Assembly: GCA_024704765.1 (NCBI GenBank)
Contig: JAKMXF010000221.1
Span: 558,001-622,000 of the forward strand
Length of the DNA: 64,000 nt
Source of the DNA: Oopsacas minuta
Taxonomy: Eukaryota; Animalia; Porifera
Direction: 5' to 3'
Part shown: positions 1-64,000 of the stretch, piece by piece
How the letters are laid out: each line of letters opens with the position of its first letter
Numbering within the stretch: position 1 is the first letter of the stretch
Notes under the pieces: generated by a model
What the model was told of the DNA's origin: nothing
Databases searched by the model: none
Seen by the model: only the letters and a program-made list of their open reading frames with translations
Translations under genes and position numbers: made by a program

Positions 1-1097
1 CTAGGGGGTACACGGGTAGTATTGTGGCCCATCGCGTTCACAGGCACGGACCATTGGTCCAAAAATATTAGGAACATTTTAACAACTTCACCCCGTAGCT
101 TAATGGTCGGAAAATGATAGAAATTGATTGGCTAAAATTGACCAATAGAATATCACCCGACACATAATTAGTAAACCCTCAAATCTGATTGGTCTAGAAC
201 ATTTAATTGTAACTAACTGATCGGGGGCTTTGTAGTGAAGGAAATCTTTTGAAGGATGTGGACTGTTCCTCTTCTCCTGCACAGATCGTGACGCCACGGC
301 AGGACTAGCTGATCCCTCTACTGATATCGGCATTTGGCTAATAAATAATAAACAAACATAAGTTGTTACAAACAAGATAATAAATATTCGAGCAATATTT
401 CAATCAAATGATCAAGAAAACACGACACAATGTATGCACGGTTTATATCGCGTTCATGTTACAGGACGCTCTCCACTGTGGAAACTATGTAACGTTTTCA
501 TTTCCAATTTGAACACGCATTGAAGGGGAAATTGGTGTAAACGAAAAGCAAGACACATATGTAGGTGTCACAAATATTCAGGAAATAGCGCCACATTACT
601 AACACCCGGAAAAGTGTCAGGTGACTAGATTAAAAATGGATACCTTAAACATATAACAGAATTTGTTATTGAGATACAGTTTAATGACAATCACGCAAGC
701 ATCGTAATTATAACACCAAAATGTGTAATTGGAAAACACTTCTTAATTATAATTCATAACTATTAATAAACTGAAAATAGTCATTAACACCTAGAGAATT
801 ATGGAAAATTATATCAGACAATAGTTACAATTAGTTTTCTATCTGTCTCTAGCTTATAAGTGTTAATGTGTACAAATACAGTCAGAGTGCTAATTAAAGA
901 CAGTAATGGTATCGTAATGTTCTGAAACTCATGGGTGACAGGGTCCAGAACTTCCTGAGATGTCACCAAATTTAATGACGTCATAGAATACGCCTCTCTA
1001 TAGATATAACAAAGCGTATGTGTGTGTCCACGCGTTTTCTCAGAGATGCCTGTGCCGATTCAAACCAAATTTTGTGTGTCAACTAAGTAGTACCCAA

Positions 1098-1431
1098 CAG
1101 GCTTGGACCGGGTCATGATATCCTGACCCGGTGACCCGGTTATCAAAACATTAATTTTCTATATTACATTATCTATGTACGTACATAAGAGTATATATGT
1201 ATATAAGTATACGGTAGTAATGATACCAAACAAGTTTAGTAAAAATACTAATGATTCATGAAAATGAAACGTGTAACTAATATTGACCGAATCTTTATGA
1301 TTTACAAACCGTTATAATTTAATTATCCATAAAGATATAAACCGGGTCAAGTCAAAATCAGTGACCCGGTTCAGACCCGGAAATTTATTGAAAATAGTGA
1401 CCCGGTTTATTCGTGACCCGGCCCAAGCCTG
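1098..1431. mobile_element. hAT-type MITE (334 bp) with perfect 8-bp TSD
   Basis: TIRs CAGGCTTGGACCGGGTCA / TGACCCGGCCCAAGCCTG (17/18 match). Identical flanks GTACCCAA at 1090-1097 and 1432-1439. Repeated subterminal GACCCGG motifs at both ends. Confidence 0.9.
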
Positions 1432-2562
1432 GTACCCAACCACTCCAATTCAGAAGTATTTTTCGAATCGAACCATGTTTGGACAAGATATGTGAATTTT
1501 TCACACCTCGCCCATATAAATCAATGCATTTTGGTGGAATCTGATTGGTCCACGTTGGCCAATCAGATTCCAACCTTCGTATAATATAAAAGGAATTCCT
1601 GAGATGGCGCTTGCTTGTACGATTGCCGGTGGTTAGTTACCAACATGACACTTAGATATTTCGTAATTCCCAAAACTAATATTCGAATTTTTAAAGTATT
1701 CCCTGCAAGTTTTGGCGGACTACAGAGTCACTGAATTTAATTACGTCATTGAATACTCAATTAATTAGAAGTAACACCTCTTAATTAGAATTATAAGACA
1801 CTTAGACTACTCAAACAAGAACTGAACTATACTTAGATCAATTAGAGACAATATGGTTACTATTTTACCAGTAATAGCTCTATTATAATAATAAATGAGT
1901 AAATTCAAACAATGGAAGAGCGACACTTGTCTGACACTCCTTGTGCGCCACATCATGCCACTTAAGAGCCACATTTGCCAGTCAAGAATACATAGAAAAT
2001 TGGCTTAATTACAAGAAACCGATTTGACACTACATTAATCACAATAATATAAAATACGACAAAGTACTCTCGCTTAAAATGAATGATGGGGTACTCATCA
2101 GCTGATGATTAATCATATGTATCTATTGATAAGGTGTTAGAATTTATAATTCCATAGGGAAATGCTATAGAGATTTTGACGCTACAACGATAGATGTAGT
2201 CTTGATTTTAAATATGAAAGTATTCGTAACATCTGGTGAATACAGACACAAATGCATACATCCCACGAAACCTGGATTATTCATATCTTTGTTCATAATA
2301 ACAATAAGAACTGTGACGTAATAAGTTGCTAATATACAAAACCAGCAGTTCCCAGCCTTTCACGTGGGTCACCTTACATTGAATAGTTCCAGTAATACAT
2401 CTGCTGGGGTATTGCGTAACAATACTCTCTCATATTGTAAAGTCACACCTTCATGTACACAAGAAGGAGGGGATACATTTGTGGATAGCAAGAATCAGGT
2501 TGAACTTCTAATTTGTTAAGTTTGATTTTTACTGATTAATACTATTACCAAATTGTATAGTA

Positions 2563-2679
2563 CAGAGGTCCCCAACCTTCTTCACACATTGGACCCCATA
2601 TGCCAATTTTGACACATTCTGAGGACCCCCTGCTGTCGTCCTGGACCACCAAGAGGTCACACCAGGTTTGGAACCGCTG
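2563..2679. mobile_element. hAT-type MITE, family A (CAGCGGTTCCCAAC termini)
   Basis: TIRs CAGAGGTCCCCAACCT / AGGTTTGGAACCGCTG; flanks GTATAGTA / GTATAGTG (7/8). The internal motif CCCCTGCTGTCGTCC recurs near 7370, 9135, 18075, 30866, 32605, 37125 and 47140. Confidence 0.85.
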
Positions 2680-2715
2680 GTATAGTGGCTCGGTTCTAGA
2701 ATGGTTGACTTAGTT

Positions 2716-3130
2716 TTCGCTCTGCTGTTCACACCTTTAGATATTAAGACACCAAATTTGGCATGTGTTCTCGTAGTGACATCTAGTTGTGCACCTGACA
2801 TTTAAAATTTTCTAATATGTATATTTTCACACCTTTTGACACCTCTGTATTTTAGCCTAATCAGATTGTAGGATTTTCAATTATGCATAAATGCATAAAA
2901 TTAGTTCTGATGGAATGTTTGTAATTTAATTAGAACTGTAATTGTATTGGTCAATAAAATCTTTTGAGTTAGATACACTTATTTATCATATGAGTAATCA
3001 TATTTTCACACCTTTTGGTTAATATTTCAAAATTGTCCTAGAGATTAGCTCCCACCTGCTAATTAGGGGTAATTAGGGACGAAAAATTCGATTCTGACAC
3101 TTTCAAATGTCTAACACGATTATTTACATT
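2716..3130. repeat. Dispersed repeat family C (Helentron/DINE-like non-autonomous element?)
   Basis: About 300-400 bp homologous to 6665-6955 (direct) and 46010-46270 (inverted), e.g. TATTTTCACACCTTTTGG...CAAAATTGTCCTAGAGATTAGC. Class assignment is inferred from the CCAAATTTGGCATG-type phrase. Confidence 0.7.
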
Positions 3131-3584
3131 CAATTTTAATTTTTTGTTAAAAGGATCTTTAGTGGAATATTATAGTTTCAATAATCCACTGAAAAGTATT
3201 CGGTGGAATATCAGTCGGCACAGACGGTGATTTGAGATTTCTGTCTTATCACTTAACAAATTAGAGGGCAGTGATAATACATTTCATACACAAGTCTTGG
3301 AGGCTTTTCAGGCCCCCGGCGCTTAATCAGGAAAATACGGTATATGTTTTTAACACCCCACACATAAAAAGTGATGAAATTCGAATTGCATAAAAATCTC
3401 ATAAACTGATTTGTCTAATAATAATGTCTAATAATTGCCAATAATTGCATTCGGGTTAAGCAAGCAAATAGTTTTACTGTCTCAGACAATCTTTGGATTA
3501 ATATTCAAAATACTAATTGAATCAAACTGATTAGTCTGGTACTAACTACAAACATGACCATATGTTACATTCACAATAGAGGTA

Positions 3585-3736
3585 TAGTAGAACTCGGATA
3601 AGACGTACACTCGGTTAAGACGTACTATTTCTTATATCCCAAAATATCAGTCATCATTATTTGTAATACAAACATATTCGGATAAGACGTACTAATTTCT
3701 GTTTCCTAGGGGGTACGTCTTATCCGAGTTCTACTG
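3585..3736. mobile_element. Tc1/mariner (pogo/Tigger-like) MITE, TA TSD
   Basis: TIRs TAGTAGAACTCGGATAAGACGTAC / GTACGTCTTATCCGAGTTCTACTG; TA at 3583-3584 and 3737-3738. Confidence 0.9.
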
Positions 3737-4378
3737 TAAATACGTATTCAGCTTTTGTAATACAAATTTCAAACGCCACCTAGGTAACTAAGAAAACCGA
3801 GCATAACTATACTTCCAATGCCACACAAGCACATTAGACAGTTGGTGAATAGAATGGTGTTAATACGTGTATATACAACAAGAGAATAAACCCCCCCGTG
3901 AGGATGAGGGTGCTAAAATCTAAAACCTTGGCTATCACATTTTCTATGAAGCATTACATGTACATGTTTCAATGGCAGAATCCTACAGATTATATTTGTA
4001 ACTCTTCTAATTAGGAACTGAAACTAAAAAGGTGTCTACATGTGTAGTGGAGATAAGACTCCAAGGAATGCGAAGCCGTAAATCACAATAGATTCAATAC
4101 ATATGATAATTTAATTACAGCAGAACCTTTGGGGTGCAAATGTCCAATTTCTAACCCTATCGGCTCCAAAAGTGGTCATAACAGTTCTCCTTCCCCTTGG
4201 GGGCGGAATTAACCCTGACGGACTGAAGGAGGGGAATAGATTCCTCAAAATGCATTTAATAATTATCTCAAAACTCAACCAACAGACCTGTAGTCACAAA
4301 TATAAAAACACTAACACAAACAGTATTATCCCTCTTAAGTTGTTTAAAGTGAAAGCGGTATTCCTTGATATAACGGGA

Positions 4379-7300
4379 TTACAAGAGGGTGATCCTATCG
4401 GGTCCAGAGTCGCTGTCCTCCTGACTGAAGGGCAGTGCGTCGGACAGAGTCGTGCTGCTTAAAGTACTACTTTTCGTCGAGGATTTACGTTTGCTCTGGT
4501 ATCGTCTTTGCTTCATCCGGTCCCAGTACAAGCGATTCTTATCAGGAGGACTACTTGTACTCGTATCACTACTGGGATCAAATGCCTCCACTATTGAGGT
4601 GTCGCATTCGTCCTCCGGTACCATTCGGGGGATCTGGTACTCCGTATTATTAATAATTATCTTCCCCCCTTCAGTATAGTTGGGTTCTTTAGCGAGTTTA
4701 ACAGGTAAAGTACCAATCGGGAACTGGAATGTGTTACTACGAAGTGATACACGGACCCTGGTCTCCAAGGATTTCTTTCTTCTAATCGGGAGGGAGTGTG
4801 AATCATATCCCAGAGGGCCTCCACTTTTAAAGGGCCTCTCTAATTCTGATATTATAGATAATTTATTGAGGGTCTCTTCCTGGTACATGATACGGGACGA
4901 ATTGGGAATAGGGGTGATGGATCTACGCGCGTACGGTGAATCGGTGAGATCGTCCCCTAGAGACTCGTGTCTGCTCCTATACTCGGTCTTAAGGGTATTG
5001 TTCCAGTCCACTGTTGCAGGTTGGGGGTTAGACATATAATGGGAGTGTAACCTAGGGTGTGAGTAAGAGGGCTTATTTAGTCTTCCCGGTATGTATTTGG
5101 TAGTGTTAAGAGACGGACTCTTAGGGAGACACTGCATCCCTGGTCCTCCTAAGAGGTCCTCTTGCGAATGACTGGAGCGTACAGAGAAGGGATCAATCCG
5201 AAAGGATCCCACACTAACGGGACTGGTTAACGCGCTCTTGAGGTATAGAGAACTTGTGTCGCAACCATGGTTACGGGACTGGTATATAGGGGGCAGGCTT
5301 GTGTGTCTCGTGAAGGATAGGGTTGGACTGTTCTCTGTGAAACAGGTAGGCGTAGGACACCGCTTGTATTTGGGCTGGTTAAGAGGGGTCCGTGGTTTTG
5401 AGGGCTTGGAAGGACCCACGGATATACAAGAGAGAGGAAATGAGAGAAGTTTGGAAGATCTGTTGCTATTTTGCGTCGAGGGTCCCGTGAGATAAATATT
5501 TTCCTTGTCGATCCGTTGACAACTATGCAGGGTTCTGTAAATATCTCCGGATATAGTTTTTTCATGGAAGAGCTTCTGCCCAGGGTATACATTCCCTAAT
5601 CTCTCCTCGAGACTGCTGACTATGTATATACCGGTTTCTAACGATACTTGTTGAGCGAAACGGCCGGAGCATTTATTGCATTTTGGACAGATCGAGAAGG
5701 AGAATTCGGTCTCGTTGAAAACGAATGAAATTATCTGAGACAATCGCCAGGAGAGGATGGTCTCCTCGGCCAGGGGGTGGATCAGAGAAATCGAACTGTT
5801 AGAGATGTATATGTTGACTACTCGCTCCCTCATAAACTTGTTCGCAAGTGTTGTACCAGCGTATACATCTAAAAGGAGAAAGAATTTATTGAGGAACTGG
5901 TAAGAGCTACAAACTTAAAATTTGGCAGGTGTGTGGAATGTGATTAATCAAGTAACAAGTTCTAATATCTAAGCGATATCTCAAAAAGTCTCTGAGATAG
6001 GTGTCAAAATGTCTTGCCCTATCAGATTCGAGGATTTATCAATTGGTCTATCAGATTTTAGGGTTCTAACTCATTAATGGTTTCTCATAGAAAGATTTTT
6101 AGTGGCATTGTGTCGCCAAAAATGGCGCTAAATTTCCAACATTGTGTCTACTTGAATATTTAATTATTCAAATTACAAAATCGTGCCAACAATATTTGAA
6201 ATTACTGCCAGTTTTGTAATAGTTTCAGTTCCGAAAGGCTACAAATATAAAACAGGTTTCCAGTTTAGTTCAAGGGAATATGAACTTTAGTGATTAGTAG
6301 TATGTCGAATAGCTTTTTAATCAAATTAAAGGAATAGGAAATGACGCCAATGGAATGTGTATTATCTGATTTGGTATTTAATTAACACACACAACTATCT
6401 GACATTCAGGAACATACCAAATTGGCTGAGCTGGATTAATAGCCATAATTTCATTCAAGAGACAATCTTTTCAACGCGTTAGCCACATAGGAATGCATAT
6501 TAGTTGCTATATCAACAGCTGGGTCCATTTAACAACAACTTACCAACTGAAGTACATACGAATAATTATTGTACAGATTGGAACAGAATTGTATAAGGAG
6601 AGGGTCAACAAATAAGGTAATTATCAGTTAAGTGGTTCTAATCATTATCATAGTACTGTTTATTTGTGTTCACTCTCCTGTTCACACCTTTAGAGATCAA
6701 GACACCAAATTTGACATGTGCACTCGTAGTGACCTCTAGTTGAGCACCTGACATTTGAAAATATCGTATATATATATATATTAACACCTTTTCATTTTAG
6801 CCCAATCTGATTGTAGGGTTTGGCAATTAGCATAAATGGGTTCTGGTGAATATAGACTGTAATTCTATGGGTCAATAAACTAACACATTTATTTATCATA
6901 TTTTCACACCTTTTGGCCATATTTCAAAATTGTCCTAGAGATTAGCCTCCACCAAAATGATATTTCAAAGATTACTTTATGGATGTAAACTTACCAGTCA
7001 TGATTGCTTCTCTTATCTCAGCAACCCATTTTTCAATAATATTTCTGGAATGTCCTGAAAAGTGATACATCTCGTTGTTAGGCGACTTGACAACAAAGTA
7101 GTACCCCAGCATGAACTGTTTGCTCTCCTCAGTGAGGAGGGACATGGAAGGGAGGAGGTTAATCGACCCCTTGAATTTAGTCATTGTCTCATCCTTGTAC
7201 CAAGTTAGAACATATTGGAACTCAGCACTCGTGGGATCTTGTTTCAGTACAAACCAATAATTCTTCATTTCAACCTAGAAGACAAACAAATAAGTAAACA

Positions 7301-7493
7301 AAGTCAACCCTCGCTATATCTAACACGGATATATTGAAAATGCGCGCTTATAAAATTTGAGATCATGCGGACCCCCTGCTGTCCTCCGTGGACTACCAAG
7401 GGGTCCATGGAGCGAGGTTGCCTTGGCAAAATATCAAAAACTTACCTTCCTAAACCGTAGTGCTCCTTTCTTAAAAGACAAATATCCCTCCAT
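4379..7493 (-). CDS. PH + IRS-type PTB adaptor protein (DOK/IRS/FRS2-like), ~605 aa
   Basis: Exons 7493-7446 (MEGYLSFKKG..), 7274-6995 (PH domain, KNYWFVL...WVAEIREA) and 5868-4379, all GT-AG and in phase. PTB-like segment ILSWRLSQIISF..FSFSICPKC..SGRF, followed by a long S/P-rich tail with many tyrosines (e.g. YQIP, YSHP). Confidence 0.75.
5895..6070 (+). repeat. Dispersed repeat family B (DINE-1/HINE-like)
   Basis: AACTGGTAAGAGCTACAAACTT.AAATTT...CTGAGATAGGTG.CAAAATGT..GACCTATCAGATTTGAGGG. Long copies at 58649-58795, 62877-63025 and 62101-62203 (inverted). Short 3' fragments near 175, 8545, 20518, 31015, 46875 and 47270. Confidence 0.7.
6665..6955. repeat. Dispersed repeat family C copy (in DOK-like intron 2)
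   Basis: Aligns by eye to 2716-3055 along its length. Confidence 0.7.
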
Positions 7494-9896
7494 TACAACT
7501 CAGCTTTCAATTAGAATTTGCATTGCCATTCAATTCAATGTATTTATACTGAATGGCAGAGCCACTATTCGATCGACAGACGGTTGTGCATGAATGTGGA
7601 TTCTTGAGTGACTATTGTAAGTATTTGGAGATAAACAAACCTGCTACGTGGTAAACAAAAACATTTTGAAATGTCGCTAGGAAACAATAATATGTTTTCA
7701 AATATTGATTCCAAATAAATAATAAACACGAGTAATCAAAAAATGGGAAGTTATTCTCAGATTAGGTGAATTTAAAGAATTGAGCTCTTAGGGACAGCTA
7801 GAGGGGGCGATAAATGAGACCCCTACAGGGCATGTTGTCCCATTTACTACAAATTTCCCACAAGTTGGAACATAAACTTTTTACCTAGATTTGATAGTAT
7901 TTCTAGGTGTGAAAATTCTAATTAATAGTTGTATCAAGTGTGCATTTTACGCGCGTAAAAGCGGGCTATTAATGTAGAAGGCGCTATTGTCCGTCTTCCA
8001 AGTTCCCCACATCAATCCTATTTTGTAACTGTAATGTCTGAAGTAAGTTAAGATTTCTTCCTGAAACCGATTATAAATAGAAACAAACAAAAGCAGAATG
8101 ACAACACGTATTCAAGGATCAGTTTAATCCACAAAACCGATTGTTTCGACAAGAAGCAATACATACCAATTGCAGGAACATATCTCCAAGCAATTAATTG
8201 AAGTTAGTATTCTTCCAAGGATATTAGAACTTAAACAATACTGCAACACATGTATAATAGTATAATTATTTGTAAATTGAATTTAGCTTGGAAATATGTT
8301 GCCATCTATGAAGCCGCCACTTCAAGTGCCATTTCTGGGATTACATACCGTTCCTAAAGGGTTTTCTGTACGTTTATATGATTTTAACACCCAACACCTT
8401 TGTATCTACATGTTATACATATGTCGCTGGATAGAGTTTCCCATAAAACTGCATTTCCCCTAAACCAATCAAATTACAGTCTCAGTAGGCATTACGAGTA
8501 CAAACTTTTAACAAATAGAATACCAGCCTGCTGTGCTTGGGCTAACCTTCAAATCTGATAGGTCGACAAATGTGCCTATTGTAAGCTAAAAGCGGTCCGA
8601 TCGGGAATCCCACATCGAATGTATGGCCAGCTCGCCCCTGCCCTTGCCTCTTCGCTATGAGATTTCCTGTCATCCCCAGTGGTCCCAAACTAAACGCCAA
8701 CAGTATTAGTCAGGTATACATAAGTGTAATCTCACAAGAATACCGTAATCATCCAGACAAGCCTACCTCCTCAATTGATACATAGCTGTGCTTTGCAATA
8801 AATATTGCTGATATTGAAATATAATACCGAACATTAGTATGAAAATATTCCACCTTAGAGTACTACTTGTACCAGCTATGAATGCTTTGAATCAAATGTA
8901 TTTGAGATAACTCAAATATGGGCGCGGCTAATGCATCGATTGGTTTCAAATAACTCACTTAGGAAGTAATTGGTGTATTATATTTCTCTACGCAATACTA
9001 TTAAGTAATTAGAAGTAGTAAAGTTTAATGACGTCATCCATCTAGCAGTAATTAATATAAAACGTAGTTCAGGATAAGAAAGTTCGTTCCCCATGGGGAC
9101 GAGGGCTCCCTATGCCAATTTTAACACATTCTATAGGCCCCCTGCTGTCGTCCGTGAACCACTAAGGGGTCTGTGGGGAACCGCTGAGTTATACCATGGA
9201 TACTGAATGGACAAAGAAATTTCCAATTTTTCATGGCATTAATTTCAAAAAGACTATGGATAAGATACTTTCAATTTCCTTTCAAGTTTCACTTATATCT
9301 CATATTTAGTCACCTTTTCTAGTCCAAAAGTATATTTACAGTAATTCGAAATGTGTCGATGAATCTGTGACACAATTTAGCGTAGTTATGTGGCCACTAG
9401 TAGATTAATATCTTTAGAATTGTGTCGCAGTCGTAAGAGCAATTACCCTCCTAGACGATTATCTACCATGTTGCACACAATTTATGTTATAGGAAGCTAG
9501 TTACACCACATTCTTCAGTATAGCATAGTTACAATTACTTCCTTTGGTTCCAGTTTGCATATATAACACAAAATGAATAATGATCGTTCAAATTATGGAA
9601 TATGCTTATAGACCAATCAGATTGTAGGGTGTGTAAGCTTGAAGTTGGTCTAATTACTACGTGGTTTTACACACAAATAGCTTGCATTTTATTGGTCAAT
9701 TTCAACCAATCAGTTTCAATCTTTAATAACCACAAATCCGACGGATAATTTGATAGATAAATTAGTTAAGAGGTGCAAATAGACCAACTCATGTAACCTC
9801 ACCCCCTAGGCGTGTTCAGAGGTCAAACCCACAAGTATGATACATAAAATCTTTAGGAAATAGACATCAAAATGGTTCATACACATTTCAAAATAA

Positions 9897-11339
9897 CTAA
9901 CATTTAAACCAGTTCTTAACACGCTTACAGAAACAACTTGGAAAGAGAATAATAAATATTATAAGAAATGTACCTCTAAAAAGTAAAGTAGCAAATAATG
10001 TGTACCAAAATGGGACTGTATCATTAGCCAGGCTGAGAATTGAGTCACAGGTGGACAGATCGCCTATATTATTGTCTCGGTACACGATTTGATTGGAACC
10101 AGAACTATTAATAGTGACTGGACTATTAATAGTAACACAAATAATGTAATCACGAATATGTCTGAAATATGTGCGCTCTGATACAAGGAGGATAACGAAA
10201 CTAATACCAATGGTGATAAAAGCGGAGCTCATAAAGATCGAAAATAGCAATAGCCTCTTTTCTAATTCGCTCAAAACGAGTTTGCGGTCTGTAAGATTCG
10301 CAGATTTAAGCGATTGTATTCTCAATTTCGTTAGTACGATGACAAGCGTAGTTAGCATGAGTCCCGAAATCACAGAATAGAGCCACAATTCCAGAATATT
10401 AAATAAATAAAAGTTACTAACGATGATCTGAGAAACCTGATTGTTAATCATAAACGGGCTATCGGGATCAACCCAAAATATGACACCTATCATGACCAAT
10501 GGGAGGCCAAAAGAGACCACCATCTCAACCAAGAATAGGGTCAGATCCCTTTTGAGCACGTGAGTAAACCGAATTGACAATAAAAGTACGAAAAGAATAT
10601 TCAAAAACGAGAATGTTAACCAAGTGATTGTTGAAATAAAGAAGAAATAGAAAAGAGAGCCGAAAATTGTGGTCAGTAACTTCGAAGTGGGGTCTGTCAT
10701 CACCAGCCTGAACGCGTGTGCCACTAGGTACAACTCCCCTCTAGCTGACCTCTCACAAAACAATCCTTCGCGACCAACACTGTCCATAAGAATAAGAGTT
10801 ACGAAAACTCCCAAATCAGATAATATAACCATGGAGAGTGAAGTCCGGGATAAATTGAATTCCAACCTTTTCTTTGAATATTCTATATAACTTGTTACCA
10901 ACCAAAAGACCAGCGTCCCAATACTCAATAGCACCCCTAACGACGCGAATATCAGCGATATTACTCGTACTATAAATGGAGAATTTATCTCCAGGGGGTC
11001 CCAATCACACGCAGGGTAACAAACAAGTTGTTTTGGTTCATAAACGAATCCATATTGGCAGTTTACAGATGTGATTGAGTAGTTAGCAGCGCTGGTGTTA
11101 AGAGGGGGTATTTCCTCTGTGATGGAGGTCTCGTTAGAGGGCCTGGAATTCTCAATAATTTGGAAAATAAATCCTATGGAAGGAACGAATGAAATAAACC
11201 ATATGATTAACATACTTAACAAACAGATTGCTATGTAAACAAATTTGATTGAAAATATGTGACTCTTAGTGGCAGGGTTTGTGTCGGTTTTGCGTTTCAT
11301 TTCTAACAAGTCTGAATTACTCGCACTTTTGGAATCCAT
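9897..11339 (-). CDS. Frizzled/Smoothened-like (class F-like) 7TM receptor without CRD, 480 aa, intronless
   Basis: N-terminal hydrophobic segment, short N-glycosylated ectodomain with C..C.P.C linker, then seven TM segments. Frizzled-like motifs GREGLFC, LFYFFFISTITW and FGLPLVM. The tail has KRVKNW in the KTxxxW position. Confidence 0.65.
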   Translation of the reverse strand: MDSKSASNSDLLEMKRKTDTNPATKSHIFSIKFVYIAICLLSMLIIWFISFVPSIGFIFQIIENSRPSNETSITEEIPPLNTSAANYSITSVNCQYGFVYEPKQLVCYPACDWDPLEINSPFIVRVISLIFASLGVLLSIGTLVFWLVTSYIEYSKKRLEFNLSRTSLSMVILSDLGVFVTLILMDSVGREGLFCERSARGELYLVAHAFRLVMTDPTSKLLTTIFGSLFYFFFISTITWLTFSFLNILFVLLLSIRFTHVLKRDLTLFLVEMVVSFGLPLVMIGVIFWVDPDSPFMINNQVSQIIVSNFYLFNILELWLYSVISGLMLTTLVIVLTKLRIQSLKSANLTDRKLVLSELEKRLLLFSIFMSSAFITIGISFVILLVSERTYFRHIRDYIICVTINSPVTINSSGSNQIVYRDNNIGDLSTCDSILSLANDTVPFWYTLFATLLFRGTFLIIFIILFPSCFCKRVKNWFKC

Positions 11340-12129
11340 TCAACAAACAAATAATCAACAAACAATAAACGAATAATATTCAAATGTAATTTTATACTAA
11401 AAGAATCACAGAAGGCTAATTAGGTTAATAACCCAATCAGCTGATAATAATTGTACTAGCATTAACACATTCTTATATGGAATTCCTAAGACAGGATTTG
11501 GTTGCATTCAGTAATATATCACGTCTGTAATTTGTATGTAAAATAGATTAGCAGTTCAATGACAAGTCTCCAACCAAGCTACTTATACCTCAGCTCGGGG
11601 ACTTGCAAAAAGTGTCAAAATATTATTAAATATCCATTTTCGATATTTGCAAATGTTAGAATCGAATTCTACGCACACGATTACCCCGGACTAACAGCTG
11701 AAACGAAGTCTCTAGCATCATTTTGAAATATTGGTCAAAAAGGTGTGAAAATATGATTCATCATCTGATAAATAAATACATATACATCCTACACACTTCA
11801 ACAACCAATAGAATGTAAGAGTTATAAATTGTGAACCGCCTACAATCTGATTGGTCTAACTATAACCACCAAAAATGTGTCCGATATTCACTTTCATACT
11901 GAGGACACATTTGAAGTGGCACACGTATCCCTATCCCGCCGATTTTAACCGCCAATACCCCTCTAAATTCAAGCGGTAATTGAATTAGTGTCAACTACAT
12001 GTAATTAAAATATCCTCCTATAAAACAAACAAACAAATAAACAAGAACAAACAAGGATTAATTACATAACACCTCTCATATATATCCTCATAACAACAAG
12101 TTATAACTAATAATACTTACTGGAGTACC

Positions 12130-12750
12130 TCATTGTGTCATCTGAGCGCCACTACTCTGAATTATAGATATTATGACACCAAATAGCCCAATTGCACTGC
12201 CGAATATCTCAATTATCAAGATACGCACGAAGAGTGCCCCGTTTTGCGCGTCAGCCAGTGCGGCCCCTGATCCCACTTGTCCGACACAAATCCCACAGGC
12301 CAGGTTCGTGAAGCCGACGGTCAGCCCAGCGCCGAATATTGAATACCCCGCGAACAGCTGTGTCCTGTAGTAGTCTTCGTTATTTGCGGCCTTATCGAGG
12401 TTATAAAGTTGTATTTTGTTACTGAGCACAATTGCCATTATAATTCCATATATGGCTACAGCCTCACAGAAAATTATACTAATTAAGTTTCTTGTACGGA
12501 TCCTTGGCGCCTTAACACCCCCTCCAAGGATACTGGACCCTGTCAGGAATATCCCCCACGCGGCCCCGATTACCGAGATGGAGATGGCAATCCCGACACC
12601 TACACCGGCCCAGAGGTAAGGGGAAATAGAGAGCAAGACCCATCCGATATCCACGCGGTATCCATATCCAGCTAGATTGTAGTAGAGGGCAACTATTAGT
12701 AGAGCAGAGATAGCTGTGTAGTAGGAAGCTTGATAGGGAAGAGAGTACAT
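12130..12750 (-). CDS. ATP6V0B: V-type ATPase 21 kDa proteolipid subunit c'' (Vma16)
   Basis: Diagnostic [21 protein letters not shown] and [15 protein letters not shown]; five TM segments; intronless. Confidence 0.97.
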
Positions 12751-13626
12751 ATTGTGTCTAATAGGGGAACAAGTAGGGAACTGTTAAGAGGGGGTAATAA
12801 TGGTCTCCTTGGGGTTAATAGCACATGAGACCTCTGGGGGTGCGGTATAGCCTCCCCCTAGAACTTTTACATAAGTAACTGACATACTTAAGTCTGCCAT
12901 TTAAAAGTGTCGCCTGCCATATAATATCAAACACATTTTTTTGTCAGTTCTTAAATGGTGTTCTCCCAAGGACAGAAATTTGTCCAATTTAGCTCTACCC
13001 AAAGAGAAATCAAGAACAAGACCCACGGCCAAATGTCCTCTCTATAAACTAATGAAAACGACACTGCTACTAATCTAATTAAAGAAGTAAACAATCTATA
13101 GATTGTAAACAATATGAATATTGAGAACAGGCTAGCCATTTATATGAGAATATATTGGCTTCTCTGAAGTTCAGATGGTGTCCGATATTAAATGGCTTAT
13201 AATATAATAGAATAGCCAATTGTGTTAATTGTATTCATGTGGACCATGGATAACTTACATGATGATAACTCGAGGAAGAAATAGGGGGTTATTGCCCCTT
13301 GGGGATTCGCATTTTGTGGTGGCCTCAATACCACTAAGCCTGCTACGCCACTGTCACTGAACAAAAAATGGGACCACATTCCGACAGTTTGGATAAGTAG
13401 CAGGGCGCTAAAATGCGCCAAAATATTCATAAACATTGAGGAATTAATTAAATCTTTAGACACAAAGACAGTTCATATCGTGACATCACTACTGGTCCTA
13501 TTACTATGATAGACGTACACAAACGAAACAAACAAATAAACAAATAAACAAACGTGACTTCTGGAAAAGTAGATCAGTTAGTAATAAAAGTAGATAAATT
13601 TGTTTCCAAGTGAGAATGATTGACTT

Positions 13627-15261
13627 TTATTTGAAGGAACTGGAATTTGAAATGGCCTCTTCAAGTGGGGAACATTGGTCCTTTGGGGTACAAGCTTTGC
13701 TAAAAACGTTCCAGAAGCGGAGTGTCTCATCGCCCGCACCGGTCACGATCGTTTGACCGTCCGGTGAGAGGGACAAGTACAAAACTCGGTTTGCATGTCC
13801 GGTCAGCTTGGCTACTTGTAGGAGAGAGGGATATCTCCAAATTAAAATCTCATTTTGTGAGAAACCATGTGTGGACACAATTTCCTGGCTATGAAGAGAC
13901 CAACACAAATTACAGACCTGTGATCCTGTGTCGATGTGGTTGAGTTGTTGACCTGTTGTCACATTCCAGAACCGGATTGTCTTATCCTGTGTTCCTCCTC
14001 CTGTAGCAAGGAGACCATATTGATGAGGAGACCACGCGATAGCTTTGATCGCGGCCCGATGTTCCACGAATTTGTGCACAGGAGCAAAGCTGTGCTCGTT
14101 CCATATAAGTAGTCGGTTATCATTGCCCCCTGAGGCTAGGTGCATTTTATCAGCTGACCATCTCAGACCGCAGACCTCTTGCGTGTGGAAATTGAGTTGC
14201 CGGACGGGACCTTCCCCCGATGAGGCTCGTGTGTCCCATTGGCATATAGATTTATCTCTACTACCGGAACATACAGTCGTGTTCTTCCATGCAAGGCTGC
14301 TTACCCGCTCAATGTGTCGGATATAGTTTGCCACGCGTTGATTTGTCTGTACATCCCAAATACTAACAATCCCCGTACGTGTACCCACACACAGAGAAGT
14401 ACCGGTCTCAGCCCAACCCACCGAAGTGACACAATCCCCTTCCGACTGGAAATCGTGCAGTTTGTTTACCTGGCTGTTAGCAGCATTCCATAGATACACA
14501 GACGTTCCTAAGCCAACCGCCAGCATATTAGAGGAGGACCAGTCCAAGAGGTTGAGGTAGTAATCGTCCTGAAGTTCAGGGGCGTCTAACACCTTGAAGG
14601 GGGTCTTAGAGATCTTCCGGGTTACCCTCTTAGGGGAGAGGAGCAGTTTTTGTGAGGAGGGTGTGAGGGGAGACAGGGAGGACGCTGTAGGACAGAAACC
14701 AGAACTAGGACGGGATAAACTGGACCTGAATTGTAAGATGGAAGGAGAGGACTGCTTTCTAGAGGGAGACATACCACACTTCCCATCTGTACTCTGTGAT
14801 AGGGTCATGGGGAGATCAGTTATGTCCGATCCTAAAATCTCATTCCTGAGGAGACACGAGTAGGTGACAGCTTCTTTATGGGACTCAGGGGAGGGTTCAC
14901 GGGGCTGTGAGCTAGATGGTGTAGCGGTCTGTTTTTGAGCGGAGTGTGATTCGTTCTCTGTGATCCCCAAGATGCTCGAAAGGATCGGTCGTGACCTGAC
15001 CGGGATAAAACGATCGCCGGAGACCGGTCGCTTCGAGGGGGACAATTCGGGAGGGGACAGGTTCAAGTTCCGCCGTATCGTGGGAGGCGTGTTAAAAAGG
15101 GTACTATGGGTCCGTTTACCAAGAGACGAGGGTCTATGAGGAGTCCTACTTTTCATTCTAGGTGTGAGAGGGGAGGAGGGGGGTGTGATAATTTTAGTTC
15201 CCCTCAAACTAAGCCTACGTTCGTACAATGGGTCCATTAGATTATCATTATAGAGAATCAA
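13627..15261 (-). CDS. FZR1: Fizzy-related APC/C co-activator Cdh1
   Basis: C-box DRFIPVR; QKLLLSPKRVTRKISKTPFKVLDAPELQDDYYLNLLDWS; WD40 repeats ending WRYPSL...GAGDETLRFWNVFSK, as in FZR1; intronless. Confidence 0.95.
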   Translation of the reverse strand: MILYNDNLMDPLYERRLSLRGTKIITPPSSPLTPRMKSRTPHRPSSLGKRTHSTLFNTPPTIRRNLNLSPPELSPSKRPVSGDRFIPVRSRPILSSILGITENESHSAQKQTATPSSSQPREPSPESHKEAVTYSCLLRNEILGSDITDLPMTLSQSTDGKCGMSPSRKQSSPSILQFRSSLSRPSSGFCPTASSLSPLTPSSQKLLLSPKRVTRKISKTPFKVLDAPELQDDYYLNLLDWSSSNMLAVGLGTSVYLWNAANSQVNKLHDFQSEGDCVTSVGWAETGTSLCVGTRTGIVSIWDVQTNQRVANYIRHIERVSSLAWKNTTVCSGSRDKSICQWDTRASSGEGPVRQLNFHTQEVCGLRWSADKMHLASGGNDNRLLIWNEHSFAPVHKFVEHRAAIKAIAWSPHQYGLLATGGGTQDKTIRFWNVTTGQQLNHIDTGSQVCNLCWSLHSQEIVSTHGFSQNEILIWRYPSLLQVAKLTGHANRVLYLSLSPDGQTIVTGAGDETLRFWNVFSKACTPKDQCSPLEEAISNSSSFK

Positions 15262-15862
15262 CCAATCAATTTGCTAGCTTTATGAATATTTATAGAAAAA
15301 ATGAATTCATTGTTTACGAAGTGTTGAGGCAAAACAAACAATAATATAATTAAGAAGGTGTGAAAAGTGGCATTTATGTATTGAAAAGTGTCCGATGAGG
15401 CAGTTTAGACACTAAACAACTGGCAGATGTTATTCTTTGACAGCTCTTTATAAAGTGGGATTATGTCACCTCGAAATGTGCCACCAAGTTGAATTGTCAG
15501 TTTTCCGTTCTGCCACTTAATGCAAGGTGTGAAGATTCCATTTCATAAAGCCGAACACCACATACTCTCTGGAGATATAGAAATATGACTCAAATAAGGA
15601 ATAGTGCCTTAGAATTGAAACCAATGAAGCGTTACTGTTGTCCATTGTATTCATATGTGTATAAATATTGGTTGCAATTTGGAAGTGATGTGACTCTATG
15701 GTCCAGTTGGTCAAGTTTCAACAAGTGCAAGTTTTGCAAAAAGGGTACGAATTTAGAGATGGACCAATCTGACCAATTTCGCTCCCTTTGGCTTGAGCTG
15801 AAAGGTGTTATTTCGAATTCTAGGAAGCCAAAACGAATTTATGTGGGAAGTAAATTCGTATA

Positions 15863-16331
15863 CAGTGAACGCCGGTTATAAGAACATCGTCGGGAACTGC
15901 ACATAAGTTCTGATAACCGGTATAGATGCCGGTTATGAAAACACTTCATTTAAACAGATTTGGATGTAGAAACCACTCTCATATCTACTAACACACTGGT
16001 AATGAGAACCAATTCGACCAATTTTAGTAATACACTAAGAGTGTTCTTATAACCGATAAAAATTCCATGGGGTAGAATACAAAAGATTCTGTAATTCAAG
16101 TTCTGGTCCTTATAACCGATAAAAATTCCATGGGGTAGAATACAAAAGATTCTGTAATTCAAGTTCTGGTCCTTATAACCGGTAAAAATTCCATGGGTAG
16201 AATACAAAAGATTCTGTAATTCAAGTTCTGGTTCTTATAACCGATAAAAATTCCATGGGGTAGAATACAAAAGATTCTGTAATTCAAGTTCTGGTTCTTA
16301 TAACCGGTGTTCTTATATCCGGTATCCACTG
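15863..16331. mobile_element. Tc1/mariner-type MITE with internal tandem amplification
   Basis: TIRs CAGTGAACGCCGGTTATAAGAACAT / GTGTTCTTATATCCGGTATCCACTG. TA on the left only. Related fragments at 28392-28512 and 30705-30800. Confidence 0.75.
16045..16310. repeat. 62-63 bp tandem repeat, about 4 copies
   Basis: Unit CCGATAAAAATTCCATGGGGTAGAATACAAAAGATTCTGTAATTCAAGTTCTGGTCCTTATAA starts at 16053, 16116, 16179 and 16241. Confidence 0.95.
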
Positions 16332-16734
16332 GTTATGTATTATTGTGTATTAGCTTACACTTGCCGATTGGACAATACGCACTAGCATCGTGTCCATAGC
16401 GTAAGGACACACTTAGCAATTCCTTAAAATAATATAAGTATCCAAGGAAGTCCAATACCAGCATTCCACACAAATCTTCCCTAGTAACAAGAAATATTCA
16501 AGGACAGAAACCAATCCCTTACTTTCCAACCCTCCTCCATGAATCCCATATTTTCTGGTGTAATAGGGGAAATAAAGTGAAACCCCAGTTTGCTGAATCC
16601 TGCCCCCTCGCCCAAATAAACATAAGAATAATAATCATTTGATCGTGTCATGAAAATACGAATTTGAATAAATGGAACTATACAAGAATGAGAACAATCA
16701 TTAAGAAAATTGTAAATGGAAGTGGTAAAAATCC

Positions 16735-19700
16735 TCAAAAATATTGTGGAATGTCTTGCTGGTAGAATTCACGGGTCTGTGGGATTGGGAAATCAGTGTT
16801 GTATTGATAGGTGAGATCTTGTTCCGGGTGATAATATGGTATCTAAGGAATGTGTATATTATTTTAAATACGTGGTTATCAACACCTTTTCACCCGTGGA
16901 CCCTCTATGCCAATTTTAACACCTTCTGTTGATCCCTCCATTAAATACAAAATTTTGAGATCCTGTGTGGACTCCAGATTGGGAAAGGTGTGAAAATGGA
17001 GTTAGTCTAGGGAAGGCTTCCCAGATTGTGGCACACGGACAATTGCAAGTGGCACATATCACAGGACAGTGGCTCATTCAGGCACCCGTCTATGCTACCC
17101 AAAAAGGTGTGAAAATATGATTAATCTTAACTTACTTGCATAGGTTGTGAATTCATTTCATAATAGCTCTGTTTATCCGGATAGAATAGTGATGGTGTCA
17201 TTCTAGAATCAGGAAACCCATGTGTATGTGATATATGTTGATTTTGCTAAAAAGTAAACAATAATAACATGGTTGTGTTTATACAAACATGAAGAAGCGG
17301 GGTAGTTCCAAGTATTAACACTTCATGGTTCCAGTTCCAAAAATACTCACCTGCATTGGGACACAATTTCCGTAATAATCCATTTGTTGTTCTTGAATGT
17401 GTCCATAATTGTTGCCAGGGTTGTAGAAGGCTAACCCGGGGTCATCTGACATGTTGTAGTAATCAAGATCACCAATCTATACAAGTAAATAAGTAAATAT
17501 CAACACGGTAGTCTGTTTGTTTGTTTGTTTGTTTGTTTGTTTGTTTGTTTGTTTGTTTGTTTGTTTGTTTGCTTGTTTGCTTGTTTGTTTGTTTGTTTGT
17601 TTGTTTGATTGTTTGATTGTTTGTTTGTTTGTTTGTTTGTTTGCTTGTTTGCTTGCTTGTTGGTTAGTTTATTAGTTTGTTTACTTGTTTGTTTGTTTAA
17701 CTAACCGGTGTAACATTTCGAGGAGCTGTTGGGATATTAGCAGGAATAGTATCCATCAATCCGCCACTAATAATCTTGTTACCATCATAGTTTCTGAATT
17801 CATTAAATTTATGCAATGTCATAGTTACATATGCTTCTATATTCTCATCTTGACACCTCTGTAAGAGTTTAACTAACATATCAGAGCAGTTGGCTCTCTC
17901 CATTTCTTGCATATTGAACTGGTCCCCCGATAATTCGCAGAGACAGGCCACGGCATGTTCAAGTACCCTCTTGCGATCAGAAAACAACAACTAAAAAGGA
18001 ATAAACACAAATAATAACAATTTAAACAAAATGGGTCCAATTTGTATTGTCTTTATTCTAATACATTATGTGGACCCCCAGCTGTTGTTCGTGGATCACC
18101 ATTGACCTCATATGACCGCTATACTGTACATAACACCTAGCAATTAACAGGGGGACATGAGGACAGGGGATCAAACTTACCCGAATAATAACTGGTATAC
18201 TATCGTGTTTTCCAATTAGATTTCTATTAACGTGATCTTTTGCTAGAACCTCAACTGTTGATAATATTAGTACCAACACGTCTTCCATGTTCACACCTTC
18301 TTGTGTCGTCGTGTTGCCATGTTCTGTTGTCTAAATATATATAAACACATATAAAACAACTCCAAAAGGTGTTATATTATTCATATGAATATAAACACAC
18401 CTTGAATAGTATTTCAATTGCTCTTCGGAGGAGTTCTACCAGTTGTGGAATTACGGATAATTTCCTAAGTTCGATTCTGTTATGAGTGCTGATTGAGAGA
18501 TTCCGTAGAAGTCCTAAACAAGCCTAAATATATATAAACATAAATAGGAACAACAAATGGATAATAGCATATTTGTAAAATATGGGTCGAGAGGGCAACT
18601 TGAGTTCCTGTTGGGTCCAATTACTCTGAATGGCCGTTGGGATCAGATATCGAAAGGTATGAAATATGAATAATCGCTAACGGGTGTCAATATGCTGATT
18701 TTGCAAGATCGCACTGACGGAGCATTCCATGATATTTCTATGACAACGCAACTTACAAAAGAATGTGGATTATTACCTTAATTAGTGTCCAATGAGTTGT
18801 ATTCAAGAAAAGTTGCAAAATCACGTCCAGGCCTTTTTGCTCTCTAACCTCATTCTGGGCGAAATCTTCCCTCTCATGTTTGGAGGTAACGTGCCTCAGG
18901 GTGCAAATAACTGCCTCTAAGAGCTCATTTATCTGTGGCGAGTTGATGTTTATGTCCCGCTTTTGTGAGAATTCCAGAACAATATACAGAAGTATGTGTA
19001 TACCGTTATGATTACAAATTGCAGTCTACAAATGACAAATAATTGATAATCAGCAAACATATGTCTAAAGTGTTTGATGTTTGTAGTAGGTTAGGAAGCC
19101 AATGGGGGTCAATGAAGATACCAGAAAAATACCCTTTTTTGAATTGAACCTAATGATAATACTTGCTCTGCTATTCATTATTTAGACTTTGTTAAAGAAC
19201 ACTTGTAACTTTCCTGGAATAGCAACTGCTATCGTGGCAAGATCTAGCAAGCACATTCTTGTCTTTTCGGATAGGAAAATGCATTCATTAACAGTCAACT
19301 CGCGTTATAACGGAGCTAAAGGGACCGCGATAATCACTTGGATATGACCGATGGAATATACGTTACTTTGGGATCATATTTGTAGAATTTAAGACTTCGG
19401 TATATCCGTGTTGGGTGTAACGGGAGTTGACTGTTACTATCAATCTTACAATTATTCAAAATAATCTAAGTAAATTCCTTAAATTCCAACTGTAACCATT
19501 GTTACCGCCCCAATTCTGGCGCTCAATAATGAGACAACATTCCAATGATGTGCTCTATAGCAACAAATAATTATTGAATCCCTCCCATTTGATTTTCTAA
19601 TTTGTCTATTGCAATGAATTTTTGTGTTTGTATCATTTTGCTAGGAATTATTGTGTATACCCCGCCCATTCAAGTCAGAAAGATTATGTAGGAGTGATTA

Positions 19701-22700
19701 CAGCAAAACGTATATGTAAATATTAGCAATTTGATATCTTGCTTTATTTCCCGATTTCCTGGGATAATTAGTAAGGAATTATTTTATTTAATCATATCCT
19801 ATACGCTGACGTTATATACAAGCTTTCCTAGTTACCACGATGGTGTTATGTCATGCTGCTAGGCGGGCGGGGGATTAATCATGAGGCATATTTGCCACCT
19901 CCCCGGGAAAATATTTCTGGATATTTTGGAGGTGAAATAGGGGGAAACATTAGGAGAATATTCAAAATTCAGAGATTTATGAAGGAAATTGTTTAAGGTG
20001 TTGGTAAGCATGAAGAGCAGTGGCGGTCCCAGCGTGAGGGCATTAGCCACCGGCATAGCCAGATCCTCAGACCATCACTCCCCATTACATATTAAGACAA
20101 GCAAAAATACTGGCACCGCCCCTGATGAAGAGAGAGGGGTCTGTTACTCACCTTATTAATGGGATTATTGCAAGTAATATTGGATAATATTCCTACAATG
20201 TACATCATACTAGTTGTATCTTCCTTCATTCGTAATAGATTCAATAGCATAGCTATTAACGACTCCAAATTATCCTACAAACAAATAAACATAAATACAT
20301 TCCACATACACTTCTCGTTGCTATGATAAATAGATTGGAATGTTAACTAACCTCTGGTCTAACTACATCAGATAGTGTCAGTAAGGGACGGAGATACAGC
20401 TGGACAATACGAGGACTGTTACTCGTGAGGTGTTTGGAGAGTATAGGAATCCCACCAGCCTATATTTGGATAATTGAATTAAGTAATTAAGTATGGAAAT
20501 GTGACGAAATGTGTCGACCTATCAGATTTGAGGGTTTATAGACTGATATTCTATTGGTTGAATAGCTTATACACATTTTAACACCTAAACTGACACTGTC
20601 TAATGGACTAGCTTACTTGTACGATAGCTTGCTTATGGTTCGGACAAGTAGTGAGGACTTTTATCAATCTTCCAACAATCCAAATTAACTTCTCAAAATT
20701 ACTGTCAGCTAGGATTTTCACAAGTAACACAGATCCGTTATAGTTGTATATTATTTGTTTTGTTTCTTCATTATTTATTGCCAGTAAATGTAAACAATCT
20801 GCTATGATAGCTAATACTCTCTCTCTGTGTCCGTTTAATAATCTGACTAGATGCTGTACTCCTCCTATGATAGTAAATTGTTTATTTATCTGTTTACTTG
20901 TGTGCGTATTTGTTTGTATATTTGTTTACTTGTTTGTTTATTTGTTTGCATAATTGTTTACTTGTTTGCTTATTTGCTTGTTTGTGTATTTGTATGTTGT
21001 TTATTTGTATTTTTGTACATTTGCTTATGTATTTATTTGTTTACTTGTCTGCTTATTCGTTTGTTTATTTGTTTATTATATACTTAACAACAAACCTCTA
21101 TTCCTGAATTCCTCCATATACACGCTGGCATTGTGACGACATCCTAGCATATTGTGTAAACACGTAATTGCAAATACAATGACATGCTCAACATCTGATG
21201 TCAACAACAACATCTAAATCAAAGAATAATAAAGACATTCATCTGAGTAATATCACAAAATTCCATAGCAACAAGAATATACCATAGTTATGTCAAACGC
21301 GTTTCAAACATTCAACACTAGATGTGATAAATAAAACTTACGATAAAAGCTAGTCCATCGCATGTGTGGATCATTTTCACGCCCAGTGGATTAACAGAGA
21401 GGGAGCTTATGGCACTAGACGAGTATTTGGCCGCTTCATCGTTAACATTGTGCCCAATAGCTTGTATCAGAGCTGTGAGGACAAGGGGAGTGGAGAGGAG
21501 AGCATTTCTAGAGGCCTCTTTCTTCGCCAAGGTGGCAATAACCTATACACATATTGATAATCATACAAAGAACTTTGTATTAATGTATTCTTGATATAGT
21601 GTGGAATTCATGGATATGATTTGGTGGTGGCAAGTTGCAGGAAAGTGTTTCATTGTGTCATATCAAAATTGTGTCGCTCTAACCAACAATTCCATACTCA
21701 CAATGAAATCAGACAAAACTAAAGGCGAAAACTTTCAAGACAAATTATGTAAATACACTTAATTCGCACTCAACAAATAACAATACAGTAACATAGCTAA
21801 TTCAATTATAGTTCTATCATCCTAGCAAAAAAGATATGAAAAATTACTGGAATCCCAAAGCGATAATTATGTCATCTTTTCAAGTTCATAATACAATCAA
21901 ATTGGCTTTATACAAATTATGTGGTGGAAAGGAATTCAACTTACCAATGACGCTTTTTCTATGATTTCTCTGTTGGTGTCTTTTAGCACTTTTAGTAGTT
22001 CTGGAATTACTTGTGTAGTAATCTCTGTGTCTGTCTATAGTAAGATATATGATAAGATATATATGAGACAACAAATCCGCTACAGACGGGAGGGAACTTT
22101 TGGAACGGAGTTGGTCTCAGACAAATGAAACTCCACAAATTAAAGAAAGGGAGACAGTTTGTACCTCAATATACAATTAAAGGACAAAAGTAATCGACCA
22201 TTTTAGGATTGCAAATATTTCGTGTTCTTATACATTAATATCCGTCAATCTCCATAAATGAATCTTGTTCACACGGTAAGTGGTCGAATACTTTTATCCT
22301 TTAACTTTATATATCTCTATACTAGGAGAATACAATTGGAACTGGAACTTAATTAGTAAACTTCATATTCCAAGAAATGAATCTTGTTTAACTCAATATT
22401 AGACAGCATAGAAGCCGGAGCATTGATATAAGGTTTTGTAGTCAAATAAGCCACCTTTTGTCAAAATGAATACAAACATATGGCACTTATATAGTCAAAT
22501 CAAATTCCATGAAAGAAACTAACAACACAGCCCAGTTTGAATTCTTGAAAATGAATATACAAAATTCGAACTTTGTTATCAGAAAATTACAAGTGTTTAG
22601 GAGCTCTGGTTTCTAAGGAAAACTTTGGAAATATGTATCCTTATTCTAACAGTTATATGCCTACCTTGTAGAGAAGGAGGTTTGTAATGGATTTTTTTAT

Positions 22701-24337
22701 TGCCTGTGATGATCTTGTCAACCGTTGGACATTTGTTTGGTGATCTGTGGGCGTCGATGCACAGTTCCTGTCCGAGTGAGACTCTGTGAATAAGGCAGAT
22801 TTTAATCTCTCCCCCTGTCCGTTTGTCCTCTTCGACCCCAAATTAGCTAAAAACAAACAAACAAGTAAACAGAATTCAGGTTTGATAATTCAATCAATGA
22901 ATCCTGAAAATTGAACTTTCTTTGATTAGATAATACTCAAATTTGATTGGTTAAGATGATTACAGCGTGACCAATCAAATCAGAGTAACTTACCAATCAG
23001 CTGATAAACACAAATGACCAGATTGTGTAATATAAATAAATAAATATTCCTCACTTTTTGACCCGTTATAGGGCTGGTGCCATACCCCTTGGACCGCTTG
23101 GTCCCATGCGTACACAACTGGACCATCAACATTGTCCTCATCGTCATCAAATCTTGGGCTGGCGGATCGGGTAACAATCCCGGAATCATGGGTTACTGGT
23201 TCTGATTGAAATTTGTCCATTACTTCTGAAGGTGCTAAAAATATATCATAAAATATGTTGTTGTCTATTCGTACTTTTACTCGGTAGCGTGGATACACAG
23301 TTGGACTTAAGGAATGTTCCGATTTATCTAATTTTAATAAATTCAGAAATGTAGGATTCGACTACAAAAATATATTTAAAATTCGGCTTGCAATTATTCT
23401 GTTTTTATATACATAAAATGCATTCAAAGTAAACCCCGAACTATAAAGGAACTTTATGAAACTAAAAACACAATAAAATACAGTAGAATCTCCGCAATAA
23501 GGCCACAGGTGCATCGGGTTACTTCTCCAGAAATGGAAGCATAGATATAATTCCACATTACAAAATGTGATGGTAGCGATGTAAGCGGACTCTGCATTGG
23601 TATAAGAAATAATCACAGATTACAACTTGAAACGTAGAAATAACAAAAGTGACAGGTAAAGAAATCGGGTCAAATTTATTTCTAACCAAAACATGACCGA
23701 TATAATTGTTCTTTTCAGGAAAAGCTGACACAAATTTTTCTTATGGCCTGCGCCATGTTTTGCGGCCAAATCGATATAATTGGAAATCAGAATTGCAGAG
23801 ATATTCCATCGAACAGACCGCAGTGTATTGTTAACATAATTACTGTGTATTATGCTCTGCAGATATGAAACCGTTACTAATTAGTGCTCAACTTGCAACT
23901 TTGCATTTTAAGTCAAATGGAAATGGAAATGTGAATACTGGCAAGAGGGTCAATTTATAGTTCCGGATCGATGGTTTAATTAGGGTATTTGGGGGCAATT
24001 ATTGGAGAAACATAATTTGTAAAATATGGAAACAAATTTGAGTTCTTAAAAGTGGAAAATTCGAATTCAAAATTTTGTTAAAATGCAACACAAAAAAGTT
24101 TGTTCATTTTTGTTAGTTTGTTTATTATTGTTTGTTGTTTGTTTATTAGTACAAATTTAATTCAACCTACAAATATTACACCCAAAAATATCAAAATTTC
24201 TGTAAAATCGTGTGAAATAATAAACAACAAAAAACTCACAATTATTAGTCCTGTGTGGAGAATACTGTCTTGAAGATGTGAAGTGGAATTGTCTGATATT
24301 ATCCTCGATTTGAGATAATCTCAGTTCGTAATCTCTC
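16735..24337 (-). CDS. CTNNB1: Divergent beta-catenin (armadillo), at least 15 exons, ~796 aa from this point
   Basis: Phase-consistent GT-AG exons: 24337-24240, 23234-23055 (DSGIVT degron), 22846-22665 (TNVQRLTRSSQ), 22034-21945, 21542-21342 (KKEASRNAL), 21213-21096, 20864-20617, 20459-20352, 20274-20152 (GILSNITCNN), 19025-18777 (LRHVTSKH..AQNEVR), 18523-18401, 18330-18181 (EGVNMEDV), 17990-17706, 17476-17351, 16842-16735. Collinear with human beta-catenin over all ARM repeats. The first and last listed exons are less certain. Confidence 0.9.
17514..17697. repeat. (GTTT)n microsatellite with GCTT/GATT variants
   Basis: About 185 bp tract abutting the donor site at 17705 of a beta-catenin intron. 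Confidence 0.95.
19291..19434. mobile_element. Tc1/mariner-type MITE, TA-flanked
   Basis: TIRs ACAGTCAACTCGCGTTA / TAACGGGAGTTGACTGT; TA at 19289-19290 and 19435-19436. Relatives at about 39410-39530 and 47400-47543. Confidence 0.8.
20018..20124. mobile_element. hAT-type MITE (107 bp) with perfect 8-bp TSD
   Basis: TIRs CAGTGGCGGTCCCAG / CTGGCACCGCCCCTG; identical flanks ATGAAGAG at 20010-20017 and 20125-20132. Confidence 0.9.
20878..21075. repeat. Degenerate (GTTT/ATTT)n tract filling a beta-catenin intron
   Basis: Imperfect TTTG/TTTA repeats between exons 21213-21096 and 20864-20617. They generate the spurious CLFVCLF-type ORFs in the track. Confidence 0.9.
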
Positions 24338-24375
24338 CTATAGATATGCAACAGATTATTAAATATGTTCTATAA

Positions 24376-24383
<8 letters not shown>

Positions 24384-24422
<39 letters not shown>
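24384..24422. repeat. (TA)n microsatellite
   Basis: Uninterrupted TA run. Confidence 0.95.
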
Positions 24423-24423
<1 letters not shown>

Positions 24424-26290
24424 TGCTGCTGCTGTTACCTATCGTAACTGGCATAAGATACACAGTGGACAAGTTGGGCCATTATTTAAATATAGTCCTG
24501 TTGTTATAATGGTTACTCAATCGGTATCACTCCGATTAATAAGAACCCCCCCTCCCCCTGATAAAGCGAATATATTTTGAACGTCAGTTGGTGTTCGTAT
24601 TAACGATTTTAGGCGGGTAATAGCATATTATTAATAATCGGCGCAAAAGAAAATTCGGAAGTATTCTCTGACGCTTTAAGCGGGAAATGAAGCTTAACAT
24701 ACGTAGAAACAGGTTTGTGGATTTTAAGCGGGCAATTATCATTTTATCAAGTTTTAAGCGGGAAATAAAGGATGCCTAACTTTGATAAAAGTAATATCGA
24801 TAAAAATAGGCGGTTAATAACAAAATTCCAGTTTGTTTATTACATACATTGTTGTGTGAAAATTAGAAACACGGTAAATAATAGGGACATCATAGTTCCA
24901 AACTCGAGACTAACCAATACACTGAATGCCCTGAAGGCTTGTAAATTGCATAAATTGGAATTGAAACTATTTTCTAATATTTCATAAACACAAAATTGAC
25001 CTCAAAATAATCTAAGAAAGGAATGTAATTGTGAAGGAAATATTCATACAAAGAATAAACAAAAATTGTATGTGTTTGTATTTATTTGAATAGCTTATAT
25101 TGTGAAGATGGTAATAGGCGCTCAATTATGGATATCACACAATATATTCTATCGGAATATGAAGAGAAATGTATTAGAATATTGTTTACGTAGGCGCGTA
25201 TTCCAAAATATTTTCAATTTGTAAATAATAGCAATCTGTGTATGCTAAAGTTTATATGAAATAAACACTAATAAGTTTGAAGATTTTAAACCCTGTGTCA
25301 CTCAATGAAACCTGTCACCATGTGTATACTGGCTGAAGTGGCGTGAAGTGGCACAATGTGTCAGGAGTTGAAAATATTTAGACTTAACAGTAGGATTTGC
25401 TATTTTAAACAAATTGTATTGGAAACATACCTACGTGCACATGTTACCAGAGGGAGTATACCTCACCCGAGTTCTACTGTATTCTACAGATTAAATACCC
25501 AATGGGGAGTGATGGTTTGTACCAACAATCTGGAGTGCGGACAGAGGGAGGGACAATCAAGAATAGAACAAGTTAAACCTCAAAAGTGCAATGAGTTTCA
25601 GCTTATTAATATTACAAATAATATCATAATATTATGACTTAAGGCAGGTGGATAATTGAACAATAACATCTGGAAAAGGAGGAGACAAGTGATCACAATT
25701 ACGAAAATTACAAGTTCATCTGTGGGTATATTGTTTGTGGTGTAGCTAACCAGAACCTTACCCCAATTACATTGCATAATACAGTCAGTATATAATTCAC
25801 ACTCTGACCCACTTCACAAGTACTACAAATATGAAAAAGCATAATTGGAGTTAATTGCCTTCCACTGATCAAAATATTAATCTTCTGATTAAAATTAGAT
25901 ACGCGTTAACAATGAATCTGACTTGTTATGTGGTTCGAACATAAAAACCCACGGACTGCAATATATTCCAACAGCTGAATTGTACATTACGTATTCGGAA
26001 TAATTCAGAATCACCTAATGAACTACGCTATCATCTTTCTTTCTTGTTTTACCTAGAGATTCTTGTTCTAAGTTTCCAAGAAGTAACGCAATCATGGAGA
26101 GGGAGTGTAAAGAGAATGCGTAAAATTAAATGAACAATAAACACAAACACGTGTTCATAGGAATGTTACGATAGTTTAATAATTATTCAAAGCTAATTCA
26201 AATTTGAAAATATCACTGTTGCACCCGAATAGTTCAATATTCTGTTACCAAACGAATATCAGTATTGGGTTAAGCAAATATTCATGAATA

Positions 26291-26526
26291 CCGTAAACGG
26301 GGGCTACTTTGGGCCACTGGGTTTGCTTTAGCCCAAATATGAAAGCTCCAAAGAAACTAGATTGGATTCAGTATTGTACTTGAAATGACTTACCAAGTTT
26401 TTAACGAGTTTCCAAATATCGGTAGACAGTTTCGAATACAAATACAATATCTATTCGATACGTAAGCAAATTTTAATATTTGGGCTAAAGCAAACCCAGG
26501 GGGCCAAAGTAGCCCCCAGTTTACGG
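26291..26526. mobile_element. Tc1/mariner (Tigger-like) MITE with ~50 bp TIRs, TA TSD
   Basis: CCGTAAACGGGGGCTACTTTGG..CTGGGTTTGCTTTAGCCCAAATAT and its reverse complement at the right end; TA at 26289-26290 and 26527-26528. Confidence 0.9.
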
Positions 26527-28585
26527 TACTGATATTCGGTTCGATCGGTTTCAACCTTGGAAATGATATAAAATTGAGAGATAAACATAAATAAATCTAC
26601 ATTTTCATTTAAACTTTGGAGTCTTCCAGCTGGCATGAAAATCAAATCAAATCCGTATGTATTAATAAAAAATCAGCACCCATTGCTTAATATAATTTTC
26701 AGTTTAAAGCTAATACTATTTATGATACAATAATTGAGGACAACAGGTAGGAAACTAGGAGGAGCTATGGTCGCAATGACATAAGGACAATTGAAAGTCT
26801 AATCCACAAACTCGTTAAAATAATCAAGAAAATACTTGTGTACCAGGCATGTTGTTAGGTTGGTTATAGTACATTGTTGAAGGTTCATTATTTTGGTAAA
26901 AAACATATTTCTCTTGAGAATTCGGAAATCGTCAAATTGTATGAAAGACTGTGACCAGGTTTTAACGACGCTACATGCGGTATTATTTGCAAACCCTAAT
27001 GTCACCCAACATTATAGTTCTGATAGAAATACGTCGTGTTAATTAATAAAGTGCTAAATATAGAAATAAGAAATGAGTGGTAGATATTGGCAATGAAAAG
27101 TTTGTTTATTATTGTTGTTTACTGTCACGAATATGTAACAATATTCAAGCAGGGAAAATGAAAAACCACGGAGGCTTGTCCAAACGCTCCATCTCACAAA
27201 ATACCAAATAAGCAAATACCTTAATCTACTTAGTACCAATTACCAGATCGATTACAAGATATTGAGTAATGATAATGTATACGTGAATATCCATTAGCCT
27301 ACCAACCAGGTGCTGTATAATATAAACAAAGAGTATTGGACTAGAATTATGCACAGATAGTTAACAAATTAAGGGAAGGGCCGCCCTAGAATAGTACTAA
27401 AATGTATATATGCAAAAAGGGTCTCTTCTCAATTCTGAATATTATTGAAAGTTTGTGGAATTGATTCTCATTATTTGCAATTAAAATATTTGAACGAATA
27501 AACAATTCAGGGATTAAGTTCAAGCGTATGTCAAAGTGTTAAGTGTTACATTACATCAAAATTGGGTAATTAGGACGACCAGACCGGGAGTTAATTAGAT
27601 TATAATTTGTACTTGGAAGAGTGGTATTAAGAGAGGAAACAGACAACAATCTGATTGGCTAGCTACTGCTTAATTGGTATAATTATAAGTGTCAAATCCA
27701 TTAATTGTCCTATTTCTGTCTAGCAACACTCAAGGAAGATAGGAATTTCAAATACGAGGCTGAATGTAATGGAACTTCTAGTCGTATACATATTTTCATA
27801 TTGGCACGCTGTATGAATGGAAAAATGCTCCAACTTCCTTATTTTGTCATTTTCTAGAGTAAATACGAACACTTATGTTATGAAACTGAATCTGTAATAA
27901 AAATCAATTTTAGTTCCAACGCGCGCTCATTCTAAGACAAAACTAATTAGCGCAGTTGTTTATACTTAACACCATCAGTTTCAAGTGATGATTGCACATA
28001 TCAACATACTCTTTGAATAGCACATTCCTGTGTTGTCAAGGAGAATTTTTTCGTGTTTTGGCTAAGTTGTTGAATAGTTCTTTCAAAGAAGACGTATTAA
28101 CGGCCAATCTCATTTTCGGTGACGTAACTTCTGCAATAATTACTTTGCCTCAAAAGAATAATTCTCGAATTGTTAATGAGAATTCTCAGCAGAGTTAACG
28201 AAACTATAATACTTGATATTTATCTGGCTAATACAAGTCTAAGAGTGTCAAAATCTGATATTTCGAGGTTAACCTAGACGTATCTTACGTTAAAATAGAA
28301 CACGTGTAATGTATTATACGTTATACGCGTATTATACAGCTGAAGTTTAGGACAATTCAGAAATGGAATAAATATTGCAGGAAAAGACTTACAGTGTATA
28401 CTGGTTATAAGAACACCCTTGGGAGTAGCAATACATGCTCTTATAACCGGTATAATATAAAGAAATATGTGAGAACCGTTTTCCAGAGGATGGTGCTTAT
28501 ATCCGGTGTGTATATATACACATCTTGTTTTTAAAATAAACAAACAAACAAACAAACAAACAAACAAACACACAATCAAATTTAC

Positions 28586-28691
28586 CTGTTGTACGGGTCA
28601 GTATCAATACCAGCAAGCGTGATGGCCTTCTCCTCATGGAGCCGCTGAAGAAGTTGTCGAGCCGTCATTCTAGTTCGATCGTAGTCAAATT
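28586..28691 (-). CDS. Coding exon, probably an upstream exon of the beta-catenin gene
   Basis: Clean acceptor TTTACAG and donor AG|GTAAAT. Open frame FDYDRTRMTARQLLQRLHEEKAITLAGIDTDPYN. The phase-2 end matches the phase-2 start of exon 24337. The start codon exon was not found. Confidence 0.5.
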
Positions 28692-28957
28692 CTGTAAAGT
28701 CAATAGTTATGTATTATTCAATAAACTTCTATGTTCTATATATACTATAGTGACACCCCATGACAAACCATGAATAGGCGAGAACATTCCATAGATAGAA
28801 TTTTCAAAAGGGGGTAACCGTGATCAGACTTGATCAAAGATGTCGGCCTGAGTGTGATCATCAAAAAACTCAAAATTTATCAGTAATTTAATAACTACCG
28901 TGTGAATAATAATGATCTTATCTTCATAGACGGAGACCTTCCCCCGTAATCAACACC

Positions 28958-29640
28958 TAAGACCGACAAGTATTTGGAAAAATAATTATGTAAACAACAA
29001 ACAAACAAACAAACAATCAATCAATCAAACAAACTATTTTAAGTAATTTCGTCTAGAAACATTCCTCTCTCTTTTTATTTCTTTCTCTTGGGTTATTCAA
29101 AGAAACATGGTTCATACGTAATCACAAACTGTGCCGATTTTTCTGACAAATATTGAGGGCCAATGAGGCTAATATCCCGCCAGAAATTGCTTGCCCTGTA
29201 TTATTATTGTCCAGTTTAATATATAATAATGATTTATCTTCACAGACGGAGACCTTCCCTAATTCACGGAACGGATCGGACAAGTTTTCTGAAGAAAATT
29301 CAAATTAGTTGCCTTGTAAATCACAGAACATTATAAACAGGACGGGACATAAGGTACTAACCTAGCGGACATCGAGGGACGTTGCATATTTGTATTAAAC
29401 TGGACAATAATAATTCAGGGCAAGCAATTTCTGGCGGGATATTAGCCTCATTGGCCCTCAATATTTGTCAGAAAAATCGGCACAGTTTGTGATTACGTAT
29501 GAACCATGTTTCTTTGAATAACCCAAGAGAAAGAAATAAAAAGAGAGAGGAATGTTTCTAGACGAAATTACTTAAAATAGTTTGTTTGATTGTTTGTTTG
29601 TTGTTTACATAATTATTTTTCCAAATACTTATTGGTCTTA
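28958..29640. repeat. Long near-perfect inverted repeat (arms 28958-29221 and 29393-29640, 171 bp spacer)
   Basis: The arms are reverse complements apart from a few substitutions and the length of an AAAC/AATC microsatellite. Confidence 0.95.
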
Positions 29641-29731
29641 CGGGTGGGGCGATTCTTCCTCCCACGATCTCCCTTCCTTTCTCTCTAATTAAGAACTATA
29701 ATATAATTATACGTTTAGTTCTAGTTACTAA

Positions 29732-31549
29732 ATGGACGGTGCATTTAGAGCTGAATTCCAAACATCTTTTTTCCGGGACAGAGAGGACGCGTATCAGACC
29801 TATCTCCCCCCTCCCTCTCACTCGTACCGCTCCCGAAGCCTCAGTAGAAGGACACGAAGCACCGAGAAACTCCATTGGCATCGTAAGACATCCACGCAAC
29901 ATCAAAGTCCACATACAACATATAGAGAGACCACTGGGAGTAGCTTTCACAGTCGCAGGCACAAAAGACATAGTAACGGACGGTCACAGAGGGGGAAAAG
30001 TGGGGAACGTAGGAAGAGGAGGCAACGGTCCCCTAAAGATGAACATCCAATCGAGGACGATAAAGATGGACACTTGATTTACTTCGCAGAGGACATATTA
30101 GACTCACGGTACATAATAATTGGTACCCTCGGGGAGGGGACTTTTGGGAAAGTGGCACACTGTCGACACAAATACACTGGCGAAGAAGTGGCAGTAAAAA
30201 TAATAAAGAATGTGGATAAATATCGGTACTCGGCTAAGATAGAAATTAGAATTTTAGAATCAATCTCAAAGGCTAGTGGAGAAGGGAAAAAGCTATGTGT
30301 CAAAATGCTGGACTGGTTCGATCACAACGGACATATTTGTATCGTATTTGAGTTGCTAGGTCTGAGCGTGTTTGATTTCCTAAAAGATAACGAATACGAA
30401 CCGTACACCCTGGAAACCGTCCGTGATATTTCATATCAGCTGATTAAATCAATAAAATTCTTACACGAACACAAACTCACACATACAGATTTGAAACCGG
30501 AAAATATTATGTTCGTGGAAACCGAATATACCGAAAGGGCTGGCAAGCGTGGGAAACGGCTAAACAGGACCCTCGTGAGTTCAGAAATAAGACTCATAGA
30601 TTTTGGGTCTGCTACTCATGATGACGAGCACCATTCTACTATTGTATCCACGAGACACTACAGAGGTCCAGAGGTGAGTATTACTTTAATTACTATTTGT
30701 ATATATCGCTTATAAGAGCATATTACCCCGCATAAAATACAGGAGTATATGTGAAACCTCGTGGTCTTATATCCGGTATATTCTTATAACCGTGTTCTTA
30801 TGAGCCATAGGATCCAATCTGTTTTCACCCGTGAACCCCTCCCATAGCCTGCAATACAAATTTGACCCCCAGCTGTCGTCCATCGACCCCAGGTTGGGAA
30901 CCCCTGTTATCATCAAAATCCACTGAATATAATTTATCACATTTGTATATTTAAACCAATCAAATTACAGCCTCGGATAGTAGGCATAACAACAGTACTG
31001 AATATCAGCTGTCTATAAACCCTCAAATCTGATTGGCCTAGTTTGTTACTATTAATAGTTAGGCCTATTGGTTTAGTTTTGTATTCTAAGGTTCTCCTCG
31101 AGTTGGGTTGGTCACACCCTTGCGACCTATGGAGTATCGGGACTATAATATTTGAGCTATACAAAGGTCACACATTATTTCAAACGCATGACAACCGTGA
31201 GCACCTAATCATGATGGAACGTATCCTTGGTCCTTTTCCTAGACGTATGATTGAGGGTACACGGAAGGGGAAATATTTTTTCAAGGGGCGGGTCGACTGG
31301 GACGATCGCTCTCCAGAGTCTAAATACGTCCGTGAACACTGCTACAACCTGAAGAGATATCAGATCGGTAAATCTCATGAAGAGGATCTCTTGTTTGACC
31401 TGATTGCTCGGCTACTTGAGTACCAGCCGGAGAAACGATTGACCGCGAATGAGGCCTTACAACACCCGTTTTTCTGCCCGTTACCCTCAGCGCTTCGCAG
31501 TGACTGTCGTAAGAACGAGACGAAATTAGTCGGTGACGTGTGGAGCTAA
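29732..31549 (+). CDS. CLK: CDC-like (LAMMER) dual-specificity kinase, 466 aa
   Basis: Exons 29732-30673 and 31091-31549. RS-rich N-terminus, LGEGTFGKV, HTDLKPEN, DFGSAT, STRHYRGPE, EHLIMMERILG. Confidence 0.95.
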
Positions 31550-32540
31550 TAATTGAGAACACATACACACATTAGTTACAAAATTAGATTTCCTTTGTAT
31601 ATCATTATATCACACTCTTAATTACATTATGCATGCCAACTGATTAGGATTTTGTGGCATTTTGTTGAGTGCCATGTGGTAAAAGTTTTCTCACTTTTTC
31701 CCGCTCGGTTGGCATTTGTAATTTGAAGTGGAACAACGCCACTTGAACACTTTTTGGTCGTATTTGACTTTACTTATTTAATGGACTATGGATATTTATT
31801 TTCACTCAAATTATTTCCATTATTGTTGTTCATTTTTGTTTACTAGATAGAGTTGAAGCAAACAAGCAAACAGTCCTGACAACCAAAATGCATGTAAGTT
31901 ATGTTAAATCATTCAATATTTGTTATCCATGTCCTCTAGCTGTCCCTTGTCCCTGAATAATGCTCCCTAAAGGGCTGTCCCAGGTTCTGGCATACTTTTG
32001 GTCAGTTGGTACGATCCCTTTATGATTAATTAAGGGGTCTTTCCATAATCAACTTGTATACGGCACCTTATAAAACTTGGCCCTCTGGCCTGTCTTCCTC
32101 CCTGCCTAGTTGGCCCGATTAACCAGAACTAACACTTTATTACTTCCGTTTCTGTACTCGTGTTTATAAAGAGGAATCAGCTGTATTCCGTAATTGAATT
32201 ATAATCGATTTTCTAGAATCTTTTTTTGTTTAAAATCAGCTGATTTGAAACAAAAAGAATTTGTAATTAGTATAATTATTATTTTGTATTTATAAGAAGA
32301 AATAGGATCAGAATTCATAATATTTTGAGATTTCTGTTTATGTCCTGACTTCTGCCACTTTTCTGCCACATACGAAGCTGTATTTTGGCGGGAAATTAGT
32401 GGGGTAATTCCGGTTCCTTCTAGCCCCGATTTGGCGGTAGAACCGAAGTCCCCATCCCATATAAACCAGTTGAACCTCGTTAATACGAACGGACGGTAAA
32501 AATGTGTTCGCTTTATCCAGAGTAATACCAATTGAATAAC

Positions 32541-32644
32541 CAGTGGTACCTAACCCATTGCACCCGTGGACCCCTATACCAATTTAACACATTCTGTGGA
32601 CCTCCTGTGGACCTCCTGCTGTCGTCCACGGTTGGGAACCTCTG
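32541..32644. mobile_element. hAT MITE family A copy (degenerate)
   Basis: Termini CAGTGGTACCTAACC / GGTTGGGAACCTCTG; same internal motifs as 2563-2679; TSD not recognisable. Confidence 0.65.
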
Positions 32645-32711
32645 GAGCAACAATTGTAGGGACCTGATTTTGTATAATATTCGTTCTTCTCCTATCATTA
32701 TTGTAGTTTGA

Positions 32712-35700
32712 ATGGCAAGAGAAGATAGAGACAGGCTTAAAGTACCTCCAATAGAGAACATAGGTATGACAGGTAAGACCTCTCCCTTATTGTTACGTAA
32801 GAAGTATAAAGGAGGTGAAGTAGAGAAGGAGGAGGACAGGAGAGCTAAACACATGAAAAGGGTAAAATATATTTTAATTATATTATTAAGGTAGATTATT
32901 TGATGTTTGTTTGTGTGTTTGTGTTTGTTGTGGCTAATTAGTCTGTTTGTTTATTTGTTTGTTTGCCTGTTTGTTAGCTTATTAGAATTTACAAACAGTA
33001 ATATAACTAGCACAGTAACGTATATAACAGATAGGAATTTATGTATTATCTAGATGACAGAACAATTCACACCTTATAAGCTAGGACAAAGACCTTCTTA
33101 CCATGATAGCATGGAGAGTGTCAACAGTGCCGTGAGCCACGCCAGATCGGTACGCGCATCCTCGTATGAAGTACGGGACATGACTAGTATACTCTCCAGC
33201 TGGAGTACCCCTATACACCAAGCAGCAGAGGAGGGGAGGAATGATCAGTTGAATTTATTACTGGAGTATCCTGATTTAGATGTGAATATTCAAACGAAGA
33301 TTTATAACGATTATGAGGGCATTATTGTCGTTCATAATACGCCGCTACATCTGGCTGCTGCTAACGGTTAGTGTTATAGGAACCATGGATGGATATAGTG
33401 TAACCTCCGTGAACGGGACGCCGATAAATGCTACCTCGTTCCTGTCCAATTTCCCGTTTGTGGAGGCTCATTTTATGGGACAGGAAATTCACTCTATTTA
33501 TTTTCCAGAAGTTCTTCGTTACCACAGACCCGTTTGTGTAGGTTACCCTGTGTATTGTTGATTTTAACACTCTCAAGTGCTACTCAACACTTCAAAATTA
33601 GCGTCCAGAACTTGCCTGAGAAATCTAATAATTGTCTGTGTATAATGACTAGCAAGTTTAACCTCAAAATGTTCTAAAATAACTTCACCAATATACTCAT
33701 ATATTCGTGTCACCATCACATCTCTCTATTGGTGTTATATTATCAAGGTTGCAACCGAATATCATCAGTATTCGGTTAGGTTGCTATTCATGAATACTGA
33801 TATTCGGTTTGAATTTATACATTTGTTATTTAGCACACCCAGGAGCTGTAACTCTCCTTCTTAAGTACGGTGCTAGAGTAGACATACAGAATGCTGACGG
33901 TTCTACTCCCTTACATGTAGCTGTGGCTAATGGAGTACCGCTAGAGATTGTACATAGTCTAGTTAAGGTGGGATCTGCACTTGGCATAAAAGACAATAAA
34001 GGTTGTTACTTCTTTGTTAAGAGTAATAGACAATAAATATAGAAATACCCGCTTACAGTGGAGCTCCCAAAACGGACACTCCCTCTCCTGAAAGGAATGA
34101 ATTATGAATCAGAAATGTAATACTTTGGCAGTCTCCGAGAAGCGGACAACTTCTAAATGGACAGAAGCGATGTCCCCAACGTGTCCGTTACTCGGAGACT
34201 CTACTGTATCCAATCGGTGATACCGAAGTAATTGTCGCGGCCCCTTGAGTTTCGATATAAGGGGAGTTGAGTGTAGTGTATTTTGTCTTGAATTATTGAG
34301 GAATTGATAAGAGCTACTAACTTTAAACTTGGCATGTAAGTGTGAATTGGTTCAAGTGAGGACACATTATAATATATAAGCGAAATATTCACAGGTTTCT
34401 GAGAAAAGGTGACGAATGTGTCGACCTATCATATTTGCGGGTTCACACAATATATGTAGACGACACCTATCTGAGACATATGCGCTATTTATTGTTGTTT
34501 ATTTATGTTTCAAAGGACGTACATCCTTGTTTACGGCAGCAGAGGAGGGGTGGAGTAACATCGTTCCAGTTCTGGTATCAGGTGGTGAGAATATTGAAGA
34601 GACAGATATAACAGGAGAAACTCCTCTAATAATTGCTACAAGGAATGGATTTTCAAATACTATTAAGGTGATTGGGAACTTATGTCTGATACTTATTTAG
34701 TAATTCCCGGATTTGTATACTAGATTCATGTAAACAAACCTCAAATCTGCGGTCTAACTAATAGACATATTTCCCAATTGACACGTTTTTTTGACACATT
34801 GTCATTTCCCGCTAAACCGTGCGAAAATAATTGTTTTTTGATAGACGGGATAGGCTCAAATGTTCCTTATTGGTCCTGTGCTAATTCAAGTCTAATAGTC
34901 AGCACTTTATGTCCTTCATGGCTACTGAACTGACACTCTTAAGTACCCGCCAAACACCTAAACAAACCCCTGTTCCCGCTATTTTCTCCCCCCCTCTCTC
35001 TCTCTCCAGGTCCTAATAGAATCAGGTGCCTCTATATTCACCCGTGACAAACAAGGTAAGAACGCTCTGGGGTATGCCTTAGAAGTAAATGAAAAGACAA
35101 TTCAGGATGAGCAAGTATTTGACTTAGTTCTGTCAGGAATGTTAAGAGAGGAATCAGAAGCAAATGCATTGAAACAGTTGCATAGTTTACTGAGGAAGTA
35201 TCACAAACTCCATCTGAAGAAATGTATTACTTGTTTGTTGAATCGAATACCGACACTAAAGGCTAGAAAAGGTGTTACTATATGTGTATAAATATTTACA
35301 TAGTCACTTGAAATAACTTTTCCAATGTCTCTCATTACGAAAAATGTGTCAAAATATGATTAATCACCAGTGAAACTACTTTAATTTATGTCCAAGGTAT
35401 CCATGGTTCGCTTATACAAACACGGGTAACACGCTCTCTCCCCTCTAGTTATCATCAGGTCATCCTATCTAGAAAACGACTCAAAGGGTGCTAAACCAAC
35501 AGACAAGGACTTCAGCTACATCCATGGCATCGCTCTACAAATGCTAGCAGAGACAGAGGATCATGACCTTGCGTACCATCCAACTGTTCGAGTAATTGTG
35601 GACAAGAAAATGAGTAAAATCGGGAATTACTATCTCTTCTTTGAAATTCTATATTTCATATTTTTCCTATTCAGTTTGTTTTTCATTTTGACTACCGCAG

Positions 35701-38700
35701 TGACTAGTGAGAACCCTTTGATATATTCAGCACCCATTGACTTCATAAGGGGTGTCTTTGAGGTCTTGGTAGCTTTGTTTTGGATTTATTCTCTGCTCCT
35801 GGAGATAGCTGAGATAATCGGAGAGGTCCGTCACGTCTACCAGCGTATCCTCGCCAACTCCCTGGACAAAAACAATATCGAACTGGAGAATTCTATCGGC
35901 ACAATTGCGAAACAGGTCGCGAAACTTTATCTCAGAGAGCCGTACAACTATTTCGACATCTCTGGCTTAATCCTTCTATTCTTAATCCTTCCAATGCGGA
36001 TAGCGGACATTTCGTTTCAATGGATCTTCGCCTCACTAGCTGTTATCATCCATTTCTTACGCTTTATTAAAGTTATAAGACTTTTGCCTGGATTTGGTAC
36101 CTACGTGCATACCATCACGTTAATTATTATCAAAGATGTTCCCAAATTCGCTGTCGTTTCTTGTATGATAATGTTGGTCTCGTCGGAGGCGTTTTTCTTG
36201 GCCCTTCGAGCACCCTACGGTCCCAGTGTCCCGCCTAAAAATAGCACCCTAGAGGTCGTCACTGGGGAAGAAGGTATTGGTATGTTTAACCAGTTTTACT
36301 GGACATACCTATTGTTCATTCGGTTGCTACTTCAAGGAGAGAATGTTCTAGAAGGAAATTACCTTTTCAACCAATTGAATTGGTTAGATGCGACTATTTA
36401 TCTGATAACATTGATTCTTGTTATTGTTGTTCTTCTCAACATATTCATTGCTCAGGTATGTTGTTTGTTTGTTTGTGTGTCGTAAACAACTTGTAAAGTT
36501 TTATAACCACACCCCTCTGGGGCGTGTTCAGAGGGCTAATCCCTATCCTCACACCTATGGGGACTGGGACGCGTGCCTCCCCACTGAATTTATGAACTAA
36601 AATTTTTAAGATTTCAATTTTCTATTTTAGTATTGAGTGGCATTGTCCATGTTTCCCATTGTCCTTACACCACCCAGCTGGGTATTATGCCCTCCCTCCG
36701 GACCCTCCTCCTCTGGCTACACCACTAGGTAGTGATATTACGGTGTACCCTCCACAAACCTGTTGTCGTTGACGCTGAAAATGCTAACCCATTTCCTGTT
36801 TCTCCCGAATTCCCCGTTTATGAAGGTGACACTGTATACACATGCCAAAACTTCCCCAAATTATGAATGAATGGAATTATGTATCTTCCAATTGTAGGTA
36901 ACAGACACGTATGCTATCGCTAAAGGTAAATCACAACGTATCGTGTCATACTACAGACTCAAGTTTGTTGTGAGGGTACTGGGTAGGAGTTTTGGTACCG
37001 CGTTAGCTAGGTATGGATATCTAGGAGAGATTATAATGAAGAGTAATGAATGGAAAGAGTATCAAGAGGGTAAGTATTATAAATACCGGGTACAAACAGC
37101 TGGCCCCTTCTTGCTGTCTACAGACGACAGCTGGGGGTCCACAGAATGTGTTAAAATGGTATAGGGGGTGCACGGGTGAAAGGCTAGGAACCCGACCGCT
37201 GGGGTATAGCGCCTCCGAGTCTCCCTTATCCAAGAGGGGCAAATGGTACAAGTTGTCATTTATTGATGTATATGGACAATAGATAATTGGGGACAATTTG
37301 AGGCCCTATGGGTCTAAAATGCTATATAAATATATCAAATAAAAATTGAGTGATAGATGGTTTGAGTAAGGTCTGTGTAGATTAGGAAGTAGGGAACTTA
37401 TACAGTTTCTCCTGGATCTTCTAATTCTTCTGCCCCAGAGAAGAAAAAATAAAATATCCCACAAAATTACTGGGCACACACATCCACCAACATCAACGAC
37501 ACAGCACGCTACAACTACAGCGATTATAACAACTATTGAAACTCCTCGACTACTCTCTTCCTCTTGTGCATTAACGAGTACAAACTGCATGGTTACTAAT
37601 ATGGATAGTAGGAATGTAGCTAACCATATCTTCATATTAGAGCCTTTATCTTTTAATGATTAGCTCGATTGCAGGAAAATACTTATTTATAGAGCGAGGG
37701 TGTCTCCCTTGTCCAAGAGAGGTGCAAAGTGGCACAAAAGTGCCCATTTATGCGAGTATAAGTACGATATATTTTGGGGACAATTTGAACCCCAATGGCG
37801 CCGAAACTAAACCAACTGTATCATGTGTTTAATTATAATCATGAGCAATATATATATCACACAAATATGAGAATATACACTTTTGTAAATATTTACAAAT
37901 TAGCCTCCATCCTAGCCATGTCATAGGTTCTGTCCTCCTTGGGACCGGTAGGGACCAGAGGTACACCCATTTTCTCGTAAATGGGACCCGCCGGGGCTTG
38001 AATTGGTCCATTTTTTACTTGAGTCACTGGTTTATCTTTCGTTCCACAAAATGATCGGCATAGAACGGTTAATCCAGAGAGTCCACACATTAGTATGCTA
38101 CATCCGGTGATACCCGCACTGACATACCCGATTACTTCTCCTCCATTTCCCTTAACACCTTCAAAATACAGGGCAAATATGATGAATATAATTACAGATA
38201 GTTTCATATTGAAGTACTAGCAAATTTCTTAGTTACCAATGAGCAATTGAGGTATTTATGTGTGTAGTACTGTAATTAATATATCCTAAAATGATTGCAA
38301 GATTTGTTTATTAAGAAAGGATATATTTAGAATTTGATTACACTAATATGATTATTTATCACCTCATCATTATTGGAACATCATTACCTAATTCTACACG
38401 TGTGTCTTGTGATATTTTAACATCCTTGGGCAGGGGACATAATATATATTCACATACTACATCCCATGAATCATAGCATACATGAATATATTCACCAACT
38501 CCCCTAACGTGCTTCTGTGACGTTTTATGTCCCAGTTTCCATGGTTACCTCGTTGGTATTTAGCTACACCCCTTATGTCCAGTTTCCATGGTTACCTCGT
38601 TGGTATTTAGCTACACCCCTTATGTCCAGTTTCCATGGTTACCTCGTTGGTATTGGCTACACCCCTTATGTCCAGTTTCCATGGTTACCTCGTTGGTATT

Positions 38701-39751
38701 TAGCTACACCCCTTATGTCCAGTTTCCATGGTTACCTCGTTGGTATTTAGCTACACCCCTTATGTCCAGTTTCCATGGTTACCTCGTTGGTATTGGCTAC
38801 ACCCCTTATGTCCAGTTTCCATGGTTACCTCGTTGGTATTTGGCTACACCCCTTATGTCCAGTTTCCATGGTTACCTCGTTGGTATTGGCTACACCCCTT
38901 ATGTCCAGTTTCCATGGTTACCTCGTTGGTATTGGCTACACCCCTTATGTCCAGTTTCCATGGTTACCTCGTTGGTATTGGCTACACCCCTTATGTCCCA
39001 GTTTCCATATTTGTAATTTACTTATAAAAAGTGTTTAATAATGAAAATATACAAACATGAAAATATGAAATCTAGGGTTATGTGTATAGTTCCAGTAAGG
39101 TTTTGGAGAGTGGAAAACGAGAATACATTTCTTGACACCTCTGTAGACTCATTTACATAGCTTACATAGCTTAAGACAATAAGAAATTACAATTACGAAT
39201 CCCATGAAAATCCAAGACAAAACATTTAGTGTACAATACACACCGAACATAGCAATTACTACAATACCTCCCGCGTCTGGACTACTCTCTTCCTCTTGTG
39301 TATTAACGAGTACAAATTGCATGGTTACCAACAAGGATAGTAGGAATGTAGTTAACCAAATCTTCATATTGGGGACTTGTACCTTTTAATTGTTAGCTAG
39401 TTTAAAAGGTCAAGGGACAGTGATAATTACTTAGATATAACCAATGGAATATATGTTACTCTGACGGTTTGGGACCATATTTGTACAATCTAACACTTCA
39501 ATTTTTAAGCGGGTATTTCTATATAACGAGAGCTATTTGTTCTAGAAAATGCAACAGACCAGATCTCCGATCTAAAAATACTCCTCAGTCAACAACAGAC
39601 TTCTATTGAACAGATTAAACAGAGTCTGAGCCGTATGAAGAGTGAAATAGTAGGTGAGAGGAGGGAGTATACCCCTGAGGGCGAGGGGGTAGTCTGCGAG
39701 CAAGATATAGAAGGCTCTTATGAGGATACACAACCACATACCTCTGTCTAG
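32712..39751 (+). CDS. Ankyrin-repeat TRP cation channel (TRPA/TRPV-like), ~809 aa
   Basis: Exons 32712-32861, 33054-33366, 33834-34001, 34516-34667, 35010-35271, 35449-36455, 36898-37069 and 39546-39751 total 2430 nt with no stop before the end. Ankyrin repeats (TPLHLAA, TPLHVAV, TPLIIA), HPTVRVIVDKK pre-S1, six TM segments, LNIFIAQVTDTY after S6, and a C-terminal coiled coil. The last exon is supported only by phase and composition. Confidence 0.85.
34056..34206. mobile_element. Tc1/mariner-type MITE, TA TSD
   Basis: TIRs CAGTGGAGCTCCCAAAACGGACAC / GTGTCCGTTACTCGGAGACTCTACTG; TA at 34054-34055 and 34207-34208. Confidence 0.8.
37306..37635 (-). CDS. Small signal-peptide + Cys-rich single-pass membrane protein (109 aa), nested in TRP intron
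   Basis: Signal peptide MKIWLATFLLSILVTMQFVLVNA, acidic QEEESS, long hydrophobic segment with Cys, then basic RRIRRSRR. Paralog at 39149-39367. Confidence 0.7.
   Translation of the reverse strand: MKIWLATFLLSILVTMQFVLVNAQEEESSRGVSIVVIIAVVVACCVVDVGGCVCPVILWDILFFLLWGRRIRRSRRNCISSLLPNLHRPYSNHLSLNFYLIYLYSILDP
37893..38207 (-). CDS. Small transmembrane adaptor-like protein (104 aa), nested in TRP intron
   Basis: Signal peptide ending VKG, almost no ectodomain, TM segment, and a cytoplasmic tail with IYEKM and TYDMA. Confidence 0.65.
   Translation of the reverse strand: MKLSVIIFIIFALYFEGVKGNGGEVIGYVSAGITGCSILMCGLSGLTVLCRSFCGTKDKPVTQVKNGPIQAPAGPIYEKMGVPLVPTGPKEDRTYDMARMEANL
38526..39008. repeat. 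46-47 bp minisatellite, about 10 copies
   Basis: Unit TATGTCCAGTTTCCATGGTTACCTCGTTGGTATT(TAG/GG/TGG)CTACACCCCT; accounts for the repetitive ORFs at 38517-39038. Confidence 0.97.
39149..39367 (-). CDS. Small signal-peptide single-pass membrane protein (72 aa), paralog of 37306-37635
   Basis: First 29 aa nearly identical to the paralog (MKIWLTTFLLSLLVTMQFVLVNTQEEESS), then a TM segment and the Cys/Lys tail CLKLCKLCK. Confidence 0.7.
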   Translation of the reverse strand: MKIWLTTFLLSLLVTMQFVLVNTQEEESSPDAGGIVVIAMFGVYCTLNVLSWIFMGFVIVISYCLKLCKLCK

Positions 39752-40008
39752 CTTAGCAACCATAGTGTGCATTCGTTATATAATTGCTCTGTAGAGCTCG
39801 TTATTATTTAACACACATCAGCTGTTTAGTTATTTATTTGTGTTAATTATTGAGTTTATTAAATAACAATAATATGGTCCCTTCTCCCCTATATGAGGAC
39901 AGGGGTGTGTGATAAGTTCCTAACCCCTGTGAGTGAAAAATGTGAAACAATTCATTGAAAGAATTTTCATAAAATAATATTTCGAATATTTGTATAAAAT
40001 GTAGAAAG

Positions 40009-41896
40009 TTAAGATTTATAATAAGAGAAAATGTAAGGTTGAGTTAAAGTGAAACTGTAACTGGAACCAACTGGGCAGGCAGTAGCAGGTCTGTTGGAAC
40101 TTAGGAGATTGTTTAGCAATTCTGAAGATAATTCTGATTGTGACATTCCATCTTGCCCTCTCCGTATCCCTGTTGCAGCTCGTCCACCTGATGAACCAGG
40201 TTGGGTCCCAGAAGACAAAGAGTCCGCCTCTATATCCCCCTTACCGGTGTCCCCTCGCCCCCTATGGTATCTATGTCCTGTATCAATAATTTCTATACCC
40301 ATATCTCCAGTAGAATATGTTTCCTTGTTCCTGTTATGGAATGTGTTAGTGTCAGATTCATTGTGTCCTTCTAAAGTTGTGTTAAATTGTCTCCCTCGAT
40401 GTGCCTCCCCTCCCTCTCTTCCCTCAGCTCCTGTGTGGACATTAGACTCATTTTGTGTCGCTTTGGACATATTTTCATTTTTCACACCTCGAGATCTACT
40501 AGAGCTCTCCCTCCCCTCTTGTCCAGATCCACTCTCCTCTGTACCGCTCCCCTCCCCCTCTCTCTTACCCCTCCCCTTCCTACCCGTTCGTCTCTTCCTG
40601 GTCCTATCCTCGGTTCCAGTTCCATCGGGATCAGAATCCGTCTCTGAATAACTGAACCCATCACTTCCTTTCCCTTGTCCCTTTCTCTCCCCTCTACGTC
40701 TCCTGCCTCCACTCGTTGTACCTCCTGTCCCCTGTCCGACACCCCCTGCACCATGTCTCCCCTCTTTTGATCCTATCCCCACTCCCTGACTACCAGAATT
40801 CAATATGGAATGTGAACTATCTAAGTTAGTTCCTATTCCATCTTGTGTAAACTCGTCTCTTATAATATCATGATCACATTGGTTGGAGAATTTGTTTGTG
40901 TTTTGTTTGTTTTGTTGCTCTAACTCTTTTGAAGTAGAAGTGTTAACCAATGAGCTGTCATCCTCTTGCCCAGAGGACAATCTATTTCCGGTTTTCACAC
41001 CTTTTTTCTTGGTTACATCATTGGATTCAATATTATCGTCTCCACCAATAAAATCGCTCTCTCCCTCTCCTAACTGTGTGTTTATTCCGGAAGTTGTTGT
41101 CTTAGTTGTTGTGTTATATTTGTTTGTATTTACTTCTGTTTCTGCCCTCCTGTGTTGAGGGAGAGGACTCCTGCTTCCTCCTCCTCTAGGGTGTCTAGAC
41201 CTAGGGGAACCTGCCGGATCCTTATCGGCCTTACCTCGCTTCAAAATATTCTCTCTAAAATTACATAATTGTTTATATCTTTATATTCATAAAAACAACA
41301 AACAAACAAACAAACAAACACAAATACCTCCTCAATCTCTCTGTCTCTTCATCACATAGCTCATCAGTTAGCCCGTAGAAATGGTCCCTACACCGGCTAC
41401 AATGAAAATCAGGTATCTTGACCTCTCCCTTGGTCCAATCCTGTTGTGCTGTCTATAATATATGAGATAATTATTTGTTCAGCGTATGAAAGGTGTCAAT
41501 AACTGGAACTATCTCACCTGATCCCCTGTAGTTAAGCTCTGTGAAGTTAACATTCCTTGTAGAGCTATTCTCTTCTCTCCCACACTCTCCACTTCATCTC
41601 CAACTAGTTTCTCCAATTCGCCAGGTGGTAGCTCCGTCTCTGGTACTTCCTGAGCTTTCCACCTAGAAACAAACAAACAAAAAGATCTCCTTGTAAACAA
41701 TATGTTATTTCAGCGGTTCCCAACCTTATCACCCGTGCACCCCCCTATATCAATTATAACACCTTCTGTGGACCCCAGGTTGGTTACAGCTGTGTTATCT
41801 GTTTGTTGTTATTTACCCTTGTGCTATTGTTTTCTTTAGGTAAACATTTGAGGAGAGGGGTCTGCCCTTAGCTGATAGGGCTGTCCTTGGTACTTC
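40009..41896 (-). CDS. Multi-exon gene of unknown function with large G/E/R/S low-complexity terminal exon (3' part)
   Basis: Phase-consistent exons 41896-41817, 41662-41518, about 41451-41328 and 41254-40009. No start exon lies between it and the kinesin stop. A candidate upstream exon at 45004-44864 joins in phase 0. Confidence 0.55.
41711..41792. mobile_element. hAT MITE family A, internally deleted
   Basis: CAGCGGTTCCCAACCT ... AGGTTGGTTACAGCTG; flanks TGTTATTT / TGTTATCT (7/8). Confidence 0.75.
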
Positions 41897-42126
41897 CTAT
41901 CGAATAAAAATTATGATTATTATTATTATTAATTCAATTATATCCGAGCCAGTAGGGTCCCACCATTCCAAAGTCCCAAATGCGTAACTACACCTCCAGA
42001 TTAATCAAATAACCACTCAAAAGGTGTGACAATGAACAGATATATCTTAATACTACACAATAATTATCTCAATAGTTTTTACTACACCAGTACAGTTTAG
42101 TGTGTACATAACAACCAAAAGAGACA

Positions 42127-44292
42127 TTAGATATGCAACCGTTTAACACGTTTGCTTGCTGTCTCTTCAGCTGTCAATCTTTGTTTGAATTCGTCTAATA
42201 TACCCTGTTGGACGTTAAGATTCTCTTTTTGTTTTTCTAATATTTGTGTAAGATTTTGGACGTACTGGTCGACAGGGAAATCGGGATTCTCCGCCCGTTC
42301 GTATAGCTCAGCTTTATGGCGCGTGAATTCCTGCTCTGTTGCTAGGTTTTTATTATTGTAACTTAGGAATTCATCGTACATCTCTACTACATCCTGCATG
42401 GCCTCATGGAATTGTATTACATCCTCTGAAGACTTGTTTTGTACTTCAAGGGTCTGTATGAGATCATTCTTACTTGTGGAGTCTTTGTACTCGTGAGGCG
42501 GCGCATTGTGGCTCGCATGACCGCCACCATCAAGTGGAGCAAGCTCTTTAACCCTGTCGGCATACCGGAGGGTGTTTAGCGTGTTCTCTACAGAGCCCAG
42601 ACCTGGACTAACCATGGCTATCATACATGTTCTAGAATTATCACCGATAAATGAATCTTTTAAGACGAGAGTGAGTTTACTAGCTCGGAAGGGGAGATGT
42701 GCTCCTCTCCTCCCGAGGGCTCGGATACACTCCTTAAGGGCCAGGAGACTCTTGTTTATTTCTGCCCCCTCCATCCGGGTCTGTCTGTCAGAGTTCGCCG
42801 TATCAGCTCCCCTCTCGTTGCCTGCTAGATCGATTAGAGATAGTTTCCCGTGGAGACGACCGGATGGTTTTCTTAGGATAATCTGGAATACCGCATGGGA
42901 GCGAGAGGACTGTTGGTTAACAGCAGTCTTACCGCTTGTACGTAGCGTGTTACCCTGTGAGATTAGCCTTAACACCTCTCCAGGGGACGATACCCTCTCC
43001 TCCTCTAGACCAACTACCTGGACCTGTTGCTTACCGTCTTCTAGGATTTGTAGACGCTTCCGTTCGTTTAAGAGGTCGTATAACTTCCCCGAGTATATCT
43101 CAAAATAGGAACATAAGGGGATGAGATCACCGCTACCCCCTGCCCCATGGTCCAACAGCCGGAACACGTCCTGTGTCGCCAGAGCGTAAATGCCATTTGA
43201 AGGGTCTTGCTCACCGTTACAGGAGAACTGTCCTGACATGGTGTGGGTCTTTCCTGACCCGGTTTGTCCGTAAGCGAAGCAGGTAGCCATTCCTTTCTCA
43301 AATATGCTCTCCACCAGGGGTGCAGCAGTGTACCTATACACGGTCTCATTATTAGTGGTCTCATCGAATGCGTAATCGAATCGGAATGCGTGGTTGTCAA
43401 GGTACTTGGTGAGGTCAACTTTATGTTTTGGTTCGTGTACATACATAACTTCACAGTTTGGAATGCTGACTACGTTTAGAGTGCGGGCACGAGTCTCTTT
43501 TTGATTGAGAGGTCTCTTTCTGACACAGACGGAGATTCGGTGGTGTGTGGCTGGTTCGGACGGGTCGAAAGGTTTGAATACAAGCTTGGATCTGTACTCT
43601 TGCATCATTCTTAAAATGTCCCCCTGAGGGTGTGCCGGTTCGACCAGTTTCTTCTGGATATGAGACACTCTCCTCTCCTCTCTGTTTCTCTGGATGCGGT
43701 CTACCTCTCTGGCACAGTTGGAACGGCGTTTGAAACCTGCTCGCTTCTTGTCCTGAGGACTAGAGGGTGCAGGAAGTGCCGACTCGTTGTCCTCCATCTC
43801 AGATATCGGAGAGGGCAGTCTCCGCCCGTGTGATGAAGCAGGGGCTATGGGAATAAGGGACCGGTTTAGCTGTCGATCTGAAGGGGGTCTTGATATGATT
43901 GATAAATTAGATTCCGATACAGCGGGTTGTAGTTGGGGAGCGGGGTGTCTTGAGCTACGAAGCTGTCTGTCAGACCGAAATATCTCCGGATGCGCGACCC
44001 GGGCTTTTGGGATCGACGGCTGTACGAAAGACTCTTGTTCCATGGCAGTTGCGGTCTCTAGGACACCGGATGTACCTTCTTGGGTCTGTGGTAAGGAAAT
44101 ATTTGTGTTGAGGGACAGGATTGAGTCAATATCGACCTCCTTCCCCTTGGCTTGATTGTTCTCCTGCCATTCCACCGCGACAGATTTGGTCTGCCAATCT
44201 ACTGTCTTAACCAGTGCCAAATGTACTCTCCCATTGCTTCTCTGTATCCTCACCTCCATGCCTTCAATTAGCTCATACGCAGGAACACTCAT
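42127..44292 (-). CDS. KIF2A: Kinesin-13 microtubule depolymerase (KIF2A/KIF2C-like), intronless
   Basis: N-terminal IQRSNGRVH..VEW..KGKE domain, neck, KVDLTKY, GQTGSGKT, SSRSHA, DLAGNE and KEC motifs. Confidence 0.95.
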   Translation of the reverse strand: MSVPAYELIEGMEVRIQRSNGRVHLALVKTVDWQTKSVAVEWQENNQAKGKEVDIDSILSLNTNISLPQTQEGTSGVLETATAMEQESFVQPSIPKARVAHPEIFRSDRQLRSSRHPAPQLQPAVSESNLSIISRPPSDRQLNRSLIPIAPASSHGRRLPSPISEMEDNESALPAPSSPQDKKRAGFKRRSNCAREVDRIQRNREERRVSHIQKKLVEPAHPQGDILRMMQEYRSKLVFKPFDPSEPATHHRISVCVRKRPLNQKETRARTLNVVSIPNCEVMYVHEPKHKVDLTKYLDNHAFRFDYAFDETTNNETVYRYTAAPLVESIFEKGMATCFAYGQTGSGKTHTMSGQFSCNGEQDPSNGIYALATQDVFRLLDHGAGGSGDLIPLCSYFEIYSGKLYDLLNERKRLQILEDGKQQVQVVGLEEERVSSPGEVLRLISQGNTLRTSGKTAVNQQSSRSHAVFQIILRKPSGRLHGKLSLIDLAGNERGADTANSDRQTRMEGAEINKSLLALKECIRALGRRGAHLPFRASKLTLVLKDSFIGDNSRTCMIAMVSPGLGSVENTLNTLRYADRVKELAPLDGGGHASHNAPPHEYKDSTSKNDLIQTLEVQNKSSEDVIQFHEAMQDVVEMYDEFLSYNNKNLATEQEFTRHKAELYERAENPDFPVDQYVQNLTQILEKQKENLNVQQGILDEFKQRLTAEETASKRVKRLHI

Positions 44293-44863
44293 TTCTAATT
44301 AAACTAATAAAAAGGTGTTAAAGACTGGAACTATTGTCATTTGGTAAGTAAATACATACAAATAAATTTGTCTATAGCAACCACTTGTGCCATTTGGATT
44401 GTGGCAGTGATAGTGTCATAATGAATCGTAATTCGTAAACAAGTAAACAAATAGCTAATGGATAGTTCAGGTCTGTTGCATTTGGTTGTGTATAATATAC
44501 AAAAGTAAACAAATATTCGGACAGGAGTAAACAGGAATTGATAAACAAATATTTACTCACAAGATAGTTCCTATTATTAGAGGAGGTACAAGGGACTAGG
44601 GGGCTAAAATTAGACACGTAGAGTACCATGTTTACTAGAATAGTATCCCAAGTGATTATTAATATTTTGTTACCCTTAGGGGATCATTAATTAACAGAGA
44701 TCCAAGAGGGGGCAATTATAGAGTAAATAAGTAATATAGAAAATTCGTATAATTGGAACCATGGAATTAAATTTTGTTAAACTGGAACTATCTCACAATA
44801 ATACTGACTGATTACTCAGATAGTTCCAATTAATAGGAACTATGTTAACAACTAATTACTCAC

Positions 44864-45004
44864 TAGTTGTTCCTGTGAGTCCACACACTGTCTAGAAGAT
44901 TGAGTAAGAGAATTGATTGGCTTAGAACTGCTTCCCCATCTCTTAGCTGAGGGGACACGGGGTACCTTGACAGGGGTCGGGGAGGGAGAGGACACGAGAG
45001 ACTT
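44864..45004 (-). CDS. Candidate coding exon of the gene continuing at 41896
   Basis: Acceptor TTTTTAG and donor GTGAGT; 47 open codons KSLVSSPSPTPVKVPRVPSAKRWG...QEQL, phase 0-0. Confidence 0.45.
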
Positions 45005-45319
45005 CTAAAAACAAATATTTATTATAACAATAATTGAATTGCCACAAATTTGTTTACTTACATTATCCATTTGTTGTTGAGTTTATTTGTGTTTACTATA
45101 ACTAAAATACATTTTGTAATATATCCATGGTATGGATTGGTGCTAATTAGAAAGTCCCGAGGGGGCAAATGGTGTATGGGTCCCTCCGGACTATGGACAC
45201 AATTGATCCCCAAACAAACAAATATTTACATATGAGAGTTATAATAATAAATAATAACAAACACAAATAAATACATGCAAATGATGATGACCAATCAAAT
45301 TACAGCTTGTTATCCATGT

Positions 45320-45661
45320 TTAAAAATATGAAGGAGGAGGGGTGTCGGACAGATTTTGCTCTCTACAGGACGGAACACGGCTCAAAACAGACCAAGTATC
45401 AACCAACACATAATTTGGGAGACATGGGGTGATTGAGTTGATTGTTCCTTTCGTGAAGGGGGGTGCAGTTGGACGAATTTGCCCCCTTGGACTCTGAAGG
45501 GTGCTGGAATTGGACAGGAGGCCATATTCTAGGTCCAAGGCCTTATGCCCCCTCTCAACCCGGATGAGAACATAAATGCAAACCGCAAGAATCGGAAGTG
45601 AAACTAAAATGAATATAATTAGCATAACTAATATCCAAATTAGTCCTGTGATGTCTCCCAT
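45320..45661 (-). CDS. Small type III membrane protein with PTAP and PPxY motifs (113 aa)
   Basis: N-terminal TM segment (res. ~7-33), RPTAPP, and C-terminal TPPPSYF. Confidence 0.65.
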   Translation of the reverse strand: MGDITGLIWILVMLIIFILVSLPILAVCIYVLIRVERGHKALDLEYGLLSNSSTLQSPRGQIRPTAPPFTKGTINSITPCLPNYVLVDTWSVLSRVPSCREQNLSDTPPPSYF

Positions 45662-45872
45662 GATTATTGAATGAATTACAGACGTTGATGGCCAATCAGA
45701 TTACAGTCTGTTGTGACTATTTAAAGTGGCTTTCATATAAATATGCATTCGTTAATTTTATTCACTTTTTCGTGACAAAACTAAACAAATTTAAATATTC
45801 TATATTCATATGTGTATAACAAAAGCAAACAAATAATATCATAAAAACAACAAAATATATTCTCCAAACAAT

Positions 45873-48800
45873 TTAATTTGAATAAGGATCTGATGAGTTA
45901 TAAACTGGAACTGAATCTGGATTAGTTCCGGTATCAGTTGGGTATGTCATGATTGGTTGAGTATAGGTGTCAAGAGGGAGGAGTCCATACCCTTGTTCTG
46001 AATCTAAATAAAAACAAATAATAAAGTCTGTAAATAATCGTGTTAGACATTTGAAAGTGTCAGAATCGGATTCTTCGTCCCTGTTTACCCCTAATTAGCA
46101 GGTGAGAGCTAATCTCTAGGATAATTTTGAAATATTAACCAAAAGGTGTGAAAATATGATTAATCTCTAAATTGTATAATACGTATAAACACACCTTAGA
46201 TTAATCATATGATAAATGAGTGTATTTACAGTTAACATAGTGGTTGACCAATAGAATTACCGTCTACGAATCAAGAGTCCCAGAATTATCCCTCTAATCA
46301 ACTAGCTACTCATTCAATAAGGAACTATAGTTTAAATAGAACAGTCATAGTTTCAGTTCTAATTAGATTAATAAATTATATACCAGGAGATAGTTAATTA
46401 CAAGAAAATTGTTAGCCCAATTGGGACTAAATGGTCCCAAAGTGATCCCTGGGGCATGGAATTTCAAAATGATAGTAGGTTACAAAAAGGTGAAGAGGAG
46501 TGACACAGGGAGGGAGGTGTCAATTTCTGAACTTTTGTAAGGTTTGAAAGGTCTCAAATATGTATGTGACAAATACAGTCAGGTTTCTGTCAAGTATTAC
46601 ATCAATTAGGGAGACAAAGGCTATCATCTACAAAGCAGTGATTGAAGCAACTTTAGAATTTTTATCAGTGAAATGCGATAAACTTCAAATATAAAATATG
46701 GACATATTTAAGCTCGAGTCAATTGGTCTAACTACAAAATTAATAGTCTACATGTCGCCTCACAGCTGTGTAGTAATACTTAATTAATTAACCTAACCAA
46801 TCAAGTTGTCGCCTCAAATACTGTGAATTACAGAATTCTATTTATATTAAAATAACATTAGCCTACACATCCTGGGTAAACCCTCAAATCTGATTGGATT
46901 ACAGGTGCGTAGGAGGAATCTACAACAGGAAGAACTGAATGATAGTAGATGGTGACAAACAGCTGTCTCTTCTGCCTTAATTAAAATGCTAGTTAACCCT
47001 TGATAAGACATTTGTAACGATTTGAAATATCGCATAAATTAGCGGTTCCCAACATTTTCACTCATAGGCCCCCAATAACAATTTTAACACATTCTGTCAG
47101 GCCCTCCCATTGATAGACTGTAGCTGTAATGCACGTTTTGAGATCCCTGCTGTTGACCTTGGACCACCAAGGAGTCCATGAACCCAAGAGTTTGGGACAC
47201 AGCTGGCTTAGATATCAAATCTTCACTAATATTTTAACCAATAGAAAATCATTCTACACATACTGGGTAATCCCTCAAATCTGATAGGTCAAACTAAATA
47301 TTTATGAATCTACCTTAGAGATGGATATTTGTACCCTAGCAACCACCAAATTATGTAATTTTTCTGCTGTTAACAGTGATTATAGAGATCAAGTTCTCAT
47401 TAATTTTGGTTAATCGAAGTCGCCGTGATAACTACTTCAATATAATCAAATAAATATGTTACTTTGACGGTTTGGGACCATATTTGTACAATCTCACACT
47501 TCAACATTATCGGGTATTTTCAATATAATGGGAGTTGACTGTACGTATTAAAGTATACTCACGGGATGTAGAACACTTTCCTAGGTAAGCAGGCCTCAAC
47601 TTTTCATGTATAATACACCCGTATATATTCATTTGACACTTATTCGAATAACTTTTCCCATTTGAAGCACACCAGGGTCTATCCGAGTATCTTCCTGCAC
47701 AAGTCTGCATTCCAGAACATTTGTAGGCCTGTTTCCAAGCCTTCTTTATATTTCCACTTTTGCTGACATGCATTACAAAGTCACAATTTCTCCTGTCCCT
47801 ACAGTACCCTACAAACAAATAACATATCATAGGTGCAAGCTGGTAACTAGGGTGTTTTATCTATCAGCCAATCATTTACACACTCAGATAGGCATTTATA
47901 TCACAGTATACACTCTAATCTAATTGGGTGATACATTTTGTCACCTTTCTCAGAGAAGGTGTTAGATTTCGGTTAGGTATTTTTATATGTTATAAATTAT
48001 ACCACTTCGCACCTGGGCACAAAAATTCGAGTTTGTAGCTCTAACCAATTTTCCAATAAACAAATTTGTAATAATTCCTTACTATTGTTAACACAGTAAC
48101 TAAGAGGTTGAGTTGAAATATGTAATCCCTTCAAACAAGCATATCTTTCCATCTCACAAACATTCTTATACACCATTCCGTTGCTACCACATACAGGAAG
48201 TACACGTTTCCTTTGACAGGTGCTGAGACAGGCAACTGCTATACAAATAAAAGTATAAATACAATGTACTCTCAAGGTTAATGCGAATGTCCGAACAGAT
48301 GCTCACACTAATGCAATTTCGGACAGATTTTGACCGTCCGTTGCGTTGGTGTTTTCATCTTAACGAGGTTCATTTGAATTTTCTGGCTGTTTTCTACAGA
48401 ACATGCACAATCTACATATGATTCATTTGTCAAAATGGTAACCTTTAGCGCACTCGTGTACCCGTGGGCAATCAGGTACACGAGTGTGTTATGTGTTCTC
48501 ATTTGGACAATTGAATAATATGTAGATTGAACAATGAGAGGATATGCAATGTAGAAGATTTGACCCAAGGGGACAGCATTATCCCCAGCTGATTGGGGTT
48601 ATCATTAGGAAGGAATGCTCATCACAAAAAATTCATACAAAGTTTTCTGATTCTTAGATTATTCAAAATATTCATTATCGCTGTAGAAAACAGGTTTCTT
48701 AATTGTGTCACGTCAACAACACCAAGTGGCGCTGTGACAGTATAGTGCGAAATAGTGTCGGTCTAACTTTGAATCAAAGACAGATTGCGCGCGCCAATGA

Positions 48801-49810
48801 ATTTGGTTAAATGTAAACATAAATAGACACCTAGGTGTCAATTAAGCAAATTCATTGTTTGAAATTCTAAATAGTTGACACATTTCAAAGATGGTTTCTT
48901 CATAAAAAGAATGGAAATACTTTCAACTGCAACCATTCGGGAATACTGGAATTCCTATTTATGAATAGAATTATGACATAGCAATAATTGTTATATATTG
49001 TGTATAGTGGCACAGTGGCCATATGTGGCCTTGATAATAAGGTGTGGGGGGCAGAAGTTCCATCAGCTAAACTCTTAAATTGTCCACAAATAATGCGGTT
49101 AATGACACAATTTCCATAATAATATTCCTGTGGTGGATATTAATATTATTATAGATGGTTATATTAGCAAATAAGATGGCGTAATGATATGCTCAGCTGA
49201 CTTATTAGGCGGGAAATTGACTTATTAGGCGGGAAATTGACTTTTTTCGATTATAATTCTTATTCATAATAGCGCTCGCTCTTTAGGCACTAAAGTAGAG
49301 TTCGCCTGTTAGCAATTCGTATTTGCACGAATGTTGGCGTCGAACCTTCAGGCGGAAGAATTTGGGACAAGGGGTATTATAATTTGGACAGGTGTTGAGT
49401 ACCGGTTAGCGCCACAAAAGACCGCTATAACGATTAGATGAAGAAAATGCATAAAATTTGAATAATTAATATTCAACTTGAAAATATCTTAACTTACATC
49501 TACAAATTCCAATACGTCCATTCTCCGTTGTCAAGAAGTCCTTTGTATTAACCGTGCACCCTAACCCCTTCCCACAAACCCCATATCTGCCATATGGACC
49601 ACCACATAGTTCCATATTCCCTTTCATGCACAAATGGCAGCAGCCACAATATGATAGAAACTTATTCAATTGACAAGTTGTAATATTTACAATACATGCA
49701 TATGAAGAACAAGGTGTTGAACATTCAAATATTTCCCGTCCTTCACTAGTACAGCATCCGAAAGTTGCAAAAAACACAAACAAACAAGTAAACAAATCAA
49801 ATGTAAACAT
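45873..49810 (-). CDS. Secreted IGFBP N-domain + 2 Kazal domain protein (IGFBP7/KAZALD-like without Ig)
   Basis: Exons 49810-49498 (CGCCHLC..CGG..GVCGKGLGC), 48238-48083 (PVCGSNGMVYKNVC), 47808-47563 (PWCASNGKSYSNKC) and a tentative last exon 46003-45873, all linked in phase 1. Confidence 0.75.
47040..47205. mobile_element. hAT MITE family A copy
   Basis: TAGCGGTTCCCAAC ... GTTTGGGACACAGCTG; flanks GCATAAAT / GCTTAGAT (6/8). Confidence 0.7.
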
Positions 49811-50385
49811 TGATAATCAACAATATAACGCTTGACGAGTATAGCCGTATTTATATCGACCTTGCTTATAGTGACATCATACAATGCCTACAGCTAGTAC
49901 TTGTTTGATTTCTAAGGACAATTAATGTTTGAGCGAAAGGAAACGCGGGACATAAGGGTACGAATTTAGCGGGACATAAGGGTACGAATTTAGCGGGACA
50001 TCACCCTCAACACATTCTGAAAAAGCGGGACAGTTGGCAAGTATGCACATGAGTAAATTTAATGGGTTTGAATATTTGTATACATTCTTCACACCTCTAT
50101 GAAGCTAAGACCACTTGGGGGTACAGAAAAGTGGTCGTAAATGGCAGGGTGGCAGGGGGTCGTATACCACTATAGCTATAATTTAAGTACTATACAAGAA
50201 GTGGCAGAATGTGACATTTGGGGTCGAAGTGATCGCAAGCCGTGCAGGGTAAGAAATCGAAACAATATGAGATTTTAAGTTGGAAGGTTCATAAGATTAG
50301 TTTAATAACATAATATCATGCAAACAACAAACAACAAACAAAAATATATATATATTCCGATAAATTCACACATTAGCAATACGAA

Positions 50386-51591
50386 CTAACACCAAATCTT
50401 AATAGTAGTATCCCAACTACTGGTAGCGATACCAGACCCATCAGGTGATACCCTTAACCGAGTTATCTTGTCGTCATGGAATTGTAGATAATTCGCCAAT
50501 CTTTTGCCATGAATAAGGTCCCATGCATTTATACTACTATCATCGTGTGCTGAGAATAAAACGCGTCCTGATTGTGATACGTCGACAGAAGAAACGCCGA
50601 AAATGATACAGTCCCGGGTGAATACCTGGAGCTCTTGGTCAGACCGCATGTCGTACAGGCGACAGGTGGAATCGTCCGAGCCGGTAACGAAGCAATCACC
50701 ACTGGGTAGAATTCGGACCGAGTTTATATCGGATACGTGACCGTCAAACATCATTTCACAACAGCCTGTACGGATATCATAGACTCGAGCTATGTTATCA
50801 CTACATCCGGTTCCAAAGACACTCCAAGGGTTGGCCGGATTCACATCTAGACACATGACCTGTGTCCCGACCGCGCGGAAGGTCATCTCCGACTTCTCGC
50901 CCTCTACATCCCAGAGGATACAGGTCCCGTCACCTGACCCAGTCAGGAGCTGCTGCTCGCCGCCTAAGAAACTGGAACAGGAGAGGAACGAAGTGTGACA
51001 AGCAAAAGTGGCCTTTGTAACCTCATGATCCTCACAGGTCAAGGAGGGTAACCTCATGATTGAACACCTGTTGTCTAACCCCCCGTAACAAATTACATTT
51101 GATGTTAAAATAGGCGCGTAAGAGCAAGTTATTATCCATGGTATCTGGAACTTAAACACACGGACTACTTTTTGGGTTTGCCCGTTCCAGATGATGACAC
51201 TACCATCTGTACTAGAGGAACATAAATGGACCCCATCAGGGGACCAATCGACACATAGGACCTTACCCAAATGGTGTTTAAGAACTTTTCGTATTTTCAT
51301 GCTAGCAAGAGGTGTTTGTGGCACATTTATAGGCGCCACACTGCCAGGCAAAAGCGCTAAGTCTCTGTCTCTTAAACGGACACGAATAGCGTCCAAGTTA
51401 GTCTTTAGTTTAGCAACTTCGATTTCCAAGTTCTGAATTTTGTTCATTTTAGACCCATTGAATTTGTAGGGGGACATAGGGGACCTGGGGGCTCTTTCGA
51501 GCTCTGAAGGGGTCAGACTACGGAGGGCACCCACCGGGATACTAATTGGAGAGGTCACCTCTGGGAGAGGGGATAGTCTCTGAGGATCCAT
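50386..51591 (-). CDS. GNB5: Heterotrimeric G protein beta subunit, Gbeta5-like, intronless
   Basis: N-terminal coiled coil and seven WD40 repeats. Gbeta5-type signatures KVLCVDW, LTGSGDGTCILWDVE, HVSDINSVR..PSGD, DDSTCRLYD and CIIFGVSSVD. Confidence 0.8.
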   Translation of the reverse strand: MDPQRLSPLPEVTSPISIPVGALRSLTPSELERAPRSPMSPYKFNGSKMNKIQNLEIEVAKLKTNLDAIRVRLRDRDLALLPGSVAPINVPQTPLASMKIRKVLKHHLGKVLCVDWSPDGVHLCSSSTDGSVIIWNGQTQKVVRVFKFQIPWIITCSYAPILTSNVICYGGLDNRCSIMRLPSLTCEDHEVTKATFACHTSFLSCSSFLGGEQQLLTGSGDGTCILWDVEGEKSEMTFRAVGTQVMCLDVNPANPWSVFGTGCSDNIARVYDIRTGCCEMMFDGHVSDINSVRILPSGDCFVTGSDDSTCRLYDMRSDQELQVFTRDCIIFGVSSVDVSQSGRVLFSAHDDSSINAWDLIHGKRLANYLQFHDDKITRLRVSPDGSGIATSSWDTTIKIWC

Positions 51592-51919
51592 TTCTAATTT
51601 TATTTAATCCGAAAAATTAAATGGCTGCAACTGGTAAGAGCTACAAATATGAATGAGGCATAAAGGTGTGAAGTGGTTTATATATTCTAATATTTGGGTA
51701 AAATCTTAACAGACCTCTGAATATCTGAGTCTGTAATTGATTGAATGAGAGCGAATAATATTTCAAAGGTGTCAAAATAGAACATGTTCCAATTTCCACC
51801 ACTTAACACCTACAGGACATATTTCAGGTTCGTAGCTTAACCATTCCATCAACAACAACAATATGAATAATCACTGTAAACAAACAAATAAATCTGTATA
51901 TTAATAAGTGTTTGTTTAT

Positions 51920-52978
51920 TTATGTGTCAGAGTATCTGAGAAGTTTAACGGGTTTCCTTTCTCTAATTATTTTCTGTAATTCCGCGTCTTTCTTGGCTTT
52001 TAAGGTGTCAATCTTTGGTTCAGAATATTTGGGATCTACAGAGGGACTTAAACCTAAATCCAGCTCGACACTTTCTTGCGGAAAATATGCACAAAATGAT
52101 TTCTTCCATAATTCGAGAGGTGTCTTAGGGGTCGCTACACCCTTTTGTGAGTAGTCCTCTGGGAACGTAGGTGCCCCGATCTGCGCTAAGGTGTCAGCAG
52201 CCATCGGCACCAATAGAGGCTTATTTGGATCAACAGCAAGGGTCTTATTAGGCTTGGAAGGAGCGTCGAAAGCAAGGTGAGATAGGAGAGACCGAGCTCT
52301 GCTACAGAGGCCCTCTGATTTTGTAGTGAAGAACTGCAAGGTTGCACCATGGATATGAGACAGGAACCGAAGTGTTTTGCAGATCACCGTCCTCTGTTCT
52401 ATCGGCAGCTCCTTAAACAAATCGTATTTCCCACCGAATATTACAAATTTTGTTAGTAACGGGGATAACAGTTGCTTGTCTGGATGTTCCGGTCCGTATG
52501 CGCCAGTTATTCGGGACTTTATAGTCTCTATTTCCTCGGGGGTACAATCCTTAGCTCTTTCAGAGAGGACAGTCTTTAATTCCTTCACAGCAGTTTCCCA
52601 AACAGCCCATAACAAGCTAGGCTGTGACAGATCGAGGACAAGGATCACCGACATTGTCTTAAGAGGTCCCGAACCAAGAGGCACGACCACCATATCTAAA
52701 TAGTTCTTAGCAGCACCCCCTGCCAATTCCCATATATGACATATTTGCCGAGTGACACTATCTGCAATAGTACGACGGCCATATGTATATTCAAGGGCTA
52801 TTGAAGGAACCGGCGATTCGTCTCGGTCAAGAAATCGGAGTATTAGGGAAGTTTTCCCTGAGAACTTACTCCCTAAGACAAAATGTGTCGACTCGTAATT
52901 CATTTTGGAGGTTGTTTTGTGTATGTGTTGTATGATATCCCAGAGGTCATCACCCTCTTGGAATTCCTTCTCTTCCAT
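51920..52978 (-). CDS. DYNC2LI1: Cytoplasmic dynein 2 light intermediate chain 1
   Basis: GSKFSGKTSLILRFLDRDE.P.PSIALEYTYGRR, HIWELAGG, GGKYD and CKTLRFLSH.HGA, as in DYNC2LI1; intronless. Confidence 0.92.
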   Translation of the reverse strand: MEEKEFQEGDDLWDIIQHIHKTTSKMNYESTHFVLGSKFSGKTSLILRFLDRDESPVPSIALEYTYGRRTIADSVTRQICHIWELAGGAAKNYLDMVVVPLGSGPLKTMSVILVLDLSQPSLLWAVWETAVKELKTVLSERAKDCTPEEIETIKSRITGAYGPEHPDKQLLSPLLTKFVIFGGKYDLFKELPIEQRTVICKTLRFLSHIHGATLQFFTTKSEGLCSRARSLLSHLAFDAPSKPNKTLAVDPNKPLLVPMAADTLAQIGAPTFPEDYSQKGVATPKTPLELWKKSFCAYFPQESVELDLGLSPSVDPKYSEPKIDTLKAKKDAELQKIIRERKPVKLLRYSDT

Positions 52979-53161
52979 TTGGTATCCTAGTTATATTTGT
53001 AAATATATTATGAGACACTTGACCAGAACTATACCAATTGTGTCCAAAGTGGCAGAATTGAGATAAAAATTGATAGAAAATGAGCAAAAATGTTGGATTT
53101 TGAGTGGAATTTTGGACCAATTTTTACAGAAATCTTGCAATAAGTTAAGAAGGAAAAAGCA

Positions 53162-53233
53162 GGGCTTGTCCGGGAGTTGAACCCGGGACCTCTCGCACCC
53201 GAAACGAGAATCATACCACTAGACCAACAAGCC
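53162..53233 (-). tRNA. tRNA-Pro(CGG)
   Basis: GGCTTGTTGGTCTAGTGGTATGATTCTCGTTTCGGGTGCGAGAGGTCCCGGGTTCAACTCCCGGACAAGCCC; canonical cloverleaf, A and B boxes, anticodon CGG. Confidence 0.95.
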
Positions 53234-53454
53234 AATAACAGTCAAAACAACATATTCAAAAATATATAAGAATTGGCCCTCTAACTGACCCTAGGTGTAG
53301 AAATAGACCCCTCAGTAAATAGGAGATAGGAGAATAAGATAAATATCACACAAAATAAACAATAATAAAATAATAATAATAATAATAATACTACTACTAA
53401 CGATAATCGCATGAACACTTTGTTAGAGGGAACATTCCACAAGCTATAATTGAA

Positions 53455-54925
53455 TTAAGCCTCCTCGCTGAGGGCCTTCACCTCACTCAGAAGTTTCTCA
53501 GTAAGGTACACAGCTTCATTCGCCTTCTCACTGTTCATCTGTTTCAACGCATTGCTAGCTGCTACTCTAACCGTGTGGATAAAGTCATTACGCCAGATAT
53601 TCAAAATCGGCTCGATGGCCTGTGTTGCTTTCAAACGACCTAAAGTTATGCAAGCCGCTTCCCGCACAAGTCTGTCCTTATCGGCTAGATTAATCATAAG
53701 GGAGTCGAGGGTCCCCGGGGCTAGTTGTACCCCTGCCTGTCCTAGTTTCCCTACAGTGATAACAGCAATGGTCCGCACATTCGCATCGTCCTCTGATAAT
53801 AATTCAATCAGTGATTGCATTACAGCTGGCGTATTAAAACGTGTCAAATTGTCGATGGCTTGTAGACGGACAGTTGAGTTCATTGAGAACACATCTATCA
53901 TAGCTAATTTCTCTGTGGCGAGGAGGATGATCCTCTTTATTAGATAATCCTTACCGGGGTTGTTACCGGTGAACTCTAAGAAGTCCTGCTTACGGGCTTG
54001 ATCGCTGTCAAAGAAGATTTCTTTACGTAAAGTTTTGAGAAGCCACTCGATTTGCTTATCTGAGAATTGTGACCTGAGTTCTTCGTCAAATTCCTCCAAG
54101 ATTGATTTCTCAAACCGGAACCAAGCTACAGAATCAGAACTACCCAATTTACGTTCCCAAAATTCGTAGGTTGGGTCTGTTTGTAGAGTTATCTGGTGTA
54201 CCTATGGGTGCAAATATCTCAATAACAAAACAAACAAACAAACAAACAAACAAACAACTTACAGGTTTATGCCTATGTGAAACATGTTTCAACTGTTCAT
54301 CAGCTTCCACATTTGAATCAACACTATCTTTCCTAGATTTCTTGGTTACAATATGTTCCCCTATAGCCGCCATCTGTTCCCCATACGCCTCCGGATTGGT
54401 CATATCATACCACTTAACCACCTGTAGCACCAGCTTTGTCCCAAATTCCAATTTTTCCTTCAGGACTTTGGAGTTATTAAGATGTACAGGAATGATGGTT
54501 ACATTAGCTATATACGCTAGAGCTATTCTATCACAGCAGTAGTTATTTGTCACAGAATGCTCACTCAGGATCCAAATCAAACTGGTACCAGAGGAGATCG
54601 GAGGCCCTGATTGTTTCTCAGCGTCATCCAGTAAGGACACAAGCCCGTGGGTGGCTAGGGAGGTGGACAATTGGTCCGCGATACCCTTGTCCCGCTCGGA
54701 ATGGATAATGGCCACGTCGTAGACGATCGGTTCAGCTACGGACATGGATTTCTGTTTTTTATCAGGGACATTACTATCTTTCTTATCAGGGACATTACTG
54801 CCTTTTTTATCAGGGACATTACTGCCTTTTTTATCAGGGACATTACTACCTTTTTTATTCCCGCTATCCTTTCTTGGTTCTTTAGACTGTATGTTAGCTG
54901 TATGGCTTGGTGGTGTGTTACCCAT
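53455..54925 (-). CDS. TIR(-2)-domain + HEAT-repeat protein, possibly N-myristoylated (~469 aa)
   Basis: ORFs 54925-54263 and 54201-53455 are joined by a 61-bp GT-AG intron in phase 0. MGNT start; GSNVPDKK x4; TIR-like YDVAIIHS..D..IA..L...WILS..SV...YC...IALA...IIPV; C-terminal HEAT repeats (DANVRTIA, DRLVREAA, HTVRVAA). Confidence 0.75.
54760..54860. repeat. 24-bp coding tandem repeat (GSNVPDKK) x4
   Basis: TTTTTATCAGGGACATTACT(A/G)CC units within the TIR gene. Confidence 0.9.
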
Positions 54926-55430
54926 AGCTACGTGTTAAAATATGATTAATCACATGGTTTAAAAACTTTAATGGCTGAAGGAAGAGCTATCTAACACACC
55001 ATGGCAACTAGAATGGAGAAATGGAATGTTGTATTTGGGTGGAGAATCATGACCTGTGTAAATTTATGTGGTATGGCCACTCCGAAAAATTGGACCGTTG
55101 GGACATTTTATGCACCCCTATGGTGTCCCCAGCTGGTAGCCTATGCCCGGTGCCTCAACTGAAATATTAACAAACTAACAAACAACAATAAACTCTTATT
55201 AATACATAAACATAAGCCTAATATCTAATACATATAATTCATACTCAGATTACAAGTAATTAAATATTCCATAATTACATTATTAGCGAACTTTGTAATT
55301 AAATAACGTGATCACCAGACACGAGACCCATCGGGTCAAATACGGTATATGATCTCCCGTCCGCATACCAGCGGATTGGTATTAAATAGTTCACGCCTGG
55401 GAGCAAAGTGTATTAGCTAAATAACTAATA

Positions 55431-55444
55431 GTTACCATAGTAAC
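55431..55444. promoter_or_regulatory. RFX X-box-like palindrome GTTACCATAGTAAC
   Basis: Matches GTTNCCATRGNAAC; about 500 bp upstream of the TIR-HEAT start. Function is inferred from the motif only. Confidence 0.4.
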
Positions 55445-55566
55445 GCAGAAATATGCAAGGTATCCCACTAATTAGATTAGTATAATATATTCTTACAATA
55501 TTTGAACAAATTCCAATAAATGTATACATTGATAATAAGGTGTGAACACAATTAATCATATGAATA

Positions 55567-55999
55567 TTAAGACAATAACAAAGCTGTTAAAGTGAGAAAT
55601 GCCAATTCGACCTGAGATGAATTTTTAGCGCTAACTTCAAAAAATTCCATTTTATACTTTTCAGCTAGTCTAACAGCTGATAACCGACTGATAACTCTGT
55701 CACATTCCATATCACACTTGTTACTAAGCAATAGCTTAGGAATGTGTGTTTGTCCTTCTTGTTCTACTTTCTTTTGCCATTCTAGTATATCTTCTAAAGA
55801 AATAAATGTAAATATAAATATGGCTCAGGTGTGAAGTGGGATAATTTATAATAATCAAATATCAAAGTTAAATCTTCAAAATGTCAGAGAAAGGGTGACA
55901 AAATATATGGACCTCATCAGGTTTTAGGGTTTACAAGCATTGTAAGCTGATATTCTAAGATGCAATTTAGAAAATAAACAAACAAACAAACAAACTAAC

Positions 56000-56031
<32 letters not shown>

Positions 56032-56211
56032 AAACAAACTAACAAACTAACAAACTAACTAACTAACTAACTAACTAACAAACAAACAAACAAACTAACA
56101 AACTAACAAACTAACTAACTAACTAACTAACTAACAAACAAACAAACAAACTAACAAACTAACAAACTAACTAACTAACTAACTAACTAACAAACAAACT
56201 AACAAACTAAC

Positions 56212-56243
<32 letters not shown>

Positions 56244-56544
56244 AAACAAACAAACAAACAAACAACTCACCAATAGCTCTTTCATCTGTACAATCGAACA
56301 CAAATACAAATCCATCAACACTTTTGAAGTTAGAAATCGGATATGAATCTACCTTAGAATACAAATAACTATCCCAAATATACAGATTTATATATCTTCC
56401 GTCAACAGACACCTTTTTAACACCCATATGGATACCATTTGTTTCACAACACAATTCATCAAACGAATTATTAACAAATCTGGACAATAGGGAGCTCTTT
56501 CCCGCCCCTTTCTTCCCACAAATATCAAAATGTAGATAACACAT
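55567..56544 (-). CDS. Divergent Rab-like small GTPase without prenylation motif
   Basis: Exons 56544-56271 and 55793-55567 (phase 1). G1 GKKGAGKSS, degenerate G3 WDSYLY, G4 NKCD, G5 EVSAK; ends AFLTLTALLLS*. Confidence 0.75.
55975..56263. repeat. Compound (AAAC)/(TAAC) microsatellite
   Basis: About 290 bp of alternating AAAC and CTAA blocks next to the donor site of the Rab-like gene. Confidence 0.95.
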
Positions 56545-57038
56545 ATTTTAAATATATACATTTAAAATTCACACCTTTTATACATATTGAAGCCTTGGAT
56601 ACACAATATAGATACAAAAGAATTTATAGGAATTACTAACACGTGAACTATCTAAGGGTTTCCATATTCGTATGATTTATTAATTGTGTCCTTAGAGCAC
56701 AAATGTGTCCGGTTTCAACTACGTGAATGGCTAAAAATTGTCTAACATGTATTTCAATAAAATGCGCCACTTATTATTTAGGACACATATTATGAGGCCA
56801 AATATTTGGCGACACATATGATAGAGGCTTCTGGAATAGGACAGGGTATATTGTGTTCCAAAGGCGTCCTAATTAACGATCCCAATTGGTAACAGAACCA
56901 ATATATTAATATATAGTTTCAGTTCCAATTTAAGATATAAACTTTTTAGAAATGTGTATTTGTATACAAACAATAATCTACATCAATAAATATTTAGCAA
57001 ATAAGGTGTGAAAATATGATATATCAAGTGAAAATGGT

Positions 57039-59223
57039 TCATATGTTAGCTAGCTTAAAAATTGAGTATAATATCCCAGCTGTTACACTAATTGACACTC
57101 CGATAAAGTTCAAAGGTGAATATACATAATCACCACCTAGTATAACACCTATATAAGTGATGAAGACATTCTTCATAGTTCCAATTACAGTCGTAGTTAG
57201 GGGAGAGTTCACTCGAGTGCAAAGGAATGTGGAATAATTCAAAATAAACCCCATGACACATGAACTAAAGAAATACGTCACAAATACTGGATTATTCCAT
57301 TCAGTGTATTTGTATGCTAGATTGAAATCTCCGTGATAATACATTAGGAGAGCGAGGGGAGGCGACATGAGGAGAGCGTTCAGATAGACCATACCGTATT
57401 CACCGAGTTTCTATATAAAAAGGTGTTAAAATATGTATATAACCTCACTATCTAGTACCTAACGTGGAACTAGGTAACATGACAATGATATGTGGTCCCT
57501 TAAGGGTTCAAAAGGTGTGAAAATATGTACCTTTTTGCTAGTCTTGTATTTACTGAGTACATTCATAGACGCTGTGAATAAGTTATTGAGTGATATTACT
57601 GAGTAGGCGTAGAGGTCAAAAGTGAGGTCCCCACTAGCTGCTACCCCTGCCCCCAGTATCATGAAGAGGACAGATAACAGTACCCATTTGGTTGCGTATT
57701 GGGAGAGTAACAGGTACTCTCCTATAAGTGTGAAGAGTATTGAAAACCTGTAAATATATAATATTTGAATGTTTGTTCATTTCAAAAAGTAACAAAATTA
57801 TAAAAATAGATCAGAAAGAGAATATTATAAGAGTAGAGGGTAGAGACAATAAGAGTACCTACGTCCCATGGTGAACCTGGGAGCAGAGGGTTTACACACG
57901 CTAACAGACGGCTGGTAAGCAGAGGGGCCTGGCTTCTTGGCCCTGTCGATGGGTACACGGGATCTCCCTAACATAGTGTATTTGGGTGACTGGCTCTTAT
58001 TGGTGTCAAGAGGTATTACGTCATAAGTACCGGGACCTGGGGCGTTGGCATGATCCGCTGTATAGCTCCCTCGGGTGAGTTTGATACCCATGGTGTGGTA
58101 GGACTTAGGTCCAGGCTGGTTAGGGAGGGTGTAAGTGTTAGGAGAGGGGGTCTGAGACAGTTTAGTCAGATTAGTCCGCTCACAGATACTGAAAGCGGGA
58201 GAAGTTGTGAAATTAGGGAGAGAATGGTTCTCAGGGAAATAGTCACCGGGACCAGGGGTCTGAATGATCCTCTTAACACCTGATTTAAGTAACATGGAGT
58301 AGTTCTTACGATCATCTGGTCCATAGCGTGTTACGTAGTTTGGGACATAGTATTTGGGCCCGGGAGTGTTCGAATAACTGACGTAATAAATCCTCTCTCC
58401 GATGGTGTAAGACGGACTCTTGTGTTTGCTCATGTCGTGCTCCTGACTCCCTAACAGGGAGGGGAGCAGGTAGGCAGCAGGACCAGGGATAGATTTAGTT
58501 ATGTGAGACATAAATAATGAGAAATTATGTAAGTAAGCCTATTGACTTGTATTTATAGTAATCAGGGAACCCAGTAGCCTATCAGAATGCCAGCTGTTAG
58601 GCTGTTAATTGATTGGGCAGAAATTGTTTGTTTGTTGTGTTATTAGGAAATGGTAAGAGCTACAAACTTGAAATTTGCCATGTCAGTGTGAAGTGGCATA
58701 ACTTTTAACAAGTTATAATATCCAAATGGTATCTCCACCACTCTATGAGATAGGTGACAAAATGTATTGACCTATCAGATTTGAGCGTTGCTTGTGGATA
58801 TAATTAACAAAACAACAAACCAACAAATACTCACCTCCTGAGGACTGTAAACATGGGTAACGGTATCAGCTGAGTAGAGCTTAATCCAGACAGAGCGTTG
58901 AGGAGATACAGGATCGGGAGAGGTTGTATATGTAGAATAGTCTCTAGGGTCAATGGAGGTAGAGTTAACACCACAAGTAACCGAGCCATAGTGAGGACAA
59001 GGAGCGAGGCTACCATCTGTCCGAATGCGAGACAGAGAGGACTTGGGAAAGAGAAACTCGTCAGGATAATCTTATTAACAGCTACTAGGGCGAACGATGA
59101 TACAGCGAAGAGGACAGCTGACCAGACTCCTAATAGGGACAATTTGATCCTCGGTGTACTTCTCGTACTAGTGGGGAGACCGCTGAAGATAGGTGTTATC
59201 CTCGGGGGCTGATCTCCTTCCAT
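57039..59223 (-). CDS. SLC35D: Nucleotide-sugar transporter SLC35D1/D2 (fringe connection-like)
   Basis: Exons 59223-58835, 57747-57531 and 57410-57039. Motifs SSFALVAVNK, PMFTVLRRFSI, GDLTFD, SCVMGFILNY, NSPLTTT and LGGDY. Confidence 0.92.
57825..58511 (-). CDS. ODF3: ODF3/SHIPPO-repeat (PGPGxY) ciliary microtubule-associated protein, nested in SLC35D intron 1
   Basis: Repeated TPGPKY, TPGPGDY, TPSPNTY, APGPGTY and KPGPSAY motifs with F/Y-T/S-M-G segments; own ATG and stop; no introns. Confidence 0.85.
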   Translation of the reverse strand: MSHITKSIPGPAAYLLPSLLGSQEHDMSKHKSPSYTIGERIYYVSYSNTPGPKYYVPNYVTRYGPDDRKNYSMLLKSGVKRIIQTPGPGDYFPENHSLPNFTTSPAFSICERTNLTKLSQTPSPNTYTLPNQPGPKSYHTMGIKLTRGSYTADHANAPGPGTYDVIPLDTNKSQSPKYTMLGRSRVPIDRAKKPGPSAYQPSVSVCKPSAPRFTMGRRYSYCLYPLLL

Positions 59224-59897
59224 TTTACTAGGACAAATAAAATGTAATTACTTACGATAGACATGCAGCATAGCAACCAGTTGTAGTCATAAGAATGTGT
59301 AATTGTAAATAATTGGCCATGGTACCAACATGGCTCTATTAAGCCCAGTATAGGTAGTTATAGTGACATGAATTTTCCTGAGACACAATTTATCGGAAAG
59401 AGGGCACTCTGATCTGCATTTTTGCAATATTGAGTATATAAAACCGACATAGTTATCAAGATATGGCATGAAAAGTAGTTGAGCCACAAGCAATTGTGAC
59501 TTAATACGAACAACACCAACGGACAACGGACGGTCACGTTGTAGGGTGTAGATCTTTGTCGGTCTTATCTGGAGTTTCCTCTGTATATCATTGAATAATC
59601 AAATTGGAATAAGATATCACCCCCGCGACACAATACGTACTGATTGAATAATTGCTGAATCTAAAACAGAGCAAATATATAAGAACAACTCCTGTAATAT
59701 GAGATGTAAGACATCTTGTATGTAAATAGCAGGATTCTCTTATTTGAGATATAGACACACATATTAGTAATATATATCATGACAACACCTAGCTAGACAC
59801 AATTGTTCATGTGGAGCTTCAAGACAAAATCCACATTAATATTTTGGTCTATGTTTACTCTAAACTCCCGGTATAACAACGGTCCCTTGGGTGCACG

Positions 59898-60134
59898 CAG
59901 GGCGGATCCAAGATATAATTTCAGTGGGGCCAAGTTGCGAGCGTAGCGAGCGTAGCGAGCTATCCCTAAGTGGGGTATGGGGGCAAGCCCCTAAGAAAAC
60001 TTTTAAATGTTATGCGCTGAATAGCAAACTACAGCTATTTCTACCATCTATGGAGGAACATTCTTGTTAGTTATTCATTTTGAGGCCAACAATTAGATCT
60101 CAAAATCTCAGAGGGGCCCCTGTATCCGTCCCTA
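59898..60134. mobile_element. hAT-type MITE with GCGAGCGTAGCGAGC repeats
   Basis: TIRs CAGGGCGGATCCAAG / CTGTATCCGTCCCTA; flanks GGTGCACG / GGTGCACA (7/8). Confidence 0.8.
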
Positions 60135-60340
60135 GGTGCACAGATGTATTACAGTCTATGGGAAGGGTCCACAGAATATGTTAAAATTGGTATAGGGGGT
60201 CTTGGTGTCACTTCAAAAGCGTCCCAGTTTGAGTGTGCCTGGTCTGCGAGCTTCTACTGTATTACACAAAATGAAACCGAGGAGACGAGCACTTCGTTAT
60301 AACAGGAGTTTATTGTATGTATATTATCATAGATACGGTT

Positions 60341-61854
60341 ATGGCGAATAGGAATTTCAGGTCATCATTTCTAAAGCAGGCTGAAGTTAGTATCGATCGT
60401 CTGAGAGAGGAGATCAGACAAAAACGGACGGAGGTTAAGGTCAAATTCGCCGATTTCAGAGAAGCACTGGATAAGAAGGAGGTTGAGATATACGAGAGAC
60501 TAGATTCTATTCTTTTGAAGGTGATAAAACCTGTTACTCATACTAGGGCGATAATAGAACAGCTGATTGAAGGGACCGCGGCTGTTGAGGGGAAGTTCGA
60601 GCACAATGAGTTGCACAGGTTCCGCACGGAGACACTGGAGCGGATCGAACAAGAAATCCAAGAATTGGAGGAAAGACCGCTCGCCGAGATCCCATCAGCC
60701 AAATTGAAATGGGATCTGAATTTATTGGATCGGACCATTATGGAAGTTTGTCAGGTTGTAGAGGGGCCCTGTCCTTATGAGGAAAGGGGGGTTGTTATGA
60801 TGGCTTGCGGGGACAAGGGATCTGGAGAGGAGGAAATATTCACGCCTACTGGGGTAGCTATTGATGAAGAGAATGGGGACATATACGTAGCTGACTGTAA
60901 CATGAACAGAATACAGGTAATTTAATTATCAGCGGTCTGGGTGTAATTGGACCAGTTTAGCACCCTTGATCCAATTGGTGTGAAGTGGTGTATCATAAAA
61001 GGGGGCGGATAAAGTGGCAGATTGTCCTGGGACACATTTATACGTGTAATTTAGACACATATACAATTTCTCTATGAATTATCCACAGGGGGGTGACAAC
61101 ACCTCTCAAATGTGTTAATTACAAGCGCCAGGTGGTACAACTTGCCACATTTCACGTTCCATCATAGCAACCATTTATCCCATAGATATTCAGTGATACT
61201 GGAAAATATCAATCAACAATCAGAGACATAGATTACCCCAGAAGACTGATACTCGACACACACAATATATTTGTCACCTGTAATATAAGCGGAGGAGCAC
61301 TAATTAAATTAAACAAAATGCACCCACAGGATCGTTATCATAAGTCGGAGGGTGAATACATATCTGATATCACCTTTGATAAGAATAATCGAATTCTTGG
61401 GTGTGTGTATTCAAAACCGATCGTGATTATCTGGGACAAGGATCTCAAGAAAATCGAAGAAGTACAATTACACACTCAACACTTTGAAAAAGGAACCACA
61501 AAGTCACAGAAAGTTGTCGCGACACATAATGCCATAATTGTCCTGTTCACGGGGTCCTGTTACCCGCTACAGTCGTTCATATGGAAGGGATACGCGTTGA
61601 GGCCGATAATATATAATGACCAATTGTCAGGTGCTAAGATGTTCTGTCAAGATTACGAAGGCAATTTCATAATTGTTAATAATCAAATGCATGAGGTGAA
61701 GATTTTCACACCTGAGGGCAAATATGTGACTACTCTAGGGGTGAAGGGGGAGGAAAAGGGAACCTTTACTGACCCTCTATCTGTGGCAGTCACTAGAAGT
61801 GGGAGGATAATTGTATTGGATATGAAGAAGAACCTTATGATACAAATGTTCTAG
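60341..61854 (+). CDS. Coiled-coil + NHL-repeat protein (TRIM-NHL-like, no RING/B-box), ~414 aa
   Basis: Exons 60341-60916 and 61186-61854 (phase 0). NHL motifs FTPTGVAID...IYVADCNMNRIQIF and FTDPLSVAV..SGRIIVLD; ends IQMF. Confidence 0.85.
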
Positions 61855-62416
61855 CAAATTGTATATTGTTTGTATTTTACGTTTCAATTATTATTTGTTT
61901 GTTTTGCTTGATTGGGCGTATTTTTTGTTCCTCTAAGACACCATGCGGCCACCTTTCATACCCCTATTAATTGCATCTGATTGTGTAAACAAATATATAC
62001 ATATCTGCCAATTTTCGAACATAACAAACAACAAACAAACATTTAGAATTTCCCTAGCCAATCAATTTACATTATCAGATAGACTTAAGGATTTCATTTA
62101 GCGTAAACTCTCACATCTGATAGGTCAATGTAATTGTACATCTCCTTAGTTACACAAAACTTCACAACTATGCAAAGTTTCAAGTTTATAGCTCTTACCA
62201 GTTACCCAAACAATGCGTTTAAAACAAATATTGATTTTTGGTAAATAAGTTGTCCAAAGGGGGTTGTTTTATGTACCCTATCGTCATACTCAGGGGGGCG
62301 CAGTTCCAGCCCGCACAGAAAGGAAGTGGACACACAATAGAAGATATAAATAATAAATAAACAAACAAAAATCAAACAATATATATAAACAATTCAGTGA
62401 TAGTTGGTTCTATTCC

Positions 62417-63994
62417 TCATGCATTTATGACGTCATCATTCAATTTCTTATAACACCTATCGCATACCCTAACCGGATTAGAAAATCCCAAATCTAATAA
62501 TGGAAACTTTTGTGACGTACAATTCCCGCAATATATCCCACCACATTTCCTACAATGATGGCGTCGACGGACCATAGTGAACCCCACGTTACAGAGCATA
62601 CAGTGATTAGCCTCACGGTCCGGGACCCATGAGTGGAGGACTGTGCATGCCATATGGTTCCCGCCACAATAAAGTGTCTCGACTGCTTTGTCGGTTAAGG
62701 ATTCTAGGACATTTGGTTTGGATCTGTTGTTGGTGTCTCTGTGTCCCAGTTGTCCGTTTTGATTCTGCCCCCAGGTTACCACACGCTTGCTCTCTGTTAG
62801 GGCTGCTGAGAAGTTGCTGCCACTTGACACCTATATATACATAACTGTTTGTTTCTTATGTCAGAATAGATTGAAGAACTGGTAAGAGCTATAAATTTGA
62901 AATTTTGCATGTATGTGTATAGTGTTACAATGTGTATGTAAATGTGGAAAGGAAATTATGACACATCTCTGAGAAAAGGTGACAGGTGTCTCACCCAATC
63001 AGATTTGAGGGCTATAAGCTGAATTTATGTAACACCTATTAGATACTGTAATTTGATTGGTTAAGACTACTCACCTGTCTAATAGTACTCAACACTACGT
63101 TATTGAGCTGCACCTGTTTGAAACCAGTTCCTACCCGTGAGGGGGAGATAGATTGGTACTCATGGAGATCAGGATAATCCTCTCCAATCACACATAACTT
63201 TACTCCACACGTGTAGATACGACCGGTATCTGTCAGTACAAGGGAGTGAGCATCTCCACATGCTATGTCACGCACAGGGTCATCTGATGTGAAGAATTCT
63301 ATTGGTCGAGCTGAACCTATTAGATTACAGAGTTTATAGGCTTATAATTATAATTATTGATATGAGGTTATTATTGATGTTGAATTGGAATAGGCACAGG
63401 TTGACTGGAATTTTAATAAAATAGTACTTACCCAGATGTAAGGTATCACCGTGTCCAAGCTGTCCACCGTCTCCCCTTCCCCAGCTGGCTATAATACCGC
63501 TCTCACTCATTAGCAAAGAGTGGTATGCTCCTGTTACCACTTTAACCGCCACAATATCCGTGAACACCTGACAAATAGCCACATCGTCATCTGGTAGTTT
63601 AGGAGGGCTCGTCCCAGGCTCTGCTCCCGCCCCCAGCTGTCCGTACTCATTGTCTCCGAATGAGTATATTGTTCCTGTCTCATCTAAAGCTAGAGTGTAG
63701 TCCTGACCACATGATGACATAGTTACCTTAAGCTGAAATATCATTGGTTAAAACAACCCGCCAAACTTAATAGGCATAATTCTAATTTCAATAATCAACA
63801 TGAATTCTGGAACAACAAACCTACCTACCTTCCTTCTTCCAAGAGCCTCTACAGGTCTAGGGTGTGTCTGTCTCCCCTCCTCACTTGTGTACCCTAGTCT
63901 ATTCCCCGCCCTCCCCCATGTAAACACCTCCCCAGAGTCCAACACAACAGCTGCATGATACTCCCCACAAGATATGTATGTAACATCCATACCT
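62417..63994 (-). CDS. RCC1-repeat + C-terminal FYVE domain protein (3' part; 5' end outside window)
   Basis: Exons about 63994-63829, 63732-63432, 63283-63075 and 62830-62417, phase-consistent. RCC1 repeats (CGEYHAA, FGDNEYGQLG, WGQNQNGQLG); canonical FYVE WVPD...RRRHHCRKCG...RVC. Confidence 0.88.
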
Positions 63995-64000
63995 CTAAGC

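What the first reader, a model, noticed from the sequence alone, without database searches (positions are those of the whole stretch)
20352..20864. Selective loss of APC-contact residues in the armadillo groove
Human CLWTLRNLSD (W383, R386, N387) aligns to YLRPLLTLSD, giving W to R, R to L and N to T. K292 becomes R and K270 is lost. The cadherin/TCF charged buttons K312 (ETKQ) and K435 (PINK), plus H260, K335, W338, K345, R469/H470 and Y654, are retained. W383 and R386 are established hot spots for APC binding. The pattern suggests a beta-catenin that keeps adhesion/TCF binding but has uncoupled from the destruction-complex scaffold.
Basis: partly seen in the sequence, partly recalled or inferred. 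Interest (0 to 1): 0.7.

Follow-up and report, generated by a model that had tools for sequence, protein, structure and literature searches.

The report
Glass-sponge beta-catenin groove rewrite, known
The stretch is two exons of the single, already annotated beta-catenin gene of the glass sponge Oopsacas minuta; the reported residue changes are real and shared by all glass sponges examined, but two of the three were published in 2018, and they are better read as part of a very fast-evolving protein in a Wnt-less animal than as a targeted loss of APC binding.

Summary
Observation confirmed. Window 20352-20864 (minus strand) holds exons 8 and 9 of the 17-exon beta-catenin gene of Oopsacas minuta; every exon matches NCBI's 860-aa protein exactly. 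An ungapped alignment gives W383R, R386L and N387T, plus N380L, C381Y, K292R and loss of K270. K312, K335, W338, K345, K435, R469, H470 and Y654 are kept.

The same L-Y-x-R-x-L-L-T helix face occurs in four glass-sponge taxa. It is held by purifying selection: pN 0.13-0.24 against pS 0.63-0.89.

R386L and N387T in two hexactinellids were published in 2018, listed there as E-cadherin contacts. W383R and the APC angle were not.

Vertebrate mutagenesis and tumour data do link W383, R386 and N387 to APC binding. But published work says sponge and cnidarian APCs lack beta-catenin-binding repeats. Oscarella (a sponge) and Nematostella (a cnidarian) nevertheless keep W, R and N.

This protein is only 37% identical to vertebrate beta-catenin, and 47% of near-invariant columns are changed in both hexactinellids. 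Three losses are therefore not beyond background (P about 0.11). The unusual feature is that all six TCF/shared contact residues are kept (P about 0.008). The DSG degron is also conserved.

Verdict: ordinary to moderately interesting, largely known.

The parts
16738..28668 (-). Coding span of the beta-catenin gene: 17 coding exons encoding 860 aa.
   Evidence: Every exon translation tiles NCBI 'beta-catenin [Oopsacas minuta]' P0151 residues 1-860 exactly, with AG/GT boundaries.
20617..20864 (-). Exon 8 (aa 318-400; human 277-359; ARM repeats 4-5). Carries K292R, Y306I, K312, K335, W338, R342 and K345.
   Evidence: phmmer hits to solved beta-catenin/plakoglobin chains at E 1e-18 to 4e-20, ungapped. 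Residue states.
20460..20616 (-). Intron between exons 8 and 9 (GTAAGC...ATATAG).
20352..20459 (-). Exon 9 (aa 401-436; human 360-395; ARM repeat 6).
   Evidence: Ungapped alignment to plakoglobin and beta-catenin. The exon boundaries are the same in L001 and L003.
20367..20402 (-). Helix 3 of ARM 6, QLYLRPLLTLSD (Om 420-431). L421 = N380, Y422 = C381, R424 = W383 (20388-20390), P425 = T384, L427 = R386 (20379-20381), T428 = N387 (20376-20378).
   Evidence: The AlphaFold2 model keeps a continuous helix at model residues 247-261 with block pLDDT 95-97.
20758..20760 (-). Codon of K353, equivalent to the human K312 charged button. Retained.
20152..20154 (-). Codon of K477, equivalent to the human K435 charged button (the last codon of exon 10). 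Retained.
23170..23187 (-). DSGIVT core of the N-terminal phosphodegron (aa 77-82). It is context for the destruction question and is the subject of a separate finding.
   Evidence: Conserved in Vazella, L001 and L003.

Best explanation
These are exons 8-9 of the only beta-catenin gene of the glass sponge Oopsacas minuta. The protein keeps the full 12-repeat armadillo fold. In the central ligand groove it keeps the two charged buttons (K312, K435), N426 and N430, R469 and H470, and K508. It also keeps Y142, Y654 and a DSG-type degron. One face of helix 3 of repeat 6 has been rewritten: N380L, C381Y, W383R, R386L, N387T. This rewrite arose before the sampled glass-sponge lineages split and has since been held by purifying selection.

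Shown: gene identity, alignment register, class-wide conservation, overall fast divergence, and retention of the buttons.

Inferred: the groove still binds an extended acidic peptide of the common DxxxxPhi...E type, most plausibly the cadherin tail, whose motif is reported conserved in hexactinellids. The aromatic residue would now pack on L386/Y381/L380 rather than on the aliphatic part of R386. The positive charge would be moved one helical turn to position 383.

Such a surface would probably bind bilaterian APC 15/20-aa repeats poorly. But sponge APC and Axin are reported never to have had those motifs. The change is therefore better explained as remodelling or co-evolution of a shared ligand surface, after the Wnt, Dishevelled and possibly TCF constraints were lost in this syncytial lineage, than as a specific uncoupling from the destruction complex.
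For: Identity: exact match of all exons to P0151.
Fold: AlphaFold2 mean pLDDT 90.6; Foldseek target-normalised TM 0.89-0.95, rmsd about 2-3 A to solved beta-catenins.
Register.
Class-wide conservation: O. minuta, Vazella, L001/L002 and L003 all read Q-L-Y-(L/I)-R-x-L-L-T-L-S-D, while position 384 varies (P/L/L/I). On exon 9, pS is 0.63-0.89 and pN 0.13-0.24, with different codons encoding the same derived residues.
Rarity: 'LRNLSD' is kept in 115 of 115 canonical beta-catenins and in nearly all of about 60 diverse 50%-identity cluster representatives.
Background divergence: 37% identity against 66-67% for Oscarella and 78% for Nematostella; 138 of 291 near-invariant columns changed in both hexactinellids. 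The six TCF/shared contact residues (K312, N426, K435, R469, H470, K508) are kept 6 of 6 (P about 0.008).
Literature: R386L/N387T in two hexactinellids, and the cadherin groove-binding motif conserved there (PMC5968619). Glass sponges lack Wnt, Dvl and Wls; APC and Axin lack beta-catenin-binding regions across sponges (PMC5684314). The aromatic residue of the consensus motif packs on R386 (PMC5342195).
Against: No binding data exist for any hexactinellid protein. I could not retrieve the O. minuta cadherin, TCF, APC or Axin sequences, so the ligand side rests on published statements. Conservation of the derived residues could reflect helix packing rather than ligand binding. The background statistics use post-hoc residue sets and a canonical panel dominated by bilaterians. 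The two ENA assemblies are unnamed, and L001/L002 is close to Vazella, so the sampling amounts to about three well-separated lineages, probably not including Amphidiscophora.
Confidence: 0.6

Rival explanations
1. One reading: a selective loss of APC-contact residues produced a beta-catenin that keeps cadherin and TCF binding but has been uncoupled from the APC/Axin destruction scaffold.
For: W383A, R386A and K345A lose APC binding. K335, W383 and N387 tumour mutations reduce APC binding while signalling persists. R386G is neutral for LEF1 and ICAT. The Axin hot spots F253 and K292 are also changed. Glass-sponge APC and Axin lack the beta-catenin-binding regions.
Against: APC and Axin lack those regions in other sponges and in cnidarians too, yet those animals keep W383, R386 and N387. 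The three losses are within the 47% background. K345 and K335 are retained. The degron is conserved. R386 and N387 are shared cadherin/TCF contacts. The TCF beta-catenin-binding domain is not predicted in glass sponges.
Confidence: 0.15
2. Neutral drift: after Wnt signalling was lost, the repeat-6 surface lost its function and drifted. Its present conservation reflects only helix packing and stability, with no ligand meaning.
For: About half of all otherwise invariant positions are changed. Several signalling interfaces (BCL9 D164, ICAT F660, Axin F253) are eroded in the same way.
Against: The five derived residues are identical across lineages whose synonymous sites are near saturation, while the neighbouring solvent position 384 varies freely. 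They lie on the groove-facing helix 3, between fully conserved repeats 5 and 7 (ARM7 has only 2 of 16 invariant columns changed).
Confidence: 0.15
3. New partner: the rewritten face is a gain, adapted to a hexactinellid-specific ligand or regulator, for example a component of the syncytial plugged junctions or a re-registered TCF or cadherin motif.
For: Purifying selection acts on the derived residues. The pattern is rare among all sampled beta-catenins. Hexactinellids have unusual tissue organisation and lack conventional adherens junctions.
Against: No candidate partner has been identified, and there is no direct evidence of any kind. A Panagrellus HMP-2-like beta-catenin reached R386L independently, which suggests the site is simply tolerant once signalling duty is removed.
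Confidence: 0.1

Closest known systems
Canonical beta-catenin / Armadillo (CTNNB1), including other sponge orthologues such as Oscarella pearsei beta-catenin 1 (P0008)
   Same: 12 ARM repeats (target-normalised TM 0.89-0.95 to solved structures). DSG degron. Y142, K312, K435, N426, N430, R469, H470, K508 and Y654. Single copy. Annotated as beta-catenin.
   Different: Only 37% identical in the ARM domain, against 66-67% for Oscarella. The repeat-6 helix face is rewritten. F253, K292, D164 and F660 are changed. By published account it has no S45 equivalent and no C-terminal DTDL motif; the protein ends ...DIPQYF.
Human tumour-associated beta-catenin variants in ARM repeats 5/6 (K335, W383, N387), and the alanine hot-spot mutants W383A and R386A
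   Same: The same positions are altered. Those variants lose or reduce APC binding while retaining transcriptional activity.
   Different: They are single somatic or engineered changes in an otherwise canonical protein that has a repeat-bearing APC partner. Here five changes are fixed in a lineage whose APC is reported to lack such repeats.
Nematode HMP-2 (humpback-2), the adhesion-dedicated beta-catenin (PDB 4R0Z, 4R10)
   Same: W383 is replaced: V in C. elegans HMP-2 and K in the Panagrellus orthologue P0140. P0140 also has R386L and N387R, plus F253Q and K292R. This shows a beta-catenin relieved of Wnt duty can lose these residues.
   Different: HMP-2 arose by paralogue subfunctionalisation, and C. 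elegans HMP-2 still keeps R386 and N387. Hexactinellids have one gene and keep K312, whereas P0140 has Q there.

Membership tests
beta-catenin / Armadillo family | Central domain of 12 armadillo repeats forming a superhelix | tested here: met
   AlphaFold2 model with pLDDT 90.6. Foldseek top 50 hits are all beta-catenin or plakoglobin, target-normalised TM 0.89-0.95. Pfam Arm matches on single exons fall just below the curated cutoff (18.5-18.8 bits against 20.6).
beta-catenin / Armadillo family | Charged buttons K312 and K435 and the groove residues N426, N430, R469, H470 | tested here: met
   All are retained in O. minuta, Vazella, L001 and L003.
beta-catenin / Armadillo family | N-terminal DSGxxS-type phosphodegron | tested here: met
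DSGIVT at aa 77-82, conserved in four hexactinellid taxa.
beta-catenin / Armadillo family | Orthology: best matches are beta-catenins; one copy per genome | tested here: met
   PDB and 1.8-billion-representative searches return beta-catenin/plakoglobin. The database holds one O. minuta protein. A single copy is reported in PMC5968619.
beta-catenin / Armadillo family | C-terminal PDZ-binding DTDL motif | tested here: not met
   P0151 ends ...QQDIPQYF. Its absence was published in 2017. The motif is not universal in the family.
APC-binding-competent beta-catenin (bilaterian type) | The hot-spot residues K345, W383 and R386 | tested here: not met
   K345 is kept; W383R and R386L. Hot-spot status is taken from PMC7776579.
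APC-binding-competent beta-catenin (bilaterian type) | A partner APC carrying 15-aa/20-aa beta-catenin-binding repeats | not testable with these tools
   I could not fetch the O. minuta APC. PMC5684314 reports it truncated and lacking that region, as in demosponges and cnidarians.
Axin-binding-competent beta-catenin | The hot-spot residues F253, H260 and K292 | tested here: inconclusive
   F253V/M, H260 kept, K292R/N. Poriferan Axin is reported to lack its beta-catenin-binding domain.

The most novel reading that the evidence does not exclude
The five-residue rewrite of ARM-6 helix 3 (L380, Y381, R383, L386, T387), fixed and selectively maintained across glass sponges, is an adaptive new docking surface that co-evolved with a hexactinellid-specific or re-registered ligand. 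On this reading glass-sponge beta-catenin is a natural 'APC-blind' variant, at the very positions hit in human tumours, and a handle on what beta-catenin does in an animal with no Wnt.
Probability: 0.2. Interest if true: 0.55.

Novelty: already known. Interest (0 to 1): 0.3.

Why it matters
Glass sponges are the one animal group reported to have lost Wnt, Dishevelled and Wntless while keeping beta-catenin, GSK3, TCF, and truncated APC and Axin. What their beta-catenin still binds bears on which of its functions, adhesion or signalling, is older and which is separable. This check shows the repeat-6 change is class-wide and constrained. It also shows that the signal in the sequence is the retention of the charged-button and asparagine groove, not a targeted loss of APC contacts. 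That narrows the experiment to a few pull-downs. The core observation (R386L, N387T) and the Wnt-loss context were already published in 2017-2018, so the added value is modest.

Tried and rejected
(1) Assembly, annotation or register artefact. Rejected: ungapped alignments from three methods agree, all exons match the deposited protein exactly, and the same residues occur in four taxa.
(2) A divergent paralogue alongside a canonical copy. Rejected: only one O. minuta beta-catenin was found, and a single copy is published.
(3) Pro425 breaks helix 3. Not supported: the model keeps the helix at high confidence, and the Pro is specific to O. minuta, with L, L and I in the other taxa.
(4) HMP-2 as a full analogue. 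Only partial: C. elegans HMP-2 keeps R386 and N387; only the Panagrellus orthologue loses them.
(5) Reading the primary structural papers for residue-level contacts (Spink 2001, Bao 2012, Liu 2020). These are not held in the library, so contact roles rest on secondary sources.
(6) Earlier scan notes on APC, Axin, TCF or cadherin in this genome: none found.
(8) My first automatic mapping of L003 residues picked an intron read-through HSP for exon 9. It was corrected from the proper HSP and by direct translation.

Full report
WHAT IS THERE

The window is AT-rich eukaryotic DNA. The finding lies on the minus strand in a multi-exon armadillo-repeat gene.

I searched the exons one by one, by reference. 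Exon 8 (20617-20864) hits solved beta-catenin and plakoglobin chains at E 1e-18 to 4e-20. Exon 9 (20352-20459) aligns to the same chains without a gap.

A search of 1.84 billion cluster representatives with exon 8 led to a Vazella pourtalesii transcriptome protein (P0003/P0155). Through that I reached NCBI 'beta-catenin [Oopsacas minuta]', P0151, 860 aa. All 17 coding exons that I delimited tile P0151 exactly (28668 down to 16738, AG/GT boundaries).

The window is therefore O. minuta, and the gene is already annotated. An earlier scan note (s1-284950) had named the species; the exact protein match confirms it.

After the exon-wise searches I used the deposited protein id.

With 2z6h numbering (chain index + 137) and with Xenopus P0235, whose landmark residues carry human numbers, the substitutions are:
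- W383R (Om R424)
- R386L (L427)
- N387T (T428)
- K292R
- K270 to S, next to a small insertion and so less certain

Retained: H260, K312, K335, W338, R342, K345, N426, N430, K435, R469, H470, K508 and Y654.

With these, one whole face of helix 3 of repeat 6 is rewritten. F253V, F293V, Y306I, D164N and F660H are also changed.

An AlphaFold2 model of residues 170-750 has mean pLDDT 90.6. It keeps this helix continuous (model 247-261) despite the O. minuta-specific Pro425. It superposes on solved beta-catenins at target-normalised TM 0.89-0.95.

IT IS A CLASS-WIDE, CONSTRAINED TRAIT

The four glass-sponge taxa read:
- Vazella: QLYLRLLLTLSD
- an ENA assembly close to Vazella (L001/L002): the same
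- a more distant ENA assembly (L003): QLYIRILLTLSD
- O. minuta: QLYLRPLLTLSD

The exon boundaries are identical. On this exon pS is 0.63-0.89 and pN is 0.13-0.24, and different codons encode the same derived residues. The derived residues are therefore under purifying selection.

By contrast, 'LRNLSD' is present in 115 of 115 canonical beta-catenins. These include the sponge Oscarella (P0008, P0169) and Nematostella (P0222). It is also present in nearly all of about 60 very diverse 50%-identity cluster representatives.

The only other exception I saw is a Panagrellus HMP-2-like protein, with W383K, R386L and N387R. C. elegans HMP-2 itself has V at 383 but keeps R386 and N387.

PRIOR PUBLICATION

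Belahbib et al. [quoted passage not shown] The exceptions they name are R386 and N387, replaced by L and T in two hexactinellids. They do not mention W383 or APC. They also report a single gene copy per species and a conserved cadherin groove-binding motif in hexactinellids.

Schenkelaars et al. 2017 (PMC5684314) report the following:
- Glass sponges lack Wnt, Dishevelled, Wntless and FzdA.
- APC is truncated and lacks the beta-catenin/GSK3/Axin-binding region, as it also does in demosponges and cnidarians.
- Poriferan Axin lacks its beta-catenin-binding domain.
- The TCF beta-catenin-binding domain is not predicted.
- The GSK3 motif of beta-catenin is divergent.

THE INTERPRETATION

The vertebrate premise is sound:
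- K345A, W383A and R386A lose APC binding (PMC7776579).
- K335, W383 and N387 tumour mutations reduce APC binding and weakly activate signalling (cited in PMC8018973).
- R386G does not affect ICAT binding or LEF1-dependent transcription (PMC5342195).

Three things weaken the inference.

First, R386 is the surface on which the aromatic residue of the common ligand motif packs. R386 and N387 are also catalogued as cadherin contacts. They are shared residues, not private to APC.

Second, animals whose APC is reported to lack the repeats (Oscarella, Nematostella) still keep W383, R386 and N387. APC cannot be what maintains these residues outside Bilateria, and their loss cannot mark an APC-uncoupling event.

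Third, the loss is not selective:
- The ARM domain is 37% identical to the vertebrate protein, against 66-67% for Oscarella and 78% for Nematostella.
- Of 291 columns at least 97% conserved in the canonical panel, 138 are changed in both hexactinellids and 129 are kept in both.
- Losing all of W383, R386 and N387 has P about 0.11 under that background.
- Keeping all six TCF/shared hot spots (K312, N426, K435, R469, H470, K508) has P about 0.008.

These are post-hoc sets and small numbers. Still, they point to selective retention of the button-and-asparagine groove, not selective loss.

ARM7 is the best-kept repeat (2 of 16 invariant columns changed). ARM2 and ARM12 are the most eroded (72-73%).

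The degron DSGIVTR(S/T)xSP is conserved in all four taxa. This argues against abandonment of regulated destruction.

MOST LIKELY MECHANISM

This part is inferred. The protein probably still grips an extended acidic peptide through K312 and K435 and the asparagine ladder. The most plausible ligand is the cadherin tail. The aromatic residue of the motif would sit on a more hydrophobic L386/Y381/L380 patch. The lost guanidinium would be partly replaced by R383, one helical turn away on the same face.

The protein would bind bilaterian-type APC repeats poorly, but its own APC never offered them.

The rewrite is best seen as remodelling of a shared surface once Wnt-pathway constraints disappeared. 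It goes together with erosion of the BCL9 (D164N), Axin (F253V/M, K292R/N) and ICAT (F660H/Q) contacts.

LIMITS

- I could not fetch the O. minuta APC, Axin, TCF or cadherin, so the partner side rests on published statements.
- The primary structure papers were not in the library.
- Roles given for N261, N415, N430, C429, C466, R474, R515 and N516 are from my own memory of the structures, not from a source read here.

VERDICT

The result is largely already known and of modest interest.

Noticed in passing
window 17514-17698, 20878-21077, 24097-24144, 28534-28580, 28992-29034: Introns of the beta-catenin gene are largely filled by (TGTT)n/(AAAC)n-type low-complexity arrays lying directly next to splice sites. 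The whole intron between exons 7 and 8 is such an array. A T/G-rich array also follows the homologous exon in L003.
   Followed up: partly
window 16046-16308: A 63-bp unit repeated 4.2 times at 97% identity, in the spacer between the beta-catenin stop codon (16738) and the Cdc20/Fizzy gene.
   Followed up: no
window 13630-15273 (-) and L002:8020-8806: An intronless Cdc20/Fizzy WD40 gene lies just downstream of beta-catenin (Pfam E 2e-124). The same adjacency is seen in another hexactinellid assembly, so the local synteny is conserved.
   Followed up: partly
P0151 residues 202 (D164N), 197 (L159V), 291 (F253V), 333 (K292R), 711 (F660H): Residues documented as BCL9, Axin and ICAT contacts are also replaced in both O. 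minuta and Vazella. This suggests general erosion of signalling interfaces.
   Followed up: partly
P0151 residue 707 (human A656): By ungapped alignment anchored on Y654, A656 is T in hexactinellids. Belahbib 2018 names only R386 and N387 as hexactinellid exceptions in the cadherin-contact list.
   Followed up: no
L001 and L002 (ENA ERZ25069837, contigs at 97x and 72x): Two near-identical beta-catenin loci sit on separate long contigs of one assembly. Whether they are haplotigs or a recent duplication was not resolved.
   Followed up: no
P0140 (Panagrellus redivivus, HMP-2-like): This nematode adhesion-type beta-catenin independently shows W383K, R386L and N387R, plus K312Q. C. elegans HMP-2 keeps R386 and N387.
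   Followed up: partly
window 28585-28668 and 24240-24337; L003:1039-1194: The annotated protein has a 60-aa N-terminal extension encoded by two far-upstream exons. Its second part (R(D/E)YELRLSQIED...SPHRTNN) is conserved in L003. Its function is unknown.
   Followed up: no

Follow-up and report, generated by a model that had tools for sequence, protein, structure and literature searches.

A glass-sponge variant of the beta-catenin degron that lacks the CK1-alpha-primed serine and may be started at a conserved Ser-Pro site

In vertebrate beta-catenin and Drosophila Armadillo the degron reads D32-S33-G-x-x-S37-x-x-x-T41-x-x-x-S45, S45 being the residue that CK1-alpha primes for the GSK3 relay. 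A survey published in 2024 found the GSK3 and CK1 sites kept in the animals compared, with the exception of Hydra, which is without S37 (PMC11613877). Among sponges, Ser33, Ser37, Thr41 and Ser45 are reported to be conserved in Ephydatia muelleri (bioRxiv 10.1101/164012), and the full motif has been reported in Amphimedon (PMC5684314). Glass sponges differ from this pattern, as described by Schenkelaars et al. (2017, Sci Rep; PMC5684314) from Oopsacas minuta (KU316199) and Aphrocallistes vastus. According to the accessible part of that article, to which our statements about it refer, glass-sponge beta-catenin is without the last phospho-site of the relay (their Supplementary Figure 4), and the motif is called divergent and counted among the signs that the Wnt pathway is non-functional. 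The same source reports that both species are without Wnt, Wntless, Dishevelled and Frizzled A, that the glass-sponge Axin is without a beta-catenin-binding region, that APC is truncated and GSK3 present, and that the domain compositions found in Axin, APC, TCF and FzdB are unusual (PMC5684314). The losses of Wnt-pathway genes were confirmed by the 2023 genome paper (PMC10280926).

Since the loss of Wnt, Wntless and Dishevelled is published, Wnt-independent turnover of beta-catenin, which had been put forward in an initial annotation of the DNA analysed here, is known background, dating from the reports of 2017 and 2023, and not a discovery. The missing fourth serine is likewise already in the literature. 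What appears to be new is minor and consists of an invariant Arg (-3) and Ser-Pro at position '41', an invariant Asp/Glu at position '45' and codon-level evidence of selection; the accessible part of Schenkelaars et al. (2017) carries no comment on the conserved R-x-x-S-P, on the Asp/Glu at 45 or on purifying selection.

The window (the whole stretch of O. minuta DNA that was analysed, 64,000 nucleotides long) contains the beta-catenin gene on its minus strand. The protein P0151 (860 aa), annotated as 'beta-catenin [Oopsacas minuta]', maps onto the window exon by exon (tblastn); its armadillo-repeat block (PF00514 and related families) is found in stop-free minus-strand segments running from approximately 23.2 kb down to 16.7 kb, and one of the exons has PDB matches to chains of plakoglobin and beta-catenin (E 3e-21 to 1e-20). 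Four public runs, all from one sample, hold the locus. Three of them are DNA-like, with even depth over introns and exons, and one (X4) is RNA-like, with depths of 1660-9400 on exons and 0-45 on introns and with minus-strand joints, flanked by GT..AG, at 24240>23234, 21943>21540 and 21342>21213. The coding features of the gene are the following:

28586..28668, minus strand: first coding exon, with the start codon (MTARQ...) and a consensus AG/GTAAAT donor; 100% identical to P0151 residues 1-28 (tblastn)
24240..24337, minus strand: second exon, coding for residues about 29-61; X4 joint, open frame with no ATG, matching P0151
23055..23234, minus strand: third exon (the degron exon), 180 nt, residues 61-121; X4 joints, depth 5320
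16735..22846, minus strand: remaining beta-catenin exons, with the armadillo repeats and the C-terminus ...IPQYF (tblastn with P0151)

The 5' border of the degron exon is given by the first of the RNA joints mentioned above and the 3' border by a contig joining 22846 to 23055, and X4 depth in the two flanking introns is 0-13. As for the first exon, an X4 contig has an 8-letter overhang upstream of 24337, the sole upstream match of which is at 28586, followed by the consensus donor. An ATG at 23220 was considered as the start codon and ruled out by the RNA joint, by the open frame over the two upstream exons and by P0151, with which the frame agrees all the way from the ATG at 28668, across the first and second exons, to the exon of the degron. 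Given the true start at 28668, the DSG corresponds to residues 77-79 and not 32-34; positions 33, 37, 41 and 45 are therefore used here as human-equivalent numbers counted from the DSG, the true residues being S78, T82, S86 and D90. The O. minuta beta-catenin gene is spliced and expressed, and its representation in RNA-like contigs excludes that this is an unexpressed copy. A single copy has been reported in this species (PMC5968619), and a word-index search with full-length P0151, in which 8000 candidates were scored, listed no second O. minuta protein. The PDZ-binding C-terminal end (DTDL-type) is not found in P0151, which ends in ...DIPQYF, in agreement with the previous report (PMC5684314).

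Several repeats were observed in and around these exons. A long (TA)n microsatellite is located just upstream of the second exon (24368-24436), where the contigs of all runs break, and long microsatellites of the CAAA/CAAG type are present in beta-catenin introns at 17503-17700 and 20897-21040 (minus strand), giving rise to TNKQ runs and spurious long open frames. Within the 4.2-kb first intron, depth in the three DNA-like runs rises from around 100 to 5,600-34,600 at 26200-26600, and many loose contig ends are found inside this peak, at 26527 and 26559, which indicates a short, very high-copy genomic repeat.

The degron peptide, DSGIVTRSASPRFDDDED, read from the sequence as D77-D94 of P0151 (23187-23134, minus strand), is identical in the window and in the annotated protein. 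The initial annotation had described it with no strand; the peptide is encoded as given there, and the +4 spacing, the Asp at +12 and the R-x-x-S-P at '41' were all confirmed (S78/T82/S86, D90 and R83-P87, respectively). Its elements, with codons listed for the four glass-sponge taxa compared below, are:

23134..23187, minus strand: codons of D77-D94, comprising the degron, the Ser-Pro site and the acidic run; conserved in the four taxa
23182..23184, minus strand: codon of S78 (human-equivalent S33), first Ser in the DSG beta-TrCP-type motif; invariant, TCC/TCT/TCA/TCC
23170..23172, minus strand: codon of T82 (human-equivalent S37); invariant Thr, ACC/ACT/ACT/ACC
23155..23169, minus strand: R83-S84-A85-S86-P87, that is, R-x-x-S-P, S86 being human-equivalent T41
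23146..23148, minus strand: codon of D90, at the human S45 position; GAT/GAG/GAG/GAA

A D-S-G-x-x-S/T motif of the beta-TrCP type is thus present (DSGIVT, residues 77-82), three acceptors of the GSK3 type (S78, T82 and S86) can be read at +4 spacing, and the Ser-Pro formed by S86 and P87, with T82 at -4, is invariant in the four taxa. The glass-sponge peptide shares with the vertebrate and Drosophila degrons its location ahead of the armadillo repeats, the DSG, the acceptors at +4 and +8 and, farther downstream, an acidic patch together with a Y-x-W-[DE]-Q element, and differs from them in having Asp/Glu at 45, Thr at 37, Arg at 38 and, next to the third acceptor, an invariant Pro on the C-terminal side, as well as an acidic-patch linker that is 7 residues shorter and around 45 extra N-terminal residues. 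Judging by its sequence, it is a homologue of the beta-catenin degron and not a chance match. At position 45, no Ser or Thr that CK1-alpha could prime was present in any of the four taxa, and no conserved Ser/Thr was found farther downstream in the linker in the glass-sponge alignment.

The four taxa, all of them Hexasterophora-type, were O. minuta, Vazella pourtalesii and those represented by assembly L001/L002/L008 and assembly L007/L009. The Vazella protein (P0003, 749 aa; EukProt EP00800, encoded by L004/L005) was found by an exhaustive representative search using the beta-catenin exon of the window, and a word search seeded with it led in turn to P0151; the genomic loci, which show the gene order of the window, were reached via the short exon-fragment proteins P0001, P0002, P0004, P0174 and P0177. 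Common to all four taxa is DSGIVTR[ST][AT]SP[RG]x[DE][DE]. Residue 84 varies between S and T and residue 85 between A and T, while R83, S86 and P87 are invariant and specified by synonymous codons (CGA/AGA, AGC/AGT and CCA/CCT, respectively); at the human S45 position, O. minuta has Asp and the three remaining taxa have Glu. Synonymous codons differ at 8 of the 9 invariant residues, and the linker flanking the degron varies among glass sponges. The combination of invariant residues with diverged synonymous codons shows purifying selection on the protein motif, the Arg at -3 and the Pro at +1 of S86 included, and not decay. Conservation of this kind means constraint, whatever the function constrained, and the conserved residues could be there for another partner.

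These data bear on the idea that the degron fell out of use when Wnt signalling was lost and is now a decaying relic, the loss of S45 being the first step. The losses of Wnt, Wls and Dvl, the odd domain make-up of Axin, APC, TCF and FzdB and the disappearance of the PDZ-binding end of beta-catenin itself would all fit such a scenario. However, DSGIVTR and the S-P have stayed invariant in four taxa despite synonymous divergence almost everywhere, with a variable linker on their flanks, and we consider the relic very improbable. The strong conservation, across the taxa sampled, of a degron from which the CK1 site is missing argues for a beta-catenin that in glass sponges is still actively destroyed upon a phosphorylation cue, which would be expected to act at one residue pair, S86-P87.

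For the comparison beyond glass sponges, the set of sequences came from the exhaustive representative search and from cluster names, because glass-sponge beta-catenin is too divergent for the word index: word-index searches with the Vazella N-terminus and with full-length P0151 gave 2 and 9 proteins, respectively, with no named non-glass sponge among them. Ser is present at 45 in 24 of the 37 full-length representatives having a DSG-type motif, and only the two glass sponges among those 37 have Ser-Pro at 41-42. A few other divergent sequences are also without Ser/Thr at 45, through indels, so that the loss is not unique among animals, and sequence comparison suggests that the CK1 site may have been lost on more than one occasion. 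Three divergent beta-catenin-like proteins (P0010, P0048 and P0143) have no Ser/Thr at 45 and show acidic residues soon after the third acceptor.

Within the same phylum, the orthologues of E. muelleri, Amphimedon queenslandica and Oscarella pearsei have four acceptors, whereas those of glass sponges have three. The four residues of O. pearsei are serines at +4 spacing with DTEDDD directly after them, so that in the position of the acidic patch, immediately following the relay, this species resembles glass sponges. An alignment of sponge N-termini had been suggested in the initial annotation, along with two findings that would speak against its proposal, namely a motif general in Wnt-competent sponges and a canonical second beta-catenin with this copy unexpressed. 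Neither applies at the level of sequence, because Ser45 is kept in Ephydatia, Amphimedon and Oscarella, the gene is expressed and a single copy has been reported.

How the CK1 site disappeared depends on the sequence chosen as comparator. When aligned with MAFFT to a bilaterian-type sequence, the glass-sponge peptide shows a deletion of 7 residues, with which the S45 segment is lost and the EEED-like acidic patch comes to adjoin the degron; against O. pearsei, a Ser-to-Asp substitution that needs no gap accounts for the sequence just as well. Because the two alignments disagree, the earlier statement that Asp replaces S45 is right in that the CK1 site is gone, but whether this came about by substitution or by deletion varies with the comparator. 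The gap that MAFFT requires here would suit a relay shortened by one four-residue step, in which CK1 primes S86, aided by the acidic cluster, and GSK3 then completes two steps. Linker indels are common in other lineages, some of which have an A-P-S-like block at 39-41 and not at 43-45, and the recognition of S45 by CK1 reportedly depends on the acidic cluster downstream, a dependence that would favour this scheme. On the other hand, S86 is followed by an invariant Pro, unlike the Leu-Ser context of S45, and Axin, which presents CK1-alpha to beta-catenin, is without its beta-catenin-binding region in glass sponges. Priming of S86 by CK1 therefore seems to us quite unlikely.

The reading towards which we lean is that glass-sponge beta-catenin contains a class-conserved variant of the beta-TrCP/GSK3 degron that dispenses with the CK1-alpha-primed serine and is started at S86-P87 by a proline-directed kinase. 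The preserved DSGxxT and the +4 spacing are the features that define the beta-TrCP site and the GSK3 relay. S86, in the invariant Ser-Pro, would be phosphorylated first, by a proline-directed member of the CMGC group (DYRK, CLK, CDK, MAPK or GSK3 itself); GSK3 would next phosphorylate T82 and S78, giving rise to the beta-TrCP binding site, and the Asp/Glu at +4 would more likely belong to the conserved acidic patch than act as a genuine phospho-mimic. Primed sites of this kind usually have their Ser-Pro four residues past the GSK3 acceptor. Known GSK3 substrates primed at Ser/Thr-Pro are eIF2B-epsilon, tau and NFAT, in which DYRK is the priming kinase, and c-Myc, primed by ERK; these CMGC-primed substrates and the glass-sponge degron are alike in having the priming Ser-Pro four residues C-terminal of the acceptor, and in several of them SCF-type degradation follows. 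We know of no beta-catenin that uses CMGC Ser-Pro priming.

With respect to the kinase, the consensus for DYRK is RPx(S/T)P. The Arg at -3 and the Pro at +1 of S86 fit this consensus, whereas the Pro at -2 is missing, so that the context favoured by DYRK or CLK kinases that had been proposed for this site holds in part, as a motif-level reading; the Arg at -3 would fit basophilic kinases as well. The priming kinases described for GSK3 are CK1, CK2, CDK5, MAPKs, PKA and DYRKs (PMC5954166; PMC13229842), and priming of the Ser-Pro by a proline-directed kinase is plausible from the sequence of the site. Human beta-catenin without S45 continues to undergo phosphorylation at 33/37/41 and degradation, although less efficiently (PMC7464804). 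The oncogenic S45 deletion and S45F forms are comparable to the glass-sponge protein in that the CK1 site is gone while some phosphorylation at 33/37/41 and some degradation persist (PMC7464804), but they are somatic and impaired in turnover, whereas the glass-sponge variant is evolutionarily fixed and conserved.

The initial annotation had also contemplated an acidic mimic. In such a scheme no priming kinase would be involved, the Asp/Glu at 45 standing for phospho-Ser45 and allowing GSK3 to phosphorylate S86, T82 and S78 constitutively. An acidic residue does occupy this position in 4/4 taxa, opening the acidic run, and two GSK3 substrates with Asp/Glu at +3/+4 have been discussed as possible cases (PMC5954166). 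However, the authors of that same review of GSK3 indicate, from their own experience, that peptide substrates are not primed by acidic residues (PMC5954166), which makes this the weaker branch of the earlier proposal and disfavours it. The acidic run, besides, lines up with the EEED-like patch that beta-catenins have in general, with or without S45. Our literature search turned up no study in which an acidic residue at 45 (S45D/S45E) was tested directly, all its matches corresponding to 'S45del'. Taken as a whole, constitutive phosphorylation through acidic mimicry seems decidedly unlikely.

Returning to a degron started at the Ser-Pro, a tentative and rather doubtful extension would be that, after the loss of Wnt, Wntless and Dishevelled, beta-catenin turnover was re-coupled by means of an R-x-x-S-P-primed, three-step degron, with a proline-directed CMGC kinase (DYRK, CLK, CDK or MAPK) replacing the Axin/CK1-alpha step. 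If this were true, it would represent a natural example of a swapped destruction-signal input. To our knowledge, glass sponges are the sole group of free-living animals reported to have a polarised body and no Wnt ligands. The comparison presented here offers a sharpened and testable hypothesis on the control of beta-catenin in a Wnt-less animal that has retained the beta-catenin/TCF pair.

The approximately 45 additional residues ahead of the degron of glass-sponge beta-catenins derive from two small exons (24240-24337 and 28586-28668 on the minus strand of the window, 1916-1999 and 5039-5194 in L007, and residues 1-46 of P0003). The extension includes the conserved block PYNR-x-x-YELRLSQIED-x-I-x-Q-x-HF, and the sequence of the second exon is conserved in L007 and in Vazella. 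In human beta-catenin just 31 residues precede the DSG. The presence of this conserved extension just upstream would be in line with the block having another function altogether, for example as a binding or phosphorylation site for another E3 ligase, a reader of the 14-3-3 type or a partner in cell junctions, and not as a GSK3/beta-TrCP degron. Nevertheless, it is exactly the residues defining beta-TrCP recognition and the +4 spacing of GSK3 that have been kept, and GSK3 is present in glass sponges; we deem such a function unlikely.

The gene located on the other side of the first exon, in divergent orientation, is:

29732..31549, plus strand: CLK (LAMMER) kinase, in blocks 29732-30712 and 31043-31549; Pfam Pkinase, PDB CLK2/CLK1, E 2e-82

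Its match to human CLK2 supports the identification as a CLK kinase made in the initial annotation. Beta-catenin and CLK are arranged head to head, their start codons being 1064 bp apart in the window (28668 to 29732) and around 616 bp apart in Vazella (L004 4763 to 5379), and the divergent order is found in Vazella (L004/L005) and in L007/L009 as well; both may be driven by one bidirectional promoter. They belong to a conserved block made up of ankyrin-repeat genes, CLK, beta-catenin, Cdc20 and V-ATPase c, with the same order across glass-sponge assemblies. Since the whole block is syntenic, the adjacency of CLK is not evidence for a kinase-substrate link, and a functional connection between CLK and beta-catenin, about which the initial annotation had speculated, was rejected on these grounds.

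Some additional observations were made on these loci. In Vazella-type sequences, P0002 (143 aa, beta-catenin exon sequence) occurs at least 4 times, at a spacing of 3.2-3.9 kb, on one metagenome contig (L003 3198-14383), and there is a partial inverted duplicate of the gene on L004/L006 (L004 about 9502-9705 and 20365-20162); these repeats and the inverted copy are either an assembly artefact or a true segmental duplication. The order beta-catenin, Cdc20/Fizzy and V-ATPase proteolipid (9900-15273 in the window, minus strand) is kept in L001, L002, L007 and L008, and L007/L009 has an additional amidohydrolase gene that separates beta-catenin from Cdc20.
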